Assembly (NCBI GenBank): GCA_043815445.1
Contig: JBDRIY010000054.1
Location: 527 to 64,526 of the forward strand
Direction: 5' to 3'
Length of the DNA stretch: 64,000 bases
From: Candidatus Omnitrophota bacterium
Lineage (GTDB): Bacteria; Omnitrophota; Gorgyraeia; Duberdicusellales; 4484-171
In this document: positions 1 to 64,000 of the stretch, piece by piece
How the letters are laid out: the number at the start of each line of letters is the position of its first letter
Position numbering within the stretch: position 1 is the first letter of the stretch
Made by a program: the position numbers and the translations under genes
Notes under the pieces: generated by a model
What the model was told of the DNA's origin: nothing
Database searches by the model: none
Seen by the model: only the letters and a program-made list of their open reading frames with translations

Positions 1-1021
1 AAACACATCTCTTTTCTAATGCTTTTAAAGCTTTGAGTACTTCCGCGGACTCTTTGTGCCCTTCTATATCTACAAAGAAATAATATTCCCAAGCTTTTCT
101 TTTAGAGGGCCGAGATTCTATCTTGGTAAGGTTAACACCACAGCCTTTAAAAGACGAAAGAACATGATAAAGCGCCCCTACTTTATCTTTTACTGCAAAC
201 AAAAGAGAAGTCTTATCATGCCCTGAAGCAGGGCTATCATTCTTAGCAATTATTAAAAATCTTGTATAGTTAGAAGCAGAATCCTCAATGGCTGGACTAA
301 GAATTTTTAAACCATAAAGATTAGCCAGAATTTTATTTCCTATACAGGCGCCCCCGAGATCTTTTTTAGCTTCTTGAGCGGCTTTGGCAGTTGAAAGAGT
401 AGGAACAAGCTCTACCCCCTTTAAAAAACGTGAAATCCATTTTCGGCATTGAGGAAATACTTGAGGGTGAGAATATACTCTTTTTATATCCTTTAAAGAT
501 GTACCTATTAGAACATGAGAAATACTTAAAGTTACTTCGGCGCATATGTTTAAAGGCGAAGAAAAAAACATATCTAAAGTATAGTTAACAACACCTTCTA
601 TAGAATTTTCTATCGGCACAACTCCATAATCAGCTTCACCTCTATCAACTTTATCAAATACATCGCTAATACTTTCAGCAGAAATATAATTAGGCTTTTT
701 ACCGAACTTTTTTATTGCCGCTAAATGAGTAAATGTTCCTTCAGGCCCTAAATAAGCTATAGCTAAGGTTGTCCTTTGCGATCGGCAAATAGATAAAATC
801 TCTCTAAAAACATCTTCTACATCCCAGGAACTAAAAGGCCCGTTATTAATCTTTTTAAGGCGCTTAAGCATGCTTGCTTCTCTTTCCGGAGAATATGTAG
901 AAATTTTATTGGCCTTCTTAACCTTACCAACCTTTATAACCTCTTGAGCTCTTTGGTTAAGAAGAGCCAAAATACCTTCGTCTATCTTATCAATCTTGCC
1001 TCTCAGCTTCTTCAACTCCAT
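1..1021 (-). CDS. pheA: bifunctional chorismate mutase / prephenate dehydratase, C-terminus cut by window edge
   Basis: Manual minus-strand translation: starts MELKKLRGKIDKIDEGILALLNQRAQE (chorismate mutase). Then TLAIAYLGPEGTFTHLAA (prephenate dehydratase) and an ACT-like C-terminal region. No stop before coordinate 1. Confidence 0.75.
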   Translation of the reverse strand, partial: MELKKLRGKIDKIDEGILALLNQRAQEVIKVGKVKKANKISTYSPEREASMLKRLKKINNGPFSSWDVEDVFREILSICRSQRTTLAIAYLGPEGTFTHLAAIKKFGKKPNYISAESISDVFDKVDRGEADYGVVPIENSIEGVVNYTLDMFFSSPLNICAEVTLSISHVLIGTSLKDIKRVYSHPQVFPQCRKWISRFLKGVELVPTLSTAKAAQEAKKDLGGACIGNKILANLYGLKILSPAIEDSASNYTRFLIIAKNDSPASGHDKTSLLFAVKDKVGALYHVLSSFKGCGVNLTKIESRPSKRKAWEYYFFVDIEGHKESAEVLKALKALEKRCV

Positions 1022-1051
1022 CTCCTTCTCCTCTAATCTCGATTCTAGATA

Positions 1052-1786
1052 CTAATCCCGAAACATTTCCCCTGCCTTCCTCAAAGAATCCAAATGCCCT
1101 ATATCAATCCATCTGCCTTCAAACGTCCATCCAAATACTTTGTCTTTTTCGGAAAGCCATTCTATATATTTACCTGAAGCATCCACACCCGCGTTAGCGT
1201 GAATAAATAGCTTTAATAAATTTAAAGACTGCTCAGGAAAAAAATACACACAAGACGCGGCTAAAGTTGATGGAGGATTTTTAGGCTTTTCTAAAAATTC
1301 AACTACTCTCTTTTTTTTGTTCAATTTAACTATCCCAAACCGCGCCGCTTTTTTCTTAGTTCGGACATCATAAAGCCCTAAAGATGAATGAGGCTTATTT
1401 TTTAAGGCGAATCGGACAAAATTTATTAAATTATCGTCAAAAAGATTATCCCCTCCTAAAACTAACCAATCCGTTTTTATATTTTTTATGGCAAATTTAA
1501 TATCTCCTACCGCGCCCCGCCTATCATCAGGGTTAGCTGAACCATCATTAATGATTTTTGCTTGAACCTTATATTTCTTTTTCCACTTTAAAAAACTTCC
1601 ATAAAATTTATCATTAACTACAATTCTAATCTCTTCTATAGGAAAATGCTTTTTTAAAACCTCTATTTTATCAATTAAATAATTAATCATGGGCTTTTTA
1701 TTCACCGGCAATAAAGGTTTAGCTATCCTTAAAGTCAAAGGATAAAGCCTTGTCCCATAACCAGCCGCTAAAATTACTACCTTCAT
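1052..1786 (-). CDS. sugar-phosphate nucleotidyltransferase (NTP_transferase family)
   Basis: N-terminus MKVVILAAGYGTRLYPLTLRIAKPLLPV matches the G-x-G-T-R nucleotidyltransferase signature. Confidence 0.6.
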   Translation of the reverse strand: MKVVILAAGYGTRLYPLTLRIAKPLLPVNKKPMINYLIDKIEVLKKHFPIEEIRIVVNDKFYGSFLKWKKKYKVQAKIINDGSANPDDRRGAVGDIKFAIKNIKTDWLVLGGDNLFDDNLINFVRFALKNKPHSSLGLYDVRTKKKAARFGIVKLNKKKRVVEFLEKPKNPPSTLAASCVYFFPEQSLNLLKLFIHANAGVDASGKYIEWLSEKDKVFGWTFEGRWIDIGHLDSLRKAGEMFRD

Positions 1787-1802
1787 GATATATATCCGCG
1801 TC

Positions 1803-3563
1803 TCAAATCATTAACGAATGATAAAGTTCTTCTTTCAAGAGCTTTTTTAATTCGTCATGCAAAACCTTTTCCACTTCTTTAGCGGTAGAAAGCTGCAAAA
1901 TATTTTCAACGATATTCTCAGTATCCTTAAAACTAATGTTATTTATCAACTCTTTTATTTTAGGAACATTAGGGGCGGGCATACTAAAGTTGTCTAACCC
2001 CATTCTCAAAAGTAAAAAGGCAAAAATAGGTTCTCCGGACATCTCTCCGCACATCCCTACAGAAATATCGTTACGATGAGCAGCGTCAACTATACCTTTT
2101 ATCAACTTTAAAACTGCTGGATGGCCGGGCTCATAAAGATAGGCAACTTTTTCATTGGTTCTATCCACGGCTAAAGAATACTGAATTAAATCATTGGTTC
2201 CGATACTAAAAAAATCGCTTTCTTTAGCCAAAGTATCCGCTGTCAAGGCGGCAGAAGGAACTTCAATCATCGTCCCCACAGGAATATTCTCATCAAAATC
2301 CACACCCTCTTTTTTTAACTCCGCCTTACACTCTTTTAAAAGTATTTTTGCTTCTCTAAGCTCTTCTATCCCCGAAATCATAGGAAACATCAATTTTACA
2401 TTTTTGCCGACAGATGACCTTAGAATGGCTCTTAACTGCGTTTTAAAAACTTCCGGCCGGGCCAAGCAAAATCTAATTGCCCTCCAACCTAAAAAAGGGC
2501 TAATTTCTTTGGGAACCTGAGGCTGAGAAAGAAACTTATCTCCTCCAATATCAATTGTTCTAAAAATTACTGAATGGCTCTTTATGCCTTTTGCTACTTT
2601 AGAATAAGCCTTATACTGCTCCTCTTCCGAAGGCAGCTCTTTTCTTCCTAAAAAAATATACTCTGTCCGATAAAGGCCTATTCCCTCTGCTCCATATTTC
2701 TTAACTAAAGGAATTTCTTCAGGAAGCTCTATATTCGCGGAAACCATTCTTTCTACCCCGTCAGTAGTACAAGCTCTAAGAGCTTTAGGCATATAGATTG
2801 CTTCTATTTCCTTGGTATATATTGTCGATTTTTTTCTATATTCTTTCAATATTTTATCGATAGGGTTAACCATAACTTTACCTGAGGAACCATCAACTAT
2901 AACCTTATCCCCGGTTTTTATATTTATGGTAGCAGTTTCAACCCCCACAACCGCGGGAATTCCTAAACTACGGGCGATGATCGCGGTATGAGAAGTTCTT
3001 CCTCCTACGTCGGTGATAAAACCTAAAATATTTTCCTTAGGAAGAGACGCGGTTTGAGAAGGAGCAAGGTCATGAGCGACAATAATCACTTTTTCTTTTA
3101 AACCGCTTAAGCTTATTGATTTTTCCTTAAGCATTGTCTTTAAAACCCTTCGGGAAATATCTTCAATATCTACCACCCTTTCTCTTAAATATTCATCATC
3201 AAGCTTAAGTAGAGTATCTACATATTTTTCAATACTTCTTGAAAAAGCGCATTCAACGTTTATCTTATCATTCTTAATTTGTTTGATAACATCTTCTATC
3301 AAAACTCTATCTTCTAAAACAAGAAAGTGGGCTTCAAATATTCTCGCGTGGTCAAAACCTATATCCTGAGAAACTTTCTTTTGAAGCTCTGAAATCTGGC
3401 GCCGAGTATCAATCAAGGCTTCTTCAAAGCGGTAAATCTCCCGAGAAATCTCATCATGAGCAATTTTGCGTTTTGGAACAGAAAGCTCATCCTTTCTCAG
3501 AAGTAAAACTCTTCCTATGCCAACTCCTCCGGAAACCGCGATACCTTTTAGTTTAATCATCAT
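1803..3563 (-). CDS. ptsI: phosphoenolpyruvate-protein phosphotransferase (PTS enzyme I)
   Basis: 586 aa. GGRTSHTAIIARSLGIPAVVG active-site His region and PEP-utilising C-terminal domain. Followed by HPr. Confidence 0.9.
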   Translation of the reverse strand: MMIKLKGIAVSGGVGIGRVLLLRKDELSVPKRKIAHDEISREIYRFEEALIDTRRQISELQKKVSQDIGFDHARIFEAHFLVLEDRVLIEDVIKQIKNDKINVECAFSRSIEKYVDTLLKLDDEYLRERVVDIEDISRRVLKTMLKEKSISLSGLKEKVIIVAHDLAPSQTASLPKENILGFITDVGGRTSHTAIIARSLGIPAVVGVETATINIKTGDKVIVDGSSGKVMVNPIDKILKEYRKKSTIYTKEIEAIYMPKALRACTTDGVERMVSANIELPEEIPLVKKYGAEGIGLYRTEYIFLGRKELPSEEEQYKAYSKVAKGIKSHSVIFRTIDIGGDKFLSQPQVPKEISPFLGWRAIRFCLARPEVFKTQLRAILRSSVGKNVKLMFPMISGIEELREAKILLKECKAELKKEGVDFDENIPVGTMIEVPSAALTADTLAKESDFFSIGTNDLIQYSLAVDRTNEKVAYLYEPGHPAVLKLIKGIVDAAHRNDISVGMCGEMSGEPIFAFLLLRMGLDNFSMPAPNVPKIKELINNISFKDTENIVENILQLSTAKEVEKVLHDELKKLLKEELYHSLMI

Positions 3564-3819
3564 TACTCTCTAGAAAATTCTTTAACTCACTCATAGCAAC
3601 GCTTGCGTCGCTGCCTTCTATAGATACTTTTACCGCCATACCGTTATTAATCCCTAAACTTAATATTGCTATTATTGATTTTCCGTCAACAATCTCCCCA
3701 TCTTTCTCCAGCCAGACAGAAGAATTAAATTTATTGGCCCGCTGAACAAAAATAGTAGCTGGCCGGGCATGCAGGCCATGTGCTTTATTGACAATTACTA
3801 GTTCTTCAATTCTTTCCAT
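3553..3819 (-). CDS. ptsH: phosphocarrier protein HPr
   Basis: 88 aa. GLHARPA His15 motif, and Ser46-region SIIAILSLG. Confidence 0.85.
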   Translation of the reverse strand: MERIEELVIVNKAHGLHARPATIFVQRANKFNSSVWLEKDGEIVDGKSIIAILSLGINNGMAVKVSIEGSDASVAMSELKNFLESNDD

Positions 3820-5060
3820 TTTCTTTTATTATAATAATTATAAATATTCATGATTTCTTTAGCTGTCTTTTTTGAATCATGACGTAAATAATTTTCCTTA
3901 CTTACAACATCAGCTTCAAAAACTTTTATGCCCATTGTTTTTAATCTTTCCCGGTCAAAAACAATAGGAAACGACTTCTCCTTGGCGTAATTAACAAGCA
4001 AACGATATTTAAGCCGGCCGGAACTCACTAAACAACTGTTAACAACTCTTTTTTTAGCATGTTTCATAATCATATTAAGATGATCAGAGGCTGTAAAACC
4101 ATCGGTTTCGCCATGCTGAGTCATAACATTACAAAGATACAATTTAATACTGTTATGCTGAGCAATAGTTTCGCTGATCTCTTCTATAAGAAGATTAGGG
4201 AGAATGCTGGTAAACAAGCTTCCCGGGCCGAAAATTATTATTTCCGCTTTTTTTATGGCCTCAATAACCTCCGGATTAGGTTGAACATCTTCGGGAAGCA
4301 AATATAGTTTTTTAATGAATTTTCCCTCATCAGGAATTTTATCTTCTCCTATCTTAGCTGTTCCATCGCTATATTCAGCCTTAAGCCTAACCTTATCCAA
4401 ACTTGAAGGCAAAACTCTTCCCCTTATAGCTAAAACTATGCTGGATTCTTCTACCGCGGCTTTAAAACTTCCGGTAACTTGAGTCATTGCCGTGATAAAA
4501 AGATTACCGAAACTATGGCCTTTGATTCCGTTGCCTTCTTTAAAGCGGTACTGGAATAAATCCCTCATCAGCTGAGGCGCCTCAGCTAAAGAAACAAGGC
4601 AATTCCTTATATCCCCCGGAGGTAAAATTCCAAACTCCTCTCGAATACGCCCTGAAGAACCCCCTTCATCAGCAACAGCAACTACCGCGGTTATATTGGC
4701 GGTATATTCTTTTAATCCTTCTAAAATTGTAGAAAGCCCTGTTCCTCCTCCGATAGCAACTACTCTCGGCCCCTTAGAAAGAAATCTTTTCTCATAAATT
4801 ACATCTATAAACCCTTTATTTTTACCGGGAAAAATAACTTCAGAAAAGCTTCTAGTAAGAGATTTTATTCCCGCTATAAACCCTACGAAAGAAAGAACAA
4901 ATATAAAAATATCAAATATCTTTAAAACTAAATAAGTATCATAAAAAAATCTTATGGCTGAGAAAACTACAAAAAAGAAACTTAGGGATAATAAGATAAC
5001 CCACCTTTTTATCTTTAATCCGGGATAAAACCATTTTATAACTTTTAGAATTTTTTTCAT
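3798..5060 (-). CDS. YvcK/CofD-family (UPF0052, gluconeogenesis factor) protein with N-terminal membrane segment
   Basis: VVAIGGGTGLSTILEGLK ... AVVAVADEGGSSGRIREEFGILPPGDIRNCLVSLAE signature. ~90 aa hydrophobic N-terminal extension. Confidence 0.75.
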   Translation of the reverse strand: MKKILKVIKWFYPGLKIKRWVILLSLSFFFVVFSAIRFFYDTYLVLKIFDIFIFVLSFVGFIAGIKSLTRSFSEVIFPGKNKGFIDVIYEKRFLSKGPRVVAIGGGTGLSTILEGLKEYTANITAVVAVADEGGSSGRIREEFGILPPGDIRNCLVSLAEAPQLMRDLFQYRFKEGNGIKGHSFGNLFITAMTQVTGSFKAAVEESSIVLAIRGRVLPSSLDKVRLKAEYSDGTAKIGEDKIPDEGKFIKKLYLLPEDVQPNPEVIEAIKKAEIIIFGPGSLFTSILPNLLIEEISETIAQHNSIKLYLCNVMTQHGETDGFTASDHLNMIMKHAKKRVVNSCLVSSGRLKYRLLVNYAKEKSFPIVFDRERLKTMGIKVFEADVVSKENYLRHDSKKTAKEIMNIYNYYNKRKWKELKN

Positions 5061-5596
5061 CGAACTGCCTGTTGCTGCTTATCCAATAAAGCTAAAACCT
5101 CTTCTTCATTTTTGGCGTTTTTTAATCTCTGAATAAGGTATTTATCACGCAGTATGCGCGCTAAAAGCGCTAACATCTTAAGGTGCAAACCTGCCTCTTT
5201 CTGATTAGAAAGGAGAAAAGCAACAATATTAACCGGTTCTTGATCTAAGGAATCAAAATCAAGCCCTTCCGGAGATATACCTAAACAAATTATGATATCT
5301 TTAACTGAGTCAATTCGGGCATGAGGAAAAGCTATGTGCTTACCGATAGCGGTAGAGCCCATATCTTCTCTTTGTAAAACGACTTTTAAAATTTCTTTTT
5401 TCTTTTCTTTAGCTATTTTCTTATTTTGAACAAGATGGTCGAGAATGGTAGAAATAACATTTTTTTTGCTCTTTGGCTTTAAACCTAAAATAACACTTTT
5501 TTTATCTAAATAATTTAAAACGTTTATATCCATACAATAAATTGTTGTTTGTAGTTTGTTGTTTGTGATTCGTGGTTTTTTCTCCTTCTTCCCCAA
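5057..5596 (-). CDS. PTS EIIA(Ntr)-like regulatory protein
   Basis: HIAFPHAR phospho-His motif of the fructose/mannitol-family EIIA fold. Linked to ptsI, ptsH and yvcK, as in ptsN loci. Confidence 0.6.
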   Translation of the reverse strand: MGKKEKKPRITNNKLQTTIYCMDINVLNYLDKKSVILGLKPKSKKNVISTILDHLVQNKKIAKEKKKEILKVVLQREDMGSTAIGKHIAFPHARIDSVKDIIICLGISPEGLDFDSLDQEPVNIVAFLLSNQKEAGLHLKMLALLARILRDKYLIQRLKNAKNEEEVLALLDKQQQAVR

Positions 5597-5640
5597 CTAA
5601 CTACAAGCTGCTAACTACAAACTACTATTTTGGAGCGGAG

Positions 5641-5717
5641 GAAGGGAATCGAACCCTCAACCTTCACGTTGGCAACGTGACGCTCTAGCCAATTGAGCTA
5701 CCCCCGCAAAGAAAAAT
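5641..5717 (-). tRNA. tRNA-Gly (anticodon GCC)
   Basis: Reverse complement folds as a cloverleaf. Acceptor stem GCGGGGG, D-arm GCTCAATTGGCTAGAGC, anticodon loop TTGCCAA, T-arm GAGGGTTCGATTCCCTT. Confidence 0.8.
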
Positions 5718-5856
5718 GCAAATCATTTCAAATTGCAAATTTAGCATTTAAAATTTTAAGAAGATTTTCCCGCTTCGCTGTCAATCCCGAAGAATTTCAT
5801 AGAAGATTTATTTCTCAAGCTATATGTTTTACTTTCAAAAAATACTGTTTCCTCTA

Positions 5857-5938
5857 TGCGGACGGGGAGAGTTGAACTCCCACCTCTTTCGAGATATGAT
5901 CCTAAGTCATACGCGTCTGCCAATTCCGCCACGTCCGC
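5857..5938 (-). tRNA. tRNA-Leu (anticodon TAG), long variable arm
   Basis: Reverse complement: acceptor stem GCGGACG, anticodon stem-loop TATGA-CTTAGGA-TCATA, variable hairpin TCTCGAAAGAGG, T-arm GGGAGTTCAACTCTCCC. Confidence 0.75.
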
Positions 5939-6031
5939 GCCTTACCCTAAATTATGAATCCTATATAAATATTTTTAAAAAACTATATCCAGCATCCAGT
6001 ATCGAGTATCTCGTATCGAGTATCGAAAAAA

Positions 6032-6104
6032 TGAGCCGCCCGAGGGTCGAACTCGGAACACCCGCCTTAAAAGGGCGATGCTCTACCAACTGAGCTAGCG
6101 GCCC
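6032..6104 (-). tRNA. tRNA-Lys (anticodon TTT)
   Basis: Reverse complement GGGCCGCTAGCTCAGTTGGTAGAGC..CTTTTAA..CCGAGTTCGACCCTCGG..GCGGCTCA gives a canonical cloverleaf. Confidence 0.8.
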
Positions 6105-6105
6105 A

Positions 6106-6666
6106 TTAAAATTCTTTTAATTCTTTTTCTTTTTCTTCTAAAATTTTATCTATTAGGCTAATATGTTTATCGGTAAGCTTCTGTAAATCTTCTTCGGAAT
6201 TAAAACGTTGGTCTTCAGCAATCTTTTTATCTTTTTCTAATCCTTTTATTTTATCTTTTCCATCTTTGCGAACTGTCCTAATTGATACTTTCCCTTCCTC
6301 AGTAATCTTTTTAACTATTTTTGCTAAATCACACCTTCTCTCTTCCGACAAAGGGGGCACTATTAATCTAATAATTTTTCCATCATTGATAGGAGTAATG
6401 CCTAATTCAGACTGCAATATAGCTTTTTCAATTTCCTTTAAAGACGTAGGGTCATAAGGGCTTATTACTATCATTCTTGCTTCAGGAATTCCTATTGTTG
6501 CCAGTTCTTTAAGCAAAGTAGGCGTTCCATAATAATTAACCCTAACACCCTCAATCATCTTCGGGTTAGCCCTACCCGAACGAAGTTCAGCCAGCTCCCT
6601 TTTAATAGCCTCGATAGTCTTCTTCATACTTTCTTCTATCTCTTTAAGAACAATTTTGCTAACCAT
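6106..6666 (-). CDS. frr: ribosome recycling factor
   Basis: Matches the RRF family throughout. The ORF-track N-terminal extension (MFRISIFGFRIYFGG) is translation of the upstream repeat element. Start is more likely at MVSKIV. Confidence 0.85.
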   Translation of the reverse strand: MVSKIVLKEIEESMKKTIEAIKRELAELRSGRANPKMIEGVRVNYYGTPTLLKELATIGIPEARMIVISPYDPTSLKEIEKAILQSELGITPINDGKIIRLIVPPLSEERRCDLAKIVKKITEEGKVSIRTVRKDGKDKIKGLEKDKKIAEDQRFNSEEDLQKLTDKHISLIDKILEEKEKELKEF

Positions 6667-6883
6667 AAATCCTCCAAAGTAAATCCGAAATCCGAATATC
6701 GAAATCCGAAACAAATTCGAATGACCAAAATCCTAATAACCGAAACAATATTCCCCGTTTTGCCTGTCCGCCGTGGCGGGAAAATTTGAACATTCGAATT
6801 TAGAATTTGTTTCGAATTTCGTGCTTCGTATTTCGAATTTATTCATTTTTCTGATTTCGTGCTTCGAATTTATTATTCTTTAG
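6667..6883. repeat. MITE-like intergenic repeat, copy 1. Inverted arms aaatccgaaacaaat / atttgtttcg(a/g)attt flank a ~75 bp core. This copy has a GC hairpin insert and an internal tandem duplication.
   Basis: ~130 bp align with 14884..15027. Confidence 0.6.
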
Positions 6884-7597
6884 TTATTTAATAACCGTTC
6901 CTATACTTCCCCCGCAAACTACTTTTTTCAAATTTCCTTCTTTCATAAAATTAAAAACTATAATAGGCAGTTTATTTTCCATACATAGGCTAATGGCTGT
7001 AGCATCCATTATTTTTAACTTTTTATTCATCACTTCCATATAGCTCATTTGTTTAAACATCTTAGCATTTTTATTTTTAAAAGGGTCGCAGGAGTAAACC
7101 CCATCCACTTTTGTGCCTTTAAGTAAGATATCAACCCCCACCTCAATACTTCTTAAGGCCGCGGCCGTATCTGTAGTAAAGTAAGGATTGCCTGTGCCGG
7201 CAACAAAAATTACCACTCTTTTTTTCTCCATATGCCGCACCGCCCGCCTACGAATATAAGGCTCAGCAATCCTCTGCATTCCAATAGCCGTCATAACCCT
7301 GCTGGGAACACCTTGATTTTCTAAAGCGTTCTGAAGAGCTAAACCGTTTATAACTGTCGCTAACATCCCCATATAATCAGCAACAGTTCTTTGCATCTGA
7401 AAATCTTTAGAACGAGAGGCTCCTCTAAAAATATTACCGCCGCCAACAACTAAAGCCATTTCAACACCCGGTTGAATAACCTCTTTAATTTGTTTTGCTA
7501 AATGAGCGCATACTGACGTGTCGATTCCATGAGAATGCTTGCCTAAAAAAGCTTCTCCGCTTAGTTTAAGAAGAACTCTTTTGTATCTGGCTTTCAT
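6884..7597 (-). CDS. pyrH: UMP kinase
   Basis: 237 aa. [11 protein letters not shown] and [10 protein letters not shown] amino-acid-kinase motifs. Confidence 0.9.
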
Positions 7598-7619
7598 GCT
7601 TCTCCCTTTTTAGAGCTTA

Positions 7620-8144
7620 TTAATGCTCTTCTCCCAAAGAAAAACGCGTGAATCTTCTTATCACGATATTTTCTCCGGTTTGAGACACTATCTCCCGCAA
7701 ACAATCTTCTACAGTATTTTTACTATCTTTTATAAAAGGCTGGTTCAAAAGACAATACTGTTTAACGTACTCATCAGGATTTTTTACACTATTTAAAACA
7801 TCCGCGGGAATATCCTCTTTCTTAATATACTCAGGATTAGCCGCGGCTATTTGCATAGCTACATCCTTAACGAACTTTTTAAATTTTTCTGTGCGGGCAA
7901 CAAAATCAGTCTCACAATTTATTTCTACTAATACGCCAAGATTACCTCCGAAATGAACATAAGACTCTACCAAGCCTTGGCTGGCTAATCTTGAGCCTTT
8001 TTTTTGAAGCATCTGAATTCCTTTATTTTTAAGTATTTTTAAGGCTTGGTTAAAATCGCCTTTTGTTTCGCTTAAAGCCTTTTTGCAGTCATTAATGCCT
8101 AAAGAAGTTACTTCTCTTAATTTCTTAATATCACTCAAACCCAT
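7620..8144 (-). CDS. tsf: translation elongation factor Ts (short form)
   Basis: LREVTSLGINDCKKALSETKGDFNQALKILKNKG UBA-like N-terminus plus EF-Ts core. Sits between rpsB and pyrH as usual. Confidence 0.8.
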   Translation of the reverse strand: MGLSDIKKLREVTSLGINDCKKALSETKGDFNQALKILKNKGIQMLQKKGSRLASQGLVESYVHFGGNLGVLVEINCETDFVARTEKFKKFVKDVAMQIAAANPEYIKKEDIPADVLNSVKNPDEYVKQYCLLNQPFIKDSKNTVEDCLREIVSQTGENIVIRRFTRFSLGEEH

Positions 8145-8215
8145 CTTATTCCTCCTCTCATATTGAAATTCCCATAAAGACTTATTAGGATTTAACTATT
8201 AAATATTGGAATTTA

Positions 8216-8986
8216 TTATTTATCATTTGGAGTTTCATTATTTTCTGAAATCTCCTTTTCATTTATTTTTTCATCTACTGTTTCTTCATCTGTTTTTTCT
8301 TCTATCGATAGGCCCTCATTAATAGCTTCTATAATAGAAGAAGTTATATATTTTACTGACTTTATAGAATCATCATTTCCCGGAATAGGGTAATTAATGA
8401 TATCCGGATTAGCGTCAGTATCAATCAAAGCTATAATAGGTATATCGAGTTTATTCAGCTCCCGAACGCAAGCAACTTCTTTTTTGGGGTCAACGAGATA
8501 AACACAGCTCGGAAGGCTATCTAAAGCAATGACTCCGCTATAGTTCTTCTCCATTCTTTCTATTTCTCGATTAAGCCGAACCACCTCTTTCCTGGGCCTC
8601 TTATCAAATTCACCCTTTTCTCTTTGATCCAAAAGGTTTATGTATCTGTTTACTCTGCTCCTTATGGTAGAAAAATTAGTGAGCAGGCCCCCGACCCACC
8701 TTTCTACTATATAAGGCATACCACAAGAAACCGCCAACTCTTTTATTTCGCCGCGAAGCTGTTTCTTGGTAGCGACGAAAAGAATTTTCTCTCCGGATTT
8801 TGCCTTTTCCTTAACAAAATCCTTAGCTTCCTGCAATTTTTGAGCTGTTTTTTCCAAATCAATAATATAAACATTCTTCTTCTTACCAAAGATAAACCTT
8901 TTCATTTTAGGATTCCAATGTTTGCTTAAATGCCCAAAGTGAACCCCATTTTCTAACAATTCTCTAATAACTTCAGGTAACGCCAT
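8216..8986 (-). CDS. rpsB: 30S ribosomal protein S2 with acidic C-terminal tail
   Basis: LLENGVHFGH ... VYIIDL ... ILFVATKKQ S2 motifs. Confidence 0.9.
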   Translation of the reverse strand: MALPEVIRELLENGVHFGHLSKHWNPKMKRFIFGKKKNVYIIDLEKTAQKLQEAKDFVKEKAKSGEKILFVATKKQLRGEIKELAVSCGMPYIVERWVGGLLTNFSTIRSRVNRYINLLDQREKGEFDKRPRKEVVRLNREIERMEKNYSGVIALDSLPSCVYLVDPKKEVACVRELNKLDIPIIALIDTDANPDIINYPIPGNDDSIKSVKYITSSIIEAINEGLSIEEKTDEETVDEKINEKEISENNETPNDK

Positions 8987-9077
8987 AGTCTTTATTCCTC
9001 CTTTCTAATTAATAAAGTATATCATATATCTTAATATTTTCAATGAGGCCATTAAAAGGCCTCTGTTTTCAGAGCTC

Positions 9078-10901
9078 TCAGGCATAAAATTGTAAATCAT
9101 GCAGCTTTTTATACATGCTATCCCCTGCTAAAAGTTGAGAATGTGTGCCTATTTCAATGATTGAACCTCTGTCCAAAACAACTATCTTATCAGCTTTCTG
9201 CACTGTAGAAAGCCTATGGGCGATAACAAAAGCGGTTTTACCCTTTAAAAGATTATGTAAAGCATCTTTTATCAACTGTTCTGACTCAGAGTCAAGCTGA
9301 CTGGTAGCTTCATCTAATATTAAAATAGGAGAATTTTTAAGGATTGCCCGAGCAATAGCAATCCTCTGCTTTTGCCCTCCTGAAAGCCGCAAACCCCTAT
9401 CTCCAATAACAGTAGCAAAGCCATTAGGCAATTCTTTGATAAACTCAAAAGCATGGGCTTTTTTGGCCGCCTCAATGATTTCTTCCTCACTAGCGTCTAT
9501 TTTTCCATAAGCAATGTTATCCTGAACAGTGGTATTAAAAAGAACCATTTCTTGGGAAACTATAGCTATGAGAGATCTTAAATCTTTTAAAGCGATATCT
9601 TTGATATTCATCCCATCAATAAGAATCAGTCCTTTTTGGGGGTCGTAAAACCGAACAAGTAAGCTTACTAAAGTTGATTTTCCCGCGCCTGAAGGGCCGA
9701 CCAAGGCGATTACTTCTCCCTTTTTTGCTTTAAAATTAATATCTTTTAACACAGAGTCTTCTTCTTTGGCGTACTTAAACCAAACTTTATTAAAATCTAT
9801 CTCTTGCTTAAATTCTTTTAAAGTTAAAGGGTTGCTTATATTCATTACCTTTGGTTTCTCTTCTAAAACATCGTAAATTCTATCTGAAGCAACCATAGCT
9901 TGCTGATTAATAGCATGTACATTAGATAATTTTTTAAGCGGCCGAATCATAGACAAAAGGAAAGCTAAAAAAATACCAAAAACGCCAAAAGATAAATTAC
10001 CTGAAATCACTTCTTTCCCTATGATCCATAGAATCACAACCGCCCCGGAAGCTCCGACAAACTCAGTAAAAGGAGATAAAACTAACATTCTTTTAGCAGT
10101 TTTTAAGGTAAACCGGTAATACTGATGATTAATATTGTTAAACCTGCCTAATTCATAATCCTCACGGCAAAAAGCCTTTACAATATAAGCGCCCTGAATA
10201 GTTTCGGCCATAAGTGAGTTCAAATCAGCCATTTTATTTTGCACCTGAAGAGCAAACTTTTTAATTCTTTTGCCCAGCCTAACCACCGGATACATTATCA
10301 AAGGAAAAATAACAAAAGCAATTAAAGGTAATTTCCAGGAAATTTTAAAACCTATATAAAAGGCTAAAAAAGCAAAAAAGGCCGTTTTCATTGATTCAAA
10401 GATAAGATCCTTTAAGGCATAAGAAATCGCGTTAGTGATGACAGCCACATCATTAGTTATCCTGGACATTAACTCTCCAGTTCTTTTTTTACCGTAAAAA
10501 TCCATAGATAATTCCTGAAACTTAGCGTAAAGCTTACTCCGGACGTCCTTCACAACCCCCTGGCCAACCATATTCACAAGATATTCCTGAAAAAAGATAG
10601 ATATTCCTTTAATAAGAAACAAAGCCGGCATAAAAATAAGCATAAATTTAAGAAATAGCAAAGGTTCTGTCGAATTCAACTTTTCAATTATTGAAGCTAG
10701 AAATTGAGGAAGTTCTCCGGGAATAATTATTTGTTTATTAGTAAGCACCCTGTCTGAAAGAGGCATAATCATCCCTAAGCTGGCGCCTTCAAAAATAGTA
10801 GACACCCCCATACAGAGAGCTGCTAAAAATAAAAATCCCCTATAAGGATAAACGAATTGAAGAAGTTTTAAATATTCTCTAATATACTTTTTCATAACCA
10901 A
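9078..10901 (-). CDS. ABC transporter permease/ATP-binding protein, MsbA-like lipid exporter
   Basis: 607 aa with six N-terminal TM helices. Walker A GPSGAGKST, signature LSGGQKQRIAIARA, Walker B ILILDEATS. Next to lpxB. Confidence 0.85.
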   Translation of the reverse strand: MVMKKYIREYLKLLQFVYPYRGFLFLAALCMGVSTIFEGASLGMIMPLSDRVLTNKQIIIPGELPQFLASIIEKLNSTEPLLFLKFMLIFMPALFLIKGISIFFQEYLVNMVGQGVVKDVRSKLYAKFQELSMDFYGKKRTGELMSRITNDVAVITNAISYALKDLIFESMKTAFFAFLAFYIGFKISWKLPLIAFVIFPLIMYPVVRLGKRIKKFALQVQNKMADLNSLMAETIQGAYIVKAFCREDYELGRFNNINHQYYRFTLKTAKRMLVLSPFTEFVGASGAVVILWIIGKEVISGNLSFGVFGIFLAFLLSMIRPLKKLSNVHAINQQAMVASDRIYDVLEEKPKVMNISNPLTLKEFKQEIDFNKVWFKYAKEEDSVLKDINFKAKKGEVIALVGPSGAGKSTLVSLLVRFYDPQKGLILIDGMNIKDIALKDLRSLIAIVSQEMVLFNTTVQDNIAYGKIDASEEEIIEAAKKAHAFEFIKELPNGFATVIGDRGLRLSGGQKQRIAIARAILKNSPILILDEATSQLDSESEQLIKDALHNLLKGKTAFVIAHRLSTVQKADKIVVLDRGSIIEIGTHSQLLAGDSMYKKLHDLQFYA

Positions 10902-10966
10902 ACCGCCATTATTTATGATTTAACTGGGTAGAATTTTACCACATCAATTGACTTTTCACAAGAGAT

Positions 10967-11896
10967 TTGATAAAATACGCGATAATGAGAGTAGGGGTAG
11001 TAGGAATAGGAAAATTAGGGAGCATTCATTTCCGTATCTATAAGGAAATAAAAGAGATAACGGAAATCTACCTTGCCGATACCTGTACGGAAAGGCTTTC
11101 CAGCCTTATTGGCGCGGCTGCCTGTTTCCAAGATTATAAACAGCTGAAAGGAAAAGTCGAACTGGTAAGTATTGCTGTCCCTACTTCGGCTCATTTTGAA
11201 GTTGCTAAGTTTTTCCTTGAAAACAAAATTCCTGTGCTGGTAGAAAAACCTCTTACTCAAAACACAAAAGAAGCTCAAAAATTAATAAATCTTGCTAAAA
11301 AGAATAAAACTCTTCTTTTTGTAGGCCACGTAGAAAGATATAACAGCGCTTATCTGGCTGTCCAAAAAATTATTAAAAATCCTTTATTTATAGAATGTCA
11401 CCGCTTAAGCCCTTATCCTCATCGGTCATTAGACGTAAGCGTTGCCCTGGATTTAATGATCCATGATTTGGATATAATTTTAGGCCTTTTAGGGGATAAA
11501 GTTACAAAAATTGACGCTAAGGGCGTCCGCGTGCTCTCTAAGACTGATGATATAATTAACGCCCGTATTACTTTTAAGAAAGGCTGTGTTGCCAACATAA
11601 CGTCTTCGCGCATTTCAGCAAAAACAGAACGAAAAATTAGAATATTTATGCGCAACTGTTATATTTCCTTAGATTTCGCCCAACAAAACGTAGAAATATA
11701 CAAAAAATTTAAAGGCGAAATTACCCGAAAACAGCTCTGTATAAATAAAGAAGAACCGCTAAAAAAAGAAATTGTTGATTTCGTAAATTTAGTACGTAAA
11801 GGCGTTTTTGATATAAGCTACGCCCAAAAAGCCAAAGAAGCTTTAAGCCTCGCTTTGAAAATCCATAAACTTGTAAATATGGATACACGCGGATAA
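10967..11896 (+). CDS. Gfo/Idh/MocA-family NAD(P)-dependent oxidoreductase
   Basis: MRVGVVGIGKLGSIH Rossmann N-terminus, then the EKP (VEKPL) motif. Confidence 0.75.
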   Translation: MIKYAIMRVGVVGIGKLGSIHFRIYKEIKEITEIYLADTCTERLSSLIGAAACFQDYKQLKGKVELVSIAVPTSAHFEVAKFFLENKIPVLVEKPLTQNTKEAQKLINLAKKNKTLLFVGHVERYNSAYLAVQKIIKNPLFIECHRLSPYPHRSLDVSVALDLMIHDLDIILGLLGDKVTKIDAKGVRVLSKTDDIINARITFKKGCVANITSSRISAKTERKIRIFMRNCYISLDFAQQNVEIYKKFKGEITRKQLCINKEEPLKKEIVDFVNLVRKGVFDISYAQKAKEALSLALKIHKLVNMDTRG

Positions 11897-11922
11897 CAGC
11901 GTGAAAATGCATAGAAATTTAT

Positions 11923-13051
11923 ATGAAAAATATTGTAATTGTAGCTGGAGATTCTTCGGGTGATTTATACGGAGCAAAATTAGCTGAGAATCTAACACAA
12001 AAATTCTCTAACCTTAAAATATTCTCCTTTGCCGGCCCCCACTTAGCCCGACACTCCTCCCAACAAATAAATCTTATCGAACATTCCGTATCAGGAATAG
12101 TTGAAGTGTTTTCTAATCTAAAAGAAATACTTAATATTTTTAAAGAAACTGAAAATCGGATACAAAAAATAAAACCCCGACTTAGTAATCCTTATTGATT
12201 TCCCCGATTTCAATTTAAGGCTGGCAAAAACTCTTAATAAAAAATTTCCTATTTTTTATTATATAAGCCCTCAGATATGGGCTTGGAGAAAAAAACGAAT
12301 AGAATCAATAAAACGCTACATAGAAAAAATGATTGTAATCTTTAAGTTTGAACAAGATTTTTACAAAAAAGAAGGAGTAGATGTTCTTTATTTCGGCCAT
12401 CCCTTACTTGAAATAATCAACAAGCCAGAAAACTCCTCCACCCGTCATCCTGAGGAGTGGAACAACGAAGGATCTCAAAAAAACATAATCTCTTTCCTCC
12501 CCGGCTCCAGAAAAAATGAAGTGAAAAAACACCTGCCTATAATGCAAAAAACAAAAGAAATCCTTGAAAAAGAGTTACCAGATTATCACTTTCAAGTGAT
12601 AAGGCCCAAAAATTTAGATGAGAATTTTTACCAAAGCTTGTCCTCAAATATGAATATAATTGAACACTCCTATCAAGCAATTCAAGATTCAAAGTTCATA
12701 ATCACCTCCTCGGGAACCGCGACCGTTGAAATTTCAATATTGGAAGTTCCTTATATTATAATCTACAAGATGAACCCGCTTACATGGCAAATTTTAAAAA
12801 GAATTGTAAATACTAATTTTGTGGGTATGGCTAATATTTTATCGGGGAAAAAAATAGTTGATGAACTCCTGCAAAGAGAAGCTTGCCCTAAGCAAATAGC
12901 AGCCTTAACTCTCAAATACTTAAAAGACAAAGATAAATACCGCGAGCTAAAAGAAGAGCTGAAGAAAATAAAAGACAAGCTTTTACCGGACGGCGCGACA
13001 GATAAATTAGCGAGCTACATAGGAAATTATCTACGTTTAATAAAATTATAA
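11923..13051 (+). pseudogene. lpxB: lipid-A-disaccharide synthase, disrupted by a +1 frameshift in a C4 run (12175..12178). Could also be a homopolymer sequencing error.
   Basis: ORF 11923..12198 has the LpxB N-terminus (IVIVAGDSSGDLYGAKL). ORF 12329..13051 has the C-terminal domain (SFLPGSRKNEV ... ITSSGTATVEI). The shifted frame reads NPDLVILIDFPDFNLRLAK ... YYISPQIWAWRKKR, the missing middle of LpxB. Deleting one C restores a single reading frame. Confidence 0.65.
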
Positions 13052-14883
13052 ATATTTAATATTGCCGCGGGGGTAATGCCGCTTATTTTTAGGGCTTGGG
13101 CTAGAGTTTTGGGCTTGAATTTTTCTAATTTTTCCTGAACTTCTCTGGATAAAGAAGGAACTTGGAAAAAATCTATTTTAGGTATTTTTATTTTATCAAT
13201 ATTTCGTAATTCTTTCAGCCAGGATTGTTCCCGGCGTAAAAATCCCTCATATTTCGCCAATATTTCTATTTCTCTTTGTATTTCTAAATCATCTATTTTT
13301 TCTTTTAAATATTTTTTTATATCTTTAAAGCTAACCTTAGGCCTTTTAAGGGCTTCAGAAATAAGAATTTTGCGGCCTTTAAAAATAATTCTTTGAGTTT
13401 TAACTTTCTTCATTTCTTCATCTAAGCGGTTCTTCTTATCTACGATTACCTCATAATCACTCTTATTTATTAATCCTAATTTATAGCCTATGCCAGCCAA
13501 CCTCATACTGGTATTACTTTCGCGCAAAGTTAGCCGAAACTCGCAGCGGGAAGTAAACATCCGGTAAGGCTCATCAACCCCTTTGGCAGTTAAGTCATCG
13601 ATTAAAACTCCAATATAAGCTTGGCTTCTTTCTAAGATAAAAGGACTTTTTTTCTTAACTCTTAAAGCCGCGTTTATTCCGGCTATCAATCCTTGAGCCG
13701 CGGCTTCTTCGTAACCGGTTGTCCCGTTAACTTGGCCGGCAAAATAAAGGCCGCTTATTTTTTTTGATTCTAAGCTTCGATCCAACTGACAAGGGTTAAT
13801 CAAACCATGCTCAATACCATAGCCGGGACGTAAAACTAAAGTTTTTTCCAGCCCCTCAATTGTCCGTATAAACTTTAATTGAACATTCAAAGGCAAAGAC
13901 GTTGATATTCCGTTAGGGTAAACTTCAATGCAGTTTAATCCCTGAGGCTCTATAAAAACCTGATGCCTGTCTCTTTGAGAGAATCTTATGACTTTATCCT
14001 CTAAAGAAGGGCAATAGCGGACTCCGGTAGAATGAATTTTTCCCGTATATAAAGGTGAGTATTTTAAATTATTTAGAATAACTTTGTGAGTCTTTTTATT
14101 AGTGTGAGTTATAAAACAGCTTAAACTTTTTTTATTTACCCCGTTAGAAATTTTATGGCCATCTAAAGATAACCTATTTCTATCGGGGTTTATCTTTTTA
14201 TTATGAAAAGAAAAAGGCACTACGTCTTTATCCGGCTTTTGCTCAATCATTTTCGAAAAATCAATTGTGCGTTTATCTAAACGGGCGCAAGTCCCGGTTT
14301 TAAAATGTTTAACTTCAAAACCTAAATTTTTTATATTGTCAAAAAGGCTATCACTGGATTCCTCATAAAGCCTGCCTCCGGGAAAACTATTTAAACCAAT
14401 ATGAATTTTGCTCTTAAGAAAAGTTCCGGCACAAATAACTATTGCCTTAGTTTCAAAAATTTCTCCAAAATTAGTTTGAACTCCGTAAACTTTCTTATTT
14501 TTTACTAATATTCTCTCTACTTTTGCCTGCAAAATTTCAATATTATCAGTGCTTTCAAGAAAACAACGGGCAACTTTTGGATAAGTATACATATCAACCT
14601 GAGCTCTTGTTGACCAGACAGCTTTACCTTTGCTTCTATTTAGAATTCTATAGCCCAGCGCGCTTTGATCAGTAATTCTAGCTATTAAACCGCCCAAAGC
14701 ATCAACTTCTCTAACTAAATGCCCTTTAGAAACTCCGCCCACGGCCGGATTACAAGACAATTTTCCAATCCCGTCAATATCAATAGTCAAAAGCAAAACA
14801 GAACAGCCCAATTTAGCCGCCGAATACGCCGCCTCAATCCCCGCATGTCCCGCGCCAATTACAACAATATCATACTTCTTCAT
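13027..14883 (-). CDS. mnmG: tRNA uridine-5-carboxymethylaminomethyl modification enzyme MnmG (GidA)
   Basis: 618 aa. FAD site YDIVVIGAGHAGIEAA, GidA family throughout. Confidence 0.9.
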   Translation of the reverse strand: MKKYDIVVIGAGHAGIEAAYSAAKLGCSVLLLTIDIDGIGKLSCNPAVGGVSKGHLVREVDALGGLIARITDQSALGYRILNRSKGKAVWSTRAQVDMYTYPKVARCFLESTDNIEILQAKVERILVKNKKVYGVQTNFGEIFETKAIVICAGTFLKSKIHIGLNSFPGGRLYEESSDSLFDNIKNLGFEVKHFKTGTCARLDKRTIDFSKMIEQKPDKDVVPFSFHNKKINPDRNRLSLDGHKISNGVNKKSLSCFITHTNKKTHKVILNNLKYSPLYTGKIHSTGVRYCPSLEDKVIRFSQRDRHQVFIEPQGLNCIEVYPNGISTSLPLNVQLKFIRTIEGLEKTLVLRPGYGIEHGLINPCQLDRSLESKKISGLYFAGQVNGTTGYEEAAAQGLIAGINAALRVKKKSPFILERSQAYIGVLIDDLTAKGVDEPYRMFTSRCEFRLTLRESNTSMRLAGIGYKLGLINKSDYEVIVDKKNRLDEEMKKVKTQRIIFKGRKILISEALKRPKVSFKDIKKYLKEKIDDLEIQREIEILAKYEGFLRREQSWLKELRNIDKIKIPKIDFFQVPSLSREVQEKLEKFKPKTLAQALKISGITPAAILNIYNFIKRR

Positions 14884-15027
14884 AACAAATAAAATCCGAA
14901 TATCGAAATCCGAAACAAATCCTAATGACCAAAATTCTAATGATCAAAACAATATTCTCTATTTTGAAAATTTGAACATTCGAATTTCGAATTTGTTTCG
15001 GATTTCGGATTTCGTGCTTCGGATTTA
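14884..15027. repeat. MITE-like intergenic repeat, copy 2 (same family as 6667..6883)
   Basis: Perfect 15-bp inverted arms aaatccgaaacaaat / atttgtttcggattt. High identity to copy 1. Confidence 0.6.
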
Positions 15028-15795
15028 CTACTTCTTAGTTTGTTTAGCAACAGAATCAATTGCCTTTTTTATTACTTCAGGGTCGCCTAGATAATAATGT
15101 TTGAGAGCTTTAAGATTTTCGTCAAGCTCATATACCAGGGGAATTCCCGTAGGAATATTAAAGCTGACGATATCTTCATCCGAAACATTATCGAGATATT
15201 TGACTAGGGCTCTTAAACTATTTCCATGAGCGGCAATGATAACTTTCTTGCCCTGCTTAAGGCTGGGCACAATAGTCTGCTGCCAGTAAGGAAGGAATCT
15301 ATCAACTGTATCTTTGAGACATTCAGCAAGAGGTAGTTCTTTTTCCCTTAACTCTTTATATCGGGGGTCATTTCCGGGGAAACGAGGATCGTCTTTAGTT
15401 AAAACTGGAGGCGGAATATCATAGCTCCTCCTCCAAGCCAAAACCTGCTCATCCCCATACTTTTGAACAGTTTCTACCTTATTTAAGCCCTGTAAGGCGC
15501 CATAATGCCTTTCATTAAGCCTCCATGAGCGATAAACCGGAATCCACATTAAATCCATATCTTCTAAAACTATCCAAAGAGTTGAAATTGCCCTTTTAAG
15601 AACCGAAGTATAAGCAATATCAAAGGTAAAACCCTGTTTTTTAAGGCTTTGGGCTCCGCTATGAGCCTCTTGGACACCTTTCTCAGACAACCCAACATCA
15701 GTCCAGCCGGTAAACCTATTTTCCAAATTCCAAGTACTCTCTCCGTGTCTCAATAAAACTAACTTAACCATTTTTTCTCCCTTTCCATTTAACAA
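15028..15795 (-). CDS. gpmA: 2,3-bisphosphoglycerate-dependent phosphoglycerate mutase
   Basis: [20 protein letters not shown] catalytic-His motif, 255 aa. Confidence 0.9.
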
Positions 15796-15836
15796 TTTAA
15801 AATGCTAATTGCTAATTTTTAATTTTGCATTAAGGT

Positions 15837-18800
15837 TTAGCACTTCGAGTATCCACAAGCATCACAAACCAAGCACCCTTCCTGATGCCGCAGGGCAAAC
15901 CCGCATTCTATACATACTCCCACAACGTTGTTTGAATTATTTTTATTAACCTTAATAGGGCTGGCATACTTGTGTCCACTGGGGTGCTCGCCGCCTACGA
16001 CTGCTCCTACCGGCGCTTCTTCTTGGACAAATGAAACTTTAACCTTCATCTCTTCTTTTTGGCCGGATGCTCTTTTTTCTAAAACTCTGGCAATGGCGTC
16101 AGCACAGGAAAAAATCTTTTTTCCCTTATCCCAAGAAGGAGAAGGGCACCTGATGCCTTTAAGCTGTTCAACAATAACTTTTACGTCAATGCCTCCTCTT
16201 AAAGCAAGAGAAACCAACCTTCCTACTGCTTCAAGCTGAGAAGCAGCACAACCGCCGGCTTTTCCCATTTGAGTAAAAACTTCAAAGAAATTTCCCTCTT
16301 CATCTTGATTAACCGTAATGTAAAGATTGCCGCAGCCAGTGTTAACTTTAGTAGTAGTCCCTAAAATTACTTCCGGCCTAGGCTTAGGGTAAGGCACAGT
16401 TAAGGAATAGCTTTCAATTTCTTTATTTTCCATACTTTTATCCCCTTCCTTTTTTTTATCTATTGTAAGAACTTGCACTTTTCGACTCCCATCCCTATAC
16501 ACTGTTATACCCTTACAATTAACCTTATAAGCAAGCAAATAAGCTTCTTTTATGTCTTCTACTTTAGCATCATTAGAAAAATTAATGGTTTTAGAAACAG
16601 CATTATCCGTATATTCCTGAAAAACTCCCTGCATTTTTATATGCCAAAATGCTGAAATGTCCATTGCTGTTCTAAAAATTCTTTTTACCTTGTCAGGTAC
16701 CTCTTTCATCCCCTGAATGCTTTCTCCTGAAGCTACCCTTTTCATCAGCTCTTTAGAGTAAAAACCTTGTTTTTTTGCTGTCCATTCAAAAGCAAGATCT
16801 GCTTCTAAAAGCTTTTCGCCGTCTAAAACATTACGAAAATAACATAAAGAAAAGTTAGGTTCAACTCCTGAAGAAGTTGGCCCGGCAATAATACTTATTG
16901 TTCCCGTAGGCGCAATCGTAGTCAAGGTCGCGTTACGCATCTTCATATTTTTTTTATGCCAAGTACTCCCTTCCCACGCCGGAAATACTCCTCTTTCTTT
17001 TGCTAATTCTAAAGAAGCGCCGCGCGCGATATCTTGAATAAAACTCATAACTTTTTTTGCTAAATTTATAGCTTCTTCGCTGTCATAAGGAATACCTAAG
17101 AATCCCAGCATTGTTGCCCAGCCCATAACTCCTAAGCCAATTTTACGAGTTTTCAAAGTACTAGTTTCAATTTGAGAAAGAGGAAACTTATTGCAATCAA
17201 TAACATTATCTAAGAACCTCACTGATTGAATAGTAACTCTCTTAAGCCTATCCCAATCTGTCTCAAACTTACCATTAATTTCTTTAATCATTTTTGATAA
17301 ATTTATAGACCCAAGATTACAACTTTCGTAAGGGAGCAAAATTTGTTCGCCGCATGGATTTGTTGACTCATATTTCCCTAACGCCGGCGTCGGATTATGC
17401 TTGTTCATCTTATCAATAAATATTATTCCCGGCTCTCCGTTTCTATGGGCGTAAACTGCTATAAGATCAAAGACTTCTTTAGCATCAAGCTCGCCAACAA
17501 CTTTATCTGAGCGGGGATCGCGTAACTCATATTTTTCTTCTCTTAAAACTTTCTCCATAAAATCATCAGTCAAAGCGATAGAAATATTAAAATTAGAAAT
17601 ATCGCCTTCTTTTTCTTTACACTTAATAAATTCTAAAATATCAGGATGATCCACACTTAATATTCCCATGTTCGCGCCGCGCCTCATTCCCCCTTGAACC
17701 ACAGCGTGCGTAGCAGCATCAAAAACTTTCATAAATGAAACTGGGCCTGAAGCTACTCCTCCGGTTGATTTAACAATACTATTTTTTGGGCGAAGGCGGG
17801 AAAAGCTAAAACCTGTTCCGCCGCCACTTTGATGAATTAAGGCGGTAGATTTAATAGCGTCAAAAATAGACTCCATGCTGTCAGCGACAGGGAGCACGAA
17901 ACAATTATGCACAGCCACTCCATTAGCTAAATAGCTATGGTCTTCTTCCACTTCTAAATTATACACATCTCCATCGAATGGCTTGCATTCTATTCTATCA
18001 ATTGGCCTCAATATTACATTTCCCGTCTTAATATATCGAGGAAATATTTTTCTTTCTCTGTATTTTCCTTTCTTTATCGCCTCTACTAATTGTTTACACT
18101 CGCTAGGGGCCGCACCAATTCTATATGCTTCTTCCGTTGCGCCTCTTGGCCTTCTATGAGTGATATTAAAATTATATCTGAGCCTTAATAGGACATTCCA
18201 TACATCATTTGCTAATTTTTCATTTGATAAGCTAACAAAAATTCTATCTTGTCTTTTCTCTTTTGAATAGCAACCATCTCCTCTAAATAACCCGACTAGC
18301 AAATTAAATTGTTTTTCTAATGGTAAAGTAATAACCCATGCGGGCAGCCTCTTTCCGTTGAAGCCTTTTCCAAATAATTTGTAGAACAACTCTGCTACTA
18401 TTATTGAACTAAATCTTATTTGAATTGTTTTTTGCTTCTCTGTGAATTCTTCCTTTGCTGTCAAATTAAATTTCTTCTTCATTGTCCTTCTAATTTCTTC
18501 ACAGAATTCTTTCTCTTTCAAATTAAATGTAAATCTTATCACGCTATATTTATCATATCTCTTGCTTAACGAACCGTCAGCTAACCACTGACCGATTAGT
18601 CTCAAGAAATCATTATCAATTCCTATCCTATTAGGTATATTTTTCCCTTCATTCGGTCTTCCTTTAGCTATTAAACAATCTCCTTTTTTTAAATAGATAT
18701 TATCCTTGAGATAATCTTCAATCTTTATCTCTTTTATGTCTTTTATTTCTCTATTTGTATTTACCACAACAAAATCGCCTTTTTCTAATTTTTTTACAGG

Positions 18801-19430
18801 TATCCATTTTGGTTCAAAGAATTGGCCGATAAACTCGCAATTTCTTTTATATTCCCCGGGTATTTTTAGACAATACTTTTTTATAAATCCATTACATTTT
18901 TTATTTTTCATTCTCTTACATACTAAATTTTCCTTTTTTACAGCGAGTATTGGGTGTTCTTCTGTAACACTCAAGCCAGGCCTCATAAGTCCCTGAATAT
19001 CTATAGCATAAAGCTTACCTCTATATTTTCTTTGATGCAACTCTAATACTTCTTTTGCTCTTCCCCGATCTGTTATTACTTTATCTCCTACTTCTATTTG
19101 GTCTATATTTTTATATCCAAGATTTGATAGAATCTTTTGCTCTTTTATAAAACAAGCAGATAACTGTCCTAGGTCTTTTCCGGCGTTCATTAGAGTAGGT
19201 GAGTTCGGCATAAACTCTAACTCTCTCATCATTTCAAAAAAATCTTTTTCTACTTTTTTTAAAGCCTCTTCATTAGCGCCGTATTTTTTTTCAATAGAAG
19301 CAATCGCGCCGGAAACTCTCTTTAAAAGTTCTTCTGGAGTTTCAATAACTTCTCCGGCGTTATTCTTTTTAAGATAACGTTTTTGTAAAACAATAAGAGC
19401 ATTAGACGAAAATTTTAACGAAGACTTCAT
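15837..19430 (-). CDS. nrdJ: class II (adenosylcobalamin-dependent) ribonucleotide reductase with an inserted intein and a Cys-rich zinc-ribbon tail
   Basis: The extein sequence SPTLMNAGKDLGQLSA|CFVLPVADSMESIFDAIKSTALIHQSGGGTGFSFSRLRP is split by a 417-aa insertion. The C-terminus is CIECGF...CLVCDACGYSKC. Confidence 0.9.
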   Translation of the reverse strand: MKSSLKFSSNALIVLQKRYLKKNNAGEVIETPEELLKRVSGAIASIEKKYGANEEALKKVEKDFFEMMRELEFMPNSPTLMNAGKDLGQLSACFIKEQKILSNLGYKNIDQIEVGDKVITDRGRAKEVLELHQRKYRGKLYAIDIQGLMRPGLSVTEEHPILAVKKENLVCKRMKNKKCNGFIKKYCLKIPGEYKRNCEFIGQFFEPKWIPVKKLEKGDFVVVNTNREIKDIKEIKIEDYLKDNIYLKKGDCLIAKGRPNEGKNIPNRIGIDNDFLRLIGQWLADGSLSKRYDKYSVIRFTFNLKEKEFCEEIRRTMKKKFNLTAKEEFTEKQKTIQIRFSSIIVAELFYKLFGKGFNGKRLPAWVITLPLEKQFNLLVGLFRGDGCYSKEKRQDRIFVSLSNEKLANDVWNVLLRLRYNFNITHRRPRGATEEAYRIGAAPSECKQLVEAIKKGKYRERKIFPRYIKTGNVILRPIDRIECKPFDGDVYNLEVEEDHSYLANGVAVHNCFVLPVADSMESIFDAIKSTALIHQSGGGTGFSFSRLRPKNSIVKSTGGVASGPVSFMKVFDAATHAVVQGGMRRGANMGILSVDHPDILEFIKCKEKEGDISNFNISIALTDDFMEKVLREEKYELRDPRSDKVVGELDAKEVFDLIAVYAHRNGEPGIIFIDKMNKHNPTPALGKYESTNPCGEQILLPYESCNLGSINLSKMIKEINGKFETDWDRLKRVTIQSVRFLDNVIDCNKFPLSQIETSTLKTRKIGLGVMGWATMLGFLGIPYDSEEAINLAKKVMSFIQDIARGASLELAKERGVFPAWEGSTWHKKNMKMRNATLTTIAPTGTISIIAGPTSSGVEPNFSLCYFRNVLDGEKLLEADLAFEWTAKKQGFYSKELMKRVASGESIQGMKEVPDKVKRIFRTAMDISAFWHIKMQGVFQEYTDNAVSKTINFSNDAKVEDIKEAYLLAYKVNCKGITVYRDGSRKVQVLTIDKKKEGDKSMENKEIESYSLTVPYPKPRPEVILGTTTKVNTGCGNLYITVNQDEEGNFFEVFTQMGKAGGCAASQLEAVGRLVSLALRGGIDVKVIVEQLKGIRCPSPSWDKGKKIFSCADAIARVLEKRASGQKEEMKVKVSFVQEEAPVGAVVGGEHPSGHKYASPIKVNKNNSNNVVGVCIECGFALRHQEGCLVCDACGYSKC
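17904..19154 (-). mobile_element. intein with LAGLIDADG homing-endonuclease domain inside nrdJ
   Basis: Begins with Cys right after LGQLSA. Ends VAVHN and is followed by extein Cys. Two LAGLIDADG-like motifs: LIGQWLADGS and LVGLFRGDGC. Confidence 0.8.
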
Positions 19431-19475
19431 ACCCCCCCTTTTTTTCCAATATTAAATAATATCTAATTTAATAAT

Positions 19476-19555
19476 CGTAGGGACCGGCCTTGCGTCGGCC
19501 CGAAACAAAATAATGAATTATTAAGCAACGGGCGGAGGCAAGCCCCGCCTCTACG
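19476..19555. repeat. GC-rich palindromic element, copy 1: cgtagggaccggccttgcgtcggcccg ... AT-rich palindrome aataatgaattatt ... cgggcggaggcaagccccgcctctacg
   Basis: The two ~27 bp GC arms are reverse complements of each other. A homologous element lies at 30433..30520. Confidence 0.55.
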
Positions 19556-19726
19556 TATTTTTTATACTACCCGTTCAGAGAAATGTCAAGGAAAAATACT
19601 ATATCTTGTAGTTCTTAATCATTAAAGATACAACATATTGTTAAAAAGTAAAAAGATCTAACTCACTGAATATCGGAAGATTTCAAATTGCTGAAAATTC
19701 AGCTTTGAGGAAATTGAAACTGAACT

Positions 19727-20719
19727 TTAGATAAAGCTTACTGTGTCTCTAATGATAAGTTCGGTATCCAAAACAATCTTTTGAGGAGATTTTGTTCTTT
19801 CTGTGATTTCTTTCAATATTTTTATGGCTTGATGAACCATTTCTTTTAAAGGCTGGCGGACAGTTGTGAGCATTAATTTATCATAAAGGCACTGAGGATT
19901 ATCATCAAATCCAATAACACTTAAATCTTTAGGTATATTTATTCCTTTTTCTTTAGCAAAATTTAAAACTTCAATCGCGACTTCATCGCTACAACAAAAT
20001 ACAGCTGTAGGCGCCTTTTCTAAAGAAAATAACTCTTCTAAAGCTGCTCTGGCCCGTTTACGGGAAAAATCAATAACTTTGACATAATCTTGAGAAACCT
20101 TTATCCCTTTTTTTTCTAAAACTGACTTATAGCCCTCAAGCCTTTCTTGAGAACACTGAACCCGTAAATCTCCGGCAAGATGAGCTATACGCTTATGGCC
20201 ATGATGGACTAAAAACTCTATAGCTTTAGAAGCGCCTTTAAAATTATCTATAGCTACTGAGCTAACATCATACTCTTTTGCTCTGTTGTTTATTACTACC
20301 AGAGGGATTTCTTCCTTTATCAATCTTTTAAGCTGATCTTCATTTCTTATAATATCAGCCATTAAAACCGCGTCAATGAGTGAAGTTTTAAAATCATCTT
20401 TATCCCAGAAAACATTAAGATGCAAGTCAATGTCTTGAGAACTTAAATCAGCAGCGACTTCACGCATTATTTCAATGGCATAATAAGAATAAAAAATATC
20501 CTCATAGCCGGGAATAATCAGGCCGAAGGTGCCAAGCTTTCCTCCGGCAAGGCGCCGGGCATAAAGAGAGGGCTGATAGCCAAGTTCTTTTATAACCTCT
20601 TCTATCTGTTTTTGGTTTTTTTCTTTTAACGAAGTTTTATTGAGAAATCGCGAAACTGTAGCAGTAGAAACTCCAGCTTTTCTTGCTACTTCTTTAATGG
20701 TGATTTTAGATGAAGACAC
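19727..20719 (-). CDS. LacI-family transcriptional regulator
   Basis: N-terminal HTH ITIKEVARKAGVSTATVSRFLN, then a periplasmic-binding-like sugar-binding domain. Confidence 0.85.
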   Translation of the reverse strand: MSSSKITIKEVARKAGVSTATVSRFLNKTSLKEKNQKQIEEVIKELGYQPSLYARRLAGGKLGTFGLIIPGYEDIFYSYYAIEIMREVAADLSSQDIDLHLNVFWDKDDFKTSLIDAVLMADIIRNEDQLKRLIKEEIPLVVINNRAKEYDVSSVAIDNFKGASKAIEFLVHHGHKRIAHLAGDLRVQCSQERLEGYKSVLEKKGIKVSQDYVKVIDFSRKRARAALEELFSLEKAPTAVFCCSDEVAIEVLNFAKEKGINIPKDLSVIGFDDNPQCLYDKLMLTTVRQPLKEMVHQAIKILKEITERTKSPQKIVLDTELIIRDTVSFI

Positions 20720-20847
20720 TAGCTTGCCCTATTACGTTTTGATGTTTTAATAAAAATAAAACGGTAAGAAAAATTACTACACGTCTAAAATATAACCCCT
20801 AAAAGCCTTATATCACGTATTACGTATCCAACATCCAGCATCCAGCA

Positions 20848-22053
20848 TCATTTACTTACGACTGTATCGCCTTCCTGAATAATCCATCCGCTAATAGTCT
20901 CTTTTATGTCCGCGGCAGATATTTCTTTTCTTGTTTCAATAACCTCTACTTCACCTATTTCTTCACCAGCGCGTGTAACCCTCAGTAAAACTCCCGGGCG
21001 TATGCCGGAATTTTCCCCTATATCCACAACAATGAATTTTTCTTCGGTGTTAATGGCGATAACCTCTCCCTGGACTCCCTGTAAACCTAAAGTGTCAGGC
21101 TTTACTACAATCGCCGGCAACTCAACCGATACTGAGTTATTAGGTGTCTCCCCTCTTGTAATCACTTGCTCCAACTGGCTCTGCAGCTGTTCAAAAGCTG
21201 AAGACTTTTCTTTTAAAATATTCTCTATATCTATAATCCTATTCTCAACCTCAATTTTTTTATCCCTAATCTCTTTATAGCTTTTCTGCAGATCCATTTT
21301 ATCTCTACTGGCTAATACAAGCTCTCTCTTGAGGCTCAAATTAGTGGTTTGCGCGCTCTTTAACTTTGACAGGACGCTATTCCTTTCTTCTCTTTCATTA
21401 ATTAAATCAATACTCATAATACGCATAGCTTTTTCTTTAAAAATTACATCTTCTTGAAGTTTCTGTTTATCCTTAGCTATCTGATCTATTTTAACGCTTA
21501 ATTCTTTATTATAATTCTGAAGCTCGGCTATTTTGGTTTTCGCGTCAAGAACTTCTGAATTCAAATCACTTAGGCTTGCCTCTAGCATCGCTTTCTTTTC
21601 AATAAAATCTATCCAATGTTCATCCGCGGCCTGCTGCTCTGGAAGCGGTTGTTGTGTTACAATGCTTATCTTACTTGTTGAGATTTTTTTAATTTTTTCC
21701 GTTAATTCCTCTTTTTGCCGTGAAGCCTCTTCCCATTTTTCCCGCCATTCTTCTCTTTCTTCTTGAAGATCAGCAAAGGCTTCCTGAACCGCGAGTATTT
21801 TCTTTTCCGCGCTGTCTAACTCTTCTTTTGCTCTATCGTATCTATCTGTCAAATTAGCATTATTTTTGATTAAAACCGCTTTTTCCTGTTTAACTTTTTT
21901 ATTATCTTCAAGCAAAGATTGCTTTTCGTCGTAAAAAGTAAAAGCAATAAAGCCTATTCCTAATATCACTACCAATAATATAATGGAAATTATTTTAGAC
22001 TTATCCATTACCCCCCCCTTATTTTTAGATATTTTTAAAAAAATAACTTTCAA
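20848..22053 (-). CDS. membrane-anchored coiled-coil protein
   Basis: One N-terminal TM helix, ~250 aa of heptad-rich E/K/Q sequence, and a small C-terminal beta-rich domain. Confidence 0.4.
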   Translation of the reverse strand: MKVIFLKISKNKGGVMDKSKIISIILLVVILGIGFIAFTFYDEKQSLLEDNKKVKQEKAVLIKNNANLTDRYDRAKEELDSAEKKILAVQEAFADLQEEREEWREKWEEASRQKEELTEKIKKISTSKISIVTQQPLPEQQAADEHWIDFIEKKAMLEASLSDLNSEVLDAKTKIAELQNYNKELSVKIDQIAKDKQKLQEDVIFKEKAMRIMSIDLINEREERNSVLSKLKSAQTTNLSLKRELVLASRDKMDLQKSYKEIRDKKIEVENRIIDIENILKEKSSAFEQLQSQLEQVITRGETPNNSVSVELPAIVVKPDTLGLQGVQGEVIAINTEEKFIVVDIGENSGIRPGVLLRVTRAGEEIGEVEVIETRKEISAADIKETISGWIIQEGDTVVSK

Positions 22054-22187
22054 CCTAATTATAACATCCGGCTTAACTCTGTAAAGTTCTTTTTAGGATT
22101 TCTTTTAGAAATTTCTAATTACAAAGATTGTTTTGCTAAAAGCAGAACTATGTAATTTATTCTTAATTTTTTAATCGGAAAACTCTC

Positions 22188-25142
22188 TCAAAACTTTTTA
22201 GAATAATAAAGTTTGACGATATGTTGGGTATCGAGAGTGGGAGAAGCAGTGCCAAAAGGAGTATAACTGGAAAGAGCAACATCAACCGAAGGAACAATAC
22301 CATATTGAATAGCGAATTCACTGTCTTCTTTTATCTTTAATTGAATTTCAGAAAAAAGAGTGTGATGAGATGATTTAATTGTCCGTGAATTATCCTGTAG
22401 TTCAGCAATATCATTAGCCCGGGAATAAACATACCTAAAATAAAAGCCTAACTTTTCAGAAAATAAATATCTCACATCAAACCCGATATGATTTATGTTG
22501 TCATCAACAAGCTGAGCCCAGCCATACTCGTTGCGGGTATAATCTAAACGTAACCTTAAATTATCTTGAGGCCTTAGATTTATTCCCAGTTTAAATATAT
22601 CAAAATCCGGATAAGGCGGGACATAAAAAGCGTTGGTGCTGCTTAAACCTGATGTTTCTTGACGAACTGTATGGTTGTATTCATTAAATGTAGTCATCCA
22701 TGTTGACCCAAATAAATCTCTGGGAAAATCGCCATAAGCTAAAGTACAGTCATTAGTGCGCTCCCAGATAAAATTCGTATCTAACCACTTAAAAAAATCA
22801 TATTGGAAACCTAAGGACATAGTTTTTAAGGTAGGGTCTTTATCCGCGTCCACTGAAGCATTTTTGTAAAAATCACCGCTATTGGGGTCAATAATAAAAG
22901 GATCTATCCCCTGATCAGTTTTTGGTAAATCCTGATAAATCCCTAAAAACTTTGTAGTTAATTTAGGCGTAGTTTTGTGTGTAAGCTCTAAACGGCTTAC
23001 ATTTTCAATATACTCTCCATCAGTATTATGAACATTTCTTATGTCAAATAAAGCGTCTAACTTATCCATAGGAAGATTTTTCGTCTCATATCTAAAACTA
23101 ATAACATCCCGTCCATAATCAATGCCATCACCAATCCTAAAATCCTTAACATCATTCCAGCTTATCGCCGGATCAGTAATGCTTGGCAAATGATTTTCAA
23201 AAGGCTGCTTAAAAGTAAGGTGCCGGGACCAAAACATATCATCTCTTGTTTCTCTAAAACTGGCTAAAGCAGTTTCAAAGCCTTGATCCATATGGGTAAA
23301 AGATAATTTTAATTTATAAAAAGGATTTTCTTGTTCTTTTTCTGTTGGTTCAAGAGCAAAGTAATTTTCCCCAAAGGCTTGTTTAGAAGAATTAACTAAA
23401 CTAAGATGAAAAGCATTTCCTCTTTTCTTAGTTTTATAATCAGCTGAAGCTTTGTCCTGTTCGCCTCTTGAAGCAGACACCTCGGTAAAAATCTGAGTAT
23501 TATCATCTAAACCTAAATTAAAATCAAAACCAAAAAAGTTATTATAAACATCTAAAGCCCTATCATTATATCCTAATTTAGAACCCTGTAAAAAACCTAA
23601 AGTTAAATTATCTAAATAAAAATATTTAAATCTGGAAACAGCCGCGAAAGTATCAAAACTTTCATAATTCTGCCAAAGTTCTTTAGGCGAAGCTGTAGTA
23701 AAGTCAAAAAGAGTTTTTTCCGAATCTAATTTAAAAGAAAGCCCTCTTAAGGAAGTTAACCTTTCACCTTTTGAATCACGGGTAAAAAAAGCCGAAGAAT
23801 CATCCCACCAGCCTTTTAAAAAATCCTGAGCAGCTCCGCCAGTATTAAAATGCCCTGGGCGCCAGTTAACCAGCCATTGAGATTCTTCCCAGTAAATATG
23901 GCGGTTGCTAAGATTTAAGGGATCATCGGAATTATAAGCTAAATTGTCTTTTGCTACCGGAAGAATTTTCAAAGTTAAATCGTCTTTATTATAACCAAAC
24001 CAAAATTCTCTTGCCGGCCAAAACTGCTGGTAAATTTCGGCCTCAGGAATATTAAAAGTATCAAAACTTCCATTACCCCAGACAATGCCTCTTTGACCGG
24101 AAGCAATAACCTTATTATCTTTTACTTTCATTTCAGGAGTAGAAAAAAAGTTCCCTAATTTTTCAGAATAAAAAGTTTCATTAACAGTACGGCCGGTATT
24201 AGACCAGTATTTTAAAACAATATTAGCTATATCGCCATTCTCACTAGTAACATTAATTACACTAGATTTACCAATAAAACTCCAGGGGCTGATATCAAAA
24301 TCACTGCCAAAGCCCCAGCCATTTTCAACCGGCTTTTCTATTTTAATCCGGAAACGGTCAAAAATATCTATATTAGATGTATTGTCTTTACGGTTATGAG
24401 CCGCGCCGGAAAGCATCCGCCAGTTTTTCTCATTCATATCCATATTAGACCTTTTCCAAACAAGCCCATCATCACTATCCACGCCAAAACTGGCATGAGC
24501 TGTACCGGAAATTTTTATTTTAGAATCTGCTTCAAGATCTTCTTCAATATATTCAGGATATATCGGCGTCCTCTCTCCCCCAGATCTTTTTTTAGTTATT
24601 GTTTCTGAAGATATTTTTGTTTTAGGCTGGATTACTTTTATTTCTTTTACTTGAGGCGCTCTGGCAAATTCTTTTGAAGAAAAAGCCTCTACAGTTTTCT
24701 TTTCAGGCTCAATCTTAGGCTGGACTGCCTTAGTTTCTCTTACCTTAAGAACCTTTGCCGGCTCTTCTGAAAAAAAATCTTGTTTTGATTTCTCTAAATC
24801 TTTTAAAGATACAGCCATTGCCGGCTTTGGGCTTAACTTTAGTTTTGTTTTTGTCTTGCTTAATAAAGTAAATGAATCCAAGCTATTCTTTACTTCCTTT
24901 TGGCGGGTTTGAGCTAAATACGCGCGGGCTTCTTGATTACAAGAATCAGCTAAAAGAACTTTTCTAAATTCTTCTTTAGCCTCTCGCGGACAATCCTTTT
25001 CTAAAAGAGCCCTGCCTCTTTCAATTAAATATTCACTTGCTGAGCTGCAAAACCCATTAATAGGCAAAAAAACTCCCAAAACTAAAACTAAAATAACCTT
25101 TTTCATCATAAAGATTTTAACAAAAGCCCTCAACAATTGCAA
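22188..25142 (-). CDS. large secreted / outer-membrane protein, probable C-terminal beta-barrel
   Basis: Signal-peptide-like N-terminus (MMKKVILVLVLGVFLPINGFCSSA). TPR-like start, aromatic-rich alternating C-terminal half, terminal Phe. Confidence 0.45.
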   Translation of the reverse strand: MQLLRAFVKIFMMKKVILVLVLGVFLPINGFCSSASEYLIERGRALLEKDCPREAKEEFRKVLLADSCNQEARAYLAQTRQKEVKNSLDSFTLLSKTKTKLKLSPKPAMAVSLKDLEKSKQDFFSEEPAKVLKVRETKAVQPKIEPEKKTVEAFSSKEFARAPQVKEIKVIQPKTKISSETITKKRSGGERTPIYPEYIEEDLEADSKIKISGTAHASFGVDSDDGLVWKRSNMDMNEKNWRMLSGAAHNRKDNTSNIDIFDRFRIKIEKPVENGWGFGSDFDISPWSFIGKSSVINVTSENGDIANIVLKYWSNTGRTVNETFYSEKLGNFFSTPEMKVKDNKVIASGQRGIVWGNGSFDTFNIPEAEIYQQFWPAREFWFGYNKDDLTLKILPVAKDNLAYNSDDPLNLSNRHIYWEESQWLVNWRPGHFNTGGAAQDFLKGWWDDSSAFFTRDSKGERLTSLRGLSFKLDSEKTLFDFTTASPKELWQNYESFDTFAAVSRFKYFYLDNLTLGFLQGSKLGYNDRALDVYNNFFGFDFNLGLDDNTQIFTEVSASRGEQDKASADYKTKKRGNAFHLSLVNSSKQAFGENYFALEPTEKEQENPFYKLKLSFTHMDQGFETALASFRETRDDMFWSRHLTFKQPFENHLPSITDPAISWNDVKDFRIGDGIDYGRDVISFRYETKNLPMDKLDALFDIRNVHNTDGEYIENVSRLELTHKTTPKLTTKFLGIYQDLPKTDQGIDPFIIDPNSGDFYKNASVDADKDPTLKTMSLGFQYDFFKWLDTNFIWERTNDCTLAYGDFPRDLFGSTWMTTFNEYNHTVRQETSGLSSTNAFYVPPYPDFDIFKLGINLRPQDNLRLRLDYTRNEYGWAQLVDDNINHIGFDVRYLFSEKLGFYFRYVYSRANDIAELQDNSRTIKSSHHTLFSEIQLKIKEDSEFAIQYGIVPSVDVALSSYTPFGTASPTLDTQHIVKLYYSKKF

Positions 25143-25258
25143 CCTCTTTTTTCTTCCCGCGAATACCGCAATAAATATTACGGGTTAGATCTAATGTGAG
25201 TCAATTCGGGTTAAAAGTATTTGTTTTTGGCTAAATCTTAGGTTATAATGCGGCTAAT

Positions 25259-26497
25259 ATGTTTATCAGCTCAATTATTCAGAAATTTATTCTTGGCTAT
25301 ATTTTACTTTTTCCCCTTCTGCCGGCATTGACTTCTGAAAGAATAAACTTGGCGGTTAATTTAATTTTTTTATGCTTAGGAACAGTTTATGTATTTATTT
25401 TACGCGAAAATATTAAAAAAAGCCTGCTAAATCCCATAATCATACTTTTTTTCTCAATTCTTATATTTTCAGCATTCTTCTCCCATGGTATAGCTGCTGG
25501 CTTAGAACAAGCCTATCGCTGGCTTCCTTTTCTCATTCTATTTTATATAGTAAAAGTTTCTAATGAAGATAAGAAAAAATGGCTGTTACGAATACTGCTT
25601 CTAAGCGCTTGCTTAGTTTCCCTTTACAGCCTGCGGGCTTTTTTTATTATATCAGGATATATTTCTTCCTATCTTCAACAACACAATATAAATTACTATT
25701 TTGCTCAAGAATTCTTAGCCCGAAAAAGAGCCTTTGCCCCTTTTATTACCCCTAACCTGCTGGCAGGATATCTAACAATGGTAATATTTATTGCCGTAGG
25801 AATATTTTTAAAAAATAAACATAAAACCGACAGGCTAATAGCGCTTAGTTGTTTAACCCTATCTTTACCTGTATTTTTCCTTACTAAATCTATCGGCGGA
25901 TGGCTTTCAATGCTTTCAGCTCTATGTTTCTTTCTGTTTTTTAATAAAAAAATAAACCCCGTTAGAGATAGCTCATTTTTAAATAAATATAAAATCTCTA
26001 ACGGGGTAAATAAAAAAGTTACTGTTTCTATTCTTATGGCTATTTTAATCCTAACTATAATCTTTATCGCAAGAGTTAAGGAGGCGCGGGAGATAACTGC
26101 TCCCTTATTTTCCTTGCAGCAAAGAATTTCCTATTGGGCTCAAACTATTGAAATAATTAAACAGCACCCTTTAATCGGAGTAGGCGCGGGAAACCTTTCA
26201 TTAAAAGGTTCTCTAAGCTCTCACAACTCCTACCTTCAAATCTGGGCTGAAACAGGAATAGCGGGGCTAATAGGCTGGCTGGCAATTGTTTTCATCTTTA
26301 TAAAAAGAAGTGTAGGAGTGCTTCAATATTCAAAAAGAAAGGCTTTTTGGGCCGGAACTTTTTGCGCGGGTTTATCGTTTCTATTCCACAACTTAATAGA
26401 TTTTTCCTTTTTTATTCCCCAAGCAGCCTTTTTATGGTGGATAGTTTTAGCTCTGGCAACGGCAAGCCCTACCCCTGCCAGCTCCGATAATCATTAA
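25259..26497 (+). CDS. O-antigen ligase / Wzy-like polymerase family membrane protein
   Basis: ~11 TM helices and an H-N-x-Y-L-Q-x-W-A-E-x-G Wzy_C-type periplasmic-loop motif (HNSYLQIWAETGIAG). Confidence 0.65.
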   Translation: MFISSIIQKFILGYILLFPLLPALTSERINLAVNLIFLCLGTVYVFILRENIKKSLLNPIIILFFSILIFSAFFSHGIAAGLEQAYRWLPFLILFYIVKVSNEDKKKWLLRILLLSACLVSLYSLRAFFIISGYISSYLQQHNINYYFAQEFLARKRAFAPFITPNLLAGYLTMVIFIAVGIFLKNKHKTDRLIALSCLTLSLPVFFLTKSIGGWLSMLSALCFFLFFNKKINPVRDSSFLNKYKISNGVNKKVTVSILMAILILTIIFIARVKEAREITAPLFSLQQRISYWAQTIEIIKQHPLIGVGAGNLSLKGSLSSHNSYLQIWAETGIAGLIGWLAIVFIFIKRSVGVLQYSKRKAFWAGTFCAGLSFLFHNLIDFSFFIPQAAFLWWIVLALATASPTPASSDNH

Positions 26498-27493
26498 TAT
26501 TGTTGCCAATAGAGAACTGCTTAACAAAATCCAAAATCCCGCGCTTATTCCATTTAATAAAAATACTCCGCTTAAAGGCCATAAAACAGCAATAAAATAT
26601 ATTCCTGCCAACATTTTCTTTTGAGAATATCCCTGGGATAAAAATTTTAAAATTATGTGATCATTACTCTTTCTCAAAGGAGAAACTTTTTTTAGGGCAC
26701 GTGCCGTAATAAGATAAAGTGTATCTATAATAGGTAAGCCTAAAACCAACACCGGAATCAGTAATGCCCAAGGGCTGCGTAAAACAGCATAATCTCCATA
26801 TATACTTAAAGCCGCGAATAAAAACCCTAAAAAATGACTCCCTGAATTTCCCATAAAAACCTTAGCTTTAGGCCTGCCCCGATGTTCTAATCGGGGTAGA
26901 TTAAAAAACATAAAAGCAAAAAGCGCTCCGCTTAAACCGGCAAAAACAAATGCTAAGAAACTGGCTGTTTTAAGAAATATTACCAGAAATGCTAAACTAA
27001 TAATCAAAGAAATTCCGCCGCAAGCGCCGTCAGCTACATCTAAATGATTAAAAGCGTTAGTAATTCCCGCTATCCATAAAAAAGAAACAATATAGTTTGC
27101 CCATCCCGGCAAAAAATAAATTTGAATTTTTTTGGCGAAAATAAGAAATAAAAAAATAAAGGCCAACTGAGCTGCTACTTTTGTTTTTAAAGAAAATTCC
27201 TTTAAATCATCTACAAACCCTATTGCTAATAGTATAAAAGAAAAAATAATTATCCAAAGAAACTGAAAAGGCAAAATAACTCCTCTAATAATAAAGGATA
27301 AATACAAGCACAAAATAAAGGCCAAAGAAAAACCTATTCCTCCAATATAAGGAACTCCTTTTTTTCTTATAAAAAGATTATGTTTTAAAGAAAACCTGCG
27401 CAAAAAACTAGTTAAAAACACAGCTAAAATAAAAGCGCAGGAAAAAATAAAAATAAGATTTAATATTCTACAGTTGAGCATAAATACCTTCAA
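26447..27493 (-). CDS. polyprenyl-phosphate N-acetylhexosamine-1-phosphate transferase (MraY/WecA family)
   Basis: DDxxE-type motif IGFVDDLKEF and NxxNxxDGxDG-like motif NAFNHLDVADGACGG. Multi-TM. Confidence 0.7.
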   Translation of the reverse strand: MKVFMLNCRILNLIFIFSCAFILAVFLTSFLRRFSLKHNLFIRKKGVPYIGGIGFSLAFILCLYLSFIIRGVILPFQFLWIIIFSFILLAIGFVDDLKEFSLKTKVAAQLAFIFLFLIFAKKIQIYFLPGWANYIVSFLWIAGITNAFNHLDVADGACGGISLIISLAFLVIFLKTASFLAFVFAGLSGALFAFMFFNLPRLEHRGRPKAKVFMGNSGSHFLGFLFAALSIYGDYAVLRSPWALLIPVLVLGLPIIDTLYLITARALKKVSPLRKSNDHIILKFLSQGYSQKKMLAGIYFIAVLWPLSGVFLLNGISAGFWILLSSSLLATILMIIGAGRGRACRCQS

Positions 27494-28592
27494 TCTCCTT
27501 AATCATTCTTTTCTCAGACCAATAGCTCAAATTAATTCTATTACGGTTAACTTCTATTACCCTACTCCAATCTTCAGAGCTTTTCAATATCTGCCAACAT
27601 TTTTCTTTAACTATCTTTGAATCACCCGGCTGGACAATAAACCCCTGCTGTTTATCTTTTACTAAATCTCTCAAGCCTTCTGTATCAGAAACTACAATCG
27701 GAACCCCGGAGCTAACTGCTTCAATTAAAGATATCGGCAAACCCTCCCATAAAGAAGTAAGCACAAAAACCGACGCTTTTTTAAATAATTCCTCAATATT
27801 ATCAACCCAGCCTTCAAGCCGCACTTTATTGCTAAGCCCCAGCAATCTTATTCTTTTTTCAATCTTTTTTTTAAAAGGCCCGGCGCCGGCTATTATAAAA
27901 TTAAGCTTAGGATTTTCTTTTAAAAGCATTTTGGCCGCGCCTAAAAAATAAAAAAGGCCTTTTTGAGGCTTTAAGGCTGAAATAGTTAAAATTGTATTTT
28001 TGGGCTTTAGCTTCTTTCTTTCTTTATAAACATTTTCAAACTTATCTATATCTATTCCATAATGAATAAGAGAAAATTTTTCAGCCTTAGCTATTTTATT
28101 TTTAACTCCCTTTTGTAAATCAGAATTTGAAACAACAATGATTTTTTTGGTAATTTTCGCGGTAATTTTTTCCAAAACAAGATATAAATAATAACCTGCC
28201 GAATTCATAAACCCATGAAAAGGCCAGCCATGAACAGTATAAACAATATTTTTAACCCCGGCAAAATAAGCCGCCCACCTTCCTAAAATAGAAGCCTTAG
28301 GCGAATGAGTATGCACGATATAAAATTTGTTTTTCCTAATATAAAAGTACAATTTCAAAAAAGCAATAAAATCATATACCGGATTAATATTTCTCACCAG
28401 TTGAGGAATTAACCTTACTTGAAAGAAGGAAGATTTTAAAAATTTTTCTTGGAGATAACCTTGTTTCCCCGCGAATAAACACACTAGATATTGGCTGTTA
28501 TCTAAACCATTTACAATTGAAAGCAGCTGTTTCTGCGCCCCTCCTAATTCCAAATGAGTAATAATAAAAAGTATTTTCTTCTTTTTTATCAT
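27468..28592 (-). CDS. GT4-family glycosyltransferase
   Basis: C-terminal EGLPISLIEAVSSGVPIVVSDTEGL (E-x7-E) motif. Confidence 0.8.
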   Translation of the reverse strand: MIKKKKILFIITHLELGGAQKQLLSIVNGLDNSQYLVCLFAGKQGYLQEKFLKSSFFQVRLIPQLVRNINPVYDFIAFLKLYFYIRKNKFYIVHTHSPKASILGRWAAYFAGVKNIVYTVHGWPFHGFMNSAGYYLYLVLEKITAKITKKIIVVSNSDLQKGVKNKIAKAEKFSLIHYGIDIDKFENVYKERKKLKPKNTILTISALKPQKGLFYFLGAAKMLLKENPKLNFIIAGAGPFKKKIEKRIRLLGLSNKVRLEGWVDNIEELFKKASVFVLTSLWEGLPISLIEAVSSGVPIVVSDTEGLRDLVKDKQQGFIVQPGDSKIVKEKCWQILKSSEDWSRVIEVNRNRINLSYWSEKRMIKEIEGIYAQL

Positions 28593-28608
28593 CCGCGAAA
28601 AATATCTT

Positions 28609-30375
28609 TCAGGCGCTGGCGCTATTATGCGACAGTGCCTCTATTTGCCCGGCAAATAACTCTGAAAATTCCCGAACTTCCGCTATGAGCTTTCGGGGAG
28701 CGCCGGCAAGAATATTATTTGGGCTTTTTAAAAAATAAACTGAATCACAGGCCATTATTGTTGATAATCTATGAGAAACAACTATTACAATATCTATAGG
28801 CAAGCTCCGTATATTGCTCATTATTTTTTCCTCGCTGTAAGAATCCATAGAAGACATTGCTTCGTCCAAAATTAAAATTTTAGGTTTATTTATTAAAGCT
28901 CTGGCAATAGCAATTTTTTGCTTTTGGCCTTCAGAAAGTTTACAAGCATTTTCACCGATAACTGTCTCATACCCTTGAGGTAAACTCTTAACAAACTCAT
29001 CTACGCCGGCTAAAGCCGCGGTTTCAACTACTTCATTTCTTGAAGCGTTTTTTTTAGCGTACTTAATATTATTCTCTATACTATCATTCCATAAAAACGG
29101 CTCTTGTAGGGCTACGCTGATTTGCTGTTTTAAAAAAACCTTATCTAATTCTTCTATATTGCGCCCCTGAATAAGCACCTTGCCTTTGCCCGGTTTATAT
29201 ATGCCTAAGATTAAATTTAAAATTGTAGTCTTACCGCACCCGGAAAGTCCGGCTAAAGAAATAACTCCTTTTTCTAAATTAAATTCTATATCCCTTAAAA
29301 CATCTTCCCCTTCACAATAACCAAAACGGACTTTTTTAAACTCTATTCGAGGATTATCAAATATTATTCTTACCTTTGGTTTACCTATTTCAGGCGCCAG
29401 CGAATTTTCTTGCAAAACTTCATTTAAACGGTTGCAGGAAACAAGCCCCATCACTACTCTTTGAAAAAAGAAAGCAACACTGTTTTGTAAGCCAATTAAC
29501 TGGCCTAAATAAATCATTATTGCCGCTAAAGTTCCGGCTGTCATCTGCTCTTTTATCACTAAATAACCGCCGAAAAGAGTAATTAAACCTATAATTATCC
29601 GTTCACAGCTTCCTCCGGCAAAACTGCCAAAAACCTCCAGCCGAACATTTCTTAACCTTATTTTTATCCGGGCAATCAACGCCTTTAAATAACTCCTTGT
29701 TTCCGCTTTTTCTTTTCCCAAGGCTTTGACTAAATGAATATGAGAAAACACCTCTTCCATACGCTTAAAAATATCCTGAGAATTAGTCAATAATTCTTCT
29801 AATATTTTACGCATCCTAAAAGTAACATAATGAACCGGCAAATACATAATCGGCGCCAGAACAAGAGCAAAAAGCGCCATTTGCCAATTAAGATAAAAGA
29901 TAATTGCCAGAATAAAAAGCATTCTGGGAAAAATTTTAATAATTTCCTCGGGAATAGAAACAACCAAATCCACGACTCTATCTATATCATAGTTAACCCT
30001 AAACATATGCTCGCCGGTTGACCTATTTTGAAAAAAATTAAGAGGAAGGTTTTGCAAATGGCTGAATACTTTTTTATTTAAATCAAAATTTACTCTTAGA
30101 TTAACGCTTCTTTTAAACAAAGCTGACACCGCGTTAACAAGGCCGTTAATAATAAATAACCCTGTACCGATTGCCCCAAAAATAATAAAACTCTTTAACT
30201 CCTTGCCTATTATCCCCTTATCTACCGCCAACTTGCTAAGATAAGGCAGAGCTACCCCCAGCAAAACACTTACCCCGCTTAAAAAAAGTATAATAATTCC
30301 TTTTTTACGGTAAGGCAGGAGATATTTTAAGAATTTGAGGAATAACCTGAATTCTTGTTTGTTTATTTTTTTCAT
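28609..30375 (-). CDS. ABC exporter (fused permease + ATPase), candidate peptide exporter
   Basis: Six TM helices, Walker A GLSGCGKTT, LSEGQKQKIAIARAL, ILILDEA. Immediately downstream of the PqqD/HprK/rSAM operon. Confidence 0.8.
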   Translation of the reverse strand: MKKINKQEFRLFLKFLKYLLPYRKKGIIILFLSGVSVLLGVALPYLSKLAVDKGIIGKELKSFIIFGAIGTGLFIINGLVNAVSALFKRSVNLRVNFDLNKKVFSHLQNLPLNFFQNRSTGEHMFRVNYDIDRVVDLVVSIPEEIIKIFPRMLFILAIIFYLNWQMALFALVLAPIMYLPVHYVTFRMRKILEELLTNSQDIFKRMEEVFSHIHLVKALGKEKAETRSYLKALIARIKIRLRNVRLEVFGSFAGGSCERIIIGLITLFGGYLVIKEQMTAGTLAAIMIYLGQLIGLQNSVAFFFQRVVMGLVSCNRLNEVLQENSLAPEIGKPKVRIIFDNPRIEFKKVRFGYCEGEDVLRDIEFNLEKGVISLAGLSGCGKTTILNLILGIYKPGKGKVLIQGRNIEELDKVFLKQQISVALQEPFLWNDSIENNIKYAKKNASRNEVVETAALAGVDEFVKSLPQGYETVIGENACKLSEGQKQKIAIARALINKPKILILDEAMSSMDSYSEEKIMSNIRSLPIDIVIVVSHRLSTIMACDSVYFLKSPNNILAGAPRKLIAEVREFSELFAGQIEALSHNSASA

Positions 30376-30432
30376 TATTAATCACGGGATGGAATAAACG
30401 TTTGTCCGTTACAATTATCAAAATATTTTGAT

Positions 30433-30520
30433 CCGTAGGGGCGGGCCTTGCGTCCGCCCGTTATTGAATGATTGATATTATTTGACAATCATTTCGGGCG
30501 CAGGCAAGCAGCGCCCCTAC
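30433..30520. repeat. GC-rich palindromic element, copy 2: cgtaggggcgggccttgcgtccgcccg ... AT-rich nested palindrome ... cgggcgcaggcaagcagcgcccctacg
   Basis: Same architecture and arm sequence as 19476..19555. Confidence 0.55.
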
Positions 30521-30531
30521 GTATTTTTAAT

Positions 30532-30813
30532 TTATTTAATCGCCTTTATTTCTTTTAGGTCTTTGAGGAATTTTTTCATTTCTTTTTCAGCTTCTTCTTC
30601 AGTAGTATCAAACTTTTCTAAAACTATTTTTTTGATTGCGGCAAGGCTTTTTTTGCCATCAATTAGCTTCCAAACCTCTGACGCTACCTTATTCAAGGTA
30701 TAAATACAATTTATCTCATCCGAGGTTTTATAAATAGGCATTAAAATAGTTTCATCATCAATTACCCTTGTAACCATATCCGGATTTTTGCGTAAAACTC
30801 CCGCTTTTGCCAT
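30532..30813 (-). CDS. PqqD-family protein (RiPP recognition element-like peptide chaperone)
   Basis: 93 aa. ETILMPIYKTSDEINCIYTLNKVASEVWKLIDGKKSLAAIKKIVLEKFDTTEEEAEKEMKKFLKDLKEIKAI fits the PqqD pattern (LN..a..IW.l.DG...l.eI...l...y ... FL..L). Confidence 0.75.
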   Translation of the reverse strand: MAKAGVLRKNPDMVTRVIDDETILMPIYKTSDEINCIYTLNKVASEVWKLIDGKKSLAAIKKIVLEKFDTTEEEAEKEMKKFLKDLKEIKAIK

Positions 30814-30888
30814 AATTCTACCCTCCTTTTCTAAGCTATCTCTTTGTCATTATCCGGCTTGACCGGATAATCCAGAACCTTTCAATCC

Positions 30889-31857
30889 CTATACTCTCCT
30901 AACAAAATCAATCACTTTTTTATCATTCACAAACCCCATACTATAACAAGGCACCGCGCTGATTAAATCCTGGCAAAAAGATACAATATTTTCTAAACAC
31001 TGCTTATCCCAAAAAGTAGGAAAAAGCGCGGGATATAGTTTGTTAAAGGCTTCCTTTTTAGAAATTTTCTCCACAATATTTTTTTTGGCGTGGCGAATAA
31101 AGAATAATTTTTTCAAAGGCGCTGAATCTATTCGCGAAGTAAGGTAATCGTTAAAATCACCATGCCAGGGAGAACCGTGAATGGAAAAGCCTTTTCTATC
31201 CTTACGCACAATAATACGATCATCATTCAAAACCATTGCCTTTGTATGTTTATGCCAAATTCGGGCTGTAGTGCTTTTCCCAGCTCCGGATTCACCGGCA
31301 AAAACCAAGCCTTGCCCGTTTAAATCCTTTATCCCAATAGCATGGGTAAAAATCCCTTCCCGCCTTTGAGCAAAATAATTTATTAACAATACCTGTAAAA
31401 AATCATAGATAATATCTCCGGTGCTCCAAACAAATCCTTTGTTTTTTTTAAATAACTCCCGATCTTCTTCTCCAAACATATCTTTTTCTTTTTTAGGCAG
31501 AATAAAAGCTTCTATTTTATCAAAACTTTTGTTTACAAACATTATCTGCTTTTTATCTTCAAGAGGGCTTTTATAAATATAACTATCACCTTTTTTAAGC
31601 AAACGCCAGTTTTCGCTTCCATCCTGAAAATGATAAGTAACAAACAGAGGTTTTGCCTTAAAAACTTGAGGTAATTTATCCACTATTTCTATATCAATTA
31701 AGATATCAGTTTTTTTCTTTCCCTGATAAAAAAAATTATCAAACCTTTCTTCTATTTGAAGCTCTTTCTCTATCTTTGTGAATTGCTTAAGAGGAAACCG
31801 GCTTTGCATTTGAATAACTACGTCCGCAATTTTTAATTTAATTGTTGCTTTTTTCAT
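30889..31857 (-). CDS. HPr kinase/phosphorylase-related P-loop kinase (HprK C-terminal-domain-like)
   Basis: GLVFAGESGAGKSTTARIW aligns to the HprK Walker A (GvLitGdSGvGKSetAL). Size and context resemble the HprK-like kinases found in peptide-modification clusters. Confidence 0.65.
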   Translation of the reverse strand: MKKATIKLKIADVVIQMQSRFPLKQFTKIEKELQIEERFDNFFYQGKKKTDILIDIEIVDKLPQVFKAKPLFVTYHFQDGSENWRLLKKGDSYIYKSPLEDKKQIMFVNKSFDKIEAFILPKKEKDMFGEEDRELFKKNKGFVWSTGDIIYDFLQVLLINYFAQRREGIFTHAIGIKDLNGQGLVFAGESGAGKSTTARIWHKHTKAMVLNDDRIIVRKDRKGFSIHGSPWHGDFNDYLTSRIDSAPLKKLFFIRHAKKNIVEKISKKEAFNKLYPALFPTFWDKQCLENIVSFCQDLISAVPCYSMGFVNDKKVIDFVRRV

Positions 31858-31907
31858 TTAATCTCCTAATTTTTTTAATAACGGCCGCAAAATATTGCGG
31901 CTCTACA

Positions 31908-33074
31908 CTATATGAATTCTTTAATACGCTTTTGCGCTGTTTTTGCCAACTCACAAAAATATTCTACTTCCTTATGCATATCTCCTGTCTCAAGATAAGC
32001 TTTGCCCGGGCACAATAAACAAAAATCAATCATATCACAGTTATAACACTTAGAATCCGTCTTGATCTTTACTCCGGCTATATTTTGAAATACAGAAAAC
32101 ATTTTTCTTATATCTTCCGGCTCTGCCTTTAATAAATCTATCCCTGGCTCGCGAATACAAGAACACATAAACATCTTCCCGTAAGGATCAATATTAACCC
32201 CGTCTAAACTGCCTGCCGCGCACCTAAAAAGCCTTTTATCACTAATAGTATTTTTCGTCATTCCTACGCCACTTTCATCATTCCCATATTTTTTGTCATT
32301 CCCGCGTTCCCTTTTGTCATTGCCCGGCTTGACCGGGCAATCCAGAAACATATTAATTCCGCCTTCGTCTTCTTCCACGCTTTGGACTTCAAACAACTTA
32401 TCTAATTCTACAATCTGTTCAGGCTTAAGCCGCAGACTGCACGGCGTGGTATCGCCGTCTAACCCCGCCTGCAATAATAAACCAGGCCTGAATTCCAAAC
32501 CTCTACTCTCCAAAAATTCTTTTATTTTCGGCAATTCTTCTAAATTCTGCTGAGTTGCCATAGTCTTTACTTTTAAGGGCAGATTTCTTTTTAAAATCAT
32601 ATCTAAACCTGCCATTGCCTTTTTATATGAACCTTTAACCCTAGTTATATTTTCATAAGTATTCTTGGTTACACCGTTAATAGTTATTTCAATGGCAAAA
32701 GGAGGCCTTTTTGCTAAATAGTCCGCGGCTTGTTCCGTTAAAGAATATCCTGTAGTAAATATAGTTATCAAAAAACCTTTATCTTTAGCATACTCATATA
32801 TTTCTAAAAAATCGTTTCTTTCTAAAGGGTCTCCGCCGGTAAAACAAAGCCAGATAACACCTAATTTATATATTTTATCAATGATAAGCTTAATCTGTTC
32901 AGTATTTAACTCTTTTTTAATATAAGAAGGCTTATTGTAACAATCACAATAACAATGCCCACAATGCAGGCCGCACTTAAAAGTAAGCTCAAACTGACAA
33001 ACATTCTGCTTACTAATCCGCCAGTTTTTTTTATGAGTATTTAAACTAAAATCCTTATATTGAATTGTCTTCAC
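31908..33074 (-). CDS. radical SAM / SPASM-domain peptide-modifying enzyme (paralog B)
   Basis: CGLHCGHCYC (CxxxCxxC), GGDPL, C-terminal Cys-rich SPASM block (CAAGS...CSCI...CYNC...CLLCPG). Contains a low-complexity insertion. Confidence 0.85.
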   Translation of the reverse strand: MKTIQYKDFSLNTHKKNWRISKQNVCQFELTFKCGLHCGHCYCDCYNKPSYIKKELNTEQIKLIIDKIYKLGVIWLCFTGGDPLERNDFLEIYEYAKDKGFLITIFTTGYSLTEQAADYLAKRPPFAIEITINGVTKNTYENITRVKGSYKKAMAGLDMILKRNLPLKVKTMATQQNLEELPKIKEFLESRGLEFRPGLLLQAGLDGDTTPCSLRLKPEQIVELDKLFEVQSVEEDEGGINMFLDCPVKPGNDKRERGNDKKYGNDESGVGMTKNTISDKRLFRCAAGSLDGVNIDPYGKMFMCSCIREPGIDLLKAEPEDIRKMFSVFQNIAGVKIKTDSKCYNCDMIDFCLLCPGKAYLETGDMHKEVEYFCELAKTAQKRIKEFI

Positions 33075-33075
33075 T

Positions 33076-34179
33076 TTAAACCTTTAATGATAGTGACTCT
33101 GCTTTACGTTTACTTTCCGAATCACAACTTGTAAAATCTTTATTATTAAGCCAAGCCTTAGCAGGGCACCACTTGCAATAATCTTCTAATTCACACTCCG
33201 AACATTGATAATTGTCATCAGGCTTTATATCTTTTACCGCCTTTTTCATCTTATCCCAGGCGCTTCTTAAACCCATTTTCAATATATTATATTTTAAATA
33301 ATCAATCATCAAACACATTTTTAATTCACCAAAAGGCGTAATAGCCGCCTGAGCCTGCCCCACCCCGCATTTAAAAAGACTATTCACGCTGCAAGCCGCA
33401 GGCTGCAGGCTACAGGCTTCTCCCCTTTCTCTTCCCTCTCTCTTGCTCCCTTCCTCATTGCTAACTGCTAATTGATAATTGCTAATTGATAATTCCCCCT
33501 TCTCCGTTCCCCCTTCATCCTTCGTTAACACCCCTCTATACTCAAACGGCTCCCTTGAACCGTCTAATCGCGGCAGAAGCATATCATCTAAACGGTGCAA
33601 CGCGCCTAATGAAGCGGCAAAATCTTGTATCTTTTTTATTTCCTTTTCATTTTCTTTTAAAACACAAGTTTTAAATCCCAAGCTAACCTCATTTTTACGT
33701 AAAAGTTCTATTGCCTTAAATACTTTATCCCTTGAACCGTTTGCTCCGCTAATAAGCTCAAACGCTTTTTTACTCATCCCGGGAATTGTAATATCCACTT
33801 TATTCGGACGCAGGCTCCCGAGTTGAGCCGCGATTTTCGCGTTAATCAAAGAACCATTGGTATAAATAATAATCTCGAAACCGGATTTCTTAGCATAACT
33901 AAGAATTTTTATTATATCCTTCCTCATAAAGGGCTCGCCTCCAGTAAACCCTAAATAAAAACAGCCTAAGTCTTTCAATTGGTCTAAAATAATACATATC
34001 TCTTTTGTCTTAAGCTCTTTTTTCTTATTTTTGTAACTCTGCGGAACATAACAATGCCGGCATTTAAAATTACACTCATAAGTCAACTCAAACATCACCC
34101 GTAAAGGAAAAAGTTTCTCGCGCGCCTGTTTATGCAATTTCGCGTAAAATTCCTGATTAATGTCGGTTTTTATCGCCAT
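33076..34179 (-). CDS. radical SAM / SPASM-domain peptide-modifying enzyme (paralog A)
   Basis: CNFKCRHCY, GGEPF, SPASM Cys block (CGVGQ...CLMI...CSEC...CKWCPA). Ends 2 nt before the paralog B start. Low-complexity insertion at the equivalent position. Confidence 0.85.
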   Translation of the reverse strand: MAIKTDINQEFYAKLHKQAREKLFPLRVMFELTYECNFKCRHCYVPQSYKNKKKELKTKEICIILDQLKDLGCFYLGFTGGEPFMRKDIIKILSYAKKSGFEIIIYTNGSLINAKIAAQLGSLRPNKVDITIPGMSKKAFELISGANGSRDKVFKAIELLRKNEVSLGFKTCVLKENEKEIKKIQDFAASLGALHRLDDMLLPRLDGSREPFEYRGVLTKDEGGTEKGELSISNYQLAVSNEEGSKREGRERGEACSLQPAACSVNSLFKCGVGQAQAAITPFGELKMCLMIDYLKYNILKMGLRSAWDKMKKAVKDIKPDDNYQCSECELEDYCKWCPAKAWLNNKDFTSCDSESKRKAESLSLKV

Positions 34180-34308
34180 TATTTTCCTAAATCATTTACG
34201 TCTGAAGCGATTATCTAAAATTAGCTTCCCTGCCCTAAAAATTCATACAACAGAACCACAAAGAATAAGTTTTAAAAAATGGCGCAATCAAGCATTTTAT
34301 GCCTATTG

Positions 34309-35358
34309 CTAATTTTTTGCCCCAATAGCCAGCGCCCAATAAAAATACGCTTCCGGAATAACAGCCTGAAGCCTCTCAAGAATTTTATATTCCTTCGGAA
34401 ATGTCATTCCCTGAGTTAAGGATAAATCTATATTTTTTATAAGCCGCGGGTTTTCTTTATTTTTAAACATACTCGCCATATATACAATTTTAGCATAAGC
34501 AATTTTTATATCTTGTTTGTTTACCTTTTTCCCTAAATGATTGGTAACTTTAGCCAGGCCATCATCAATAAGCGCAATCTCCGAAAATGAATTATCAGCG
34601 CCTTTAAGTAATGCTTGTGAATATTTAAACGCGATATCTATAACATCATTGAGAACCTCATCCATAGAATAAGCTGTCCCGCGAAAATCATTCTCTTGTT
34701 GTACAGTATTCAGAAAACTCTGCTTCATGTCGTTGATGTCGCTTGCGATATTAAAAAGCTCATTTAAATCAATAATTTGCTTTACGCACTCCATTGACCG
34801 TTTTTCATTTAAAGGAATACCTATAGTCTTAGGCGAAATTGCTGTCATTTTATCGCCTAATAAGCCTTCCGGAGTTGGGATACTGACAACTGCATTTGAA
34901 TTGAAGAATACCAGCGGAAATTTTGATATGTTTTTCTCAACTAGTTTCTTATATGGATACTTTGTAAAAACAACGTCTAAAAGTATATACTGCTGTTCTT
35001 TTGAGAAATGTGATGTAAACTGAAATTTATAATGCGCTTTTGGTATCTTACTGCCGCGAATATTCTCTTTTACGATATTGAACCACTGTGATGTTGATAT
35101 CATCTTGACAAGCGCGCCTTTCAACCCTGCCCGCTCTTCCAGCGGCAAAAGAATATCAATATCTATAGATAGCCGGGCTGGCGGAAAAATATGTAAAAGG
35201 ATAGATGTCCCGCCCTTAAATACCAGCTTCGAATAAACGCCAAGTAATTCATCCAATAAATTAAAGGCATAAACTGTCTTTTCGAAAATTCCACGGTCGC
35301 TAAACCCAAGCTCTTTTCTTAAAGATTCCAACTGATTAATATCTATCTGTTTCTTCAT
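34309..35358 (-). CDS. nucleotidyltransferase AbiEii/AbiGii-family toxin (type IV TA / abortive infection)
   Basis: FKGGTSILLHIFPPARLSIDIDILL (GGT ... R.S.DID motifs). Confidence 0.75.
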   Translation of the reverse strand: MKKQIDINQLESLRKELGFSDRGIFEKTVYAFNLLDELLGVYSKLVFKGGTSILLHIFPPARLSIDIDILLPLEERAGLKGALVKMISTSQWFNIVKENIRGSKIPKAHYKFQFTSHFSKEQQYILLDVVFTKYPYKKLVEKNISKFPLVFFNSNAVVSIPTPEGLLGDKMTAISPKTIGIPLNEKRSMECVKQIIDLNELFNIASDINDMKQSFLNTVQQENDFRGTAYSMDEVLNDVIDIAFKYSQALLKGADNSFSEIALIDDGLAKVTNHLGKKVNKQDIKIAYAKIVYMASMFKNKENPRLIKNIDLSLTQGMTFPKEYKILERLQAVIPEAYFYWALAIGAKN

Positions 35359-35382
35359 AAAAACTACTTTTCTCTTGGTTAT

Positions 35383-36114
35383 CTATGGCAGTAAATTATA
35401 CTTATTGCCATAGATACCATTGTTAAGTCCAAGTTTATCAATGAGTTGTGAAATTAGCTTTCGGAGGTTTCTCCGTCTAACAGCATAATCAAAAACCGCA
35501 GCAAAATTTATCCTGTAAAGATCGTAAATAAATCCCCATAGCTCCCAATAATCAGCTTCCGGCATTATTCTGTATTTATCTTTAATAACATAAAGATCTA
35601 CCATCATCTTTTCAAGATCCGGCTTATGCCCATTTCTTGGTGACCGGTTAATAAGGGAACGCGCAATAATTGGATTTTTTGTAATGTCAAATCCCGCGGG
35701 AGAATCCTTACTTTTAGTTTCCACGAACACATAGCGGTAAAACTGAGATATTCTATCAGTTACAGGATGAACGCCGTCATATTCAACCTCTACAAAAGTG
35801 ATGTGGTGTGTTTGCTGATGATGATAATAAGGCTGAAAATATAATGTATTCCAAATAAGAAAATCAAGATCAGGAAATTCCTTTTTGATAAGCTGACGAA
35901 TTTTAATAACACGGTTATTTTTCGGACAAATAAATTCCTTTGAAACAGAAGTATATAGACCGCGCCCAGCAGAAAAAACAATTTTTTCGTCTTTAAACGA
36001 CTGTAGATAATTAAGTAACGTCTGCCTTCCAAGCCTCGTATCCTTAACAATCTGCGCTAAAGAAAAATAACGATGATTTCTTATGTATTCTCTAATTAAT
36101 TCTTTTTTATCCAA
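35383..36114 (-). CDS. AbiEi-like antitoxin / transcriptional regulator paired with AbiEii
   Basis: Co-oriented with and immediately upstream of the AbiEii gene. Winged-helix-like N-terminus IREYIRNHRYFSLAQIVKDTRLGRQTLLNYL. Confidence 0.5.
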   Translation of the reverse strand: MDKKELIREYIRNHRYFSLAQIVKDTRLGRQTLLNYLQSFKDEKIVFSAGRGLYTSVSKEFICPKNNRVIKIRQLIKKEFPDLDFLIWNTLYFQPYYHHQQTHHITFVEVEYDGVHPVTDRISQFYRYVFVETKSKDSPAGFDITKNPIIARSLINRSPRNGHKPDLEKMMVDLYVIKDKYRIMPEADYWELWGFIYDLYRINFAAVFDYAVRRRNLRKLISQLIDKLGLNNGIYGNKYNLLP

Positions 36115-36315
36115 AGCTCACCTCGATTTTGATAATTCAAGCTTCTTTGCTCTACACTGGCTATTATAACATTGGGAATTTGAAAAATGAAGAGGCTATT
36201 ACAATGGCCCCCGAAGCCTGCCCTGATTATTATATCGGGATTCCACAAGGATAATGCTAAAGGATAAACAGATATATTTACGGCAAATAACTGGGTCCTC
36301 TTTCCTCTGGTTTGC

Positions 36316-36434
36316 TTGATTAATATCAGTTTTTATCGCCATTGCCTTCCTAAATCATTCGCGCCTGAAGCGATTATCTAAAATTAGCTTCCCTACCTTA
36401 AGAATGTCTACCACAGAGTCACAAAGACACAAAG
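36316..36434. repeat. duplicated copy of the upstream region + first 8 codons of rSAM paralog A (original at 34154..34272)
   Basis: ~110 nt near-identical. Includes atggcgataaaaactgatattaat (MAIKTDIN), with no downstream continuation. Confidence 0.6.
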
Positions 36435-36460
36435 TAGAAACAAACCCCTGTATCTGTCCG

Positions 36461-36895
36461 TTATAGAACCATTCTCTTTACGCCGTTTTTCATTAAATCA
36501 GTATTAAAATTCAAAATTAACCCTATGCTTAATCCTGTTAATTTTAAATAGGTTAGCAATTGCGCTTGATGAACAGGTAAAATATTTTCTACACATTTCA
36601 TTTCAACTATCACTATATTTTCTACAATTAAATCAATCCTGTATTTTTCCGCTAACTTTATGTTTTTGTAAACGATAGGGATCTCTTTTTGCCTTAGATA
36701 CTTAACTTTATTTAATTCAAATTCCTTACATAAACATTCCTCATAGATAGATTCTAATAATCCATGGCCTAAGTGTTTATGAACTTCTATAGCACATTTT
36801 ATTATTTTTTCCGATATTCTATTCCTTAACTCTAATTTATCCATTGTATTCCTCTGTGCCTCCGTGACTCTGTGGTTTAAAGTTTTCATACCCAC
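36461..36895 (-). CDS. GxxExxY-family protein (PD-(D/E)XK-like)
   Basis: HGLLESIYEECL (G-x-x-E-x-x-Y) motif. 144 aa. Confidence 0.65.
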   Translation of the reverse strand: MGMKTLNHRVTEAQRNTMDKLELRNRISEKIIKCAIEVHKHLGHGLLESIYEECLCKEFELNKVKYLRQKEIPIVYKNIKLAEKYRIDLIVENIVIVEMKCVENILPVHQAQLLTYLKLTGLSIGLILNFNTDLMKNGVKRMVL

Positions 36896-36922
36896 TTATG
36901 TATTTTCGCGTAAAATTCCTGA

Positions 36923-38068
36923 TTAATGCCGGTTTTCATCGCCATTTTTCTGTTTATTTTCTAACTCTTCATTTAACGCCCGCGCTAATTCGCAATAATA
37001 AGGAACTGGGGCTTCTTCATCGCCTGTTTCTAAATAGGCTCTGGCCGGGCAGTGATAACAAAGCGCGCGTAACTTACAATCCCTGCATTTTGAGTCAGTT
37101 TTAAATTTCTCGCTTAATAATTTAGGAAATGCTTTATAAAACCCTTCCGCGAACGATACTTTCTTTAAATCCACGCTAAACTTATCAGAAAAAGCGCAAA
37201 ACTTAAGCCGGCCATAAGGATTAATAAAAAACTGGCTCATCCAGGCATTACAGCGGTAAAGAAATTGCCTGTCTCTCTCTAAATCAGGAAAATCATTGTC
37301 TAATCCTTTTTGATACTGCTTCCAAATATCAGAATCCTGCTTTTTCGCCTCTATCAATTCTTGGGCAGAAAGCCTATACTGACAAGGAGTTTTATCTCCA
37401 TTAAACCGGGGGTATATCATTGGATCATATTTAAAATAGTATTTATTCTTTGCCGGTTTTCCCAGAAGTTCTTCAGTAAATTCTTTTATCTTACCGACTT
37501 CATTTTTATTCTGCTTAAGACAATTTGTTTTTAGTATTAAGGGGAGTTTTTTCTTTGCTAATAATTTAACAGTTCTCATCACCTTAGAAAAAGAGCCCTG
37601 AACCTGAGTAATCGCTTCATAAGTTCTTTGGGTTATGCCATTTAAGGTAATTTCTATAGAACAAGGCGGGGATTTAACCAGATAAGAAATGATTTCTTTT
37701 GTAAATTTTTGGCCATTGGTAAAAACAGTTATAATAAATCCTTTTTCTTTAGCATAAGCGTATATCTCTAAAAAATCCTTTCTGATTAAAGGGTCTCCGC
37801 CGGTAAGAGCCAGCCAAAGGCATCCTTGCTTGTGAATTTCATCAAGAATTGTCTTCCATTGCTTTGCGGTTAATTCTTCACCCCTATTTTCGCTCCCTTT
37901 GCAGTAGCAGTGGCCGCAGTTCAAATTGCAGCGATAGGTAAGCTCAATATGCGCGCTCCAAGGATAATGTTCTTTCTTGTTTTGCAGTTTATTATAAAAA
38001 CGGCCGGAGTTTTGAACTTTCATATAAAAAGTTTTTCCTTTATAGACAAACTTAATCTGCGCGCCCAA
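36923..38068 (-). CDS. radical SAM / SPASM-domain peptide-modifying enzyme (paralog C), directly downstream of precursor peptide 1
   Basis: CNLNCGHCYC, GGDPL, SPASM Cys block (CNAW...CAFS...CRDC...CYHCPA). No low-complexity insertion. Confidence 0.85.
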   Translation of the reverse strand: MGAQIKFVYKGKTFYMKVQNSGRFYNKLQNKKEHYPWSAHIELTYRCNLNCGHCYCKGSENRGEELTAKQWKTILDEIHKQGCLWLALTGGDPLIRKDFLEIYAYAKEKGFIITVFTNGQKFTKEIISYLVKSPPCSIEITLNGITQRTYEAITQVQGSFSKVMRTVKLLAKKKLPLILKTNCLKQNKNEVGKIKEFTEELLGKPAKNKYYFKYDPMIYPRFNGDKTPCQYRLSAQELIEAKKQDSDIWKQYQKGLDNDFPDLERDRQFLYRCNAWMSQFFINPYGRLKFCAFSDKFSVDLKKVSFAEGFYKAFPKLLSEKFKTDSKCRDCKLRALCYHCPARAYLETGDEEAPVPYYCELARALNEELENKQKNGDENRH

Positions 38069-38116
38069 GAGATTTTACTATTTTCTACTTTAATCGCCCC
38101 TATTTTTAAAAAGAGT

Positions 38117-38326
38117 TTAAGAATTAGCGGATGTCAGCGACCAGTTATTACTGTTCCCTCTATGGCCCTTCCCACTGTAACATATATCGGCCCGTAGAGG
38201 CCAGTTAGTCTCACCCCTAAGCGGGTAGATTTTACCAAGATCCCAACAATCGCACATTAGCACCGCCTGTTCCGCATTAAGTTTTACCCGTGTAATTTCC
38301 GGCTTAAATTTTGGTTTTCTAAGCAT
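38117..38326 (-). CDS. candidate RiPP precursor peptide 1 (69 aa from Met17 of the ORF-track entry)
   Basis: MLRKPKFKPEITRVKLNAEQAVLMCDCWD leader shared with two other peptides. Core has 1 further Cys and ends ...TSANS. AGGAGG lies 7 nt upstream of the ATG. Confidence 0.6.
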   Translation of the reverse strand: MLRKPKFKPEITRVKLNAEQAVLMCDCWDLGKIYPLRGETNWPLRADICYSGKGHRGNSNNWSLTSANS

Positions 38327-38366
38327 TCCCGTGACCTCCTTTCGTTTTTTATTTTTTATAATAAAA

Positions 38367-39965
38367 CTACTCAATTATAAATATCTGAATTGCTTCAAGG
38401 CCGTTAGGGTAATAAATCGTTTTGATTGGGACTTTATGAGAATATTCTTTTTTAAAAGAAACATATTTATAAATAAACAAATCACCCCAATAATCCTGAG
38501 AATGAGATTCCGGCGCCCAAAGAACATAAATTCTTTTTTTTTGTTCTTTTTCGCCTTGAACTAAACGAAAATCATAATATTTATCTATTTTGCCTTTTTC
38601 CCAAAGGTAATAATTAAGGTAAAAATCCGTTGTCATTCTGCTATCTTGAATTATAACATAATCTTTAATGTTATCCAATTGGCTTAAATATTCCCCGGCC
38701 TCTTGACAGCCATAACTATTATGCCGGCACTGGCCTAAATCCAGAGGCGCGGCGTAACAAAACTTTGTCCATTGCACTGCCTCCGTAATTATTAAACTAA
38801 AGCAAAATGTACCCGTAATAATCAAAATGAACGCTTTTGTAAAGCCTTGTTTTTGCAAGCCATAGTTAAATATCTGCGCAATGAACTTAGCAATTAAAAT
38901 TATTATCGGCGGCAAAATAATAAGAGCGTATCTTGGCTGAAAAAAATTCACTCCGCCTAAAACTCCTATCAACCCTAAAATCAGCCAGGTTAAAAGAATT
39001 TTATCCGCTGTTTTCCTTTGAAAAAAAGAAGTAATACAAGAGGTGAATAAAAGAAAAAATGCTATTGGGTGAGCTAATAATGGCGCTTTCAAAGCCTTGC
39101 CGTAAAGCAAAGATGAGCTTTTAAAGTTAAAAAACAACTCTTTAAAGGTAAATAACGTATTATTTTTAATATTTACCCAAATATTAGCAAATAAATTACC
39201 TTTAAAAATGTTTTCCTGATACGCGCGGTAGAAACTTTGCCCGAATTCATCTCCCCTTATCATACTTTTATAGATAAAAGGCAAGCTGAATAAACCCGCG
39301 ATTAATAATAAAATAACAGTTATCTTGGAATTTAAAAGATATCTCGCATCTTTTTTAGCCCATATTAACGATATAAAAAATATAGGGGCAAAAAGGGCCG
39401 CGGACTCATAACTTACTAAAGATTTTTGCATAAAAAAACAAGATAATATAAACCATAGCCCAATCCCTATTTTTTCTTTATTCTCAATTGCTTTAAAAGC
39501 CTTGAACAAACTTAAAAAAATTAAACAGCCGAAAAAAGGAACCCAAATTACCCTGCCCATAATCCGGCTATGAATTAAATGCCAGGGAAGAAAACATAGC
39601 AAAAGTGAAGATATTAGAGCTGTTTTACGGCCATACATACACTTTGCTAATATATACAGCAATACAACTGTCCCCGCCCCTATGATTATCGGCTCAAAGC
39701 GGCAATGAATCATAAAATTGTTTAGGGTAAATACTTCCGGCGAAGATATACGTGAAATCAAAAAAAAACGCAGAGAATAGGGGATAAAAAAAATTATAGG
39801 TATACCTATGATTTCTTTAATTAATTCCGGCCAGATCAGTAAAATCCTTGCCCAATTAGCTTCATCATGATTTACGGGCAACATCTTTATATTATAAAAT
39901 CTTATAATAAACGCGCCGATGAAAATAACAATAATTAATAAAATATCCGGCAGTAATCGCTTCAT
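38367..39965 (-). CDS. GT-C-fold membrane glycosyltransferase (PMT/ArnT-like), paralog 1, 40 nt upstream of peptide 1
   Basis: Multi-TM. First-loop acidic motif NHDEANWAR. PMT_2-like block LLCFLPWHLIHSRIMGRVIWVPFF. ~150 aa C-terminal soluble domain. Start set at MKRLLPDILL by homology to the paralog (ORF-track start 40010). Confidence 0.55.
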   Translation of the reverse strand: MKRLLPDILLIIVIFIGAFIIRFYNIKMLPVNHDEANWARILLIWPELIKEIIGIPIIFFIPYSLRFFLISRISSPEVFTLNNFMIHCRFEPIIIGAGTVVLLYILAKCMYGRKTALISSLLLCFLPWHLIHSRIMGRVIWVPFFGCLIFLSLFKAFKAIENKEKIGIGLWFILSCFFMQKSLVSYESAALFAPIFFISLIWAKKDARYLLNSKITVILLLIAGLFSLPFIYKSMIRGDEFGQSFYRAYQENIFKGNLFANIWVNIKNNTLFTFKELFFNFKSSSLLYGKALKAPLLAHPIAFFLLFTSCITSFFQRKTADKILLTWLILGLIGVLGGVNFFQPRYALIILPPIIILIAKFIAQIFNYGLQKQGFTKAFILIITGTFCFSLIITEAVQWTKFCYAAPLDLGQCRHNSYGCQEAGEYLSQLDNIKDYVIIQDSRMTTDFYLNYYLWEKGKIDKYYDFRLVQGEKEQKKRIYVLWAPESHSQDYWGDLFIYKYVSFKKEYSHKVPIKTIYYPNGLEAIQIFIIE

Positions 39966-40140
39966 TTTTTTATGAAACTTTAACTTTCCCATTTTTCGCG
40001 CAGTCCTCAAAGGGTGCTACATTCTTCAATTATCCAAAATTATAAATTCCTGTTTTTACATAATGGCAGCTATAGGGAAAAATGCCTGTGGACGCCTGTC
40101 AACCGATAAACTATAATTAATGTAGATTACAAAGATTAAA

Positions 40141-41547
40141 CTATTCAATGCTATTCTTATTTCTTCTAAACTTAACTCCGCGAATAATCTTATCTGCCTC
40201 TTTATTAAATAACTTTATTTTTCCTGCTTTTTTGTAACATTTCATAAGAGCAAGGCTAACGCGATTATCATTCAAATTCATTTCTTTTGCTTTTATCAAT
40301 GCTTCTATAGCTTTTTTATAATGCCTTAAAGCCTCATAACAAAGGCCTAAAATTAGATAGGCTTTGCCCCCTTTGTAATTTAATTTGAAAACCCTTCTTA
40401 TATTTTTAATAGCTTCCTTATGTTTATGTAACTTCAAATATGCCTCACCAAGTTTTAAATAAGCTAAAATTTTATTCCCATCATCACAAGCGCTCTTTAA
40501 TTCATTTTTATATATTCTTATGGCTTTTCTTTCATCGCCTTTATCTCTTTTAATCGAATTATTCCTTTTTATTAAGACTGCTTTCTTAAATAATGATTCA
40601 CAATAACCGCAGGTATCGCATTTTAAATTACAATTAAGCATTTTCTTAAAAAAATAATTTTTAACCAGAATATCATAATCTATATATTCAAAATAAGAAA
40701 GGCCCGGACAGTCCAGTATTTCCAAAAGATTACCTCTAAAATGTTTACTAATATAAGCCTTGAGGCATAATTCAATTCTCTTTGTAGAAAAAACTCTCGT
40801 TGATAACTTATAATGATTTACAAATTTATCATAACAATCTAATGCGTCTGGCGGTATAAAAGGTACACGGAATACTTTTAAGGAGTTTTTTAAATATACT
40901 TCAATGCAAAATTTATCAGGAAAAACACCTTCTATGATTTTTCCTCGAGATTTTTCTCTATGTGATAAATAATTATAATGATTAACCCTATAAGGACAGT
41001 TGCCCAAACAACCCTCATTAAGCATTACTCGTATTTGAAGGCCGGTTCTCTTCTTTATCTCTTTTATTAAATTAATACTACGATTTATATCCCTATCAAT
41101 GGTTAATACATCTACGCCTAAATCTTTAAGATATAAGGCATGCTCAACGGTTTTCATATAACAGTTAACGGACGACTCTATTATTATACCGCTAATTTCC
41201 TTTTTGATTTTACTAATATAAATAGGGTTCGTAACTACCACAGAGCTAAGCCCTTTATCTCTCAATCTTTTTACATAATCCAATATATTATTAAAAAAAG
41301 TTCCGCTTAATCCAATAACGCCTTCACAGGTCGCGTTTAATAAAAGCTGTGGCCTGATATTTAAAGTATTACATTTTCTTATAATTTTCGGAATCTGTCT
41401 TGTATATGACTTTGGCTCCTGTTGATCCCTTCCAGAACCCAAATATAGCTGCGGTATAGGAAAATAAAAAGCTTCTATATTATCCTTATATGCGCCAATA
41501 AGGTCTAACATTTTAATATCATAGTTATATCCTATAGAGAATTTCAT
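40141..41547 (-). CDS. peptidase-U32-family protein (collagenase-like TIM barrel, Cys cluster) with C-terminal TPR repeats
   Basis: IEAFYFPIPQLYLGSGR ... VVVTNPIYI ... SVNCYM ... IRVMLNEGCLGNCPYRVNHYNYLS follows the U32 block order. CDTCGYCE, then TPR-like helices. Confidence 0.55.
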   Translation of the reverse strand: MKFSIGYNYDIKMLDLIGAYKDNIEAFYFPIPQLYLGSGRDQQEPKSYTRQIPKIIRKCNTLNIRPQLLLNATCEGVIGLSGTFFNNILDYVKRLRDKGLSSVVVTNPIYISKIKKEISGIIIESSVNCYMKTVEHALYLKDLGVDVLTIDRDINRSINLIKEIKKRTGLQIRVMLNEGCLGNCPYRVNHYNYLSHREKSRGKIIEGVFPDKFCIEVYLKNSLKVFRVPFIPPDALDCYDKFVNHYKLSTRVFSTKRIELCLKAYISKHFRGNLLEILDCPGLSYFEYIDYDILVKNYFFKKMLNCNLKCDTCGYCESLFKKAVLIKRNNSIKRDKGDERKAIRIYKNELKSACDDGNKILAYLKLGEAYLKLHKHKEAIKNIRRVFKLNYKGGKAYLILGLCYEALRHYKKAIEALIKAKEMNLNDNRVSLALMKCYKKAGKIKLFNKEADKIIRGVKFRRNKNSIE

Positions 41548-41565
41548 TATCTTAAAATTAATAAA

Positions 41566-41790
41566 TTATGAATTTGAACATCTAGCAGTGCAGTTCTCTT
41601 GGGTAGGTCCAGGCACAGATCTGCAGTATCCGCTTCCCTTTGACGTACAAATCTTCTCCATCCCATCGACAGTACGGAGAGCACCGCCGTCAAGCCAGCC
41701 ATCATCGTAACAGTCACAACTTAATACTGCTTGTTCAATATTAAGTTTTACTTTTGTTATTTCCAGCTTAAATTTTAGTTTTTTAGGCAT
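41566..41790 (-). CDS. candidate RiPP precursor peptide 2
   Basis: MPKKLKFKLEITKVKLNIEQAVLSCDCYD leader. Core has 4 further Cys and ends CSNS. AGGAGGTG RBS. Confidence 0.6.
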   Translation of the reverse strand: MPKKLKFKLEITKVKLNIEQAVLSCDCYDDGWLDGGALRTVDGMEKICTSKGSGYCRSVPGPTQENCTARCSNS

Positions 41791-42048
41791 TTCTCACCTC
41801 CTTGTAATAGAATCACACTACTTTGTTAAAGACTCAAAACATATCCCTTTAAACCTTAAATTCTATAAAACTCAAAATGAATTCCCTTGAGGTAAATATG
41901 ATTTAAAATTTAGATCTAAGCTTAATTTTGCTAAAAAACTTGTTGATGAAATATAACATAAGGTGTCAGCTTTTCTTATCAGCACAATTAGATTAGATAT
42001 TCTAAATCCTAAAAAAATAAATCTCCAAATCGATAAATACAAAAGAGT

Positions 42049-42255
42049 TTAAGATGTGTGACAAGATGAATCGCACTGCGTCCTCCTCGTCATCGTACGA
42101 GTAGCCGGATCGCACACCATTAAATTTGGCAGTCTCGCACGATGTGAACTTCCCTCCCTGCCACTCCATTGGTAACAACCGCAATATAACACTGCCTGCT
42201 CCACTTTGAGTTTTATCTGTATAATTTCCGGCTTAAATTTTAGCTTTCTAAACAC
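42049..42255 (-). CDS. candidate RiPP precursor peptide 3
   Basis: MFRKLKFKPEIIQIKLKVEQAVLYCGCYQW leader. Core has 3 further Cys and ends SCHTS. GGGAGGT RBS. Confidence 0.6.
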   Translation of the reverse strand: MFRKLKFKPEIIQIKLKVEQAVLYCGCYQWSGREGSSHRARLPNLMVCDPATRTMTRRTQCDSSCHTS

Positions 42256-42289
42256 TTCTTACCTCCCTTTTTAAACCTCTACTATTTAT

Positions 42290-43894
42290 TTATCTAAGTA
42301 TAAATATCTGAATTGCCTCAAGCCTATTGGGGTAATAAATAGTTTTGATTGGCCTTTCATCTGGATATTCTTTTTTAAAAAAATTAAACTGCCGAGCAAA
42401 TAAACCGCCCCAATAATCCTGATGATGAGATTCCGGGGCCCAAAGAACATAAATTCTTTTTTTTTGTTCTTTTTCGCCTTGAACTAAACGAAAATAATAA
42501 TATTTATCTATTTTTCCTTTTTCCCAAAGGTAATAATTAAGGTAAAAATCCGTTGTCATTCTGCTATCTTGAATTATAACATAATCTTTAATATCATCCA
42601 ACTGGCTTAAATACTCCGCGGCCTGTTGACAGCCATAACTGTTATGCCGGCACTGATTTAAATCCAAAGACGCGGCATAACAAAATCTTGTCCATTGCGT
42701 CATCTCAGTAACGATTAAACTAAAACAAAGCGCGCCCGCGGTAATCAGGATAAACGCTCTCCTAATTCCTTGTTTTTGGAAACTATAACTAAACATTTGA
42801 GAAATAAATTTAGCGACAATAATTACCATCGGCGGTAAAATAATAAGGACGTATCTTGGTTGGAAAAAACTCACTCCGCTTAGAACTCCCGCAAACCCTA
42901 AAATCAGCCAAATTAAAAGAAGCTTATCCGCTGTTTTCCTTTGGAAAAAAGAAATAATACAAGATACAGTTAGAAGAAAAAATACTATCGGGTGCGCCAG
43001 TAAAGGAGCTTTTAATGCCCGGCCGTAAAGCAAAGATGAACTTTTAAAGTTAAAGAATAAATCTTTGAAGGCAAAGGCAGTATTATTTGTAATATTTGCC
43101 CAAATGTTAGCGAATAGGTTGCTTGTAAAGATATTCACCTGATACCCGCGGTAAAAGTCTCTCCAAAATTTATCTCCTATTGTTATAATTTTATAAATAA
43201 AAGGCAGGATAAATAAAGAAACAATTAGCAATAATGCAATGCCTGTTTTGGGGCTTAAAAAGCTTTTTCTTTCTCCCATAATCCAAAATAATGACACAAA
43301 AAGTATCGGAATAAAAATAATCGCGGATTCATAGCTTGTCAAAGACCCTTGCAGAGAAAAACAAGATAGCAAAAACCATAATCCGGCCCATATTTTTTCT
43401 TTATTCTTGATTGCCTGCAAGGCTTTAAATAAACTTAAAAAAATCAAACAGCCAAAAAAGGGAATCCAGATCACCCTGCCCATAGTCCTGCTATGAATTA
43501 AATGCCAAGGAAGAAAGCATAATAAAAGTGAAGATATAAGGGCTGTTGGACGGCCATACATATATCTTGCCAATATATATAACAATACAACTGTGGCCGC
43601 CCCTATGATTATTGGTTCAAAACGGCAATGGACTATAAAGTTATTTAGGGTAAATGTTTCCGGCACAGATACGCGCAGAGCTAAAAAAACCCGTAAAAAA
43701 TAAGGTAGAAAGGGAAAGGAAATTACAGGAATACCTATAATTTCCTTAATAAATTCCGGCCTTTTCAGCAAAAACCTTGCCCAATTCGCTTCATCATGAT
43801 TTATAGGTAGTATTTCTATATTGTAAAATCTTATAATAAACGCGCCGATAAAAATACTAGTAATTAATAAAATATCCGGCAGCGATCGCTTCAT
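42290..43894 (-). CDS. GT-C-fold membrane glycosyltransferase (PMT/ArnT-like), paralog 2, 34 nt upstream of peptide 3
   Basis: ~75-80% identical to paralog 1 by eye. Same NHDEANWAR and PWHLIHSR blocks. Confidence 0.55.
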   Translation of the reverse strand: MKRSLPDILLITSIFIGAFIIRFYNIEILPINHDEANWARFLLKRPEFIKEIIGIPVISFPFLPYFLRVFLALRVSVPETFTLNNFIVHCRFEPIIIGAATVVLLYILARYMYGRPTALISSLLLCFLPWHLIHSRTMGRVIWIPFFGCLIFLSLFKALQAIKNKEKIWAGLWFLLSCFSLQGSLTSYESAIIFIPILFVSLFWIMGERKSFLSPKTGIALLLIVSLFILPFIYKIITIGDKFWRDFYRGYQVNIFTSNLFANIWANITNNTAFAFKDLFFNFKSSSLLYGRALKAPLLAHPIVFFLLTVSCIISFFQRKTADKLLLIWLILGFAGVLSGVSFFQPRYVLIILPPMVIIVAKFISQMFSYSFQKQGIRRAFILITAGALCFSLIVTEMTQWTRFCYAASLDLNQCRHNSYGCQQAAEYLSQLDDIKDYVIIQDSRMTTDFYLNYYLWEKGKIDKYYYFRLVQGEKEQKKRIYVLWAPESHHQDYWGGLFARQFNFFKKEYPDERPIKTIYYPNRLEAIQIFILR

Positions 43895-43984
43895 TTTGAA
43901 AAGTTTTTCTCTTTTTTGCTAGTTAAAACACGTTAGGTATATATCCTGGACTTTTTCATTGACCTTATTTACATTCTTATGATA

Positions 43985-44158
43985 TAATCTCTTTATGCCA
44001 AATATATTATGGACTGTTTCTTCAAAGTTTGGTAAATCTATTAGGTTAACTTCGAAAGTTTGGTTTGAAAAAATTCTTTTAGAGCATCCTGAATTCTCTA
44101 TTTTACCTGAATATTCAGATGAATTACGAAAAACCAGGGAAGTAAAATGGCGCAAATA
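43985..44158 (+). CDS. small ORF (57 aa), possible toxin partner of the DUF2283-like gene
   Basis: Found by hand, not in the ORF track. MPNILWTVSSKFGKSIRLTSKVWFEKILLEHPEF... Overlaps the downstream ATG by 11 nt (AAATGGCGCAAATAA). Confidence 0.3.
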
Positions 44159-44362
44159 AATATTGTAAAAAGAACTAAGCTGAATTATGACTCGGAAAGC
44201 GATGTGCTTTATATTAATTTTGATCAGCCTCAATCTGCTGATGACAGCGATATCACTGACGAAGGAGTAATTATTCGCCTCAGGGAAAATAAAATTGTCG
44301 GGCTGACTATTCTTAATGCCGCTAAGGCGCTGGTAAGTCATCCTAAACATAAACACTCCTAA
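44147..44362 (+). CDS. DUF2283-like small protein (putative antitoxin-type partner)
   Basis: 71 aa. KLNYDSESDVLYINFDQP...EGVIIRLRENKIVGLTILNA matches the DUF2283 pattern (Y D xxx D xLYI). Confidence 0.5.
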   Translation: MAQINIVKRTKLNYDSESDVLYINFDQPQSADDSDITDEGVIIRLRENKIVGLTILNAAKALVSHPKHKHS

Positions 44363-45843
44363 CTCGCGCTAAACCGGGGATATAAAATTCTCAACTTTTC
44401 CTCTATAATCATCATTTTCTTCTCAATTTTATACAACCCCCTATCTCTTCCATTTTTCTTCTGCCGCAGTCTTTTTGTTTTCAAAAATCCTTTTTTAAAT
44501 TCCTGATATCTATCGCTTATATATTGAATAAGCTCAAATTTGTTTTTAAGATATGGCAAAACCTTGAAAAGCCGCGATAGAACTTCTAGATTACTATAGC
44601 CTGTTCTAATAGCATCCTTATAAAAACCAGCGGCATCATCATATTTTTCTTCATACTCAAAGACGTGGCCTAAAAAATAATAGCTTTGCGCTTGTAAAGG
44701 TTCCAAAGCGCAGTATCGCAGTAACAATTTCTTGGCCTTATTAAAATTTTTTAAATTAAACTCTGTTTTTGCCAGTCCAAACATACTTTCTTTTTGGGCC
44801 TTACTAAATAAACTATCTTTTGTTAAATTTAAAGGTAAAGAAAAATATTTTTTTGCTTTTTTGAAATCTTTTCTTTCTAAAGCAATATTACCTACGCCCC
44901 ATAGTGAGGCTGGATTTTTAGGGTCAACCCGCAATATTTTCAAGAATTCCTTTTCAGCAAGGATAAACTTTCTTAAGGATAAATAAAGCGGGCCGTAATT
45001 ATTATCTTCCGCCCTATAACCGGAATTTATTTCTACTGCTTTACGATAATACTCTTTCTTTCCTGTGGAATAAAAAAGGTTAAAATATTCAGCGGCCTTA
45101 GTATTAATCGAATATCTTTTTTTAAACTTCTCGGGAAAAAAATAATAAGCGATTTCATCCCCTAAATGTTTATATTTCATTGGGGTATAACCGCCATTTA
45201 CTGAATAAGCAATGGTAGTAACTACAGGCCGCCGGACTTTGTCTTTAAGGATATTTACCAATTCCTGAGGTAGAATCCAAGGCCGCCTTTTGCCTATTTT
45301 TATGGTATTATTCGCGTTTAAAAGGCTGTCCACAACTAAAAAATCCGTATCGATGTCCAATAGAATAGGCTGTTCTAAGAATGGTAATTTATCCAACACA
45401 CAAACAATAAACTTTCTTCCTAAAATTTCAGCTGACGCCCAACCGTCTTTTACTATGAGAGATTTTTTATTCTCTTTTTTTATGAAATTTTTGAGGCTAT
45501 TCTTAACAATTTTTAAGGACATTTTAAATTCCTTTAATTCGCCGGGGATAACCCAATAAAAATTCTTAACAATACCTTCTTGAATTGCTGGATAAATATA
45601 ATTTCCGATATTAGTTTGCTTATCAAAGTTTTTTTCATAACGTGTAAAAGCAAGGCTGTATTCTAAATTTCTTTTTAACTCCCGCAAACTTTTTGCCTGG
45701 CTAAATACCTCTTTTATTGGTTTTGCTGGACAAAAACCAAAGTCCATATGAGCGTCAATGTGCACTAAATCAAGGTTTTTAACCCCTCTTTTCCGCCATA
45801 CCGCTAATGCTTGATCGTGATCTTCAATAATATTAATATCCAC
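44359..45843 (-). CDS. protein with arginase/deacetylase-fold-like N-domain (LVHIDAHMDFG) and C-terminal TPR repeats
   Basis: D-A-H-x-D metal-site-like motif. TPR-like helices in the last 200 aa. Confidence 0.35.
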   Translation of the reverse strand: MDINIIEDHDQALAVWRKRGVKNLDLVHIDAHMDFGFCPAKPIKEVFSQAKSLRELKRNLEYSLAFTRYEKNFDKQTNIGNYIYPAIQEGIVKNFYWVIPGELKEFKMSLKIVKNSLKNFIKKENKKSLIVKDGWASAEILGRKFIVCVLDKLPFLEQPILLDIDTDFLVVDSLLNANNTIKIGKRRPWILPQELVNILKDKVRRPVVTTIAYSVNGGYTPMKYKHLGDEIAYYFFPEKFKKRYSINTKAAEYFNLFYSTGKKEYYRKAVEINSGYRAEDNNYGPLYLSLRKFILAEKEFLKILRVDPKNPASLWGVGNIALERKDFKKAKKYFSLPLNLTKDSLFSKAQKESMFGLAKTEFNLKNFNKAKKLLLRYCALEPLQAQSYYFLGHVFEYEEKYDDAAGFYKDAIRTGYSNLEVLSRLFKVLPYLKNKFELIQYISDRYQEFKKGFLKTKRLRQKKNGRDRGLYKIEKKMMIIEEKLRILYPRFSAS

Positions 45844-45992
45844 AATGTTTTAAACTATCTTTACGTAATTGTTCTGAAAATCAATCCATAACTATCTTTA
45901 CTGCAATAAGCTAACTTTTCCTTTTTATTCTTTCAAAAAATTCATTATAATTAATCTTTTTAAAACTATCAATGTTGCTGTTTGGGCTTACA

Positions 45993-46661
45993 TTATATAT
46001 ACTTTTTTTTATTCCGATAAATATTAAAAACATTCACTCCCTTTTTAGGAATAATAAGCGCCTTTTCCTTAGGAAGAATGACTTGTCTGCCGTTTACATT
46101 TACCTTACGAACAAGACAAACCCATGAATCTACGCGGCCAACCCCGTAAGACATATAAGATATTTTACCTTCATAAAAATGAGTTTTCTTTTGCGTTGGA
46201 TGACAAATGCCAAAATCATATCCTAATAAATAAATTTCATCGCGCTCCTCCTTCATTGCTATGGAAAGCGCGAAAATTCCAACATTAGTTACTTGCCTGT
46301 AATACACTTTATCCTTTTGCTTTCTCTTAGAATAAGTGTAAGCATAAAGCTTTACTTTTGCCAAAAATGGATATTTCTTTACTGTTTTTTGTTCAAAATG
46401 CCCTTGAACGCTATGCAGGCTCACGCCCTGTCTGCTTAATTCCTGCATATAATTAATATTATTCTTAAGAAAAAACCAATCAGTCCATATTTGCCGTTTA
46501 GGTAAGTAGGGCATAGCGCGAACAGCATAATTCAGAGACCATATTTCTTCATTTTCTATTTTCTTCCATAAATCCTTCTTTAACCCTTCAGTCACACTAT
46601 AACCTCCCCCGATTAATATCACTCGTCTTCGTTTACTTTTGCTTTTATTTCTATTTTCCAT
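45993..46661 (-). CDS. hypothetical protein
   Basis: Coherent ORF with a basic N-terminus. No confident family. Confidence 0.3.
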   Translation of the reverse strand: MENRNKSKSKRRRVILIGGGYSVTEGLKKDLWKKIENEEIWSLNYAVRAMPYLPKRQIWTDWFFLKNNINYMQELSRQGVSLHSVQGHFEQKTVKKYPFLAKVKLYAYTYSKRKQKDKVYYRQVTNVGIFALSIAMKEERDEIYLLGYDFGICHPTQKKTHFYEGKISYMSYGVGRVDSWVCLVRKVNVNGRQVILPKEKALIIPKKGVNVFNIYRNKKKYI

Positions 46662-46706
46662 TGCATTTTTCTGCTATGCAGATCCAATAAGTTATGAAAA
46701 GTTTAC

Positions 46707-48292
46707 TCAGTGTATAAAAAATTTATATATTTTAGCTCCTGAACTAACTAAAGGAGCAATTATGCTAATAAACCGGTTAATAAGCCTTGTCTTAACGCTC
46801 TCAAAACTAATTATTTTTTTATTTTTTATAATACCCATAACCTTACCTAAAAACATTTCCTCAGGGACAAGCTGAGCCGCTGATATAGAATTATCTCCAC
46901 GAATATAAAACAACTGTTTATTGCCTTGTTTACTTTTTTTACCAGGCGGTGGCAAACCTTTTGATTATCTTCCTGATATAAAATAATATCTCCTATTTTC
47001 AAACTTTCAGGCAAAATCTTTTTAATTATAAGCTTTTGACCTTGTTTTATGAACGGCCACATACTAAAGCCAGATGTTTCGAAAAAGGATAAATCATTGT
47101 CTAAATCTTTTTCTTTAGCTTTAAACGCTTTAACATTGGCTGTGAACGAGCTTATTACTTTAAAAAACATATAAAATAGGCGGCTTTTATAGAAAAAGTT
47201 AGCTTTTCGGCTATAAGCGTTAAGGCCGTAATAATTAGCAAATTGTTCCTGAGGAATGTTTAAAATATAATTTGCCGGCTCTTTAAACGTATCGTATAAC
47301 AAAAAATGCGATTTAAGATAAAGTTTTTTACGTTGAGTTTGCGCGTCCGGTAAAAAAGTGTATTTTTCTATAAAATTTTGAATTAATTTCTTTTTATATT
47401 TAGAAACATTCAATTCTTTCATCAAACGCTGATAAAAATTCAGGCCGCTAAGAAATTCTACCTGATAAAGAATAAAAAATAAAGCTGAGCAAAGCTCATA
47501 TTTCTTGCTGACATTTAGACAGTATTCCCAATCAAAAGTTTTTTCATACTTATTCAATAATAACGCGGCATCATAAACGTTTTTTAAGGATAATACCTTA
47601 CCAAATCTTCGCGCGTGCAAGGCTAAGCTAAAAAGAGTATCTTCCGGCGAAAGTAGTTTTATCGCCCTGCCTTCTCTATTAACTTCTCGAACCCTGTCCC
47701 AAATTTCCGGCAATATCGCCCTGCCTTTTCGCTTAAAATCAATACCCCAGTGAAGTTCAGTAACACATAATTTATTTTCTTTTTTAAAAACAAAAGTAAT
47801 ATGGCACTGATCTTGTTTCCAATATTCTTCAGTAAAACCGCCTAACTGTTTCTTATACCCTGCATCATATAATATTGACGCCCCCTTTTCAACATCCCCC
47901 TCTTTAACCAAAAAATCTATATCCGTCATCAGCCGCAAAGGCATCCGGATATATATATCCTCAAGCAATGCCGCGCCTTTAAGAGGTAAAAGCATAACTT
48001 CTGCCTGCTCAAAAGCAGTTAATATCCGCAAAAACTCCTGCCGGATACCTTGACAACGAACCAAAGCGCAATAATGGTTATTTTTCAAAAACTCTATTAA
48101 ATCCAAAGGCAACAACGAGCTAAAATCCTTAACTAAAGAATAAACAAAAGGCGTTAATTCATGATAATTAATAAACTCTTTAAATCTTTCCCAATTGATA
48201 GATTGAGAGTTCAATAATGTTTCAATATTATCTTCTTCTACACCAACTAATTTTCTGACAACAGCTTTAATAAACTCTATTTCAGGAATCAT
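46707..48292 (-). pseudogene. PF14907-type nucleotidyltransferase fused to an S24/S26-like peptidase domain, split by a frameshift in an A7/T7 run (~46932..46938)
   Basis: N-terminus LLPLKGAALLEDIYIRMPLRLMTDIDFLV (NTP_transf_5-like). The C-terminus of the 481-aa ORF has GFSMWPF ... IGDIILY ... CHRLVKKV. The overlapping 82-aa ORF continues YIRGDNSISAAQLVPEEMFLGKV (signal-peptidase boxes D and E). Confidence 0.5.
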
Positions 48293-48322
48293 TTTTTAAT
48301 AATAGTTAAGAACAAAATAATT

Positions 48323-48589
48323 TTAGAAAGTATCTTCATGCTTTGCTATAGTAAGAATAAAAGCGCTATCGCCCATACGCCGATAAACACATCTATAATT
48401 CATAGTTATACTGAATTCCCAGTGGTCTATAGTTCCTTTTATGGGTTTGTGCCTAAGGGAAGGATGACGGGGATTCTTCATAAGAGTATCAAGGCACCAA
48501 TAGAACTTTTCTCTTATTTGCTTTGATAACCCCTTCTTGTTTTTAAGCTTCTTTTTTAAAGGGCCGGGGATATAAATTTCTCTGATCAT
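48323..48589 (-). CDS. RelE/ParE-family toxin
   Basis: 88 aa. ...NPRHPSLRHKPIKGTIDHWEFSITMNYRCVYRRMGDSAFILTIAKHEDTF matches the RelE/ParE fold pattern. Confidence 0.6.
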   Translation of the reverse strand: MIREIYIPGPLKKKLKNKKGLSKQIREKFYWCLDTLMKNPRHPSLRHKPIKGTIDHWEFSITMNYRCVYRRMGDSAFILTIAKHEDTF

Positions 48590-48882
48590 CCTTCAATGTC
48601 TTTTTTCAAATCCTCAACTGATTTATAGGTTGAAAAATCTCCCTTTTTAAAGGCCTCTTCCGACTCTTTAATTTCTTTTTGACATTCCGGACTGAAAAAA
48701 TATCTCTGGTCCTTGTTAACAAAAACTAAAGGTGTTACCACTATCTGGCCATTCCGGACAGCAAGCTTTACAAAATCTCCGTCTTTAATTCCCAAAAGTT
48801 TCCGGATTTCTCTGGGAATGGTAAAATGTCCATTTCTTGCAATTTCTCTCACTATTTGCTTCATCTTCTCTTTCACCTCCAC
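48586..48882 (-). CDS. AbrB/MazE/SpoVT-family antitoxin
   Basis: HFTIPREIRKLLGIKDGDFVKLAVRNGQIVVTP swapped-hairpin motif. 4-nt overlap with the toxin gene. Confidence 0.6.
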   Translation of the reverse strand: MEVKEKMKQIVREIARNGHFTIPREIRKLLGIKDGDFVKLAVRNGQIVVTPLVFVNKDQRYFFSPECQKEIKESEEAFKKGDFSTYKSVEDLKKDIEG

Positions 48883-48933
48883 TTAATATATAACATAAAT
48901 TTAGAAATATGTCAATGTGTAATTTACATAATC

Positions 48934-50457
48934 TCAATTCAATAAACTCTGCTTCAAAAATTGTTTTCTTATATACTTATATATTATTGCCCCATCAATA
49001 TTCTTAACTAATTTAAGTTTAAAGTTTTTATCTAAATATTCCTTAATAGATTGGGAATTTTCGTCTATTTTTCCGCTTCTTGCCCAGTCGCAATAAATAA
49101 CCCATAAGCTCTTAAATTTAAGCTTATTTATCTTATTGAACGATATTTGATATCCGCCCTCCCGCATCGGCCTTTGCCAACTGCCGTCAAGAAATCGCGG
49201 GTCAAAAAAGTAATAAAAACTCAGCTTTTTTTTCATATAAAACCCTGCTGAAGGCATAATTGATTCATTGGTAAAAGCAATTATATCCCGCTCTCCTGTA
49301 TTCTCATCTAAAAACCGCGCTATAGGCTTAATCGGCTTTTTTATGTAAGCGCCGGTATGATGTTCCAACGGCACAAACATCTTATCGGTAAAATACATAA
49401 AATTAGTTGTAAAAAGTAGTGAAATCAATACCCCTGTCAAGATTCTCCTTATTAGCGCTCCTTTCAAAGAAACTATCCCTAAAGATAAAATAATATAGAA
49501 ATAAGGGCTGAAAATGATGAAACCCCTGTCTAAATAAATAGAAAAAAAAATCTTAGAAAAAAGAAAAGCCGCGGCAATAGGAATAAAAAATAAAAATAAA
49601 CAAAACAAAAAGTTTTTTCGTAATTCTTTTTTTTTGTAAATAGCGCTAAGGACGGATAAAAAAAGTGTTCCGGCTATTAAATTTCCAACAAAATATAAGG
49701 CTGGAAAACCATTATATCCGGTTATAAAATTTTCCAGAGTAATCAGCAAAGACTTCCACTGAGGCTCGGGAATCCAAAACCCTCTCCAAATATAATAAAA
49801 TTTATCTAAAAATCGGCTTAAATAAAAACAAAATCCGAAAATAATAGTTAAAAAACAAACTATTTCCTTAAAGCGTAGTCGCGCTCTTCTAATAAATATT
49901 AAATATAAGCATTGAGATAAGAATAAAAATATATAAAAATAATTAGTATAAAGTCCAGCTATAGACGCTAGTATAAAATATATCCATAACCTAAGTTTAT
50001 CTTCCCGCATCGCCTTATAAAATAACCAGCTTGAAAGCAGGCCTAAGAATAAAACCATACTGTAATCACGAGCCTCCTGGGCGTACCAGATATGAAAAGG
50101 AGACAAGCCCATAAAAATTCCGGCGATAAAGCCTGTCTTTCTATTAAATAGGGCCTTCCCTAAAACATAAACTAAAATAACTGAAAAAAAACTAAACATT
50201 ACGGAAGGAAAACGTAAACTGAATTCTGAAATACTAAACAGTTTTACCCAAAAATGCAGAAATATCCAGTAAAGCGGAGCATTCCAAGCATACCATGGAA
50301 AACGAGCATAATCGATTGTGCCCAGCTCATCATACCACAAATCATGATAACCCAAATGATACAAGCGTAGAAAAAAGAAAAAACCAAAAATAAGGCTAAT
50401 CCCTATAATCTGTTTCTTCGCGCTTATACTTTCAAAAATCCTTTTAAAATAAGCCAT
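48934..50457 (-). CDS. GT-C-fold membrane glycosyltransferase (PMT/ArnT-like, third member)
   Basis: LWYDELGT acidic loop motif, ~12 TM helices, C-terminal soluble domain. Confidence 0.6.
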   Translation of the reverse strand: MAYFKRIFESISAKKQIIGISLIFGFFFFLRLYHLGYHDLWYDELGTIDYARFPWYAWNAPLYWIFLHFWVKLFSISEFSLRFPSVMFSFFSVILVYVLGKALFNRKTGFIAGIFMGLSPFHIWYAQEARDYSMVLFLGLLSSWLFYKAMREDKLRLWIYFILASIAGLYTNYFYIFLFLSQCLYLIFIRRARLRFKEIVCFLTIIFGFCFYLSRFLDKFYYIWRGFWIPEPQWKSLLITLENFITGYNGFPALYFVGNLIAGTLFLSVLSAIYKKKELRKNFLFCLFLFFIPIAAAFLFSKIFFSIYLDRGFIIFSPYFYIILSLGIVSLKGALIRRILTGVLISLLFTTNFMYFTDKMFVPLEHHTGAYIKKPIKPIARFLDENTGERDIIAFTNESIMPSAGFYMKKKLSFYYFFDPRFLDGSWQRPMREGGYQISFNKINKLKFKSLWVIYCDWARSGKIDENSQSIKEYLDKNFKLKLVKNIDGAIIYKYIRKQFLKQSLLN

Positions 50458-51584
50458 TACTCATTATTCTCCAACAAAGAAATAATCTTATTTTTATACT
50501 CAGAAAATGATAATGCCTGAGGGATAAAAAGTTCTTTTAAGCTGCTCTTTTCTGAATACTCAAAATTAGAAACTACCTCTATAATTTTGGACATATCTAA
50601 TTTATTACCTCTTTGAAAAATTCGCCGGACTTCAACCAACCCTCCTTTAAAAGTAAAAAACGTTTGCTTTCCAAAAGCTAAGGCCTCAGCTACGGCAATG
50701 CCAAAAGGCTCTGGACGCCTGAAAGGAAAAACACAAATATCAGCCGCGCAAATAACTTTACTGATATCATTTATATAGCCAAGAAAAAAAATATTTCTTA
50801 AGCCTTCTTTCTTGATCAATTTTTTAATTTTTCTTTTATACTTTCGGCTTTTCAAACTATTAACTGTTATATCTCCGGCAATTACTAAGGCTAAATTTTG
50901 AGATTTTTTCAAAACATCTTTTACAACTCTTATAAACTCATACTGGCCTTTTGAAGGATGGATACGGGAAATCAAAGCAATAACTTTTGCTCCAACAGGA
51001 ATATTCAGCTCTTTTTTCGCGATATCAGAATCGTATATTGTATAATTAGCCTTATCCAAAGGCTCATAAATCACTTTTACTTTATTCCTAATATTTAATT
51101 CTTCTTTTATAGCCTCTGACTGACAAATAACGGTATCGGAAAGTTTCTCAACGCACCAGCCCCGAATTCTATTTAACGGCCTATAAGGAAAAAATTCTCT
51201 GATAAACCATATATTTTTTCTGCCGGTAAGTTTAGCCACCGCGGCCGGAAAACTTAATAAAAGGCTGTTAGAACAAACTATGTTTATTTTTTTAAAAATA
51301 ACAAAAAAAGAAAAATAAAAGACATTTACAATCAAAAGAAAAGTAAGACTAAAATAATAAAACGGCGATAAGGAAAACTTTAAAATTGCTAAGGGAAATA
51401 TCTTTATACTTACCTCGGGATAAACCTCTCTTACCTCTTTCTCCAGCGGCCCGGGGTTGGGTAAAACTACAATAACTTCAAATTTATCTTTAACTACTTT
51501 AACAAAATTAACCAAGCCCCTTTCCGCTCCATAAATAAAAAAGCCTGAACTAAAAATAATTATCTTCTTTTTCATGTTAAACAT
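50457..51584 (-). CDS. GT4-family glycosyltransferase
   Basis: EPFGIAVAEALAFGKQ (E-x7-E). Confidence 0.75.
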   Translation of the reverse strand: MFNMKKKIIIFSSGFFIYGAERGLVNFVKVVKDKFEVIVVLPNPGPLEKEVREVYPEVSIKIFPLAILKFSLSPFYYFSLTFLLIVNVFYFSFFVIFKKINIVCSNSLLLSFPAAVAKLTGRKNIWFIREFFPYRPLNRIRGWCVEKLSDTVICQSEAIKEELNIRNKVKVIYEPLDKANYTIYDSDIAKKELNIPVGAKVIALISRIHPSKGQYEFIRVVKDVLKKSQNLALVIAGDITVNSLKSRKYKRKIKKLIKKEGLRNIFFLGYINDISKVICAADICVFPFRRPEPFGIAVAEALAFGKQTFFTFKGGLVEVRRIFQRGNKLDMSKIIEVVSNFEYSEKSSLKELFIPQALSFSEYKNKIISLLENNE

Positions 51585-51636
51585 CTAAATAATAGACTAT
51601 CTCGTAATGCTATCGTTTGTTTCGGGCTTTCTTTCT

Positions 51637-51738
51637 TTGTCATTTCGAACGAGCAAAGCGAAGTGAGAAATCTTTATAATTAATGGGCCGCATAGAAAGA
51701 TTTCTCGTCACTTTGTTCCTCGAAATGACATTGTATAA
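51637..51738. repeat. long imperfect palindrome: ~40-bp arms (tgtcatttcga ... gagaaatcttt) around a 16-nt loop
   Basis: Arms are reverse complements except for the middle section. Begins with the tttgtcatt word seen in other elements. Confidence 0.45.
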
Positions 51739-51752
51739 GGCTTAAAATAACA

Positions 51753-52562
51753 CTAGTGGCATAATCCATAAACTAACCGTGGTAAATCATAACATAATAC
51801 CGGGAAAATCTTTAAAGCATATTTGATAAAACCTTCATTTTTAGCTATAGAATAAAATCTATTACACCAGCAAAGATATTGCCGTAACTTTTTGCTGGTT
51901 TTAGAACTATTGCCTTTATGCCAACAGGAAATCCGCGGCATAAATAAAGCTTTATAGCCTCTTTTCTGAGCCCGCCAGGCTAAATCAACATCTTCAACTA
52001 AAAAGAAAAACCTCTGATCAAAATACCCGGTTTTCTCTTTTAACTCCTCAAGCATTTCTCTGTTATAAAAAGCTGCTGCTGAGCAGGCTCCAAAAACATA
52101 CTCAGGCTTACTAAATTTTAAACAATCTTTCTTATTCTTACCAATATCAAAGAACCTCCTGGCCCAAGAAAGGCGCAAGCCGCAAGAATAAATTGTTTTC
52201 TTATCATAATTAAAAATCTTCGGCTGTCCTATTCCTATGTCTAAAGACGCTTTGCCGATTTCCTCTACCGCCTTCAATAAAAAATCTCTCTCCAAAACCA
52301 CATCACAATCTAAAGTCAAAATCCAATCCCCTTTGCTTGCCTCTATCCCCTGATTTCTTCCCCTACAAGCGCCAAGATTTTCTTTGTTCTTAATTAAGAT
52401 AACCTTAGGGTATTTTCCGATTAAATCCGGCGTACCATCACCAGAAGCATTATCTACAACAACTACCTCAAAATTCCGATACCCCTCTTGGCTAAATACC
52501 GAATCCAAACAAGGCTTTATGAACTCTCTGCTATTATGAGTTAAAATTACTACTGAAATCAT
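51753..52562 (-). CDS. GT2-family glycosyltransferase
   Basis: MISVVILTHNSREFIKPCLDSV ... VVVVDNASGDGT. Confidence 0.75.
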   Translation of the reverse strand: MISVVILTHNSREFIKPCLDSVFSQEGYRNFEVVVVDNASGDGTPDLIGKYPKVILIKNKENLGACRGRNQGIEASKGDWILTLDCDVVLERDFLLKAVEEIGKASLDIGIGQPKIFNYDKKTIYSCGLRLSWARRFFDIGKNKKDCLKFSKPEYVFGACSAAAFYNREMLEELKEKTGYFDQRFFFLVEDVDLAWRAQKRGYKALFMPRISCWHKGNSSKTSKKLRQYLCWCNRFYSIAKNEGFIKYALKIFPVLCYDLPRLVYGLCH

Positions 52563-52840
52563 TTTTTAAATAATATTATTGCTATATAGTCCAATCTCTA
52601 AGCAAATTATTTAGTATACTTCTATTTTGTCTATTTATAATAAACAATTATACTCTGCTTTAAACTACCATCAACCTTTTTAAACTATTTGTCAAAATAA
52701 TAACGTAAAACAAAGTGCGCAAGCCAAACACCTACGAGGCGCGGATAAAAAACTTACCCTAACCGCCTCGTAGGCGGCGAAGCGGAAAATAAACACCTTG
52801 ACAAGAAAAATAACAGTTGTATACTCATTTTAGTGAGTAA

Positions 52841-53434
52841 ATGCTTGTTTTAATGAGTGGTAATATAATGACTACGAAATATCTTATTTCCAGCAACTGT
52901 CAAAAAATTTTAAAATACCTCCTTTTAAACTCCGGTAAATCTTGTTATGAACGGGAAATTGCCAGAGGATCCGGGGTTAGCTACGGATCTGCAAACCGCC
53001 TTTTAAACGACTTGTATAAAAAAAGAATTGTTGAAAGAAAAATAGAAGGAAAAATGAATTATTATACAGTAGCCTCATCAAACCCTTATCTTCAAGAATT
53101 TAAAATTCTAATCAATTTATTGCTTCTAGAGCCTTTGATTGAAAAACTTAAACCGTATACCCGTAAAATAGTACTTTTTGGCAGCTGTACCACTGGTGAG
53201 AATACACAAGAAAGTGATATAGACCTTTTTATCTTAACTACCGGAGAAGATATAGTTCGTTCGATAATCAGCAAATATTCTTATTCTCCCAAAATTGCTA
53301 ACAAGAAAATACAGGCTATAATAGAATCACCTGCTGATATGGCAAAAACAGCTAAAGAAAGCAAAGTATTTATAGAGCAAGTAAAAAAAGGGAAAATCCT
53401 TTGGGAAAGTGAAATCAATGAAGATTACCTTTAA
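52841..53434 (+). CDS. minimal nucleotidyltransferase (MNT) with N-terminal winged helix, antitoxin-type partner of HEPN
   Basis: LFGSCTTGENTQESDIDLFIL (GS-x9-11-DxD). Confidence 0.6.
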   Translation: MLVLMSGNIMTTKYLISSNCQKILKYLLLNSGKSCYEREIARGSGVSYGSANRLLNDLYKKRIVERKIEGKMNYYTVASSNPYLQEFKILINLLLLEPLIEKLKPYTRKIVLFGSCTTGENTQESDIDLFILTTGEDIVRSIISKYSYSPKIANKKIQAIIESPADMAKTAKESKVFIEQVKKGKILWESEINEDYL

Positions 53435-53900
53435 AGACTGTTTGGCCCGAAAAAGAATTTTTATTTTTGAAGCGGCAAAACATTTAACTGATCTTGAGAT
53501 TAAAGATGCCGAAGACGATTTACAATCAGCAAAACAAGAGTTTGCTAACTCCGGTTTTAAATGGGCAACCATAAAAGGCTACTACGCGATGTTTCACACT
53601 GCAAGGGCTCTTCTTTATTCCAAAGGATATAGAGAACGCGGCCATTACTGTCTTTATTTAGCAACAAAAGAACTTTTCGTGAAAGACGGCGCCCTTGAAA
53701 ATAATTTAGCCGAAGCCTTCCAACAATCTATGATTTTGCGTGAAGACGCTGACTATAAACGAAACTTCTCAAAAAAGAATGCCTCAGCCGTAATTAAAAA
53801 CGCGAAAAAGCTCCTTAAAGCGGCAAAAGCTATTTTAAAAATAAATAATAAAAAGAAACAGACATTAAAAAAGAAAAAAATCTCTCCTTCCAATCAGTAG
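53409..53900 (+). CDS. HEPN-domain protein (toxin-type partner of MNT)
   Basis: Helical. FHTARALLYSKGYRERGHY R-x-H-type region. 26-nt overlap with the MNT gene. Confidence 0.5.
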   Translation: MKSMKITFKDCLARKRIFIFEAAKHLTDLEIKDAEDDLQSAKQEFANSGFKWATIKGYYAMFHTARALLYSKGYRERGHYCLYLATKELFVKDGALENNLAEAFQQSMILREDADYKRNFSKKNASAVIKNAKKLLKAAKAILKINNKKKQTLKKKKISPSNQ

Positions 53901-53925
53901 ATAAATCCTTATAAACTCTCTACTA

Positions 53926-55281
53926 TTATGCGTTAAAATTATTATCGAGAACAATTCTTATCCTCTCTAATTCACCACTGCTTAAATCTGGTGTTTGGAC
54001 AACACACTTATAATTACCGTCATAACTCTGCCAATCTTCTGAGATGAGCTCTCCTCTATTCTTTAAATATTCAAAATATTCTGTTCCCGGAAAAGGAGTA
54101 GCAAGAGAAAATTGTGATGAATCCGGTTGAACGTCTCTAATAAACTTAACTGTCCTGCGAATAGTTTGTTTTGTTTCTCCGGGTAAGCCTAAACAAAAGG
54201 TCAAATGAACCTTTATGCCAAACTGTTTAGTAAGCCTAATCGCTTGATAAGCTTTATCTAAATCCATATCTTTCCCGCAAGAATTCAATATATTCTGGTC
54301 CCCTGATTCTATTCCATATTTAACCGCGTACAGCCCGGCGCCGGACATAACTTTTAACAAAGATTTATCCATAAGGTCAACTCTGGCCATAATTGCCCAA
54401 GGTATCTTAATTTTTCTTTTTACTATCTCATTACAAATATTTAAAACATAATCTTTATTAATATTAAATACATCATCATCAAAGTATACTGCTTTAAATT
54501 TAAAATTATTAAGTAAATATTCCATTTCATCCACAACATCTACGGGATTTCTCTTTCTATATTTACGTTCTTTATAGATTGTTTGAGGCCAAAGACAAAA
54601 ATTGCATTGGAAGGGGCACCCCCGGCTGGCGCAGATTTGAACATTTGGCACAGGCAAGCCGGCAAAACCATCATTATATTTATAGATATTCATATCCTCT
54701 CTTTCCGGCCAAGGCAAACTGTCAAGGTTATCAATGGCCGGCTGCGAAAAATTGATTTTAATCTCGCCGTCTTCTCGATAAGCTAAGCCTGATACGGATT
54801 TTAAATTTATCTTCTTTTCTAAACAATTTATTAGATTCAATAAAATATATTCATATTCTCCCAATAGTATATACTTAATAATGCTATATTCTCTTAAGAT
54901 TTTTTCGGGAAATACACTGGCTTGAGGCCCGCTTAAGGCTATTTGACAGTCAGGCAAGATATCCCTAATTTTGTGAATAATTCTTAAATCATTCTTAAAC
55001 GACGGGCATGAAGTTTCCACAAGAATAAATTCCGGATTAAAACAGTAAATTTTTTTAAAAAAATTCTCCTCGCTAACGCCTTCGGCAATAGCGTCAAATA
55101 ATTTAACTGATTTCCCTTCTCTTTTCAAAACAGCCGCGGCATAAGCAAGAAAAAAGGGGAAAGGAACATAATGAATACGCCCGTCTTTTTCAGGTAAGGA
55201 GGTAAACGGCCAGCGTGAACCCGCCCTTACTCCCAAACGCTGTTCTTCTCTCCATGGAAGGTTTAATAAAAGTGCCCGCAT
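53926..55281 (-). CDS. B12-binding radical SAM enzyme (class B)
   Basis: N-terminal cobalamin-binding-like domain. ASRGCPFQCNFCLWP (CxxxCxxC). Confidence 0.8.
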   Translation of the reverse strand: MRALLLNLPWREEQRLGVRAGSRWPFTSLPEKDGRIHYVPFPFFLAYAAAVLKREGKSVKLFDAIAEGVSEENFFKKIYCFNPEFILVETSCPSFKNDLRIIHKIRDILPDCQIALSGPQASVFPEKILREYSIIKYILLGEYEYILLNLINCLEKKINLKSVSGLAYREDGEIKINFSQPAIDNLDSLPWPEREDMNIYKYNDGFAGLPVPNVQICASRGCPFQCNFCLWPQTIYKERKYRKRNPVDVVDEMEYLLNNFKFKAVYFDDDVFNINKDYVLNICNEIVKRKIKIPWAIMARVDLMDKSLLKVMSGAGLYAVKYGIESGDQNILNSCGKDMDLDKAYQAIRLTKQFGIKVHLTFCLGLPGETKQTIRRTVKFIRDVQPDSSQFSLATPFPGTEYFEYLKNRGELISEDWQSYDGNYKCVVQTPDLSSGELERIRIVLDNNFNA

Positions 55282-55282
55282 T

Positions 55283-55930
55283 TTATTTCTTAAAATCTAA
55301 ATGCCTTTCGATTTCTTCAAAAAAAACTTTTATTTGATGAATACTTTGATTTATATCTCTCAAATCACAATTCATCTGCTCAAGAATTTGACTTAATTCC
55401 TTCTTCTGATTTTGAGAGCTTCTACCAAGACTAATAAAACCATTCCTTAAAACCTCTTCGGTTTCTTTTGCCTGACTCTGAAAACTTCGGTTGAGGTTGA
55501 TAAAACCGTTCCTTAAGGTTTCTCTGATTTCTTCTGCCTGACTCCCAAGGCTGCCTAAGGCTTTTTTGGTTTCTTCTACCTGATCCTGAGAGCTTTGCTT
55601 GAGGTTGATAAAACCATTCCTTAAGGTTTCTCTGATTTCTTTAATGTTTTGAAAAAACATTTTATCAAAATCATGCATAAAAAAATTCTTAAAATCACAA
55701 AGTATCTGGCCAATATTTCCAAACATCCTAATTGCACAAGCCAATAATAATCCACCCAGTAGTATTGAAATACCCTTTATTAACGAATAAACATCGCCAA
55801 ACTTAAAAATAAAAAAATAAACGGCTATAGAAAACGCTGAAATCGCGGCTATCCACGAAAAAGCTAATAAAATAATGGTTACCGGCATTTTATCTGTCTT
55901 CATTATCACACCTCTCTTTTTTTTATTCAC
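55283..55930 (-). CDS. membrane-anchored tandem-repeat protein (three ~33 aa repeats EIRETLRNGFINL..S.Q.Q)
   Basis: N-terminal TM helix then repeats. Repeat unit homologous to those in 60301..60714. Confidence 0.45.
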   Translation of the reverse strand: MNKKKRGVIMKTDKMPVTIILLAFSWIAAISAFSIAVYFFIFKFGDVYSLIKGISILLGGLLLACAIRMFGNIGQILCDFKNFFMHDFDKMFFQNIKEIRETLRNGFINLKQSSQDQVEETKKALGSLGSQAEEIRETLRNGFINLNRSFQSQAKETEEVLRNGFISLGRSSQNQKKELSQILEQMNCDLRDINQSIHQIKVFFEEIERHLDFKK

Positions 55931-57206
55931 CCATATTTTCCGCGGAAGACTGAATCATCCGGATTGCCTCAGGATGATCAAAGGCTAAACTATTTAGCCA
56001 TTTTTTAAAATCAAAAGATAGTTTTCTTAAAAATATATTGTTAAGATTAGAATGGTTGACCTTGTAAAACCGGCTCCAATCATAACGCGATTCTGTTAAA
56101 TCTAATAATTTATCCAAAAAAATATTATCTGTTATTGAATAAACTGAAAATAATAAGTGCCTGTATAATATTTTTTTGAATTTACGGCTCACAAATTTTT
56201 CCCGAATAATTTTCCCTAAAACTAAATTTAAAGCAAAAAAATTCTGTAAAAACATATTGGCTTTGGGCATCAAGGTAACAATTTCTTTTTTCTCAAGGCT
56301 GAAACGATAAAACAAAGATAAATCTATTAAAGAAAACCAAAAAGATGAGATAGAATAATTTGGTTTTTGAATTTTTTGATAAGTGAAGTATTCTAAATCC
56401 TTTAAGGAATTATGCAGGCCTAATAAAAAATCTAAATAAAGTAACTGATGTTGATTGGAAATGATATCTTCATGTATATAGCGGTTTGCTAAACCAACAT
56501 TCTCTCTTAACTTACGAGAAAACCCTTTGGGGCTGGAATAACACCCCTTTTTTTGATGAAAAGCTAAATTCCACTTCCAATAATTATTTAAAACCGAACA
56601 AACATTATCGCGTTTTAAATGCTTGACCGTTGCCTTAGGCTCATAAACTAAACTATACCCTTTTTTCTTAAGACGCTCGCAAATATCAACATCCTCATAG
56701 TTATCCCTAAAATTTTCACTATAAACCCCAACCTCTGTTAAAGCTTGACGGCGAAAAACTGTATTAGAGCCAAATAAAAAAGGAGGAGCTGACTCTCCTT
56801 CTGCCCAATATTGTTTCATATGCACTGCGCGCCATAAATCAAATGTTGTAGAAAGATTCTTTTCTAAAAGCTTTCCTCCTGTTCCTGCTATATCTGAAGA
56901 AGTAAATCTTTTCATCAGCGTCTCCAGCCAGCCGGGCTCAGGGGCGCAATCAGCGTCTAAAGAAGCGATGTATTTAGAATCTATATTTTTTACTGCTGTA
57001 TTTCTGGCAACAGCTAAACCTCTATTATGCTTATGCCTTATAAGCTTTATCGGGTAAGGTGAAACCTTTTCAACTGTCCTGTCACTTGAATTATCATCTA
57101 CGATAACAACCTCATCAGGCTTAAGAGTTTGACTAAATACTCCTTTAAGAGTATCTTCTATATAGCTTTCAGCGTTAAAACAGGGGATATACAGACTGAT
57201 TTTCAT
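55923..57206 (-). CDS. GT2-family glycosyltransferase with C-terminal extension
   Basis: MKISLYIPCFNAESYIEDTL ... VVIVDDNSSDRT ... DADC. Confidence 0.7.
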   Translation of the reverse strand: MKISLYIPCFNAESYIEDTLKGVFSQTLKPDEVVIVDDNSSDRTVEKVSPYPIKLIRHKHNRGLAVARNTAVKNIDSKYIASLDADCAPEPGWLETLMKRFTSSDIAGTGGKLLEKNLSTTFDLWRAVHMKQYWAEGESAPPFLFGSNTVFRRQALTEVGVYSENFRDNYEDVDICERLKKKGYSLVYEPKATVKHLKRDNVCSVLNNYWKWNLAFHQKKGCYSSPKGFSRKLRENVGLANRYIHEDIISNQHQLLYLDFLLGLHNSLKDLEYFTYQKIQKPNYSISSFWFSLIDLSLFYRFSLEKKEIVTLMPKANMFLQNFFALNLVLGKIIREKFVSRKFKKILYRHLLFSVYSITDNIFLDKLLDLTESRYDWSRFYKVNHSNLNNIFLRKLSFDFKKWLNSLAFDHPEAIRMIQSSAENMGE

Positions 57207-58438
57207 TTCAATTTAGCTATTTCCTTATTCAACCTTTTCTTTAATAAGCTAATTTCTTCAAGAGATTTCTCAATTTGACCTTTATTGTTTATATTTCTAA
57301 CACTCATTTTTCTTTGAACATTTTTAAATATCCTATTAAAAATATTTCTAAACGAACCTCGGTAAGAATTATAAAACTTGCACCTTAATTTTAATTGCAC
57401 AGTTCTTTTTCTTAAATACCGTGTAAGTTTATCAATTAACTTTTGAGCGGAAATATTTTTTATTTTTCTGAATAAATTAAGAAAATACTTCTCTTCTCTA
57501 TTTTGGCCAAACACACCGTCATAACAACTCATCATACAGCTGCGGCACCCTTCATCAACTATTAACTCTCTTATGCCGCTATGTTCTCTTGAATACCATA
57601 ATTCAAAAAAGCTATTTTTCCCCACATTACCAATCTGTTTCTTCTTATCTATAATAGCCCAGCAGGGAAAAATATCACCGCAGGCGTTTATAGGGCAAGA
57701 AGTCCAAAGAGCGTTACAGCCATTTCGAAAAGCTATTTTTTTACCGCTTAGGTAAAAAGGAATAGCTCTAAGATAATTTGTGGGGTTGGTGGAAATTTTA
57801 TATTTTTTACTTAATTCAATAACTTTTTCAAATATTGCCTCTACTTTTTTTATCTGTTTCTTATTTATAAAAAAACTGCTCTTTAAAGATTCATTATCCA
57901 TAAAAATTACGCTAAAAGGTTGAAATCTTATAGTGCTTGCCCCGTATTTTTTTGCTAATTCTACAATATAAGGCATAGAGTTGTAATTATGTTTTGATAC
58001 CATAACCGCTATGGTAGATTCAACCCCATATTTCCTTAAATTTTCTAAAGCCTTAACTGCTCTTTTAAAGGTTCCTTGCCCTCTTAAATAATTATGAATT
58101 TCTTCAGGCCCCTCTAAAGAAACATTAACCACATTAACCCCTGACGCGGCAAGCTTACCAGCGGCTTTTTCATCTAATAAATAACCGTTAGAAGTAAGGC
58201 AGGCATTCATCCGGTTATCTTTTGCCGCCGTAATAAGCTCAAATATGTCCTCTCTTAATAAAGGCTCCCCGCCGCTGAATACTATAGTTTCCGCGCCGAT
58301 TAAAGAAGCTTCCTCAATAACCTGCTTCCATTGAAAAGTATCCAGTTCCTCCATAAGATTAACCGGAATATCACACATCTTACATTTTAAATTACAACGG
58401 TTAGTTATTGATATAATAACTTCTTTTAGCCTAAGCAT
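57203..58438 (-). CDS. radical SAM / SPASM-domain enzyme
   Basis: CNLKCKMC, GGEPLL, C-terminal CNALWTSCPINACGDIFPCW. Confidence 0.8.
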   Translation of the reverse strand: MLRLKEVIISITNRCNLKCKMCDIPVNLMEELDTFQWKQVIEEASLIGAETIVFSGGEPLLREDIFELITAAKDNRMNACLTSNGYLLDEKAAGKLAASGVNVVNVSLEGPEEIHNYLRGQGTFKRAVKALENLRKYGVESTIAVMVSKHNYNSMPYIVELAKKYGASTIRFQPFSVIFMDNESLKSSFFINKKQIKKVEAIFEKVIELSKKYKISTNPTNYLRAIPFYLSGKKIAFRNGCNALWTSCPINACGDIFPCWAIIDKKKQIGNVGKNSFFELWYSREHSGIRELIVDEGCRSCMMSCYDGVFGQNREEKYFLNLFRKIKNISAQKLIDKLTRYLRKRTVQLKLRCKFYNSYRGSFRNIFNRIFKNVQRKMSVRNINNKGQIEKSLEEISLLKKRLNKEIAKLK

Positions 58439-59570
58439 CCTTGTAACCCTTTACCTTATCTTCATATCTCTCTAATATCTTCAAAGCCTGTTTTAAAAAT
58501 TCACCTTTATCTTTATTGTTTTTTACACTGTCTATAAAATTATCTATTATCTCGGGCAAAGAATCAGACTCGGGATGAGCCCAGCAAGTTTGTAGGCAGG
58601 GCTTAGGGCAAGACTTCATTAGTTTTCTGGCCTTAAACGCTTCTTCCGTGTTTAAACAACTTTTCATATCCATTTCTTTTATATTACCGAAGCTGGCCCC
58701 GCAGCTTCTCATTTCAGCGTCAGGGCCTACATTTATAAAGGCAAAAGGGTTACACTTCCAATCCTTTTTAGTCAAGTTTCCTCTAAAATATTTAATCCAA
58801 AGATAAGGATTATGCAAAAAAGCTACCAGCCCATTCTTTCTTTTATAAGCAATGATTTTATCAATTTGTTTCTCTAAAAATTTTAACCCCTCTTCCTTTA
58901 TCCAAAAAGGCGCGCTGGAAGAGGTATTTTGCATATCAGCCTGAGCTACGATTACCGGATGATAAACAAGACACTCTACCCCTAAATCTCTAACCAAATA
59001 AATAATATCAGATAGCTCATCCATGTTTTCCTTCATTATTGTCGTCCAAACTGATATTTGAGGCCCAGACTTTATCTTTTGTTTTACCTCTACAAGATTT
59101 TTGATGGCCTTTACAGCTTTTTTAAAACTTCCTTTTTCTCTTATAAAATCATGGGTATCCTCTTTTGCTCCATCTAAAGAAATAGCGATATTTCCTAATC
59201 CCGACGAAATAATCTTAAAAGCTAATTCTTCATTTATTAACGCTCCGTTAGAAACCGCCTCAGTTTCTATCCCTTTGATGACAGAAGAATTTATTATTTC
59301 AAAAATATCTTTCCGCAAAAAAGGCTCTCCTCCAGTAATAACTACTGTGCGATTACGCGGCCACAGAGCAATCTGCTCAAAAGCTCTTTCCAATACCTCT
59401 TTAGACAATTCATAACCCTTTAAAGTTTTAACAACCATACACATTCGGCAATTATAAGTGCAGTTATGGCTTAAGCTAATATACACCCATCGAGGCTGAA
59501 CCAGCGGCTGTTCCAAAACCTCGGAAAAATGATAAGCCAAATTAACCTCAAATTCCTTAAGATAATTCAT
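58431..59570 (-). CDS. radical SAM / SPASM-domain enzyme
   Basis: CTYNCRMC, GGEPFL, C-terminal CGASFG ... CPKPCLQTCW. Confidence 0.8.
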   Translation of the reverse strand: MNYLKEFEVNLAYHFSEVLEQPLVQPRWVYISLSHNCTYNCRMCMVVKTLKGYELSKEVLERAFEQIALWPRNRTVVITGGEPFLRKDIFEIINSSVIKGIETEAVSNGALINEELAFKIISSGLGNIAISLDGAKEDTHDFIREKGSFKKAVKAIKNLVEVKQKIKSGPQISVWTTIMKENMDELSDIIYLVRDLGVECLVYHPVIVAQADMQNTSSSAPFWIKEEGLKFLEKQIDKIIAYKRKNGLVAFLHNPYLWIKYFRGNLTKKDWKCNPFAFINVGPDAEMRSCGASFGNIKEMDMKSCLNTEEAFKARKLMKSCPKPCLQTCWAHPESDSLPEIIDNFIDSVKNNKDKGEFLKQALKILERYEDKVKGYKDA

Positions 59571-60272
59571 TTATTTCCTTGCCAAAAAGGTAATTGCTGG
59601 GCTACCTTTATGATTTTCTTTCCGGATTACTTCAATCTTTTTAAAGCCTACATTTCTTACCATTGTAAGCATATCATCCTCTAACATCCGAAACGAGTTC
59701 TGATGCAAACCAGAAAGGCAATTTTGAAGGTCTTCTTTTACATGCTTGCCTCGATAAACACAGCCTTGATAATCCATCTCTATTATGGGGCCGTGAGGGT
59801 CATCTCTAACAGCGTAATGCGTCCAGACAAATAAATTATCAGTAAGCTGAGCAACGCGGGAAAGAACAGAAACGGGATTCTCCAAATGGTAAAGAATACC
59901 TGAGGCAAAACATAAGCCAAACGGTCCGGATAAAACCGGCAATATATCATTTAAATCTCCTAATAAAAATTTGCACTTATCTAAAGATAAAGCATTCTTT
60001 ACGATTAAACACTTTAAGAAATTTTCTATTCTTCCTTCAATGGCAATAACCTCTTTTGCTCCTAAAGCTTGAAGCATAGAAGAATGTGACCCCTCTAAAC
60101 AGCCTAATTCTAAAACCCGAAAACCTTTCAAACTTATTCTTTTAGCTAATTCATTAATTCGAGATTCAGGATCAAGGTTTAAATGCCCGCCTTCAATAGC
60201 TAATTGTTCTAAACGCAGCTTACAAAACCAATCTTTATAAATTTGAAAACCATACAATTCCCTTATATCCAT
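59571..60272 (-). CDS. class I SAM-dependent methyltransferase
   Basis: VLELGCLEGSHS (motif I). Confidence 0.55.
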   Translation of the reverse strand: MDIRELYGFQIYKDWFCKLRLEQLAIEGGHLNLDPESRINELAKRISLKGFRVLELGCLEGSHSSMLQALGAKEVIAIEGRIENFLKCLIVKNALSLDKCKFLLGDLNDILPVLSGPFGLCFASGILYHLENPVSVLSRVAQLTDNLFVWTHYAVRDDPHGPIIEMDYQGCVYRGKHVKEDLQNCLSGLHQNSFRMLEDDMLTMVRNVGFKKIEVIRKENHKGSPAITFLARK

Positions 60273-60300
60273 TGTTCTCTCCTACTCCTGCACTCCAAGT

Positions 60301-60714
60301 TTATTTTATGCTTTTAGAGCTTTGATCGGAAATCTTAACTATCTTCTGCGTTTGACTAATATAAGTCTGAGTATTCTTATCTATTATATCTGACAAAATC
60401 GCTAAATCTCTGCTTAAGTTTCTGGCGACTTTCTCTAAAATCTTGAATTGAACCTCCATAGATTCTCTTAATTCTTTTGTGTGTACCCTTAAAAGATGAA
60501 TTATCTGCTTTTCTATCCTGTCACTACAAGAATTAATAGTAATATTTAACTGCTCAAATTGAACATCGAGACATTCCCTTAATTCCTTCGTATGCGCCCC
60601 TGCAAGGTGAATTATCTGATCTTCCAACCTATTATTACAAGAATTAATATTACTGTTTAATGCCTCAAATTGAACCTCAATGCATTTTTCTAATTCTCTC
60701 TGCGCTCTACCCAT
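60301..60714 (-). CDS. small tandem-repeat protein (three ~38 aa repeats ELREC(L/M)DVQFEQLN.TINSC...QIIHL..HTK)
   Basis: Repeats visible by eye. Paralogous to the 55283..55930 repeats. Confidence 0.45.
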   Translation of the reverse strand: MGRAQRELEKCIEVQFEALNSNINSCNNRLEDQIIHLAGAHTKELRECLDVQFEQLNITINSCSDRIEKQIIHLLRVHTKELRESMEVQFKILEKVARNLSRDLAILSDIIDKNTQTYISQTQKIVKISDQSSKSIK

Positions 60715-60716
60715 TT

Positions 60717-62129
60717 TTAACTCTCCTTTAATCTAATTAAATTATTAAAAGGTATCTTAACTTTATCACCCAAAGATTCCCTAATAAATTCTAACTTCTC
60801 TAACCTTGCTTGAAAATAATTTTTTTCACCCTCAATTAACCAGCCATTGGTTCTGTTTCTGTTTAAAATAAAGATTCCAAAAGTCTTCCTTTCCCGATAA
60901 AGAAGAGAAGAAGGCATTAACACTAAAGAATGGAGATAAACTGTATCTATAAATTCAAGATTTCTTTTTAGAAAATTCACTGTTAAATTAATATCTTCCC
61001 ATGTTTCTTCGGGGAACCCAACGATTATATTAATACTTGAAGAAATCCCCGCTTTTTTTGTATTTTGAATTACTTCTTCGGCTAAGATAGTAGAAAAATT
61101 CTTTCTCATTAATTTTAAAATCTTAGGGCTGGCGCTCTCCAAGCCATAACTTACCGATGAAAAACCAGCTTTTTTCATTTTTTTTAAAAATTCAAAATTC
61201 ATTCCTTCTCTAATCATTGCCTGGCCGCTCCAGGTAAACTTTGTATTTTTCTCTATAATTAAATCAACTAACTTACATAAATTTTTCATATCGCCGTTAA
61301 CAAGAGAGTCATTAAAAAAGAAATATTCAGCTTGATGGTTATTCTTTAACTGATAATCTATCTCCGCGTAAATATTGGCAGCCTCTCTTCTTCTATATTT
61401 TCCCCATAATATTGATTCCTCGCAAAAAGAACAACAATTAATACACCCCCTGCTGGTAGAAATAGGCACCCCAGTTTCATCATATAACCGTAAATCAAAA
61501 TCCTTAAAATCAGCAAAAGGCAAAGAATCAAGATTATCAACAAGATCTTGCTTGCCGCAATTTATAATTTTACCATTACTGTCCTTATATATAAATCCCG
61601 GGCAATAGCCAATGCGGCCTTTATTATCTTTAATAGTATTTACTAAATTATTAAAAACTACTTCTCCTTCCTGAAGGCATACAGCATCAACATTATGATT
61701 TTGTAAAAATTCAATGGCAAAATTTTCCCTAAAACAACTTATCCCCCCAGCTACTGTCTTTACTGCCGGAGATTTCTCCTTAATTCTGGAAGCAATTTCC
61801 CCGCTAAACCACCGGGAAGTGTCATAAATAGTAAACCCTGCTATTTGGATATCTTTTTCTAAAACTTCATCTATCAGTTGATTAATATAATAATCATATT
61901 CTTTTATAAATCTTAATACCGAATCTCTATCATACCAATCTATATCCTCATTCTCTGCTCCAGAGGAAGATGATTTCTTTTTAAATTCAGAATACCTTTG
62001 CAATTTGACATTAAAATCATAACACAAAACGCTATGACCTTCTTTTTTTAAACATGCCGACAACAAAGCTATGCTATAGGGCGGTGTCATTACGCTCCAA
62101 AAAGGGCATTGAATTAAAGCTATATTCAT
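60717..62129 (-). CDS. B12-binding radical SAM enzyme (class B)
   Basis: N-terminal B12-binding-like domain. TSRGCINCCSFCEE. Confidence 0.8.
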   Translation of the reverse strand: MNIALIQCPFWSVMTPPYSIALLSACLKKEGHSVLCYDFNVKLQRYSEFKKKSSSSGAENEDIDWYDRDSVLRFIKEYDYYINQLIDEVLEKDIQIAGFTIYDTSRWFSGEIASRIKEKSPAVKTVAGGISCFRENFAIEFLQNHNVDAVCLQEGEVVFNNLVNTIKDNKGRIGYCPGFIYKDSNGKIINCGKQDLVDNLDSLPFADFKDFDLRLYDETGVPISTSRGCINCCSFCEESILWGKYRRREAANIYAEIDYQLKNNHQAEYFFFNDSLVNGDMKNLCKLVDLIIEKNTKFTWSGQAMIREGMNFEFLKKMKKAGFSSVSYGLESASPKILKLMRKNFSTILAEEVIQNTKKAGISSSINIIVGFPEETWEDINLTVNFLKRNLEFIDTVYLHSLVLMPSSLLYRERKTFGIFILNRNRTNGWLIEGEKNYFQARLEKLEFIRESLGDKVKIPFNNLIRLKES

Positions 62130-62144
62130 TTTTAATTTTGCTTT

Positions 62145-64000
62145 TTAGCTAACCAGCTTATAGTTTACATACCAAGCTTGGAACATCAAGTAAGTTCTTA
62201 TTTTTTTTCTATTGTCTCTCTTACCTGACAGGTGCTCATTAAATAAATAGTTGACATAATCATAGTTAAAAATATTTTGTTTAATTATAAAATTCTTATT
62301 AAAAAATTCTTCCACAATTCCAAAGAATTTTTTATCTCTAAGCCAATCAGAAAAAGGAATAGGAAAGCCTTTTTTTGGCCGAGATAAGATTTGTTTCGGT
62401 AGAATTCCGGCCATAGCTTCCTTTAATAGCTTTTTTTGATATATAAATTCAGGCCTAAGGCTTAAAGTAAATTCAACCAATTGATGATCTAAGTAAGGCA
62501 CCCTCACTTCTAAAGAAGAAAACATACCGGCTCTATCAGATTTAACCAGTAAATCATCACAAAGATAAGTGGAGATATCTAAATGCTGAATAATTCGGCT
62601 GCAAGAACTGGATTCTAAATCTCTAAAGCTCTTAGCAAAATCATCAACAGTCTCACAACCTATACTTCTATTAAAAAGACACTCCTTCTCACTGCTTGAA
62701 AATGCCCCCATCCATAAAAGATGCCTTAAAATAAGGTCTTGAATATTCGCTCCTCTAATGAACTGTTTTAATTTAAAATCTATGCTGAAATATTTATCAG
62801 AAGCTGGCAATAAATCTATTAAGCGTTTGCTTATTTTTTGAAACATCTGAGGAAATTTATTGAATAATTTTATGTACTTGTGGGCAATGTAAGTTGGATA
62901 TCCCATAAATAATTCATCCGCGCCTTCTCCGGATAAAGCAACCTTTATGTGTTTACGGGAAAATTTAGAAAGAAAGTAGGTAGGAAATATGGACATATCA
63001 GCGAATGGTTCATCTAAAAGGCTTGTTACTTCATGAAAACTACCTATAAAGTCATCTATAGTAAAAGTATACGCGTAATGGCTGGTTCCCAGGTATTTTG
63101 CCGCAAGAAAAGCATATCTTGACTCATCAAATGTTTTTTCTTTAAAGCCTATAGAAAAAGTAGAGAGACGCTGGGCGCGCGATTTCTTTGCTAATACCGC
63201 TAAACTGATAGAATCTATTCCTCCGCTTAAAAATACCCCTAAAGGAACGTCACTTATAAGATGCTCTTTTACTGAATTGTAAAGAAGGTTCTTCAGCTCT
63301 TCTTTTGCCTCATAAAAAGATATTTTATTATTAACAGCGCATTCGCCTAAATTCCAATAACGTTGAACTTCAACATTATTGTCTTTACAGAAAATATAAT
63401 GAGCCGGCTTAAGTTTATGGATATTTTTAAAAATAGAATAAGGACAGGGAACATACTCTAAAGAAAAATATAAGTCTAAAGCCTTACTGTCTAATTTTTT
63501 CTCTATAAAAGGCAGCTTTAGTAAAGCTTTTAGCTCTGAAGAAAAGGCGAATATTCCATCTTTATTATAATAATATAAAGGTTTAATCCCAAATCTATCC
63601 CTTGCTATAAAAAGGCGCTTCTTAACCTTATCCCATAAAGCAAAAGCAAACATTCCTTTTATATATTTAAGACAGTTTGGGCCGTACTCTTCATAAAGAT
63701 GAACTAATACTTCAGAATCAGTATCAGTGTAAAAAATATGACCTTTCTTTATTAAGTTATCTTTTAACAGATAAAAATTATACAGCTCTCCATTGCATAC
63801 TACTGCTAAACTTTTATCTTCATTAAATATCGTCTGGGAACCCATTTTTAAACCTATAATACTCAGCCTTCTTATACCCAACGAAATGTTTTCATCAAGA
63901 TGCTTCCCTTTTTCGTCAGGACCGCGATGGTATAAAATACCAAGCATATCATCTATAAACCTGTTTCTTTTCTCTAAACTTAATCCTTTTATCCCGCAAA
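62145..64000 (-). CDS. asparagine synthase (glutamine-hydrolysing) family amidotransferase, N-terminus beyond window end
   Basis: Reading frame is open to the window edge (..CGIKGLSLEKRNRFIDDMLGILYHRGPDEKG). Class-II glutaminase Cys-Gly-Ile and HRGPD motifs. SGGIDSS PP-loop. Confidence 0.85.
   Translation of the reverse strand, partial: CGIKGLSLEKRNRFIDDMLGILYHRGPDEKGKHLDENISLGIRRLSIIGLKMGSQTIFNEDKSLAVVCNGELYNFYLLKDNLIKKGHIFYTDTDSEVLVHLYEEYGPNCLKYIKGMFAFALWDKVKKRLFIARDRFGIKPLYYYNKDGIFAFSSELKALLKLPFIEKKLDSKALDLYFSLEYVPCPYSIFKNIHKLKPAHYIFCKDNNVEVQRYWNLGECAVNNKISFYEAKEELKNLLYNSVKEHLISDVPLGVFLSGGIDSISLAVLAKKSRAQRLSTFSIGFKEKTFDESRYAFLAAKYLGTSHYAYTFTIDDFIGSFHEVTSLLDEPFADMSIFPTYFLSKFSRKHIKVALSGEGADELFMGYPTYIAHKYIKLFNKFPQMFQKISKRLIDLLPASDKYFSIDFKLKQFIRGANIQDLILRHLLWMGAFSSSEKECLFNRSIGCETVDDFAKSFRDLESSSCSRIIQHLDISTYLCDDLLVKSDRAGMFSSLEVRVPYLDHQLVEFTLSLRPEFIYQKKLLKEAMAGILPKQILSRPKKGFPIPFSDWLRDKKFFGIVEEFFNKNFIIKQNIFNYDYVNYLFNEHLSGKRDNRKKIRTYLMFQAWYVNYKLVS

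Follow-up and report, generated by a model that had tools for sequence, protein, structure and literature searches.

A candidate new RiPP-like biosynthetic island with three Cys-rich peptides in Candidatus Omnitrophota

Introduction

Among the described gene sets that come closest to the one reported here, SynChlorMet (SCM; ScmC, ScmD, ScmE, and ScmF in NCBIfam/TIGRFAMs) joins a PqqD-like protein and an HprK-like protein, "ScmC," to paralogous radical SAM (rSAM)/SPASM enzymes. This cassette has itself been defined in silico only, and to our knowledge no precursor has been identified for it. Glycosylation of ribosomally made and posttranslationally modified peptides (RiPPs) has a precedent in the glycocins, in which it is, as far as we know, carried out by cytoplasmic GT2 enzymes such as SunS rather than by GT-C enzymes; we know of no description of a RiPP-dedicated membrane GT-C, nor of a U32 enzyme with a known peptide substrate. 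In lasso peptide pathways, HprK homologues add a phosphate to the precursor at its C-terminal Ser and are largely indifferent to the remaining sequence, and a nucleotidyltransferase, for which fusions to leader proteases are sometimes seen, attaches a hexose to the Ser phosphate (PMC6993621, PMC8498205). Most U32 families use four Cys to bind a [4Fe-4S] cluster, and UbiU/UbiV catalyze hydroxylation without O2 (PMC6747719).

Here, we analyze a locus in a 64,000-nucleotide stretch of Candidatus Omnitrophota DNA (the window, meaning this stretch at its full length). We read it as a biosynthetic island for ribosomally made and posttranslationally modified peptides, belonging to a widespread and uncharacterized family centered in Candidatus Omnitrophota, and give this reading a probability of roughly 0.7. 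About a dozen enzymes probably serve the cross-linking, phosphorylation, trimming, and glycosylation of three small Cys-rich peptides, a chemistry that we infer from gene families and folds, conserved co-occurrence, and sequence invariants of the peptide family, each of which is demonstrated below.

Results

A check of the sequence and open reading frames (ORFs) of the window found every gene listed in the original prediction close to or at its predicted position, always on the minus strand; unless marked otherwise, the genes given with coordinates in this section lie on that strand. The three leader-sharing, Cys-rich precursor-like peptides are among them. Peptide 1 (42049-42255) has a GTG start, 68 aa, and 5 Cys and ends in CHTS; peptide 2 (41566-41790; 74 aa, 6 Cys) ends in CSNS and is identical to the NCBI hypothetical protein ABIH08_03815 from a Candidatus Omnitrophota MAG; and peptide 3 (38117-38326; 69 aa, 3 Cys) ends in SANS. 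The N-terminal 24 residues are common to all three, with leader HMM E values of 4e-17, 1.6e-19, and 1.3e-20, respectively, and a Shine-Dalgarno-like site precedes each gene (GGGAGGT for peptide 1 and AAGGAGGT for peptide 3). The ORF of peptide 3 extends to 38374, and the Met with AGGAGG before it is that at 38326.

These peptides belong to a family of 872 representatives with the leader consensus KxKFKPEITRVKLNPEQAVL, in which mean pairwise identity is 78.5% in the leader versus 10.7% in the core. Pfam and NCBIfam searches returned no model for the precursor family and no match of the peptides to any known family, structural protein families included. The core, which follows the leader, begins with a C-x-C-aromatic motif, beyond which the window cores contain one to four more Cys (the family mode is four Cys in total). 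Core length after the QAVL motif ranges from 20 to 82 residues across the family and from 45 to 51 in the window. Cores are thus hypervariable in both sequence and length, and what they retain is limited to the pattern of Cys and the C-terminal residue: the latter is Ser or Thr in 156/156 family representatives, and in 103 of the 108 locus peptides versus 11% of the long ORFs in the same loci. All three window peptides end in Ser, and in all three the leader lacks a Pro whose conservation is 99% in the rest of the family. Several different precursors are found per genome, with up to eight in tandem.

The three predicted rSAM/SPASM enzymes were recovered in an HMM scan as A (36923-38068), B (33076-34179), and C (31908-33074), with PF04055 E values of 6e-23, 7e-24, and 3e-18 and orthogroups spread over 41, 35, and 35 related loci, respectively. 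In each, CX3CX2C and, toward the C terminus, a SPASM-type pattern of seven Cys can be read directly from the sequence; the Pfam SPASM model itself reaches only an E value of 0.008, for enzyme A, the nearest solved structure to which is the thioether-forming sactisynthase SkfB (E 8.7e-20). The PqqD-like peptide-recognition protein (RRE; 30532-30813) was likewise detected by HMM scan (PF05402, E 8e-14) and has sub-threshold matches to PqqD, ScmD, and lasso PqqD models. The predicted kinase corresponds to an HprK/PEPCK-fold P-loop protein at 30889-31857, a putative kinase of the peptide C-terminal Ser. Its direct sequence matches are weak (ScmC, E 7e-8; Hpr_kinase_C, E 0.009), precomputed Pfam data place it in PF27840 "ScmC," and its likeness to PEPCK is as strong as that to HprK; within its family the P-loop and an NDDR motif are invariant, and in locus L073 an rSAM-ScmC fusion is present. 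No rSAM enzyme reaches an NCBIfam cut-off, and since the PqqD and kinase-like proteins also score below the curated cut-offs, known chemistry is not transferable to any of them. The ABC exporter predicted just downstream was located at 28609-30375, with a transmembrane domain and an ATPase (PF00664, PF00005); it matches HlyB/MsbA-type models, all under their cut-offs, and a Pfam/NCBIfam domain scan did not find a C39 peptidase domain in it.

The original list was incomplete, lacking an arginase-like/TPR gene, a nucleotidyltransferase-peptidase fusion, a third GT-C glycosyltransferase, and two inserted cassettes. The fusion gene (46707-48292) joins an NTP_transf_5 nucleotidyltransferase (PF14907, E 5.6e-40) to an S24/S26-type Ser/His peptidase, a putative leader peptidase (signal peptidase I models, E 1e-8), and is broken by a frameshift at an A7 run (46935-46941). 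An unbroken fusion of 612 aa is encoded in L068, and the peptidases stand alone in L070, L073, and L074. At 44359-45843, a peptide-arginase-like (PF12640/UPF0489) domain (37.1 bits versus a GA of 27) is followed by TPR repeats. It matches NF052474 (FlmR/OhkR peptide arginase) with an E value of 7e-13, has OspR as its best PDB match (8brp, E 0.019), and contains EDH, DAHMD, and DIDTD, which are all three published metal-binding motifs (PMC12703449). Orthologues occur in 22 related loci, and core Arg content is 8.5% in loci with the arginase gene versus 4.1% in those without (p = 4e-5, in a statistic that ignores phylogenetic relatedness and truncated contigs). The predicted U32 protein with TPR repeats is a divergent U32-family TIM barrel at 40141-41547, detected by HMM scan with TPR matches and a PF01136 score of 22.2 bits versus a GA of 22.4; a profile of its homologues matches the U32 structure 5d88 (E 8.5e-8). 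Its invariant residues C180, C214, C310, and C313 form a putative [4Fe-4S] site, and orthologues lie within the cassettes of L045 and L070.

Two paralogous PMT/ArnT-like glycosyltransferases, as predicted, complete the central region. GT-C1 (42290-43894; PMT_2/GT39-like) scores 28.3 bits against PF13231 (GA 26.1) and GT-C2 (38367-39992 or 38367-40010), annotated by NCBI as a 541-aa "glycosyltransferase family 39 protein" (P0028), scores 23.7 bits, under the GA, with 75% identity between the two. An AF2 model of GT-C1 (pLDDT 89.5) confirms a GT-C fold at the level of structure prediction, with Foldseek matches to STT3, AglB, ArnT, and PMT (E 1e-7 to 1e-5); in its family, of the two acidic residues just past the first transmembrane helix, E35 is invariant and D34 nearly so. 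Both genes end 35 to 40 nt upstream of peptide genes, and in L068 a GT-C gene is again followed, after a gap of ~40 nt, by a family peptide. The proposed pairing of one GT-C with each precursor goes back to a recent duplication of a GT-C-plus-peptide module, to which the 75% identity points, and does not hold as a general rule. GT-Cs of this type are present in just 4 of the 62 non-redundant loci. The third GT-C (PMT_2; 48934-50457; PF13231, E 1.3e-14) is of a different type, with 25% identity to GT-C1 across 174 residues. In L011 and L068 its orthologues directly adjoin the NTP_transf_5 gene, and in L073 and L074 this position is taken by PMT_2 genes.

Glycan genes are abundant on either side of the cassette (GT4, WecA-like, Wzy_C, GT2, GT4, and the third PMT_2), so that some of the glycosyltransferases could have an envelope function instead. 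Downstream are a GT4 glycosyltransferase (27468-28592), a WecA/MraY-type phosphoglycosyl transferase (26447-27493), and, on the plus strand, a Wzy_C O-antigen-ligase-like protein (25259-26497), which could tentatively be assigned a part in supplying or transferring a lipid-linked glycan. GT4 genes are also found downstream of the cassette in L014, L037, and L038, WecA-like genes in L014 and L038, and Wzy_C genes near it in L009, L030, L039, and L070.

In dozens of loci independent of one another, homologous peptides are surrounded by the same gene set, more than expected by chance, and 30 loci, mostly from Omnitrophota, are complete in the sense that all three rSAM orthogroups are present. Among these 30, PqqD and the HprK-fold ScmC-family protein are each found in 27, the ABC exporter in 20 (where its orthologue ends the cassette), the arginase-TPR protein in 14, the S26-like peptidase in 12, and NTP_transf_5 in 9. 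The conserved core thus comprises three rSAM/SPASM enzymes, PqqD, the ScmC-family protein, and the precursor, with the exporter, arginase-like/TPR protein, S26-like peptidase, and nucleotidyltransferase as frequent partners. All members of the predicted set exist, but GT-C and U32 emerge as recurrent accessories. The set is kept around homologous peptides in many genomes, so the lack of joint conservation that would have counted against the prediction is not seen.

The island was expected to span 13 kb on a single strand; the strand is as proposed, but the island covers at least 28.6 to 50.5 kb of the window, reaching upstream at least to 50457, and possibly extends into the glycan genes on either side. 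Two insertions outside the pathway interrupt it: a GxxExxY PD-(D/E)XK protein gene (36461-36895; TIGR04256, E 3e-44) and a DUF6577 plus AbiEii toxin-antitoxin-like pair (34309-36114; PF20217, E 4e-44; PF08843, E 1e-17), the latter not found in the related loci. Both are bordered by duplicated copies of the rSAM B 5' end. With its operon broken by two foreign cassettes and its peptidase domain frameshifted, the window copy may be partly impaired. A 222-aa ORF (45993-46661) with a weak MptE-like match (PF01973, E 9e-4, under cut-off) has no homologue among the related loci, and its membership is uncertain; a 145-aa ORF (43919-44356) without a Pfam/NCBIfam match or a homologue among those loci may not be a gene.

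Discussion

We propose a pathway in which the free-standing PqqD protein would bind the leader and offer the core to the three distinct rSAM/SPASM enzymes, which may cross-link this Cys-bearing core or modify it by other radical chemistry. The C-terminal Ser could then be phosphorylated by the HprK-fold ScmC-family kinase and its phosphate further decorated by the NTP_transf_5 domain, while core Arg would be converted to ornithine by the arginase-like/TPR enzyme and a further hydroxylation, possibly oxygen independent, might be added by the U32/TPR Fe-S enzyme. The S26-like peptidase domain would cut off the leader and the ABC transporter would export the product. In the decorated subtype seen here, GT-C may finally glycosylate the product at the periplasmic face with polyprenyl-phosphate-linked sugars.

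One competing explanation concerns the glycosylation step, namely that the peptide-maturation cassette is real but that GT-C and the neighboring glycosyltransferases form an envelope glycan locus (LPS, O-antigen, or EPS-like) acting on lipids or polysaccharide, their adjacency being a by-product of a variable cell-surface region. In its favor are the plentiful flanking glycan genes, the rarity of the GT-C1/GT-C2 type, and the fact that lipid A or glycans are common substrates of PMT_2/ArnT-type enzymes; in addition, none of the three sampled homologues at ≤40% identity lies in a cassette, all being in unrelated contexts. However, the four sampled homologues at ≥44% identity (44 to 58%) are all inside cassettes, which come from different samples; within the operon, peptide and U32 genes alternate with the two GT-C genes; the GT-C-then-peptide order is repeated in L068; and a second type of GT-C is found time and again beside an NTP_transf_5 gene. 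We regard this explanation as unlikely, though it deserves to be taken seriously.

Two further alternatives would reassign the peptides themselves. Precursors of a redox cofactor or small fixed product (PQQ, mycofactocin-like) would account for an rSAM/SPASM, PqqD, and glycosyltransferase set that mirrors cofactor pathways, for sub-threshold matches (E 1e-23 to 1e-29) of the rSAM enzymes to the mycofactocin maturase and PqqE, for the match of the PqqD protein to the PQQ chaperone model and of a nearby GT2, below threshold, to MftF, and for an invariant C-terminal residue reminiscent of mycofactocin's fixed C-terminal residues. A fixed product is nevertheless difficult to reconcile with hypervariable cores, several different precursors per genome, and a dedicated exporter at the end of most cassettes, and the model cut-offs of neither cofactor pathway are reached, which leaves this option quite improbable. 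Still less credible is a variant lasso peptide pathway, even though PqqD (B1), HprK kinase, nucleotidyltransferase, ABC exporter, and an asparagine synthase homologue (62145-63947) are all in the window and such enzyme classes occur together in phosphorylated/glycosylated lasso clusters (PMC6993621, PMC8498205). The asparagine synthase is 14 kb distant and retains a strong glutamine-amidotransferase domain (E 3e-42), and the related loci hold no conserved counterpart of it (best matches, 25 to 35 bits); moreover, a transglutaminase-type B2 protease is absent, the cores, far longer than those of lasso peptides, lack a conserved ring-forming Asp/Glu position, and it is three rSAM/SPASM enzymes that constantly accompany the peptides.

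The evidence therefore supports the reading of the locus as a RiPP-like system and a candidate new one. A literature search and the Pfam and NCBIfam libraries yielded no description of the peptide system, although the databases partly cover its enzymes through PF27840 and sub-threshold SynChlorMet matches, which tempers the originally claimed novelty. The window PqqD and rSAM proteins match ScmD, ScmE, and ScmF, but scores fall far under the NCBIfam cut-offs (ScmC, 32 versus 125; ScmD, 33 versus 100; ScmE, ≤91 versus 400), and on the rSAM enzymes these models are outscored by other rSAM families. The island also has three rSAM orthogroups versus two in SynChlorMet and adds an identified precursor family along with an arginase-like protein, a peptidase, a nucleotidyltransferase, a U32 protein, and GT-C enzymes.

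For the C-terminal Ser, the best functional analogy is with lasso peptides that are phosphorylated or phosphoglycosylated (paeninodin, pseudomycoidin), which share an HprK-family kinase, a Ser-ending precursor, a PqqD-type protein, a nucleotidyltransferase, and an ABC exporter (PMC6993621, PMC8498205); the island, however, has three rSAM/SPASM enzymes in place of the lasso cyclase and B2 protease, and its long, Cys-rich cores differ. Sactipeptide and ranthipeptide systems (SkfB, subtilosin AlbA, PapB, SCIFF) likewise use rSAM/SPASM maturases and an RRE on Cys-containing cores, but here three distinct maturases are conserved together with a free-standing PqqD, no family cut-off is reached, and the leader and core patterns fit no known precursor model. 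The arginase-like protein shares its domain family and metal-binding motifs with the peptide arginases OspR, FlmR, and OhkR (PF12640), yet carries C-terminal TPR repeats, scores 48.6 versus a cut-off of 350 on the FlmR/OhkR model, and accompanies a precursor type different from those in PMC12703449. Similarly, the U32 protein has the TIM barrel and four invariant Cys of the Fe-S hydroxylases UbiU/UbiV, RlhA, and TrhP (PMC6747719), with a Cys spacing that departs from the common CX6CX15CX3/4C, a TPR fusion, and a peptide-cassette setting. Finally, the island GT-C enzymes share with the protein glycosylation enzymes PglB/AglB/STT3 and PMT, and with ArnT, both the fold and an acidic motif in the first external loop, and a RiPP-dedicated membrane GT-C, if that is what they are, would work after export.

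A precursor family with a fixed leader and a hypervariable core

The original prediction placed a RiPP-like island at 30532-43894, and its three leader-sharing precursor-like peptides are borne out here by small open reading frames (ORFs) on the minus strand at 42049-42255 (peptide 1), 41566-41790 (peptide 2) and 38117-38326 (peptide 3), each with a Shine-Dalgarno-like site and all with a common 24-residue N terminus. A profile built from these peptides matched 872 representatives (E ≤ 1e-3, library clustered at 50% identity), all of them short proteins. Across 155 representatives, the 26-residue leader block KxKFKPEITRVKLNPEQAVLxCxC has a mean pairwise identity of 78.5%, compared with 10.7%, near random, for the 30 residues that follow it. 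Nevertheless, the cores keep certain features: a C-x-C with an aromatic residue or His directly after it is retained in 150 of the 155, the modal Cys count per peptide is four, and the C-terminal residue is Ser in 150 and Thr in 6 of 156 representatives. When loci were drawn from one genome per species, 103/108 distinct peptides ended in Ser or Thr, compared with 11% of long ORFs. Judged from sequence, the near-constant leader and variable core, together with the conserved CxC-aromatic motif, Cys number and C-terminal Ser/Thr, are the signature of leader-guided, diversifying RiPP precursors.

Two other identities were considered for these peptides. Membership of a known structural protein family, raised in the original prediction as a possible objection, found no counterpart in the databases, since no Pfam or NCBIfam model matched the three window peptides or ten of their relatives, and such an identity fits poorly with a constant leader followed by a variable core. 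The reading as cofactor precursors was rejected on two grounds, the hypervariable cores and the several precursors encoded per genome.

A second peptide subtype has CC in place of CxC and shorter cores, and its genes often stand in tandem, as many as eight in a row. The three window peptides depart from the leader's NPEQAVL motif at its Pro, which is 99% conserved among the 155 representatives: they have Val, Ile and Ala there. In L073, a related locus from another genome, two peptides at 6294-6765 carry a different leader (…W.KPKLIVLVR..PEE…) and are still Ser terminated; they adjoin genes for PqqD, an S26-like peptidase, two GT-C enzymes and a 651-aa fusion of radical SAM and ScmC domains (2367-4322), which suggests that the family is part of a wider superfamily with more than one type of leader.

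Three radical SAM enzymes in a recurrent cassette

All three paralogous radical SAM (rSAM)/SPASM enzymes that had been predicted, rSAM A (36923-38068), rSAM B (33076-34179) and rSAM C (31908-33074), match PF04055 and, on reading the sequences, contain a CX3CX2C motif and a C-terminal 7-Cys SPASM-type pattern, which confirms the assignment. The Pfam SPASM model matches rSAM A weakly (E 0.008), and none of the three reaches a curated NCBIfam cut-off. The nearest solved structure to rSAM A is the thioether-forming SkfB. The predicted PqqD-like recognition element (30532-30813; PF05402, E 8e-14) and ABC exporter (28609-30375), the latter without a C39 peptidase domain, were also confirmed. Considering the genes alone, we observe the hallmarks of a sactipeptide/ranthipeptide-type system: the rSAM motif with SPASM Cys residues, a PqqD-type RRE and, beside the enzymes, a precursor with a leader and a variable Cys-bearing core. 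PqqD would present the leader, and the three SPASM enzymes would modify that core.

The co-occurrence of the gene set around related peptides, proposed as a check, was confirmed by comparison of 61 loci recovered from species-representative genomes. These are mostly Omnitrophota, with a few labelled Elusimicrobia, Saganbacteria, WOR-3, NPL-UPA2 or Planctomycetales. By best-hit assignment with the window proteins, the rSAM enzymes form three separate orthogroups, and all three are present in 30 non-redundant loci, many of them on incomplete contigs. Within this set, PqqD and the kinase-like protein are each encoded in 27/30 loci, the ABC exporter in 20/30, an arginase-like/TPR protein in 14/30, an S26-like peptidase in 12/30 and NTP_transf_5 in 9/30. 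The usual gene order is arginase-TPR, PqqD, peptide, rSAM A, rSAM B, kinase, rSAM C and ABC. In addition, about ten loci encode rSAM enzymes of the B12-binding kind. The island is real and its RiPP-like reading is supported; its boundaries are wider than predicted (minus strand, at least 28.6-50.5 kb), and the division into core and accessory genes has been corrected.

A candidate tailoring module for the C-terminal Ser

The predicted HprK-like kinase (30889-31857) holds by fold and by its invariant GxSGxGKS and NDDR motifs, with a weak relationship at the sequence level: a PDB search by sequence only returned HprK at E 0.46, and the HprK/PEPCK fold was settled by fold comparison. PF27840 (ScmC) is the precomputed Pfam assignment of P0068, an NCBI protein identical to the window kinase-like protein, and PF27840.1 is assigned to nearly all of the listed homologues. 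These number 643 and are mostly 60-70% identical.

A gene not listed in the original prediction (46707-48292, minus strand) encodes a fusion of NTP_transf_5 with an S24/S26-type Ser/His peptidase. A frameshift in an A7 run at 46935-46941 cuts the S26-like peptidase off from the remainder of the protein; beyond the run, the downstream frame encodes a conserved ...LFYIRGDNS... box. The shift could reflect slippage-based switching, a pseudogene or a mistake in assembly. In other loci, the fusion is intact or the peptidase stands alone.

In the paeninodin and pseudomycoidin pathways, the precursor is phosphorylated at its C-terminal Ser by an HprK homologue that is largely indifferent to the remaining sequence, and a nucleotidyltransferase, at times fused to the leader protease, attaches a hexose to the phosphate (PMC6993621; PMC8498205). 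The island has matching ingredients, a kinase-like protein of HprK fold, a nucleotidyltransferase and peptides with an invariant C-terminal Ser, from which we infer the same kind of tailoring: the kinase-like protein would phosphorylate the C-terminal Ser, and the nucleotidyltransferase would then decorate the phosphate. Since the C-terminal Ser is invariant, the proposed role of the kinase is easily testable, and an orphan database family of ScmC/SynChlorMet type gains a concrete candidate substrate. The NTP_transf_5/S26-like fusion parallels the lasso fusion of transferase and leader protease, which suggests that the S26-like domain may remove the leader. PsmN is described as belonging to “a family of uncharacterized nucleotidyltransferases” (PMC6993621), and PF14907 bears the same family name. 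A CYTH (triphosphate tunnel) protein is encoded in five related cassettes (e.g., L068, 13163-13750, and L070, 12062-12655); none was found in the window. This gene is noteworthy because polyphosphorylation of the C-terminal Ser has been reported for pseudomycoidin.

Peptide arginase-like and U32-like proteins with TPR repeats

Also new to the island is a protein with a PF12640 peptide-arginase-like domain and TPR repeats (44359-45843, minus strand). The domain scores 37.1 bits against a gathering score of 27, and aligned to OspR it contains DAHMD, EDHDQAL and LDIDTDF, corresponding to all three published metal-binding motifs (PMC12703449); the protein is below the NCBIfam FlmR/OhkR cut-off (48.6 bits versus 350). 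Arg accounts for 8.5% of core residues in arginase-bearing loci and 4.1% in loci without the gene (Mann-Whitney p = 4e-5; per-locus p = 3.5e-4), with p-values that ignore phylogeny and with some loci on incomplete genomes. The window cores contain 3-6 Arg each, and the arginase-like enzyme would turn core Arg into ornithine.

The predicted U32 protein with TPR repeats (40141-41547) falls 0.2 bits short of the Pfam threshold (22.2 bits versus a GA of 22.4); the assignment is favoured by a homologue profile that matches the U32 structure 5d88 (E 8.5e-8) and by C180, C214, C310 and C313, which are invariant in 13 sequences and could bind a putative [4Fe-4S] cluster. PF01136 is the precomputed assignment of homologues in two related loci, L001 and L070. 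The spacing of the four Cys differs from the common U32 pattern CX6CX15CX3/4C (PMC6747719).

About a quarter of the cassette loci encode a U32 protein. The TPR-fused version found in the window is encoded in L045 and L070, and a short version (~350 aa, without TPR) with a conserved ~290-aa partner in ten loci. The short gene is present in L001 (within 11537-13446), L009, L014, L016, L030, L035, L037, L038 and L045, and the partner, which has no Pfam match, accompanies it in most of its loci. By analogy with UbiU/UbiV, the partner could be a second subunit. UbiU and UbiV hydroxylate without O2 (PMC6747719), and the U32 enzyme may do likewise. The TPR domains common to the arginase-like and U32 tailoring enzymes may dock the substrate.

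GT-C glycosyltransferases and other glycan genes

The two paralogous GT-C enzymes of the original prediction, GT-C1 (42290-43894) and GT-C2 (38367-39992), are 75% identical, and their nature is substantiated by Foldseek matches to the GT-C proteins STT3, AglB, ArnT and PMT and by an acidic pair directly after the first transmembrane helix (D34 near-invariant, E35 invariant). The PMT_2 model gives 28.3 bits for GT-C1, against a gathering score of 26.1, and a subthreshold 23.7 bits for GT-C2. Enzymes of this type are also encoded in the related loci L011, L039, L068 and L070. Homologues at 44-58% identity were inside cassettes in 4/4 sampled cases (L068, L070, L073 and L074) and those at 37-40% identity in 0/3. 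In L068, a CC-type family peptide begins 40 nt after the GT-C gene, the same arrangement that occurs twice in the window. A third GT-C (48934-50457) belongs to a second type that recurrently adjoins the NTP_transf_5 gene across loci, and GT4 and/or WecA-like genes, as well as Wzy_C genes, recur beside the cassettes. Once the peptide has been exported, its Ser/Thr/Gly-rich core could be glycosylated by the GT-C enzymes, with polyprenyl-phosphate sugars as putative donors.

Operon insertions and genomic surroundings

The window has a G+C content of about 35%, and its long ORFs are nearly all on the minus strand; three of its products (peptide 2, the kinase-like protein and GT-C1) have identical counterparts at NCBI from a Candidatus Omnitrophota MAG. 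The 5' end of rSAM B (MAIKTDINQEFYAKLH) is present in three copies within 34130-36949: the intact copy at 34179, a 9-codon fragment with 85 nt of upstream sequence at 36293-36427, and a 16-codon fragment, 91% identical, at 36896-36949, which overlaps the stop of rSAM A. Between these copies lie a GxxExxY PD-(D/E)XK gene and a DUF6577/AbiEii pair, two foreign cassettes between rSAM A and rSAM B that were overlooked previously, and it looks as if they were inserted successively at one site, each restoring the start of the rSAM B gene. GxxExxY genes inside other Omnitrophota cassettes (L034, 10049-10429; L038, 3866-4294, where it separates the short U32 gene from the 290-aa partner) suggest that this small nuclease-fold gene inserts repeatedly into such operons. 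An MptE-like ORF (45993-46661) and ORF145 (43919-44356) have no counterparts in the related loci.

Farther upstream, a same-strand block at 53926-62129 encodes four rSAM enzymes, of which two are B12-binding and one of the others has SPASM, together with a methyltransferase and an MftF-like GT2. The best match of one B12-binding enzyme is the RiPP C-methyltransferase TIGR03975, below threshold. No extra precursor was found in this block, which may therefore tailor the peptides of the island or make something else. Amid the glycan and rSAM genes, a toxin-antitoxin-like nucleotidyltransferase/HEPN pair is located on the plus strand (52841-53900). A ribonucleotide reductase large-subunit gene (15837-19430) contains an intein with a LAGLIDADG homing-endonuclease domain. 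Promoter and terminator scans gave counts no greater than in shuffled sequence.

Possible products and their significance

A precursor family and full gene set are now defined for a RiPP-like system common in Candidatus Omnitrophota, a group with no cultured representatives (PMC10066038). [quoted passage not shown] If true, it would provide the first GT-C-tailored RiPP and the first peptide substrate of a U32 enzyme. Three biochemical firsts are possible: a GT-C enzyme reserved for a ribosomal peptide, anoxic action of a U32 Fe-S enzyme on a peptide, and an alternative mode of substrate recruitment by tailoring enzymes fused to TPR repeats. The peptides might act as a diversifying surface or secreted factor in the host-dependent or predatory lifestyle proposed for Omnitrophota, and the fixed leader with a hypervariable core would suit peptide engineering if the enzymes are permissive.

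Comparison with known systems

The system is undescribed in the literature searched (SynChlorMet, ScmC, PF27840, the leader motif, U32/RiPP, Omnitrophota/RiPP and HprK/rSAM), and neither RiPPs nor biosynthetic gene clusters are mentioned in the Omnitrophota surveys examined. This large family is limited to uncultured lineages and may hold GT-C and U32 enzymes that act on a ribosomal peptide. Membership of the SynChlorMet cassette (TIGR04248-TIGR04251) was rejected, as scores fall below the NCBIfam equivalog cut-offs for ScmC (32.1/125), ScmD (32.7/100), ScmE (72.6-90.7/400) and ScmF (64-78/400). Phosphorylated lasso peptides share with the island an HprK-family kinase and a Ser-terminated precursor; however, their pathways use an Asn-synthase-type cyclase and a transglutaminase-type B2 protease, neither of which is present in the island cassette. 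A lasso peptide reading was rejected because neither a cyclase nor a B2 protease was found in the cassette or is conserved in related loci, and a distant AsnB gene with a GATase domain is not conserved. By analogy with these pathways, the island most likely operates like an rSAM/SPASM RiPP pathway joined to a tailoring module of the phosphorylated lasso peptide type.

Follow-up and report, generated by a model that had tools for sequence, protein, structure and literature searches.

A ScmC-family kinase homologue of 322 aa, encoded beside a PqqD-type protein of 93 aa in the 64,000-nucleotide stretch of a Candidatus Omnitrophota genome that we analysed (the window), probably phosphorylates the side-chain hydroxyl of the C-terminal Ser or Thr of a radical SAM-modified precursor peptide. 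On this explanation, which we consider probable as a whole, the pair is part of a maturation cassette for ribosomal peptides (RiPPs). We infer every chemical step, the site of phosphorylation included, from what was observed: gene content, fold, catalytic tetrad, cassette and the terminal Ser/Thr of the precursors.

The pair was found where the original prediction had placed it. The 322-aa ORF lies at exactly 30889..31857 and the PqqD-like ORF at 30532..30813, both on the minus strand and, as had been claimed, co-directional with two radical SAM genes, rSAM-A (33076..34179, 367 aa) and rSAM-B (31908..33074, 388 aa). In the ORF list, the four genes form one consecutive minus-strand row in the order rSAM-A, rSAM-B, ScmC-like gene, PqqD gene, the latter two lying 3' of the radical SAM genes after spacers of 50 and 75 nt. 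Next in the row is the gene for an MsbA/HlyB-like ABC exporter of 588 aa (28609..30375, minus strand), identified in the Pfam and NCBIfam scans. The same scans detected neither a lasso cyclase nor a B2 protease within about 15 kb, as the original prediction had stated. The only Asn-synthase homologue, an AsnB-type amidotransferase encoded 30 kb off (62145-63947), scores 464 bits with TIGR01536, above the cut-off of 267, and was rejected as a lasso cyclase, since it fails NF033535 (223 bits against a cut-off of 525).

The 322-aa protein had been described as an HprK-like kinase, and this description holds for its catalytic residues and not for membership of the canonical HprK family. Bases 31270-31296 of the minus strand translate to the P-loop GESGAGKST (G188 to T196), and the codons of His172, Lys194, Asp212 and Asp213 fall within 31219-31344. 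Among 134 representatives with pairwise identities of at most 50%, His172, Lys194 and Thr196 are 100% conserved, as is an Asp or Glu at position 213, and Asp212 is conserved in 99%. Alignment to Lactobacillus casei HprK/P (1jb1) with hhalign (E 3.4e-6) pairs Lys194 with Lys161 and Asp212/Asp213 with Asp178/Asp179, while a shift of one residue separates His172 from HprK/P His140 in the sole alignment obtained. An AF2 model of the protein (pLDDT 84.6, pTM 0.86) has a predicted PEPCK/HprK-type nucleotide-binding fold: in a Foldseek search against the PDB, ATP-PEPCK (E 9e-8) ranked above the HprK/P structures 1ko7, 1knx and 1kkl (E 2e-4 to 4e-4). PDB sequence searches, with the protein singly and as a profile, returned P-loop noise only, with HprK at E 0.1-0.6 (about 0.6 in phmmer); it took hhalign and the fold search to establish the link to HprK.

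The family assignment rests on the Pfam ScmC entry, PF27840, which is precomputed for an identical protein (P0001) and for nearly all of the 120 homologues listed; these labels come without a score, and some homologues carry a "weak" flag. The NCBIfam models do not claim the protein, with scores of 32.1 bits for ScmC (TIGR04249, cut-off 125) and 29.2 bits for HprK-related kinase B (TIGR04355, cut-off 200), a model to which the original prediction had pointed. Pfam Hpr_kinase_C (PF07475) likewise stays below its cut-off (16.0 bits against 33.3, E 0.009). The family is large, with 8121 cluster representatives at E<=0.001; the best 120 homologues share 58-72% identity with the window protein, and those with a source name are from Omnitrophota. 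A 290-aa unannotated protein of locus L072 was tested as a hidden ScmC and rejected. Our search of the literature for SynChlorMet, for ScmC and for HprK-related kinase gave no pertinent paper.

The 93-aa protein passes as a discrete small PqqD domain in a precursor-containing cluster (Pfam PqqD 52.1 bits, cut-off 23.4), confirming the earlier description. Its NCBIfam matches, to PqqD, ScmD (TIGR04248, 32.7 bits against 100) and the lasso PqqD chaperone, are all sub-threshold. In related loci its gene is more often next to a precursor or radical SAM gene than to the kinase gene, and the protein is the predicted recognition protein (RRE) of the whole cluster. The precursors in the window share the conserved leader KFKPEITRVKLNxEQAVL, and the minimal cassettes of other phyla have YxKPxIxxVxL..EEAVL, a leader that fits, as a motif, the YxxPx[I/V/L] type recognized in the systems of lasso peptides and of linear polyphosphorylated peptides (LPPs). 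Kinases are not mentioned in the RRE-mining papers that we consulted.

Three precursor genes, paralogues by tblastn, were recognized on the minus strand from the ORF list and tblastn. Precursor 1 (38117..38326) has 69 aa counted from its ATG, MLRKPKFKPEITRVKLNAEQAVLMCDCW...TSANS; precursor 2 (41566..41790) has 74 aa and ends in ...ARCSNS; precursor 3 (42049..42255) has 68 aa, a GTG start and the ending ...SSCHTS. All three local peptides thus end in Ser, just as had been noted, and the rule widens to Ser/Thr in the homologues: the last residue is Ser in 124 of 134 unique homologous precursors, Thr in 10 and another residue in none, a count that leaves out a YxxPxI candidate near the kinase gene of locus L018, which ends in Ile. 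A canonical Ser-ending precursor (P0287) is present on an Omnitrophica contig and may be L018's own. The other ORFs of the same loci end in Ser in 8.4% and in Thr in 3.9% of cases, so that the terminal Ser is not a matter of chance. Across the 134 precursors the cores are hypervariable, with Ser and Thr making up 19.6% of core residues, whereas no leader column reaches more than 71% Ser/Thr. Cys is conserved, usually three per peptide. No NCBIfam model matches the precursors. The presence of a terminal Ser or Thr in 134/134 precursors points to a phosphate on the last residue of the peptide.

Related loci contain a conserved cassette of PqqD, radical SAM/SPASM enzyme, precursor, ScmC, signal-peptidase-I-like (SpI) protease, NTP_transf_5 protein and MsbA-like exporter, with hosts in Omnitrophota, Elusimicrobiota, Deltaproteobacteria, Aminicenantes and Nitrospirota. 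The minimal gene order PqqD, radical SAM, precursor, ScmC, SpI, NTP_transf_5 is seen in Deltaproteobacteria, Aminicenantes, Nitrospirota and Nitrospinae. Counted over the 31 loci whose two flanks each extend for 4 kb or more, PqqD and radical SAM genes are each present in 30, a precursor in 28, NTP_transf_5 in 23, the SpI-like protease in 21 and the ABC exporter in 19. The co-occurrence is partly circular because most loci were gathered via the kinase; in seven look-ups centred on the peptide, the ScmC gene was adjacent in five, the contig was too short in one, and one peptide was an orphan. In the related loci the ScmC gene usually adjoins or overlaps the precursor gene. These counts bear out the earlier expectation that homologues would be tied to peptide genes and not to HPr or carbohydrate genes. 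HPr and PTS genes number zero in the well-flanked loci and are absent from the Pfam-scanned window ORFs (13027-63947) and the gene-listed related loci, and no relative of the 322-aa protein was seen beside HPr or sugar-uptake genes in the loci examined.

Further minus-strand genes of the window extend the set. Downstream of precursor 1 lies directly the gene for a third radical SAM/SPASM protein, rSAM-C (36923..38068, 381 aa; Pfam and NCBIfam scans), the orthologue of the sole radical SAM protein of the minimal cassettes. rSAM-A was identified in the Pfam and NCBIfam scans, and rSAM-B matches Pfam Radical_SAM and Fer4_12 as well as, below threshold, NCBIfam models of SPASM maturases; both carry a C-terminal CxxCx5CxxC motif that looks SPASM-like as read by eye. 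A fusion of NTP_transf_5 (Pfam, 137.9 bits) with a signal-peptidase-I-like domain occupies 46707..48292, the NTP_transf_5 gene itself spanning 46847-48292. Its peptidase domain, a partial match to sigpep_I_arch, is interrupted by a frameshift that lies in an A7 run near 46932-46938, and tblastn with the homologues from L003 and L001, of which the L001 orthologue is intact, recovers it in two frames. This partner, which the original prediction had not named, adds to the support for that prediction. The protein at 44359..45843 joins a UPF0489 (FlmR/OhkR peptide-arginase-like) N-domain to TPRs according to the Pfam and NCBIfam scans, with a weak match to NF052474 (48.6 bits against a cut-off of 350); it is frequent in the Omnitrophota version of the cluster. 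Between the precursor genes lies a U32-peptidase-like TPR protein (40141..41547), just under the Pfam cut-off; U32 genes were found in L003 and L072 as well. Two PMT_2 (GT-C) membrane glycosyltransferases recognized by Pfam, 75% identical, are encoded immediately upstream of precursor 1 (38367..40010) and of precursors 3 and 2 (42290..43894).

In the pathway that we consider probable, the PqqD protein would bind the conserved leader and present the precursor to the remaining enzymes. The radical SAM/SPASM enzymes would modify the Cys-containing core, and the ScmC-family homologue would use ATP to place a phosphate, possibly several times, on the hydroxyl of the terminal Ser/Thr, in the manner of paeninodin-type lasso kinases. 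NTP_transf_5 may then decorate that phosphate, for instance with a hexose as PsmN does. The leader would be removed by the signal-peptidase-I-like domain, and the product would leave the cell through the MsbA-like ABC transporter. Phosphorylation of the C terminus is well supported by comparison, in that the gene set matches the tailoring sets of paeninodin-type lasso peptides and of the LPPs; that it would take place outside a lasso context, as the original prediction had proposed, is consistent with the catalytic residues, the peptide-linked loci and the terminal residues described above. Against our reading stands the distance of the 322-aa protein from canonical HprK and, by description, from the lasso kinases.

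The kinase might instead act on another residue, the terminal Ser/Thr being kept for a radical SAM cross-link or decarboxylation, as in mycofactocin, or for recognition by the protease or exporter. The radical SAM proteins do match the mycofactocin maturase, whose site of action is the C-terminal end of its peptide, at sub-threshold scores with E values of 1e-29 to 4e-33, and other phospho-acceptors exist, since the cores are rich in Ser/Thr. LppK, moreover, acts at core Ser3 and not at the C terminus (PMC13381572). Yet no further Ser/Thr position is conserved family-wide, the best leader column staying at the level given above, and the interchange of Ser and Thr at the terminus suggests that the hydroxyl group is the selected feature. 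The substrates of paeninodin-type kinases carry the same C-terminal Ser signature (PMC9266682), and we regard action at another residue as rather unlikely. Somewhat harder to credit is direct O-glycosylation of the terminal Ser/Thr from a lipid-linked glycan, by a membrane enzyme for which a Wzy_C-type O-oligosaccharyltransferase and the PMT_2 proteins encoded beside the precursors are candidates, with ScmC acting on a different substrate of the polysaccharide pathway, be it a sugar, some lipid carrier or another protein. The loci are embedded among glycosyltransferase and Wza/Wzc export genes, the window precursor genes each lie directly downstream of a PMT_2 gene, and the window holds a Wzy_C gene (25259-26497). 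In L070 and L074 the precursor gene is abutted by Wzy_C genes with TPRs; in L003 it is followed by a Wzy_C gene. In L062, SpI, NTP_transf_5 and Poly_export are fused in one ORF. Tolerance of Thr would also suit such a reaction, and there is precedent in TfpO/PilO, which glycosylates the C-terminal Ser of the pilin of Pseudomonas aeruginosa 1244. However, of the 74 loci fetched, only 10 have Wzy_C-like ORFs as the window does, far from the frequencies of NTP_transf_5 and SpI, and relatives of PMT_2 are present in few loci, whereas the ScmC gene usually keeps its place at the precursor gene. Direct glycosylation is, in addition, compatible with prior phosphorylation, as in the phospho-glycosylation of pseudomycoidin.

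We think it very unlikely that the terminal phosphate is transient, that is, a leaving group for the formation of a C-terminal dehydroalanine or dehydrobutyrine, followed by Cys addition or hydrolysis to an amide. Phosphorylation followed by elimination is an established route to dehydro-amino acids in lanthipeptides of classes II-IV, and the conserved Cys residues would be suitable partners. Lyase and lanthipeptide cyclase domains are nevertheless absent from all scanned neighbours, and in the sole studied case the NTP_transf_5 partner acts on a retained phosphate (PMC6993621). That the 322-aa protein is a genuine HPr kinase/phosphorylase of carbon catabolite control, with peptide genes as coincidental neighbours, is effectively refuted: the P-loop and the Asp-Asp pair are the only resemblance, against which stand the Hpr_kinase_C score, the lack of HPr/PTS genes in the ORFs and loci scanned, and the occurrence of hundreds of homologues with 58-72% identity in the same peptide cassette.

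To our knowledge, the pairing of HprK-like peptide kinases with NTP transferases had before 2026 been described in Bacillota and in a few lasso clusters of proteobacteria, and nowhere else. Here, the same tailoring module is found together with radical SAM chemistry, in an unnamed family that is large and spans candidate and anaerobic phyla. The invariant C-terminal Ser/Thr offers a simple prediction of the phosphorylation site and a rule for finding precursors, and the recurrent polysaccharide-export setting hints at a role at the cell surface in hosts with almost no biochemistry. A bolder reading, which we put forward as speculative and on balance doubtful, is that the products are a new RiPP class of peptide-phospho-glycan conjugates, cross-linked by radical SAM enzymes, with a glycan attached via the C-terminal Ser/Thr phosphate, and serving as surface or capsule components or primers. 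If so, the neighbouring glycosyltransferase, Wzy and Wza genes would provide for synthesis of the glycan, and such conjugates would be common across Omnitrophota and in several anaerobic phyla, diversifying selection acting on their hypervariable peptide parts.

Of the known systems, HprK/P (1jb1, 1ko7) shares the PEPCK-like P-loop fold, and its Walker A Lys and Asp-Asp metal site align with those of the 322-aa protein. The latter, however, has a different N-terminal domain, no recognizable LEIRGLG loop and no genetic link to HPr/PTS, and stays below the Pfam threshold. The mycofactocin and PQQ systems likewise combine a PqqD-type chaperone and a SPASM radical SAM enzyme with a precursor of small size, which in mycofactocin has a functionally critical C-terminal residue. 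In contrast to our loci, they lack a kinase, an NTP transferase and SpI, and their precursors are highly conserved and not hypervariable; their NCBIfam models are not matched here. Closer in gene content is SynChlorMet, with two PqqE-like radical SAM/SPASM proteins, a PqqD homologue and a ScmC-type protein, whose Pfam domain is found locally. Nevertheless, ScmC (TIGR04249), ScmD (TIGR04248), ScmE (TIGR04250, about 85 to at best 90.7 against 400) and ScmF (TIGR04251, at best 77.9 against 400) all score far under their cut-offs, which argues for a different, much larger branch, and our loci have evident precursors as well as NTP_transf_5 and SpI.

The tailoring genes of paeninodin and pseudomycoidin resemble the cassette more fully. 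The C-terminal Ser of the precursor is the residue phosphorylated by the lasso kinases PadeK, ThcoK and PsmK, which otherwise have little sequence specificity (PMC9266682, PMC6993621), and this Ser is the conserved feature of their substrates (PMC9266682). They require a His-Lys-Asp-Asp set (PMC9266682), the PsmK variant D158A/D159A being inactive (PMC6993621), and the 322-aa protein has such a set, as far as the motif can be compared by its published description. Shared as well are the C-terminal Ser as the one conserved core feature, a discrete PqqD-like RRE, an ABC exporter and an NTP_transf_5 partner, which in some cases forms a single protein with the leader protease; PsmN, a member of this family, adds a hexose to the phosphate of pseudomycoidin (PMC6993621). 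The cassette differs in having no lasso cyclase (by NF033535) and no B2 transglutaminase-like protease, with an SpI-like protease and radical SAM enzymes in their stead, in accepting Thr at the terminus, and in a kinase homologue that falls below the threshold for canonical Hpr_kinase_C.

Phospeptin, a phosphorylated RiPP, was considered as a parallel and set aside, as the only mention of "kinase" in its description (PMC9259500) is in a lanthipeptide synthetase reference and an HprK-like enzyme is unlikely. The LPP clusters (LppA/K/B/S/D/N; Nat Commun 2026, PMC13381572), described as restricted to Bacillota, comprise an HprK-like kinase, a discrete RRE, a signal peptidase I of the archaeal type as leader protease, an uncharacterised NTP transferase, plus an exporter that is MsbA-like. 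All five genes of this core set are present in the window, the SpI domain being frameshifted, and the set recurs in related loci. Both systems also have from one to three precursors at each locus, conserved at the N terminus and hypervariable in the C-terminal part, an aromatic-x-x-Pro-x-aliphatic leader motif and a setting in polysaccharide/glycosyltransferase loci. Of the LPP consensus YxxPxVLxHQxIxFETxxS, however, the minimal cassettes share YxxPx[I/V] only, with F-K-P-E-I in its place in the window; neither the continuation VLxHQxIxFETxxS nor a Ser3 phosphosite is present, and the terminal Ser/Thr is invariant instead. The LPP kinase targets core Ser3 and leaves an S3T variant unphosphorylated (PMC13381572); by contrast, 10 of the 134 precursors here end in Thr. 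Whereas LPPs are linear and made with no other class-defining cross-linking enzyme, our loci encode one to three radical SAM/SPASM core enzymes (30/31 loci) acting, presumably, on peptides with conserved core Cys residues; the kinase homologue is of the ScmC family, and its hosts belong to Omnitrophota, Elusimicrobiota, Deltaproteobacteria, Aminicenantes and Nitrospirota. With the LPPs, there is now a precedent for peptides that are phosphorylated outside a lasso context (PMC13381572).

The predicted arrangement of an HprK-like kinase gene, a PqqD gene, and two radical SAM genes was reproduced at all coordinates by ORF listing. A 322-aa ORF (30889-31857(-)), with the P-loop GESGAGKST at residues 188 to 196 (31270-31296), is followed by a 93-aa PqqD-domain protein (30532-30813(-); Pfam, 52.1 bits; cut-off, 23.4), and both come after rSAM-A (34179-33076(-)) and rSAM-B (33074-31908(-)) with short gaps. 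An MsbA/HlyB-like ABC exporter gene (30375-28609(-)) lies downstream of the PqqD gene. Likewise, the three local peptides do end in Ser, their ORFs terminating in SANS (precursor 1, 38326-38117(-)), CSNS (precursor 2, 41790-41566(-)), and CHTS (precursor 3, 42255-42049(-)). Inside the operon, between rSAM-C (a third radical SAM gene) and rSAM-A, lies a GxxExxY/PD-(D/E)XK_3 nuclease-family gene (36461-36895(-)), probably a further selfish insertion besides the AbiE-type toxin-antitoxin pair (DUF6577/AbiEi-like, 36114-35383; AbiEii, 35358-34309) found between it and rSAM-A. On either side of the pair lies one copy of a 111-nt direct repeat (34154-34264 and 36317-36427; 85% identical). The repeat reproduces codons 1 to 9 of rSAM-A (MAIKTDINQ) together with the region upstream of them, and looks like the footprint of AbiE insertion.

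A Candidatus Omnitrophota MAG encodes an identical 322-aa protein, which is listed there as hypothetical. Among 643 homologues, the best 120 are 58 to 72% identical, come from Omnitrophota where a source is named (one is labelled only "bacterium"), and carry the precomputed Pfam family PF27840, named ScmC in context look-ups. With 8121 relatives at an E value of ≤0.001 and 2913 at ≤1e-10 among 1.84 billion cluster representatives searched exhaustively, the protein belongs to a large superfamily. Comparison with the NCBIfam models for HprK-related kinases A/B, as proposed originally, did not reach the curated cut-offs (kinase B, 29 bits against 200); NCBIfam ScmC (SynChlorMet protein) gave 32 bits against 125, and Pfam Hpr_kinase_C was sub-threshold.

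A confident AlphaFold2 model from 21 homologues (pLDDT, 84.6; pTM, 0.86) has a beta-rich N-domain and a C-domain with the P-loop. In the PDB, Foldseek matched it to ATP-dependent PEP carboxykinases (E value, about 1e-7) and to the HPr kinase/phosphorylases 1ko7, 1knx, and 1kkl (2e-4 to 4e-4). HprK/P falls in the same fold class as PEP carboxykinases. When the family profile was compared by hhalign with the sequence of HprK/P from L. casei (PDB 1jb1), residues 177 to 230 aligned with HprK/P 144 to 196 (E value, 3.4e-6), placing Lys194 on Lys161 and Asp212/Asp213 on Asp178/Asp179; His172, beyond this block, is offset from His140 by one residue. The catalytic residues that a kinase should retain on alignment are present and 99 to 100% conserved: in 134 representatives of at most 50% pairwise identity, His172, Gly193, Lys194, and Thr196 are invariant, Asp212 and Trp231 reach 99%, and position 213 is always Asp or Glu. 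Lasso kinases likewise need a His-Lys-Asp-Asp set (PMC9266682), and a D158A/D159A mutant of PsmK had no activity (PMC6993621). Judged by sequence, the protein is nonetheless remote from canonical HprK. A link of its homologues to HPr or carbohydrate genes, which would have spoken against peptide tailoring, did not emerge, as no HPr or PTS genes were seen in the fetched loci (63 from species-level genomes plus several metagenome contigs, with ORFs labelled using the window proteins). A housekeeping HprK role is excluded.

In Omnitrophota and Elusimicrobiota, the gene order is NTP_transf_5, UPF0489/TPR, PqqD, precursor, rSAM-C, rSAM-A, ScmC, rSAM-B, ABC, and NTP_transf_5. A minimal cassette in Deltaproteobacteria, Aminicenantes, Nitrospirota, Nitrospinae, and others runs PqqD, rSAM, precursor, ScmC, signal-peptidase-I-like (SpI-like) protein, and one or two NTP_transf_5. 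Among 31 loci with at least 4 kb on either side, 30 contain PqqD, 30 radical SAM, 28 a precursor, 23 NTP_transf_5, 21 an SpI-like protease, and 19 an ABC exporter. Seven peptide-first look-ups lessen the circularity of kinase-first sampling: ScmC adjoins the peptide in five, and of the other two, one contig stops 6 kb past the peptide and one holds an orphan peptide. The precursor-like orphan P0334 (L071:7001-7228) ends in APPS, and the available 9.6 kb of its locus hold no cassette genes. The kinase and PqqD genes predicted to form a pair are side by side in the window, but in most loci PqqD adjoins the precursor or a radical SAM gene, so that it is best seen as the shared leader-binding protein of the whole cluster and not as a kinase-specific partner. 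The RRE (PqqD-type recognition protein) of linear polyphosphorylated peptides (LPPs) hands the leader to the peptidase, and lasso RREs are reported to help phosphorylation in some systems (PMC13381572).

The window NTP_transf_5 gene (46707-48292(-); NTP_transf_5 part, 48292-46847) carries a frameshifted C-terminal SpI-like domain of the archaeal type, its Ser/His and GDNS parts lying in different frames that break at an A7 run near 46932-46938. Orthologues in L001 and L069 are unbroken fusions; the frameshift may stem from misassembly, mark a pseudogene, or be a slippery site. L069 also encodes a 1047-aa ASH/DUF1573 repeat protein (7177-10320(+)) between precursor and ScmC. The UPF0489 and TPR protein (44359-45843(-)), frequent in Omnitrophota clusters, weakly matches the FlmR/OhkR peptide arginase family (NF052474, 48.6 bits; cut-off, 350), which suggests possible Arg-to-Orn conversion in cores. 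Further modification genes, whose targets may be either peptides or sugars, lie upstream on the same strand (53926-63947(-)). They encode two B12-binding radical SAM proteins (53926-55281 and 60717-62129), a GT2 (55923-57206), a radical SAM pair (57203-59570) whose first member has a SPASM domain, a methyltransferase (59571-60272), and an AsnB-type amidotransferase (62145-63947). The glycosyltransferase region also holds a nucleotidyltransferase/HEPN pair (MNT-HEPN-type toxin-antitoxin; 52841-53900(+)) and a MazE-like antitoxin gene (48586-48882(-)); elsewhere, the ribonucleotide reductase large subunit (15837-19430(-)) is interrupted by an intein that carries a LAGLIDADG homing-endonuclease domain.

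The window precursors are paralogues with a common leader, M.(R/K)K.KFK.EI...KL..EQAVL.C.C, and unrelated cores. A leader HMM recovered 70 to 71 unique full-length peptides from the fetched loci, and 63 more, all unnamed or annotated as hypothetical, came from searching 5.8 billion proteins with a profile. Omnitrophota-type leaders read KFKPxITRVKLNPEQAVLxCxC; minimal-cassette leaders, Y-x-K-P-x-I/V-x-x-V-x-L...EEAVLxxCK, fit [Y/W]xxPx[L/V/I], the motif recognised by discrete lasso-type RREs (PMC13381572). Cores are unalignable among themselves, with three Cys in 83 and four in 36 of the 134 unique peptides. The C-terminal Ser/Thr rule is family-wide: 124 of the 134 end in Ser and 10 in Thr, against a Ser-plus-Thr content of 19.6% in core residues, Ser/Thr in at most 71% of any leader column, and C-terminal frequencies of 8.4% (Ser) and 3.9% (Thr) for other ORFs of the same loci. 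WxxPx(M/I) peptides at distant ScmC loci (L063 and L067; 25 to 29% identity) also end in Ser. The sole peptides ending otherwise are truncated, with an intact leader and a premature stop (L005:4615-4734, L009:1051-1146 and 2540-2692, L019:8917-9051, L022:3362-3496, and L020:6946-7056), and look like decaying paralogues.

The most economical reading, with every chemical step drawn from gene anatomy and conservation, is that PqqD would bind the leader, radical SAM enzymes would modify the Cys-containing core, the ScmC-family kinase would phosphorylate the terminal Ser/Thr hydroxyl, NTP_transf_5 would possibly extend the phosphate, the SpI-like domain would cut off the leader, and the ABC pump would export the product. 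All five LPP components, radical SAM/SPASM enzymes, and a paeninodin-like C-terminal Ser signature co-occur in the cassette. LppK acts on core Ser3 and does not accept Thr (PMC13381572), whereas 7% of the peptides here have a terminal Thr. Alternatively, the terminal hydroxyl might be O-glycosylated directly: each window precursor is preceded by a PMT_2 (GT-C) membrane glycosyltransferase gene, 38367-40010(-) and 42290-43894(-) lying immediately upstream of precursor genes, and Wzy_C genes abut a precursor in L070, L074, and L003, although, besides the window, only 10 of 74 fetched loci contain Wzy_C-like ORFs. Since these two PMT_2 paralogues are 75% identical, the PMT_2-precursor unit is duplicated, the cores having then diverged past alignment; a third PMT_2 gene lies at 48934-50457. 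Conceivably, a radical SAM reaction may take place at the C terminus, as in mycofactocin. A route in which phosphate acts as a leaving group at the terminal Ser/Thr is unlikely, as no lyase turned up among the scanned neighbours.

Phosphorylation of the C terminus has precedents, and our literature search found no paper on this cassette. In the paeninodin/pseudomycoidin lasso clusters, which with LPPs are the closest systems studied, the precursor is (poly)phosphorylated on its C-terminal Ser by an HprK-like kinase that has few other sequence needs (PMC9266682, PMC6993621), this Ser being the conserved feature of lasso-kinase substrates (PMC9266682), and the NTP_transf_5 protein PsmN is needed for hexose addition to the phosphate (PMC6993621). 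The cassette precursors share that terminal signature. A lasso cluster was rejected, in line with the predicted lack of a lasso cyclase: the sole Asn-synthase homologue scores above the cut-off of the AsnB model but below that of the cyclase model. The curated NCBIfam cut-offs likewise separate the cassette from the SynChlorMet cassette and HprK-related kinases A/B. The LPP core set comprises an SpI-like peptidase, RRE, HprK-like kinase, NTP transferase, and MsbA-like pump, and LPPs and paeninodins are described as restricted to Bacillota (PMC13381572). All five components are present here, but the cassette adds radical SAM/SPASM enzymes, lacks the FETxxS site, and has hosts outside Bacillota. 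LPPs sit in capsule loci, and our cassettes likewise recur amid glycosyltransferase, Wzy, Wza, and Wzc genes, with Wza/Wzc/Wzy genes directly adjoining several minimal cassettes (L068-L070 and L074). The capsule setting of LPPs is also echoed by an 897-aa single ORF in a Nitrospirota genome (L062:10477-13167(+)), in which an SpI-like peptidase and NTP_transf_5 are joined to a Wza-type polysaccharide export domain (Poly_export). Because of this setting and the fusion, we leave open that the product might be a peptide-phospho-glycan. In summary, the cassette is best read as a case of radical SAM RiPPs having taken on a phospho-(glyco-)tailoring module known from other peptides.

Follow-up and report, generated by a model that had tools for sequence, protein, structure and literature searches.

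A probable two-step composite insertion at an overlapping maturase-gene junction of a SynChlorMet-like radical SAM peptide operon

The 64-kb window, that is, the whole stretch of Omnitrophota DNA analyzed, contains a peptide-maturation operon with three radical SAM (rSAM)/SPASM genes, an HprK-related ScmC-like protein, PqqD, an ABC exporter and several Cys-rich precursors. Its gene content is similar to that of the SynChlorMet (SCM) rSAM/SPASM cassettes (ScmC/E/F, PqqD); however, all matches fall well below the equivalog cutoffs, marking the operon as an Omnitrophota-specific relative. Orthologues of one maturase, rSAM C, display 58–70% identity in loci L002–L047. The other maturase considered here, rSAM A, gave a 100% match to P0241 and has its nearest relatives at 66–68% identity; an exact-sequence look-up returned no record. 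Between the two genes lie a GxxExxY gene and an AbiEi/AbiEii pair, all three identified by profile matches (Table 1) in agreement with the initial annotation. None of the three inserted proteins has a sequence-detectable homologue among solved structures, and the GC content of the insert is flat at ~0.35, with no compositional foreignness.

Table 1. Features of the rSAM C/rSAM A junction, in the order of transcription
Feature	Coordinates	Strand	Description
rSAM C	36923..38068	-	Radical SAM/SPASM maturase, intact; Pfam Radical_SAM 6e-23 + SPASM
Copy 3	36896..36949	-	Remnant of the old rSAM A start (MAMKTGINQEFYAKIHK); still serves as the rSAM C 3′ end
GxxExxY cassette	36409..36889	-	481 bp; homologous to cassettes of other phyla from ATGAAAACTTTAA to CTCTGTGGTA; TIGR04256 3e-44, PF13366 (PDDEXK_3) 6e-43
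5′ arm of GxxExxY cassette	36852..36876	-	ACCACAGAGTCACGGAGGCACAGAG = (CACAGAGN)3
3′ arm of GxxExxY cassette	36410..36434	-	CTTTGTGTCTTTGTGACTCTGTGGT
Copy 2	36316..36427	-	Part of 3′ arm + 66-nt leader + first 27 nt of rSAM A (MAIKTDINQ)
AbiEi upstream region	36115..36315	-	200 nt, apparently arrived with the AbiE unit; extended -10 TGTTATAAT at 36171-36163
AbiEi-like antitoxin/regulator (DUF6577)	35383..36114	-	243 aa, TTG start; PF20217 3.7e-44; PADLOC AbiEi PDLC02235 1.2e-35
AbiEii nucleotidyltransferase toxin	34309..35358	-	Full-length, 349 aa; PF08843 1.2e-17; PADLOC PDLC02299 3.9e-78
Copy 1	34154..34272	-	Degenerate 3′-arm relic (CTTTGTGGTTCTGTTGTA) + leader with AGGAAA ribosome-binding site + functional rSAM A start
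rSAM A	33076..34179	-	Radical SAM/SPASM maturase, intact, 367 aa, ATG at 34179; Pfam 6.6e-24

AbiE (AbiEi/AbiEii) modules are type IV toxin-antitoxin or abortive infection systems, as found, for example, on Lactococcus pNP40, and related DUF1814 toxins include MenT; AbiE of Streptococcus agalactiae was reportedly examined by Dy et al. in 2014. As in other such systems, the unit found here is a two-gene operon in which the antitoxin/regulator precedes a full-length PF08843 toxin with GG(T/S) and DxD motifs. It differs in that the antitoxin belongs to Pfam DUF6577 rather than to the classical AbiEi families and in that the unit, known here from its sequence, resides within a peptide-maturation operon. 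The AbiEii translation contains KGGTS and DIDIL, scores 65 bits against PF08843 (cutoff 22.5) and is covered by PDLC02299 over residues 2–345, its homologues being 347–351 aa long. The AbiEi-like gene is located immediately upstream in the same orientation, with a gap of 24 nt. The DUF6577-AbiEii pairing recurs in unrelated contexts at L077, L078 and L080, where nucleotide homology is limited to the two ORFs. Flanking direct repeats are absent at the other AbiE loci checked, and the AbiEi upstream region, in which the extended -10 is a perfect match, shows no homology to the flanks of those loci. We place no weight on an arm-like pair around the AbiE unit (ACCAGAGGAAAGAGG/CTTTGTGGTTCTG), which is weak and, by eye, of low complexity.

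The GxxExxY gene comprises a long ORF (36889-36461, 142 aa) that includes the NCBI-annotated ORF (36844-36461, 127 aa); the protein is a 100% match to P0001. With 150.1 bits against a TIGR04256 cutoff of 35, the GLLESIY motif and D...VEMK, corresponding to the intact D...ExK of the PD-(D/E)XK fold, it is a clear representative of the GxxExxY family (TIGR04256/PF13366), the description of which, however, makes no mention of inverted octamer arrays such as those found here. To our knowledge, no nuclease activity or target has been reported for the family. In the long ORF, the 5′ arm reads HRVTEAQR, and its last octamer unit supplies the GAGG Shine-Dalgarno sequence of the short ORF. On the sense RNA, the two arms pair at 25 of 25 positions (21 Watson-Crick and 4 G·U pairs), and the fold of this strand contains an uninterrupted 25-bp stem. 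The same arms occur at six other GxxExxY loci in unrelated contexts (L066, L067, L068, L082, L084 and L085). Arm pairing over six cassettes amounts to 93%, versus 31–59% when the arms are slid, and inverted octamer arrays surround every GxxExxY member examined. A literature search found no paper describing such arrays around GxxExxY genes. In a three-way DNA alignment, the mean identity is 82%, and homology is lost beyond the cassette bounds. All four G·U pairs of the window cassette form on the sense strand (duplex energy -47.7 vs -33.4 kcal/mol). Over six cassettes, the strand bias is 11:5 (p = 0.21) and neither strand is consistently favoured by the duplex energies; given that the bias is not significant, the arms may act as DNA. 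Neither flanking direct repeats nor a duplication was detected at the three other cassette sites checked (L066-L068).

A repeat search of the window showed that the minus strand carries the 5′ end of rSAM A three times, as the initial annotation had stated. Positions 34154-34264 and 36317-36427 (copies 1 and 2) are 85% identical over 111 nt at a spacing of 2163, and 34130-34183 and 36896-36949 (copies 1 and 3) are 91% identical over 54 nt. The extents originally proposed required revision: copy 2 shares with rSAM A 27–29 nt of coding sequence (24/27) and about 85–92 nt upstream, rather than 39 and ~110 nt, and copy 3 matches copy 1 at 37/39 positions, not 36/39, the match extending to 46/50 nt. 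The overlap of copy 3 with the last seven codons of rSAM C in another frame was confirmed and amounts to 23 nt including the stop. Copy 3 heads a 19-codon ORF (36945-36886), the stop codon of which (TGA) overlaps the start codon of the long GxxExxY ORF in an ATGA, and copy 2 heads a 47-codon relic ORF (36342-36199) without a Pfam match. Both the 39-mer and the 47-nt leader core occur exactly twice in the window at ≤3 mismatches, with zero occurrences expected from 100 shuffles. The leader core (47–48 nt) includes a Shine-Dalgarno sequence and a hexamer, GATAAT, that resembles a -10 element, and is better conserved between copies 1 and 2 (about 45/48; 44/47) than its flanks. The segment common to all three copies spans ~27 nt (ATGGCGATRAAAACYGRYATTAATCAR), and inspection of the aligned copies puts the longest exact stretch in common at no more than ~30 nt. 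Copies 1 and 2 have in common A9 and A17, which are derived with respect to copy 3, yielding the nesting ((1,2),3). Furthermore, copy 1 keeps TCTTTGTGGTTCTGTTGTA, which is homologous to the 3′ arm of the cassette.

In 27 of the 34 related Omnitrophota loci that have both genes, rSAM C adjoins or overlaps rSAM A, and copy 3 therefore represents the ancestral junction. Its position is that of the rSAM A start in L002, L010, L006 and L011. Ancestrally, rSAM A started 23 nt before the rSAM C stop. These observations uphold the earlier proposal that rSAM C directly preceded rSAM A and that foreign genes entered the 5′ end of rSAM A, which was regenerated, leaving the old start behind as copy 3. Among genome contigs, metagenome contigs and in a search of 5.8 billion proteins, no genome closer than 66–68% protein identity was found and no empty-site or intermediate allele was seen, so that the insertion mechanism has to be inferred.

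We consider it likely that the locus is a composite produced by a two-step insertion at this overlapping maturase-gene junction. There appear to be two sequential insertions, the GxxExxY cassette followed by the AbiE pair, which left both rSAM genes intact; the order follows from the derived bases and the 3′-arm relic that copies 1 and 2 have in common. In the first step, the cassette would have arrived, followed by the 66-nt leader and a fresh rSAM A 5′ end, with the old 50 nt left behind as the rSAM C tail. In the second, the 2.05-kb AbiEi(DUF6577)/AbiEii module, bringing along its own upstream region, would have landed after codon 9 of the regenerated rSAM A, again with a duplication, here of ~119 nt that comprise the arm relic, the leader and the first 27 nt of rSAM A. 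Since the genes overlap, nothing would fit between rSAM C and rSAM A without a duplicated overlap, and presumably an insertion left the operon functional, and survived, only where it restored the 5′ end of rSAM A. The likeliest process would be recombination anchored on one side by rSAM A homology: a circular intermediate may have integrated by a Campbell-type single crossover, or a diverged allele may have taken part in homology-facilitated illegitimate recombination. Copies 1 and 2 differ by 15%, which is compatible with either an old in situ duplication or import from a diverged allele. Cut-and-paste transposition is an unlikely alternative, given that flanking duplications are absent at the other sites of both units; the duplications here measure 54 and ~119 nt, and no transposase family match was obtained in the insertion. 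The two-insertion event is real and instructive, but is made of known parts.

The arrangement is reminiscent of genomic islets with duplicated gene ends (att sites, tandem accretion, homology-facilitated illegitimate recombination) in that each insert lies between direct imperfect repeats and the target gene is restored. It differs from them in the lack of a recombinase, of either the tyrosine or the serine type, in the insertion and the scanned window ORFs, in the position of the repeats at the 5′ end and in their unequal extent between the two events. It is unlikely that the ~27-nt common segment was an att core at which two integrase-less islets, i.e., cis-mobilizable elements, accreted in tandem through a recombinase supplied in trans, each bringing a replacement rSAM A 5′ end in the manner of genomic islands at tRNA and gene ends. 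The three imperfect direct repeats, their attL-element-att-element-attR order and the restored target gene are just what such tandem integration would leave behind, but the homology varies with the copy pair (54 nt without the leader vs 111 nt with it), att-like repeats are absent at the other genomic sites of both units, and neither excisionase nor integrase nor transposase genes were found in the insertion or the scanned window ORFs.

According to the initial annotation, a single defence/toxin-antitoxin cassette consisting of both units had inserted into rSAM A, giving a second copy of the native promoter of that gene, which may now drive the Abi genes. This scenario, which would account for the conservation of the leader core above its flanks and for the GATAAT and Shine-Dalgarno elements therein, we regard as quite improbable. 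The copies are nested, a repeat separates the two units, and these are never linked in other genomes, where each occurs alone. rSAM A cannot have had its ancestral promoter in the duplicated ~85 nt, because that gene ancestrally began inside rSAM C, with no native upstream spacer; the leader arose no earlier than the GxxExxY insertion. Furthermore, AbiEi is preceded by a 200-nt region of its own that contains TGTTATAAT, and a borrowed promoter is therefore unnecessary. Promoter activity of copy 2 is nevertheless possible, as judged from the conservation of the 48-nt core. Two candidate roles of the leader were rejected: as a consensus promoter, it contains only a 9/12 site overlapping the ATG in a sigma-70 scan, and as a structured RNA, it has no Rfam match and fold z-scores of +0.4 and +0.5. 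No further copy of the leader was found by blastn-short against the window and 65 loci or in a scan of viral contigs, and its homology to the 3′ flanks of the L066 and L068 cassettes is limited to ~16 nt after the arm.

We think it very improbable that the GxxExxY protein itself cut the junction and that repair copied the cassette into it, with the first duplication as a by-product, even though the intact catalytic motif and the ~82% DNA identity of the cassette across different phyla, at unrelated operon junctions, are compatible with such homing; no duplication was found at the three other cassette sites checked, the nuclease activity remains hypothetical, and the AbiE step is left unexplained. 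Finally, an assembly or strain-mixture artefact joined through the repeats is scarcely credible: although P0001, P0121 and P0241 all come from one metagenome-assembled contig of 70,660 bp, encountered a single time, the copies are diverged, whereas an assembler would produce identical duplications and a mis-join in the assembly graph would call for exact repeats longer than those present, and the flanking ORFs are all intact and in a sensible order, with no shift in GC content.

After the two insertions, the locus would be expressed as follows, judging from its sequence. The inserted genes all point in the direction of the operon, and the insertion contains no predicted terminator, which makes read-through possible. 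rSAM C retains its stop within copy 3, and the ATGA overlap of the 19-codon rSAM A relic with the GxxExxY ORF suggests translational coupling. The AbiE genes would use their own extended -10 promoter, presumably autoregulated by AbiEi, and translation of rSAM A would start from the ribosome-binding site of the leader. By analogy with other AbiE systems, AbiEii would arrest growth upon phage infection. The locus is a clear case from nature of the constraint that gene overlap puts on insertion, with foreign genes settling only together with a duplicated overlap and the leftover copies recording the order of events. It also places a defence toxin-antitoxin module within, and possibly under co-transcription with, a peptide-maturation operon. 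This is relevant to the mining of RiPP clusters and defence islands, because gene-neighbourhood logic would wrongly tie AbiE and GxxExxY to the pathway.

The GxxExxY cassette resembles 23S rRNA intervening sequences (IVS) with an ORF (23S_rRNA_IVP/four-helix-bundle, TIGR02436; RNase III-cleaved stem) in that a small ORF lies within long inverted repeats, which are predicted here to form the stem described above; the host, however, is a protein-coding operon rather than a 23S rRNA helix, and no RNA family was found by Rfam in 33.0–38.5 kb. Hairpin-bounded GxxExxY and four-helix-bundle cassettes may recurrently occupy gene junctions, which is possibly a new observation. A broader reading, which we offer tentatively and with considerable doubt, is that GxxExxY and four-helix-bundle ‘23S rRNA IVS protein’ genes are the cargo of widespread, undescribed mini-cassettes, in which an ORF bracketed by inverted arrays of at least three octamers would move between operon gene junctions across phyla. 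Such cassettes would join host translation via the upstream ATGA overlap and the Shine-Dalgarno sequence inside the arm, the arm stem would lead to processing or mobilization, and rRNA IVS would be a special case of a general ‘operon IVS’. Both families are very abundant and have no assigned function, and an arrangement as hairpin cassettes that repeatedly occupy one junction would, if true, open their biology to testing. At the rSAM C/rSAM A junction, L003 and L024 carry genuine 23S_rRNA_IVP-family genes of the same architecture, and L022 carries a real IS200-like tnpA. In L003 and L024, the rSAM C tail runs into the array where the cassette sits, the overlap being resolved otherwise than in the window.

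In a real and well-resolved case, the junction at which the radical-SAM genes rSAM C and rSAM A overlap has received two insertions in succession. All genes between 28 and 45 kb lie on the minus strand, and the 5′ end of rSAM A occurs there three times: at the functional start of the gene (copy 1), at the end of rSAM C (copy 3) and between the two (copy 2). This recurrence, noted in the initial annotation, was confirmed by a repeat search, which paired 34154-34264 with 36317-36427 (111 nt, 85% identity, spacing 2163) and 34130-34183 with 36896-36949 (54 nt, 91% identity); the former pair reaches approximately 34272/36434 in a MAFFT alignment. Furthermore, when up to 3 mismatches were allowed, the 39-mer from the beginning of rSAM A and a 47-nt core of the leader (the 66 nt preceding the rSAM A ATG) were each found exactly twice in the window, with 0 occurrences expected from 100 shuffles. 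Copies 1 and 3 agree at 37/39 and 46/50 positions, the former having been counted initially as 36/39, and copies 2 and 3 at 22/27. Copy 2 is a genuine repeat, albeit not of the 39 nt plus about 110 nt of upstream region originally assigned to it: homology to copy 1 covers 27 coding nt (24/27 identical), where it ends, and about 90 nt upstream. In the aligned copies, the longest common exact stretch is, by inspection, ~30 nt at most. Divergence of the copies, the intact state of rSAM C, rSAM A and all three inserted genes, and flat GC content across the region (about 0.35) argue against a duplication made by the assembler. One Omnitrophota MAG contig (70,660 bp) encodes proteins identical to three queries (database matches P0001, P0121 and P0241).

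Profile matches from Pfam, TIGR and PADLOC agree with the earlier identification of the genes between the copies as GxxExxY and an AbiEi/AbiEii pair (Table). All are co-oriented with the operon, and no terminators are predicted within the insertion.

Table. Genes of the rSAM operon, inserted units and related loci (L-numbers, database loci fetched for comparison; gene order as transcribed).
Feature	Coordinates	Strand	Match or context
Precursor peptide gene		-	first in gene order, before rSAM C
rSAM C	38068-36923	-	
GxxExxY gene	36889/36844-36461	-	PF13366 PDDEXK_3 6e-43; TIGR04256 150 bits (cutoff 35)
AbiEi-like gene	36114-35383	-	Pfam DUF6577 3.7e-44; PADLOC AbiEi 1.2e-35
AbiEii	35358-34309	-	PF08843 1.2e-17; PADLOC AbiEii PDLC02299 3.9e-78, full length
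rSAM A	34179-33076	-	
rSAM B, HprK/ScmC-like protein, PqqD, ABC exporter		-	after rSAM A in gene order
GxxExxY cassette arms, window	36852-36876 / 36410-36434		
GxxExxY cassette arms, L066	1616-1644 / 2039-2067		
GxxExxY homologue, L066			adjoins tyrS
GxxExxY homologue, L067			upstream of cbiM
GxxExxY homologue, L068			Ratteibacteria; sua5 and rpiB on either side
23S_rRNA_IVP/four-helix-bundle genes, L003, L009, L036			rSAM C/rSAM A junction
Four-helix-bundle gene, L024	1940-2435		rSAM C/rSAM A junction; independent, only 32% identical
IS200-like Y1 transposase, L022	1401-1790		rSAM C/rSAM A junction
Extra rSAM gene, L007			rSAM C/rSAM A junction

For comparison, 13 genome loci and 52 metagenome loci with rSAM A orthologues (45-68% identical in protein) were retrieved. 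As proposed initially for the ancestral operon, rSAM A follows rSAM C, and does so directly in 27/34 loci with both genes on the contig; in L001, L002, L004, L006, L010 and L011 its start overlaps or abuts the rSAM C stop. Copy 3 lies exactly where rSAM A starts in these relatives, its second ATG (ATGAAAAC, MKT...) aligns with their MKTQSY-type starts, and the TAA stop of rSAM C falls within codons 7-8 of the rSAM A relic. Collectively, the junctions of the relatives and the position and alignment of copy 3 indicate that it is the original rSAM A start, which still forms the 3′ terminus of rSAM C.

The closest homologues of the GxxExxY protein (76-85% identity) are encoded in unrelated neighborhoods. 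At the DNA level, the window is ~82% identical to these loci from ATGAAAACTTTAA to ...CTCTGTGGTA, with unrelated flanks, and the limits of this homology therefore define the GxxExxY cassette (36889-36409). The cassette lies between two inverted arrays, each 25 nt long and made up of three octamers, ACCACAGAGTCACGGAGGCACAGAG and CTTTGTGTCTTTGTGACTCTGTGGT. Inverted octamer arrays, of the type (CACAGAGN)3, are present in 7/7 GxxExxY loci examined (the window, L066, L067, where they are degenerate, L068, L082, L084 and L085). In an alignment of the arms of six cassettes, with one base per L085 arm removed by hand, 93% of 150 cells pair, compared with 31-59% on sliding the 3′ partner; both sides have changed at five pairs, mainly the compensatory CGCAGAG/CTCTGCG variant of L085. 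About 20 among the best 120 GxxExxY homologues carry N-terminal extensions such as HRDTETQR, which represent the translated 5′ arm, (CACAGAGA)3. In the window, 4/4 non-Watson-Crick positions of the arms are G·U on the sense strand, and, on folding, the sense RNA forms a 25-bp stem free of interruptions; over the cassettes, the G·U strand bias is 11:5 (p = 0.21). The arms may act as terminal repeats of DNA or, as in an IVS, form an RNA stem cleaved by RNase III. In the window, the long GxxExxY ORF begins with an ATG that overlaps the TGA of the 19-codon rSAM A relic (ATGA, 36886-36889); an ATGA overlap with the gene upstream recurs in L068 (3001-3004) and L084 (1201-1204), which suggests that the cassette may be translationally coupled to its host gene. 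A full-text search of the literature returned only passing mentions of GxxExxY, with its function given as unknown.

Elsewhere in Omnitrophota, the DUF6577-AbiEii pair adjoins CBASS-like, HEPN/MNT or helicase genes, and nucleotide homology of AbiE loci with the window does not extend beyond the two ORFs. The GxxExxY and AbiE units are never linked in the other loci examined, and no direct repeats flank either unit at the other sites checked. Copy 1 keeps TCTTTGTGGTTCTGTTGTA, homologous to the 3′ arm of the GxxExxY cassette, and has two derived bases in common with copy 2 relative to copy 3. Judged by this arm relic and the common bases, the copy history is shown to be ((1,2),3), with the GxxExxY cassette inserted first and AbiE second. 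A single defence/TA cassette carrying both, as first envisaged, is not supported: the units are separate, occupy separate contexts elsewhere, and the copies nest. AbiEi has its own upstream region of 200 nt, with a perfect extended -10 element, TGTTATAAT (36171-36163).

The leader separates the 3′ arm from the rSAM A ATG. Its first ~16 nt resemble the sequence that follows the arm in other cassettes, with an SD-like TTAAGGNAGG, and it supplies the rSAM A ribosome-binding site, AGGAAA. The view that the native rSAM A promoter was duplicated is not supported: the leader can be ruled out as the ancestral promoter because rSAM A formerly lacked an upstream spacer, and a sigma-70 scan of the leader yielded nothing beyond a 9/12 match overlapping the ATG. 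The leader core is conserved at 45/48 positions between copies 1 and 2, exceeding the flanks; possibly, the leader is functional in both copies or gene conversion has occurred between them. The 48-nt core has no further copy in the window, 86 loci or viral contigs, and the leader has neither an Rfam match nor a significant fold (z +0.4 and +0.5).

With regard to mechanism, we infer that, given the 23-nt overlap of rSAM C with rSAM A, an insert placed between the two would destroy one gene unless the overlap was duplicated, and that selection for a working operon would leave surviving events carrying duplications. Homology-anchored recombination would generate exactly such duplications and is the most likely process; it may have involved a diverged allele, in a one-sided illegitimate event, or a circle, in a Campbell-type crossover. 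Its main rival is tandem site-specific integration with a recombinase acting in trans; no recombinase or transposase was found in the insertion or among those window ORFs that were scanned. Relatives with a cassette at this junction resolved the gene overlap otherwise: the rSAM C frame of L003 and L024 continues into the array, and neither locus shows a duplication.

Other genes occupy the rSAM C/rSAM A junction, or one next to it, in several relatives (Table), and the junction appears to attract small selfish genes. The four-helix-bundle genes, too, have inverted octamer arrays on both sides, of AAACTGTT type in L003 and L007 and of GTAGCACG type in L024. Over 440 nt including the arms, the cassettes of L003 (9563-10011) and L007 (7001-7450) show 83.6% identity. 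They are located at different junctions, and the surrounding operon genes are just 63-74% identical; thus, these cassettes move independently of the operon. The inserted parts belong to known families (AbiE, GxxExxY), and of greater novelty as a lead is the architecture of hairpin-bounded cassettes, common to GxxExxY and four-helix-bundle genes. Two gene-less hairpins of ~160 nt (6688-6850 and 14892-15036; 83-88% identical), made of AAATCCGA/TTCGGATT-type short repeats in the intergenic spacers after frr and mnmG, look like 'empty' cassette arms.

Several additional features were observed in the window. Three paralogous precursor-peptide gene starts (38243-38337, 41707-41801 and 42172-42266) are 69-75% identical, and a PMT_2-like membrane protein gene is duplicated (38367-40010 and 42290-43894; 79-88% nucleotide identity); the upstream part of the rSAM operon is itself duplicated. 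Short in-frame tandem arrays in rSAM A (33457-33487) and rSAM B (32249-32302), both ATTGCTAA-type, and in L003 (10653-10928, GGTTATCG-type) are located in the variable radical-SAM/SPASM linker, which accounts for low-complexity stretches in the maturases. The ribonucleotide reductase large subunit gene (15837-19430) contains an intein that includes a homing endonuclease domain of the LAGLIDADG type, and another toxin-antitoxin-like pair, in which an MNT nucleotidyltransferase gene (with HTH) overlaps a HEPN-domain gene, is encoded on the plus strand at 52841-53900.
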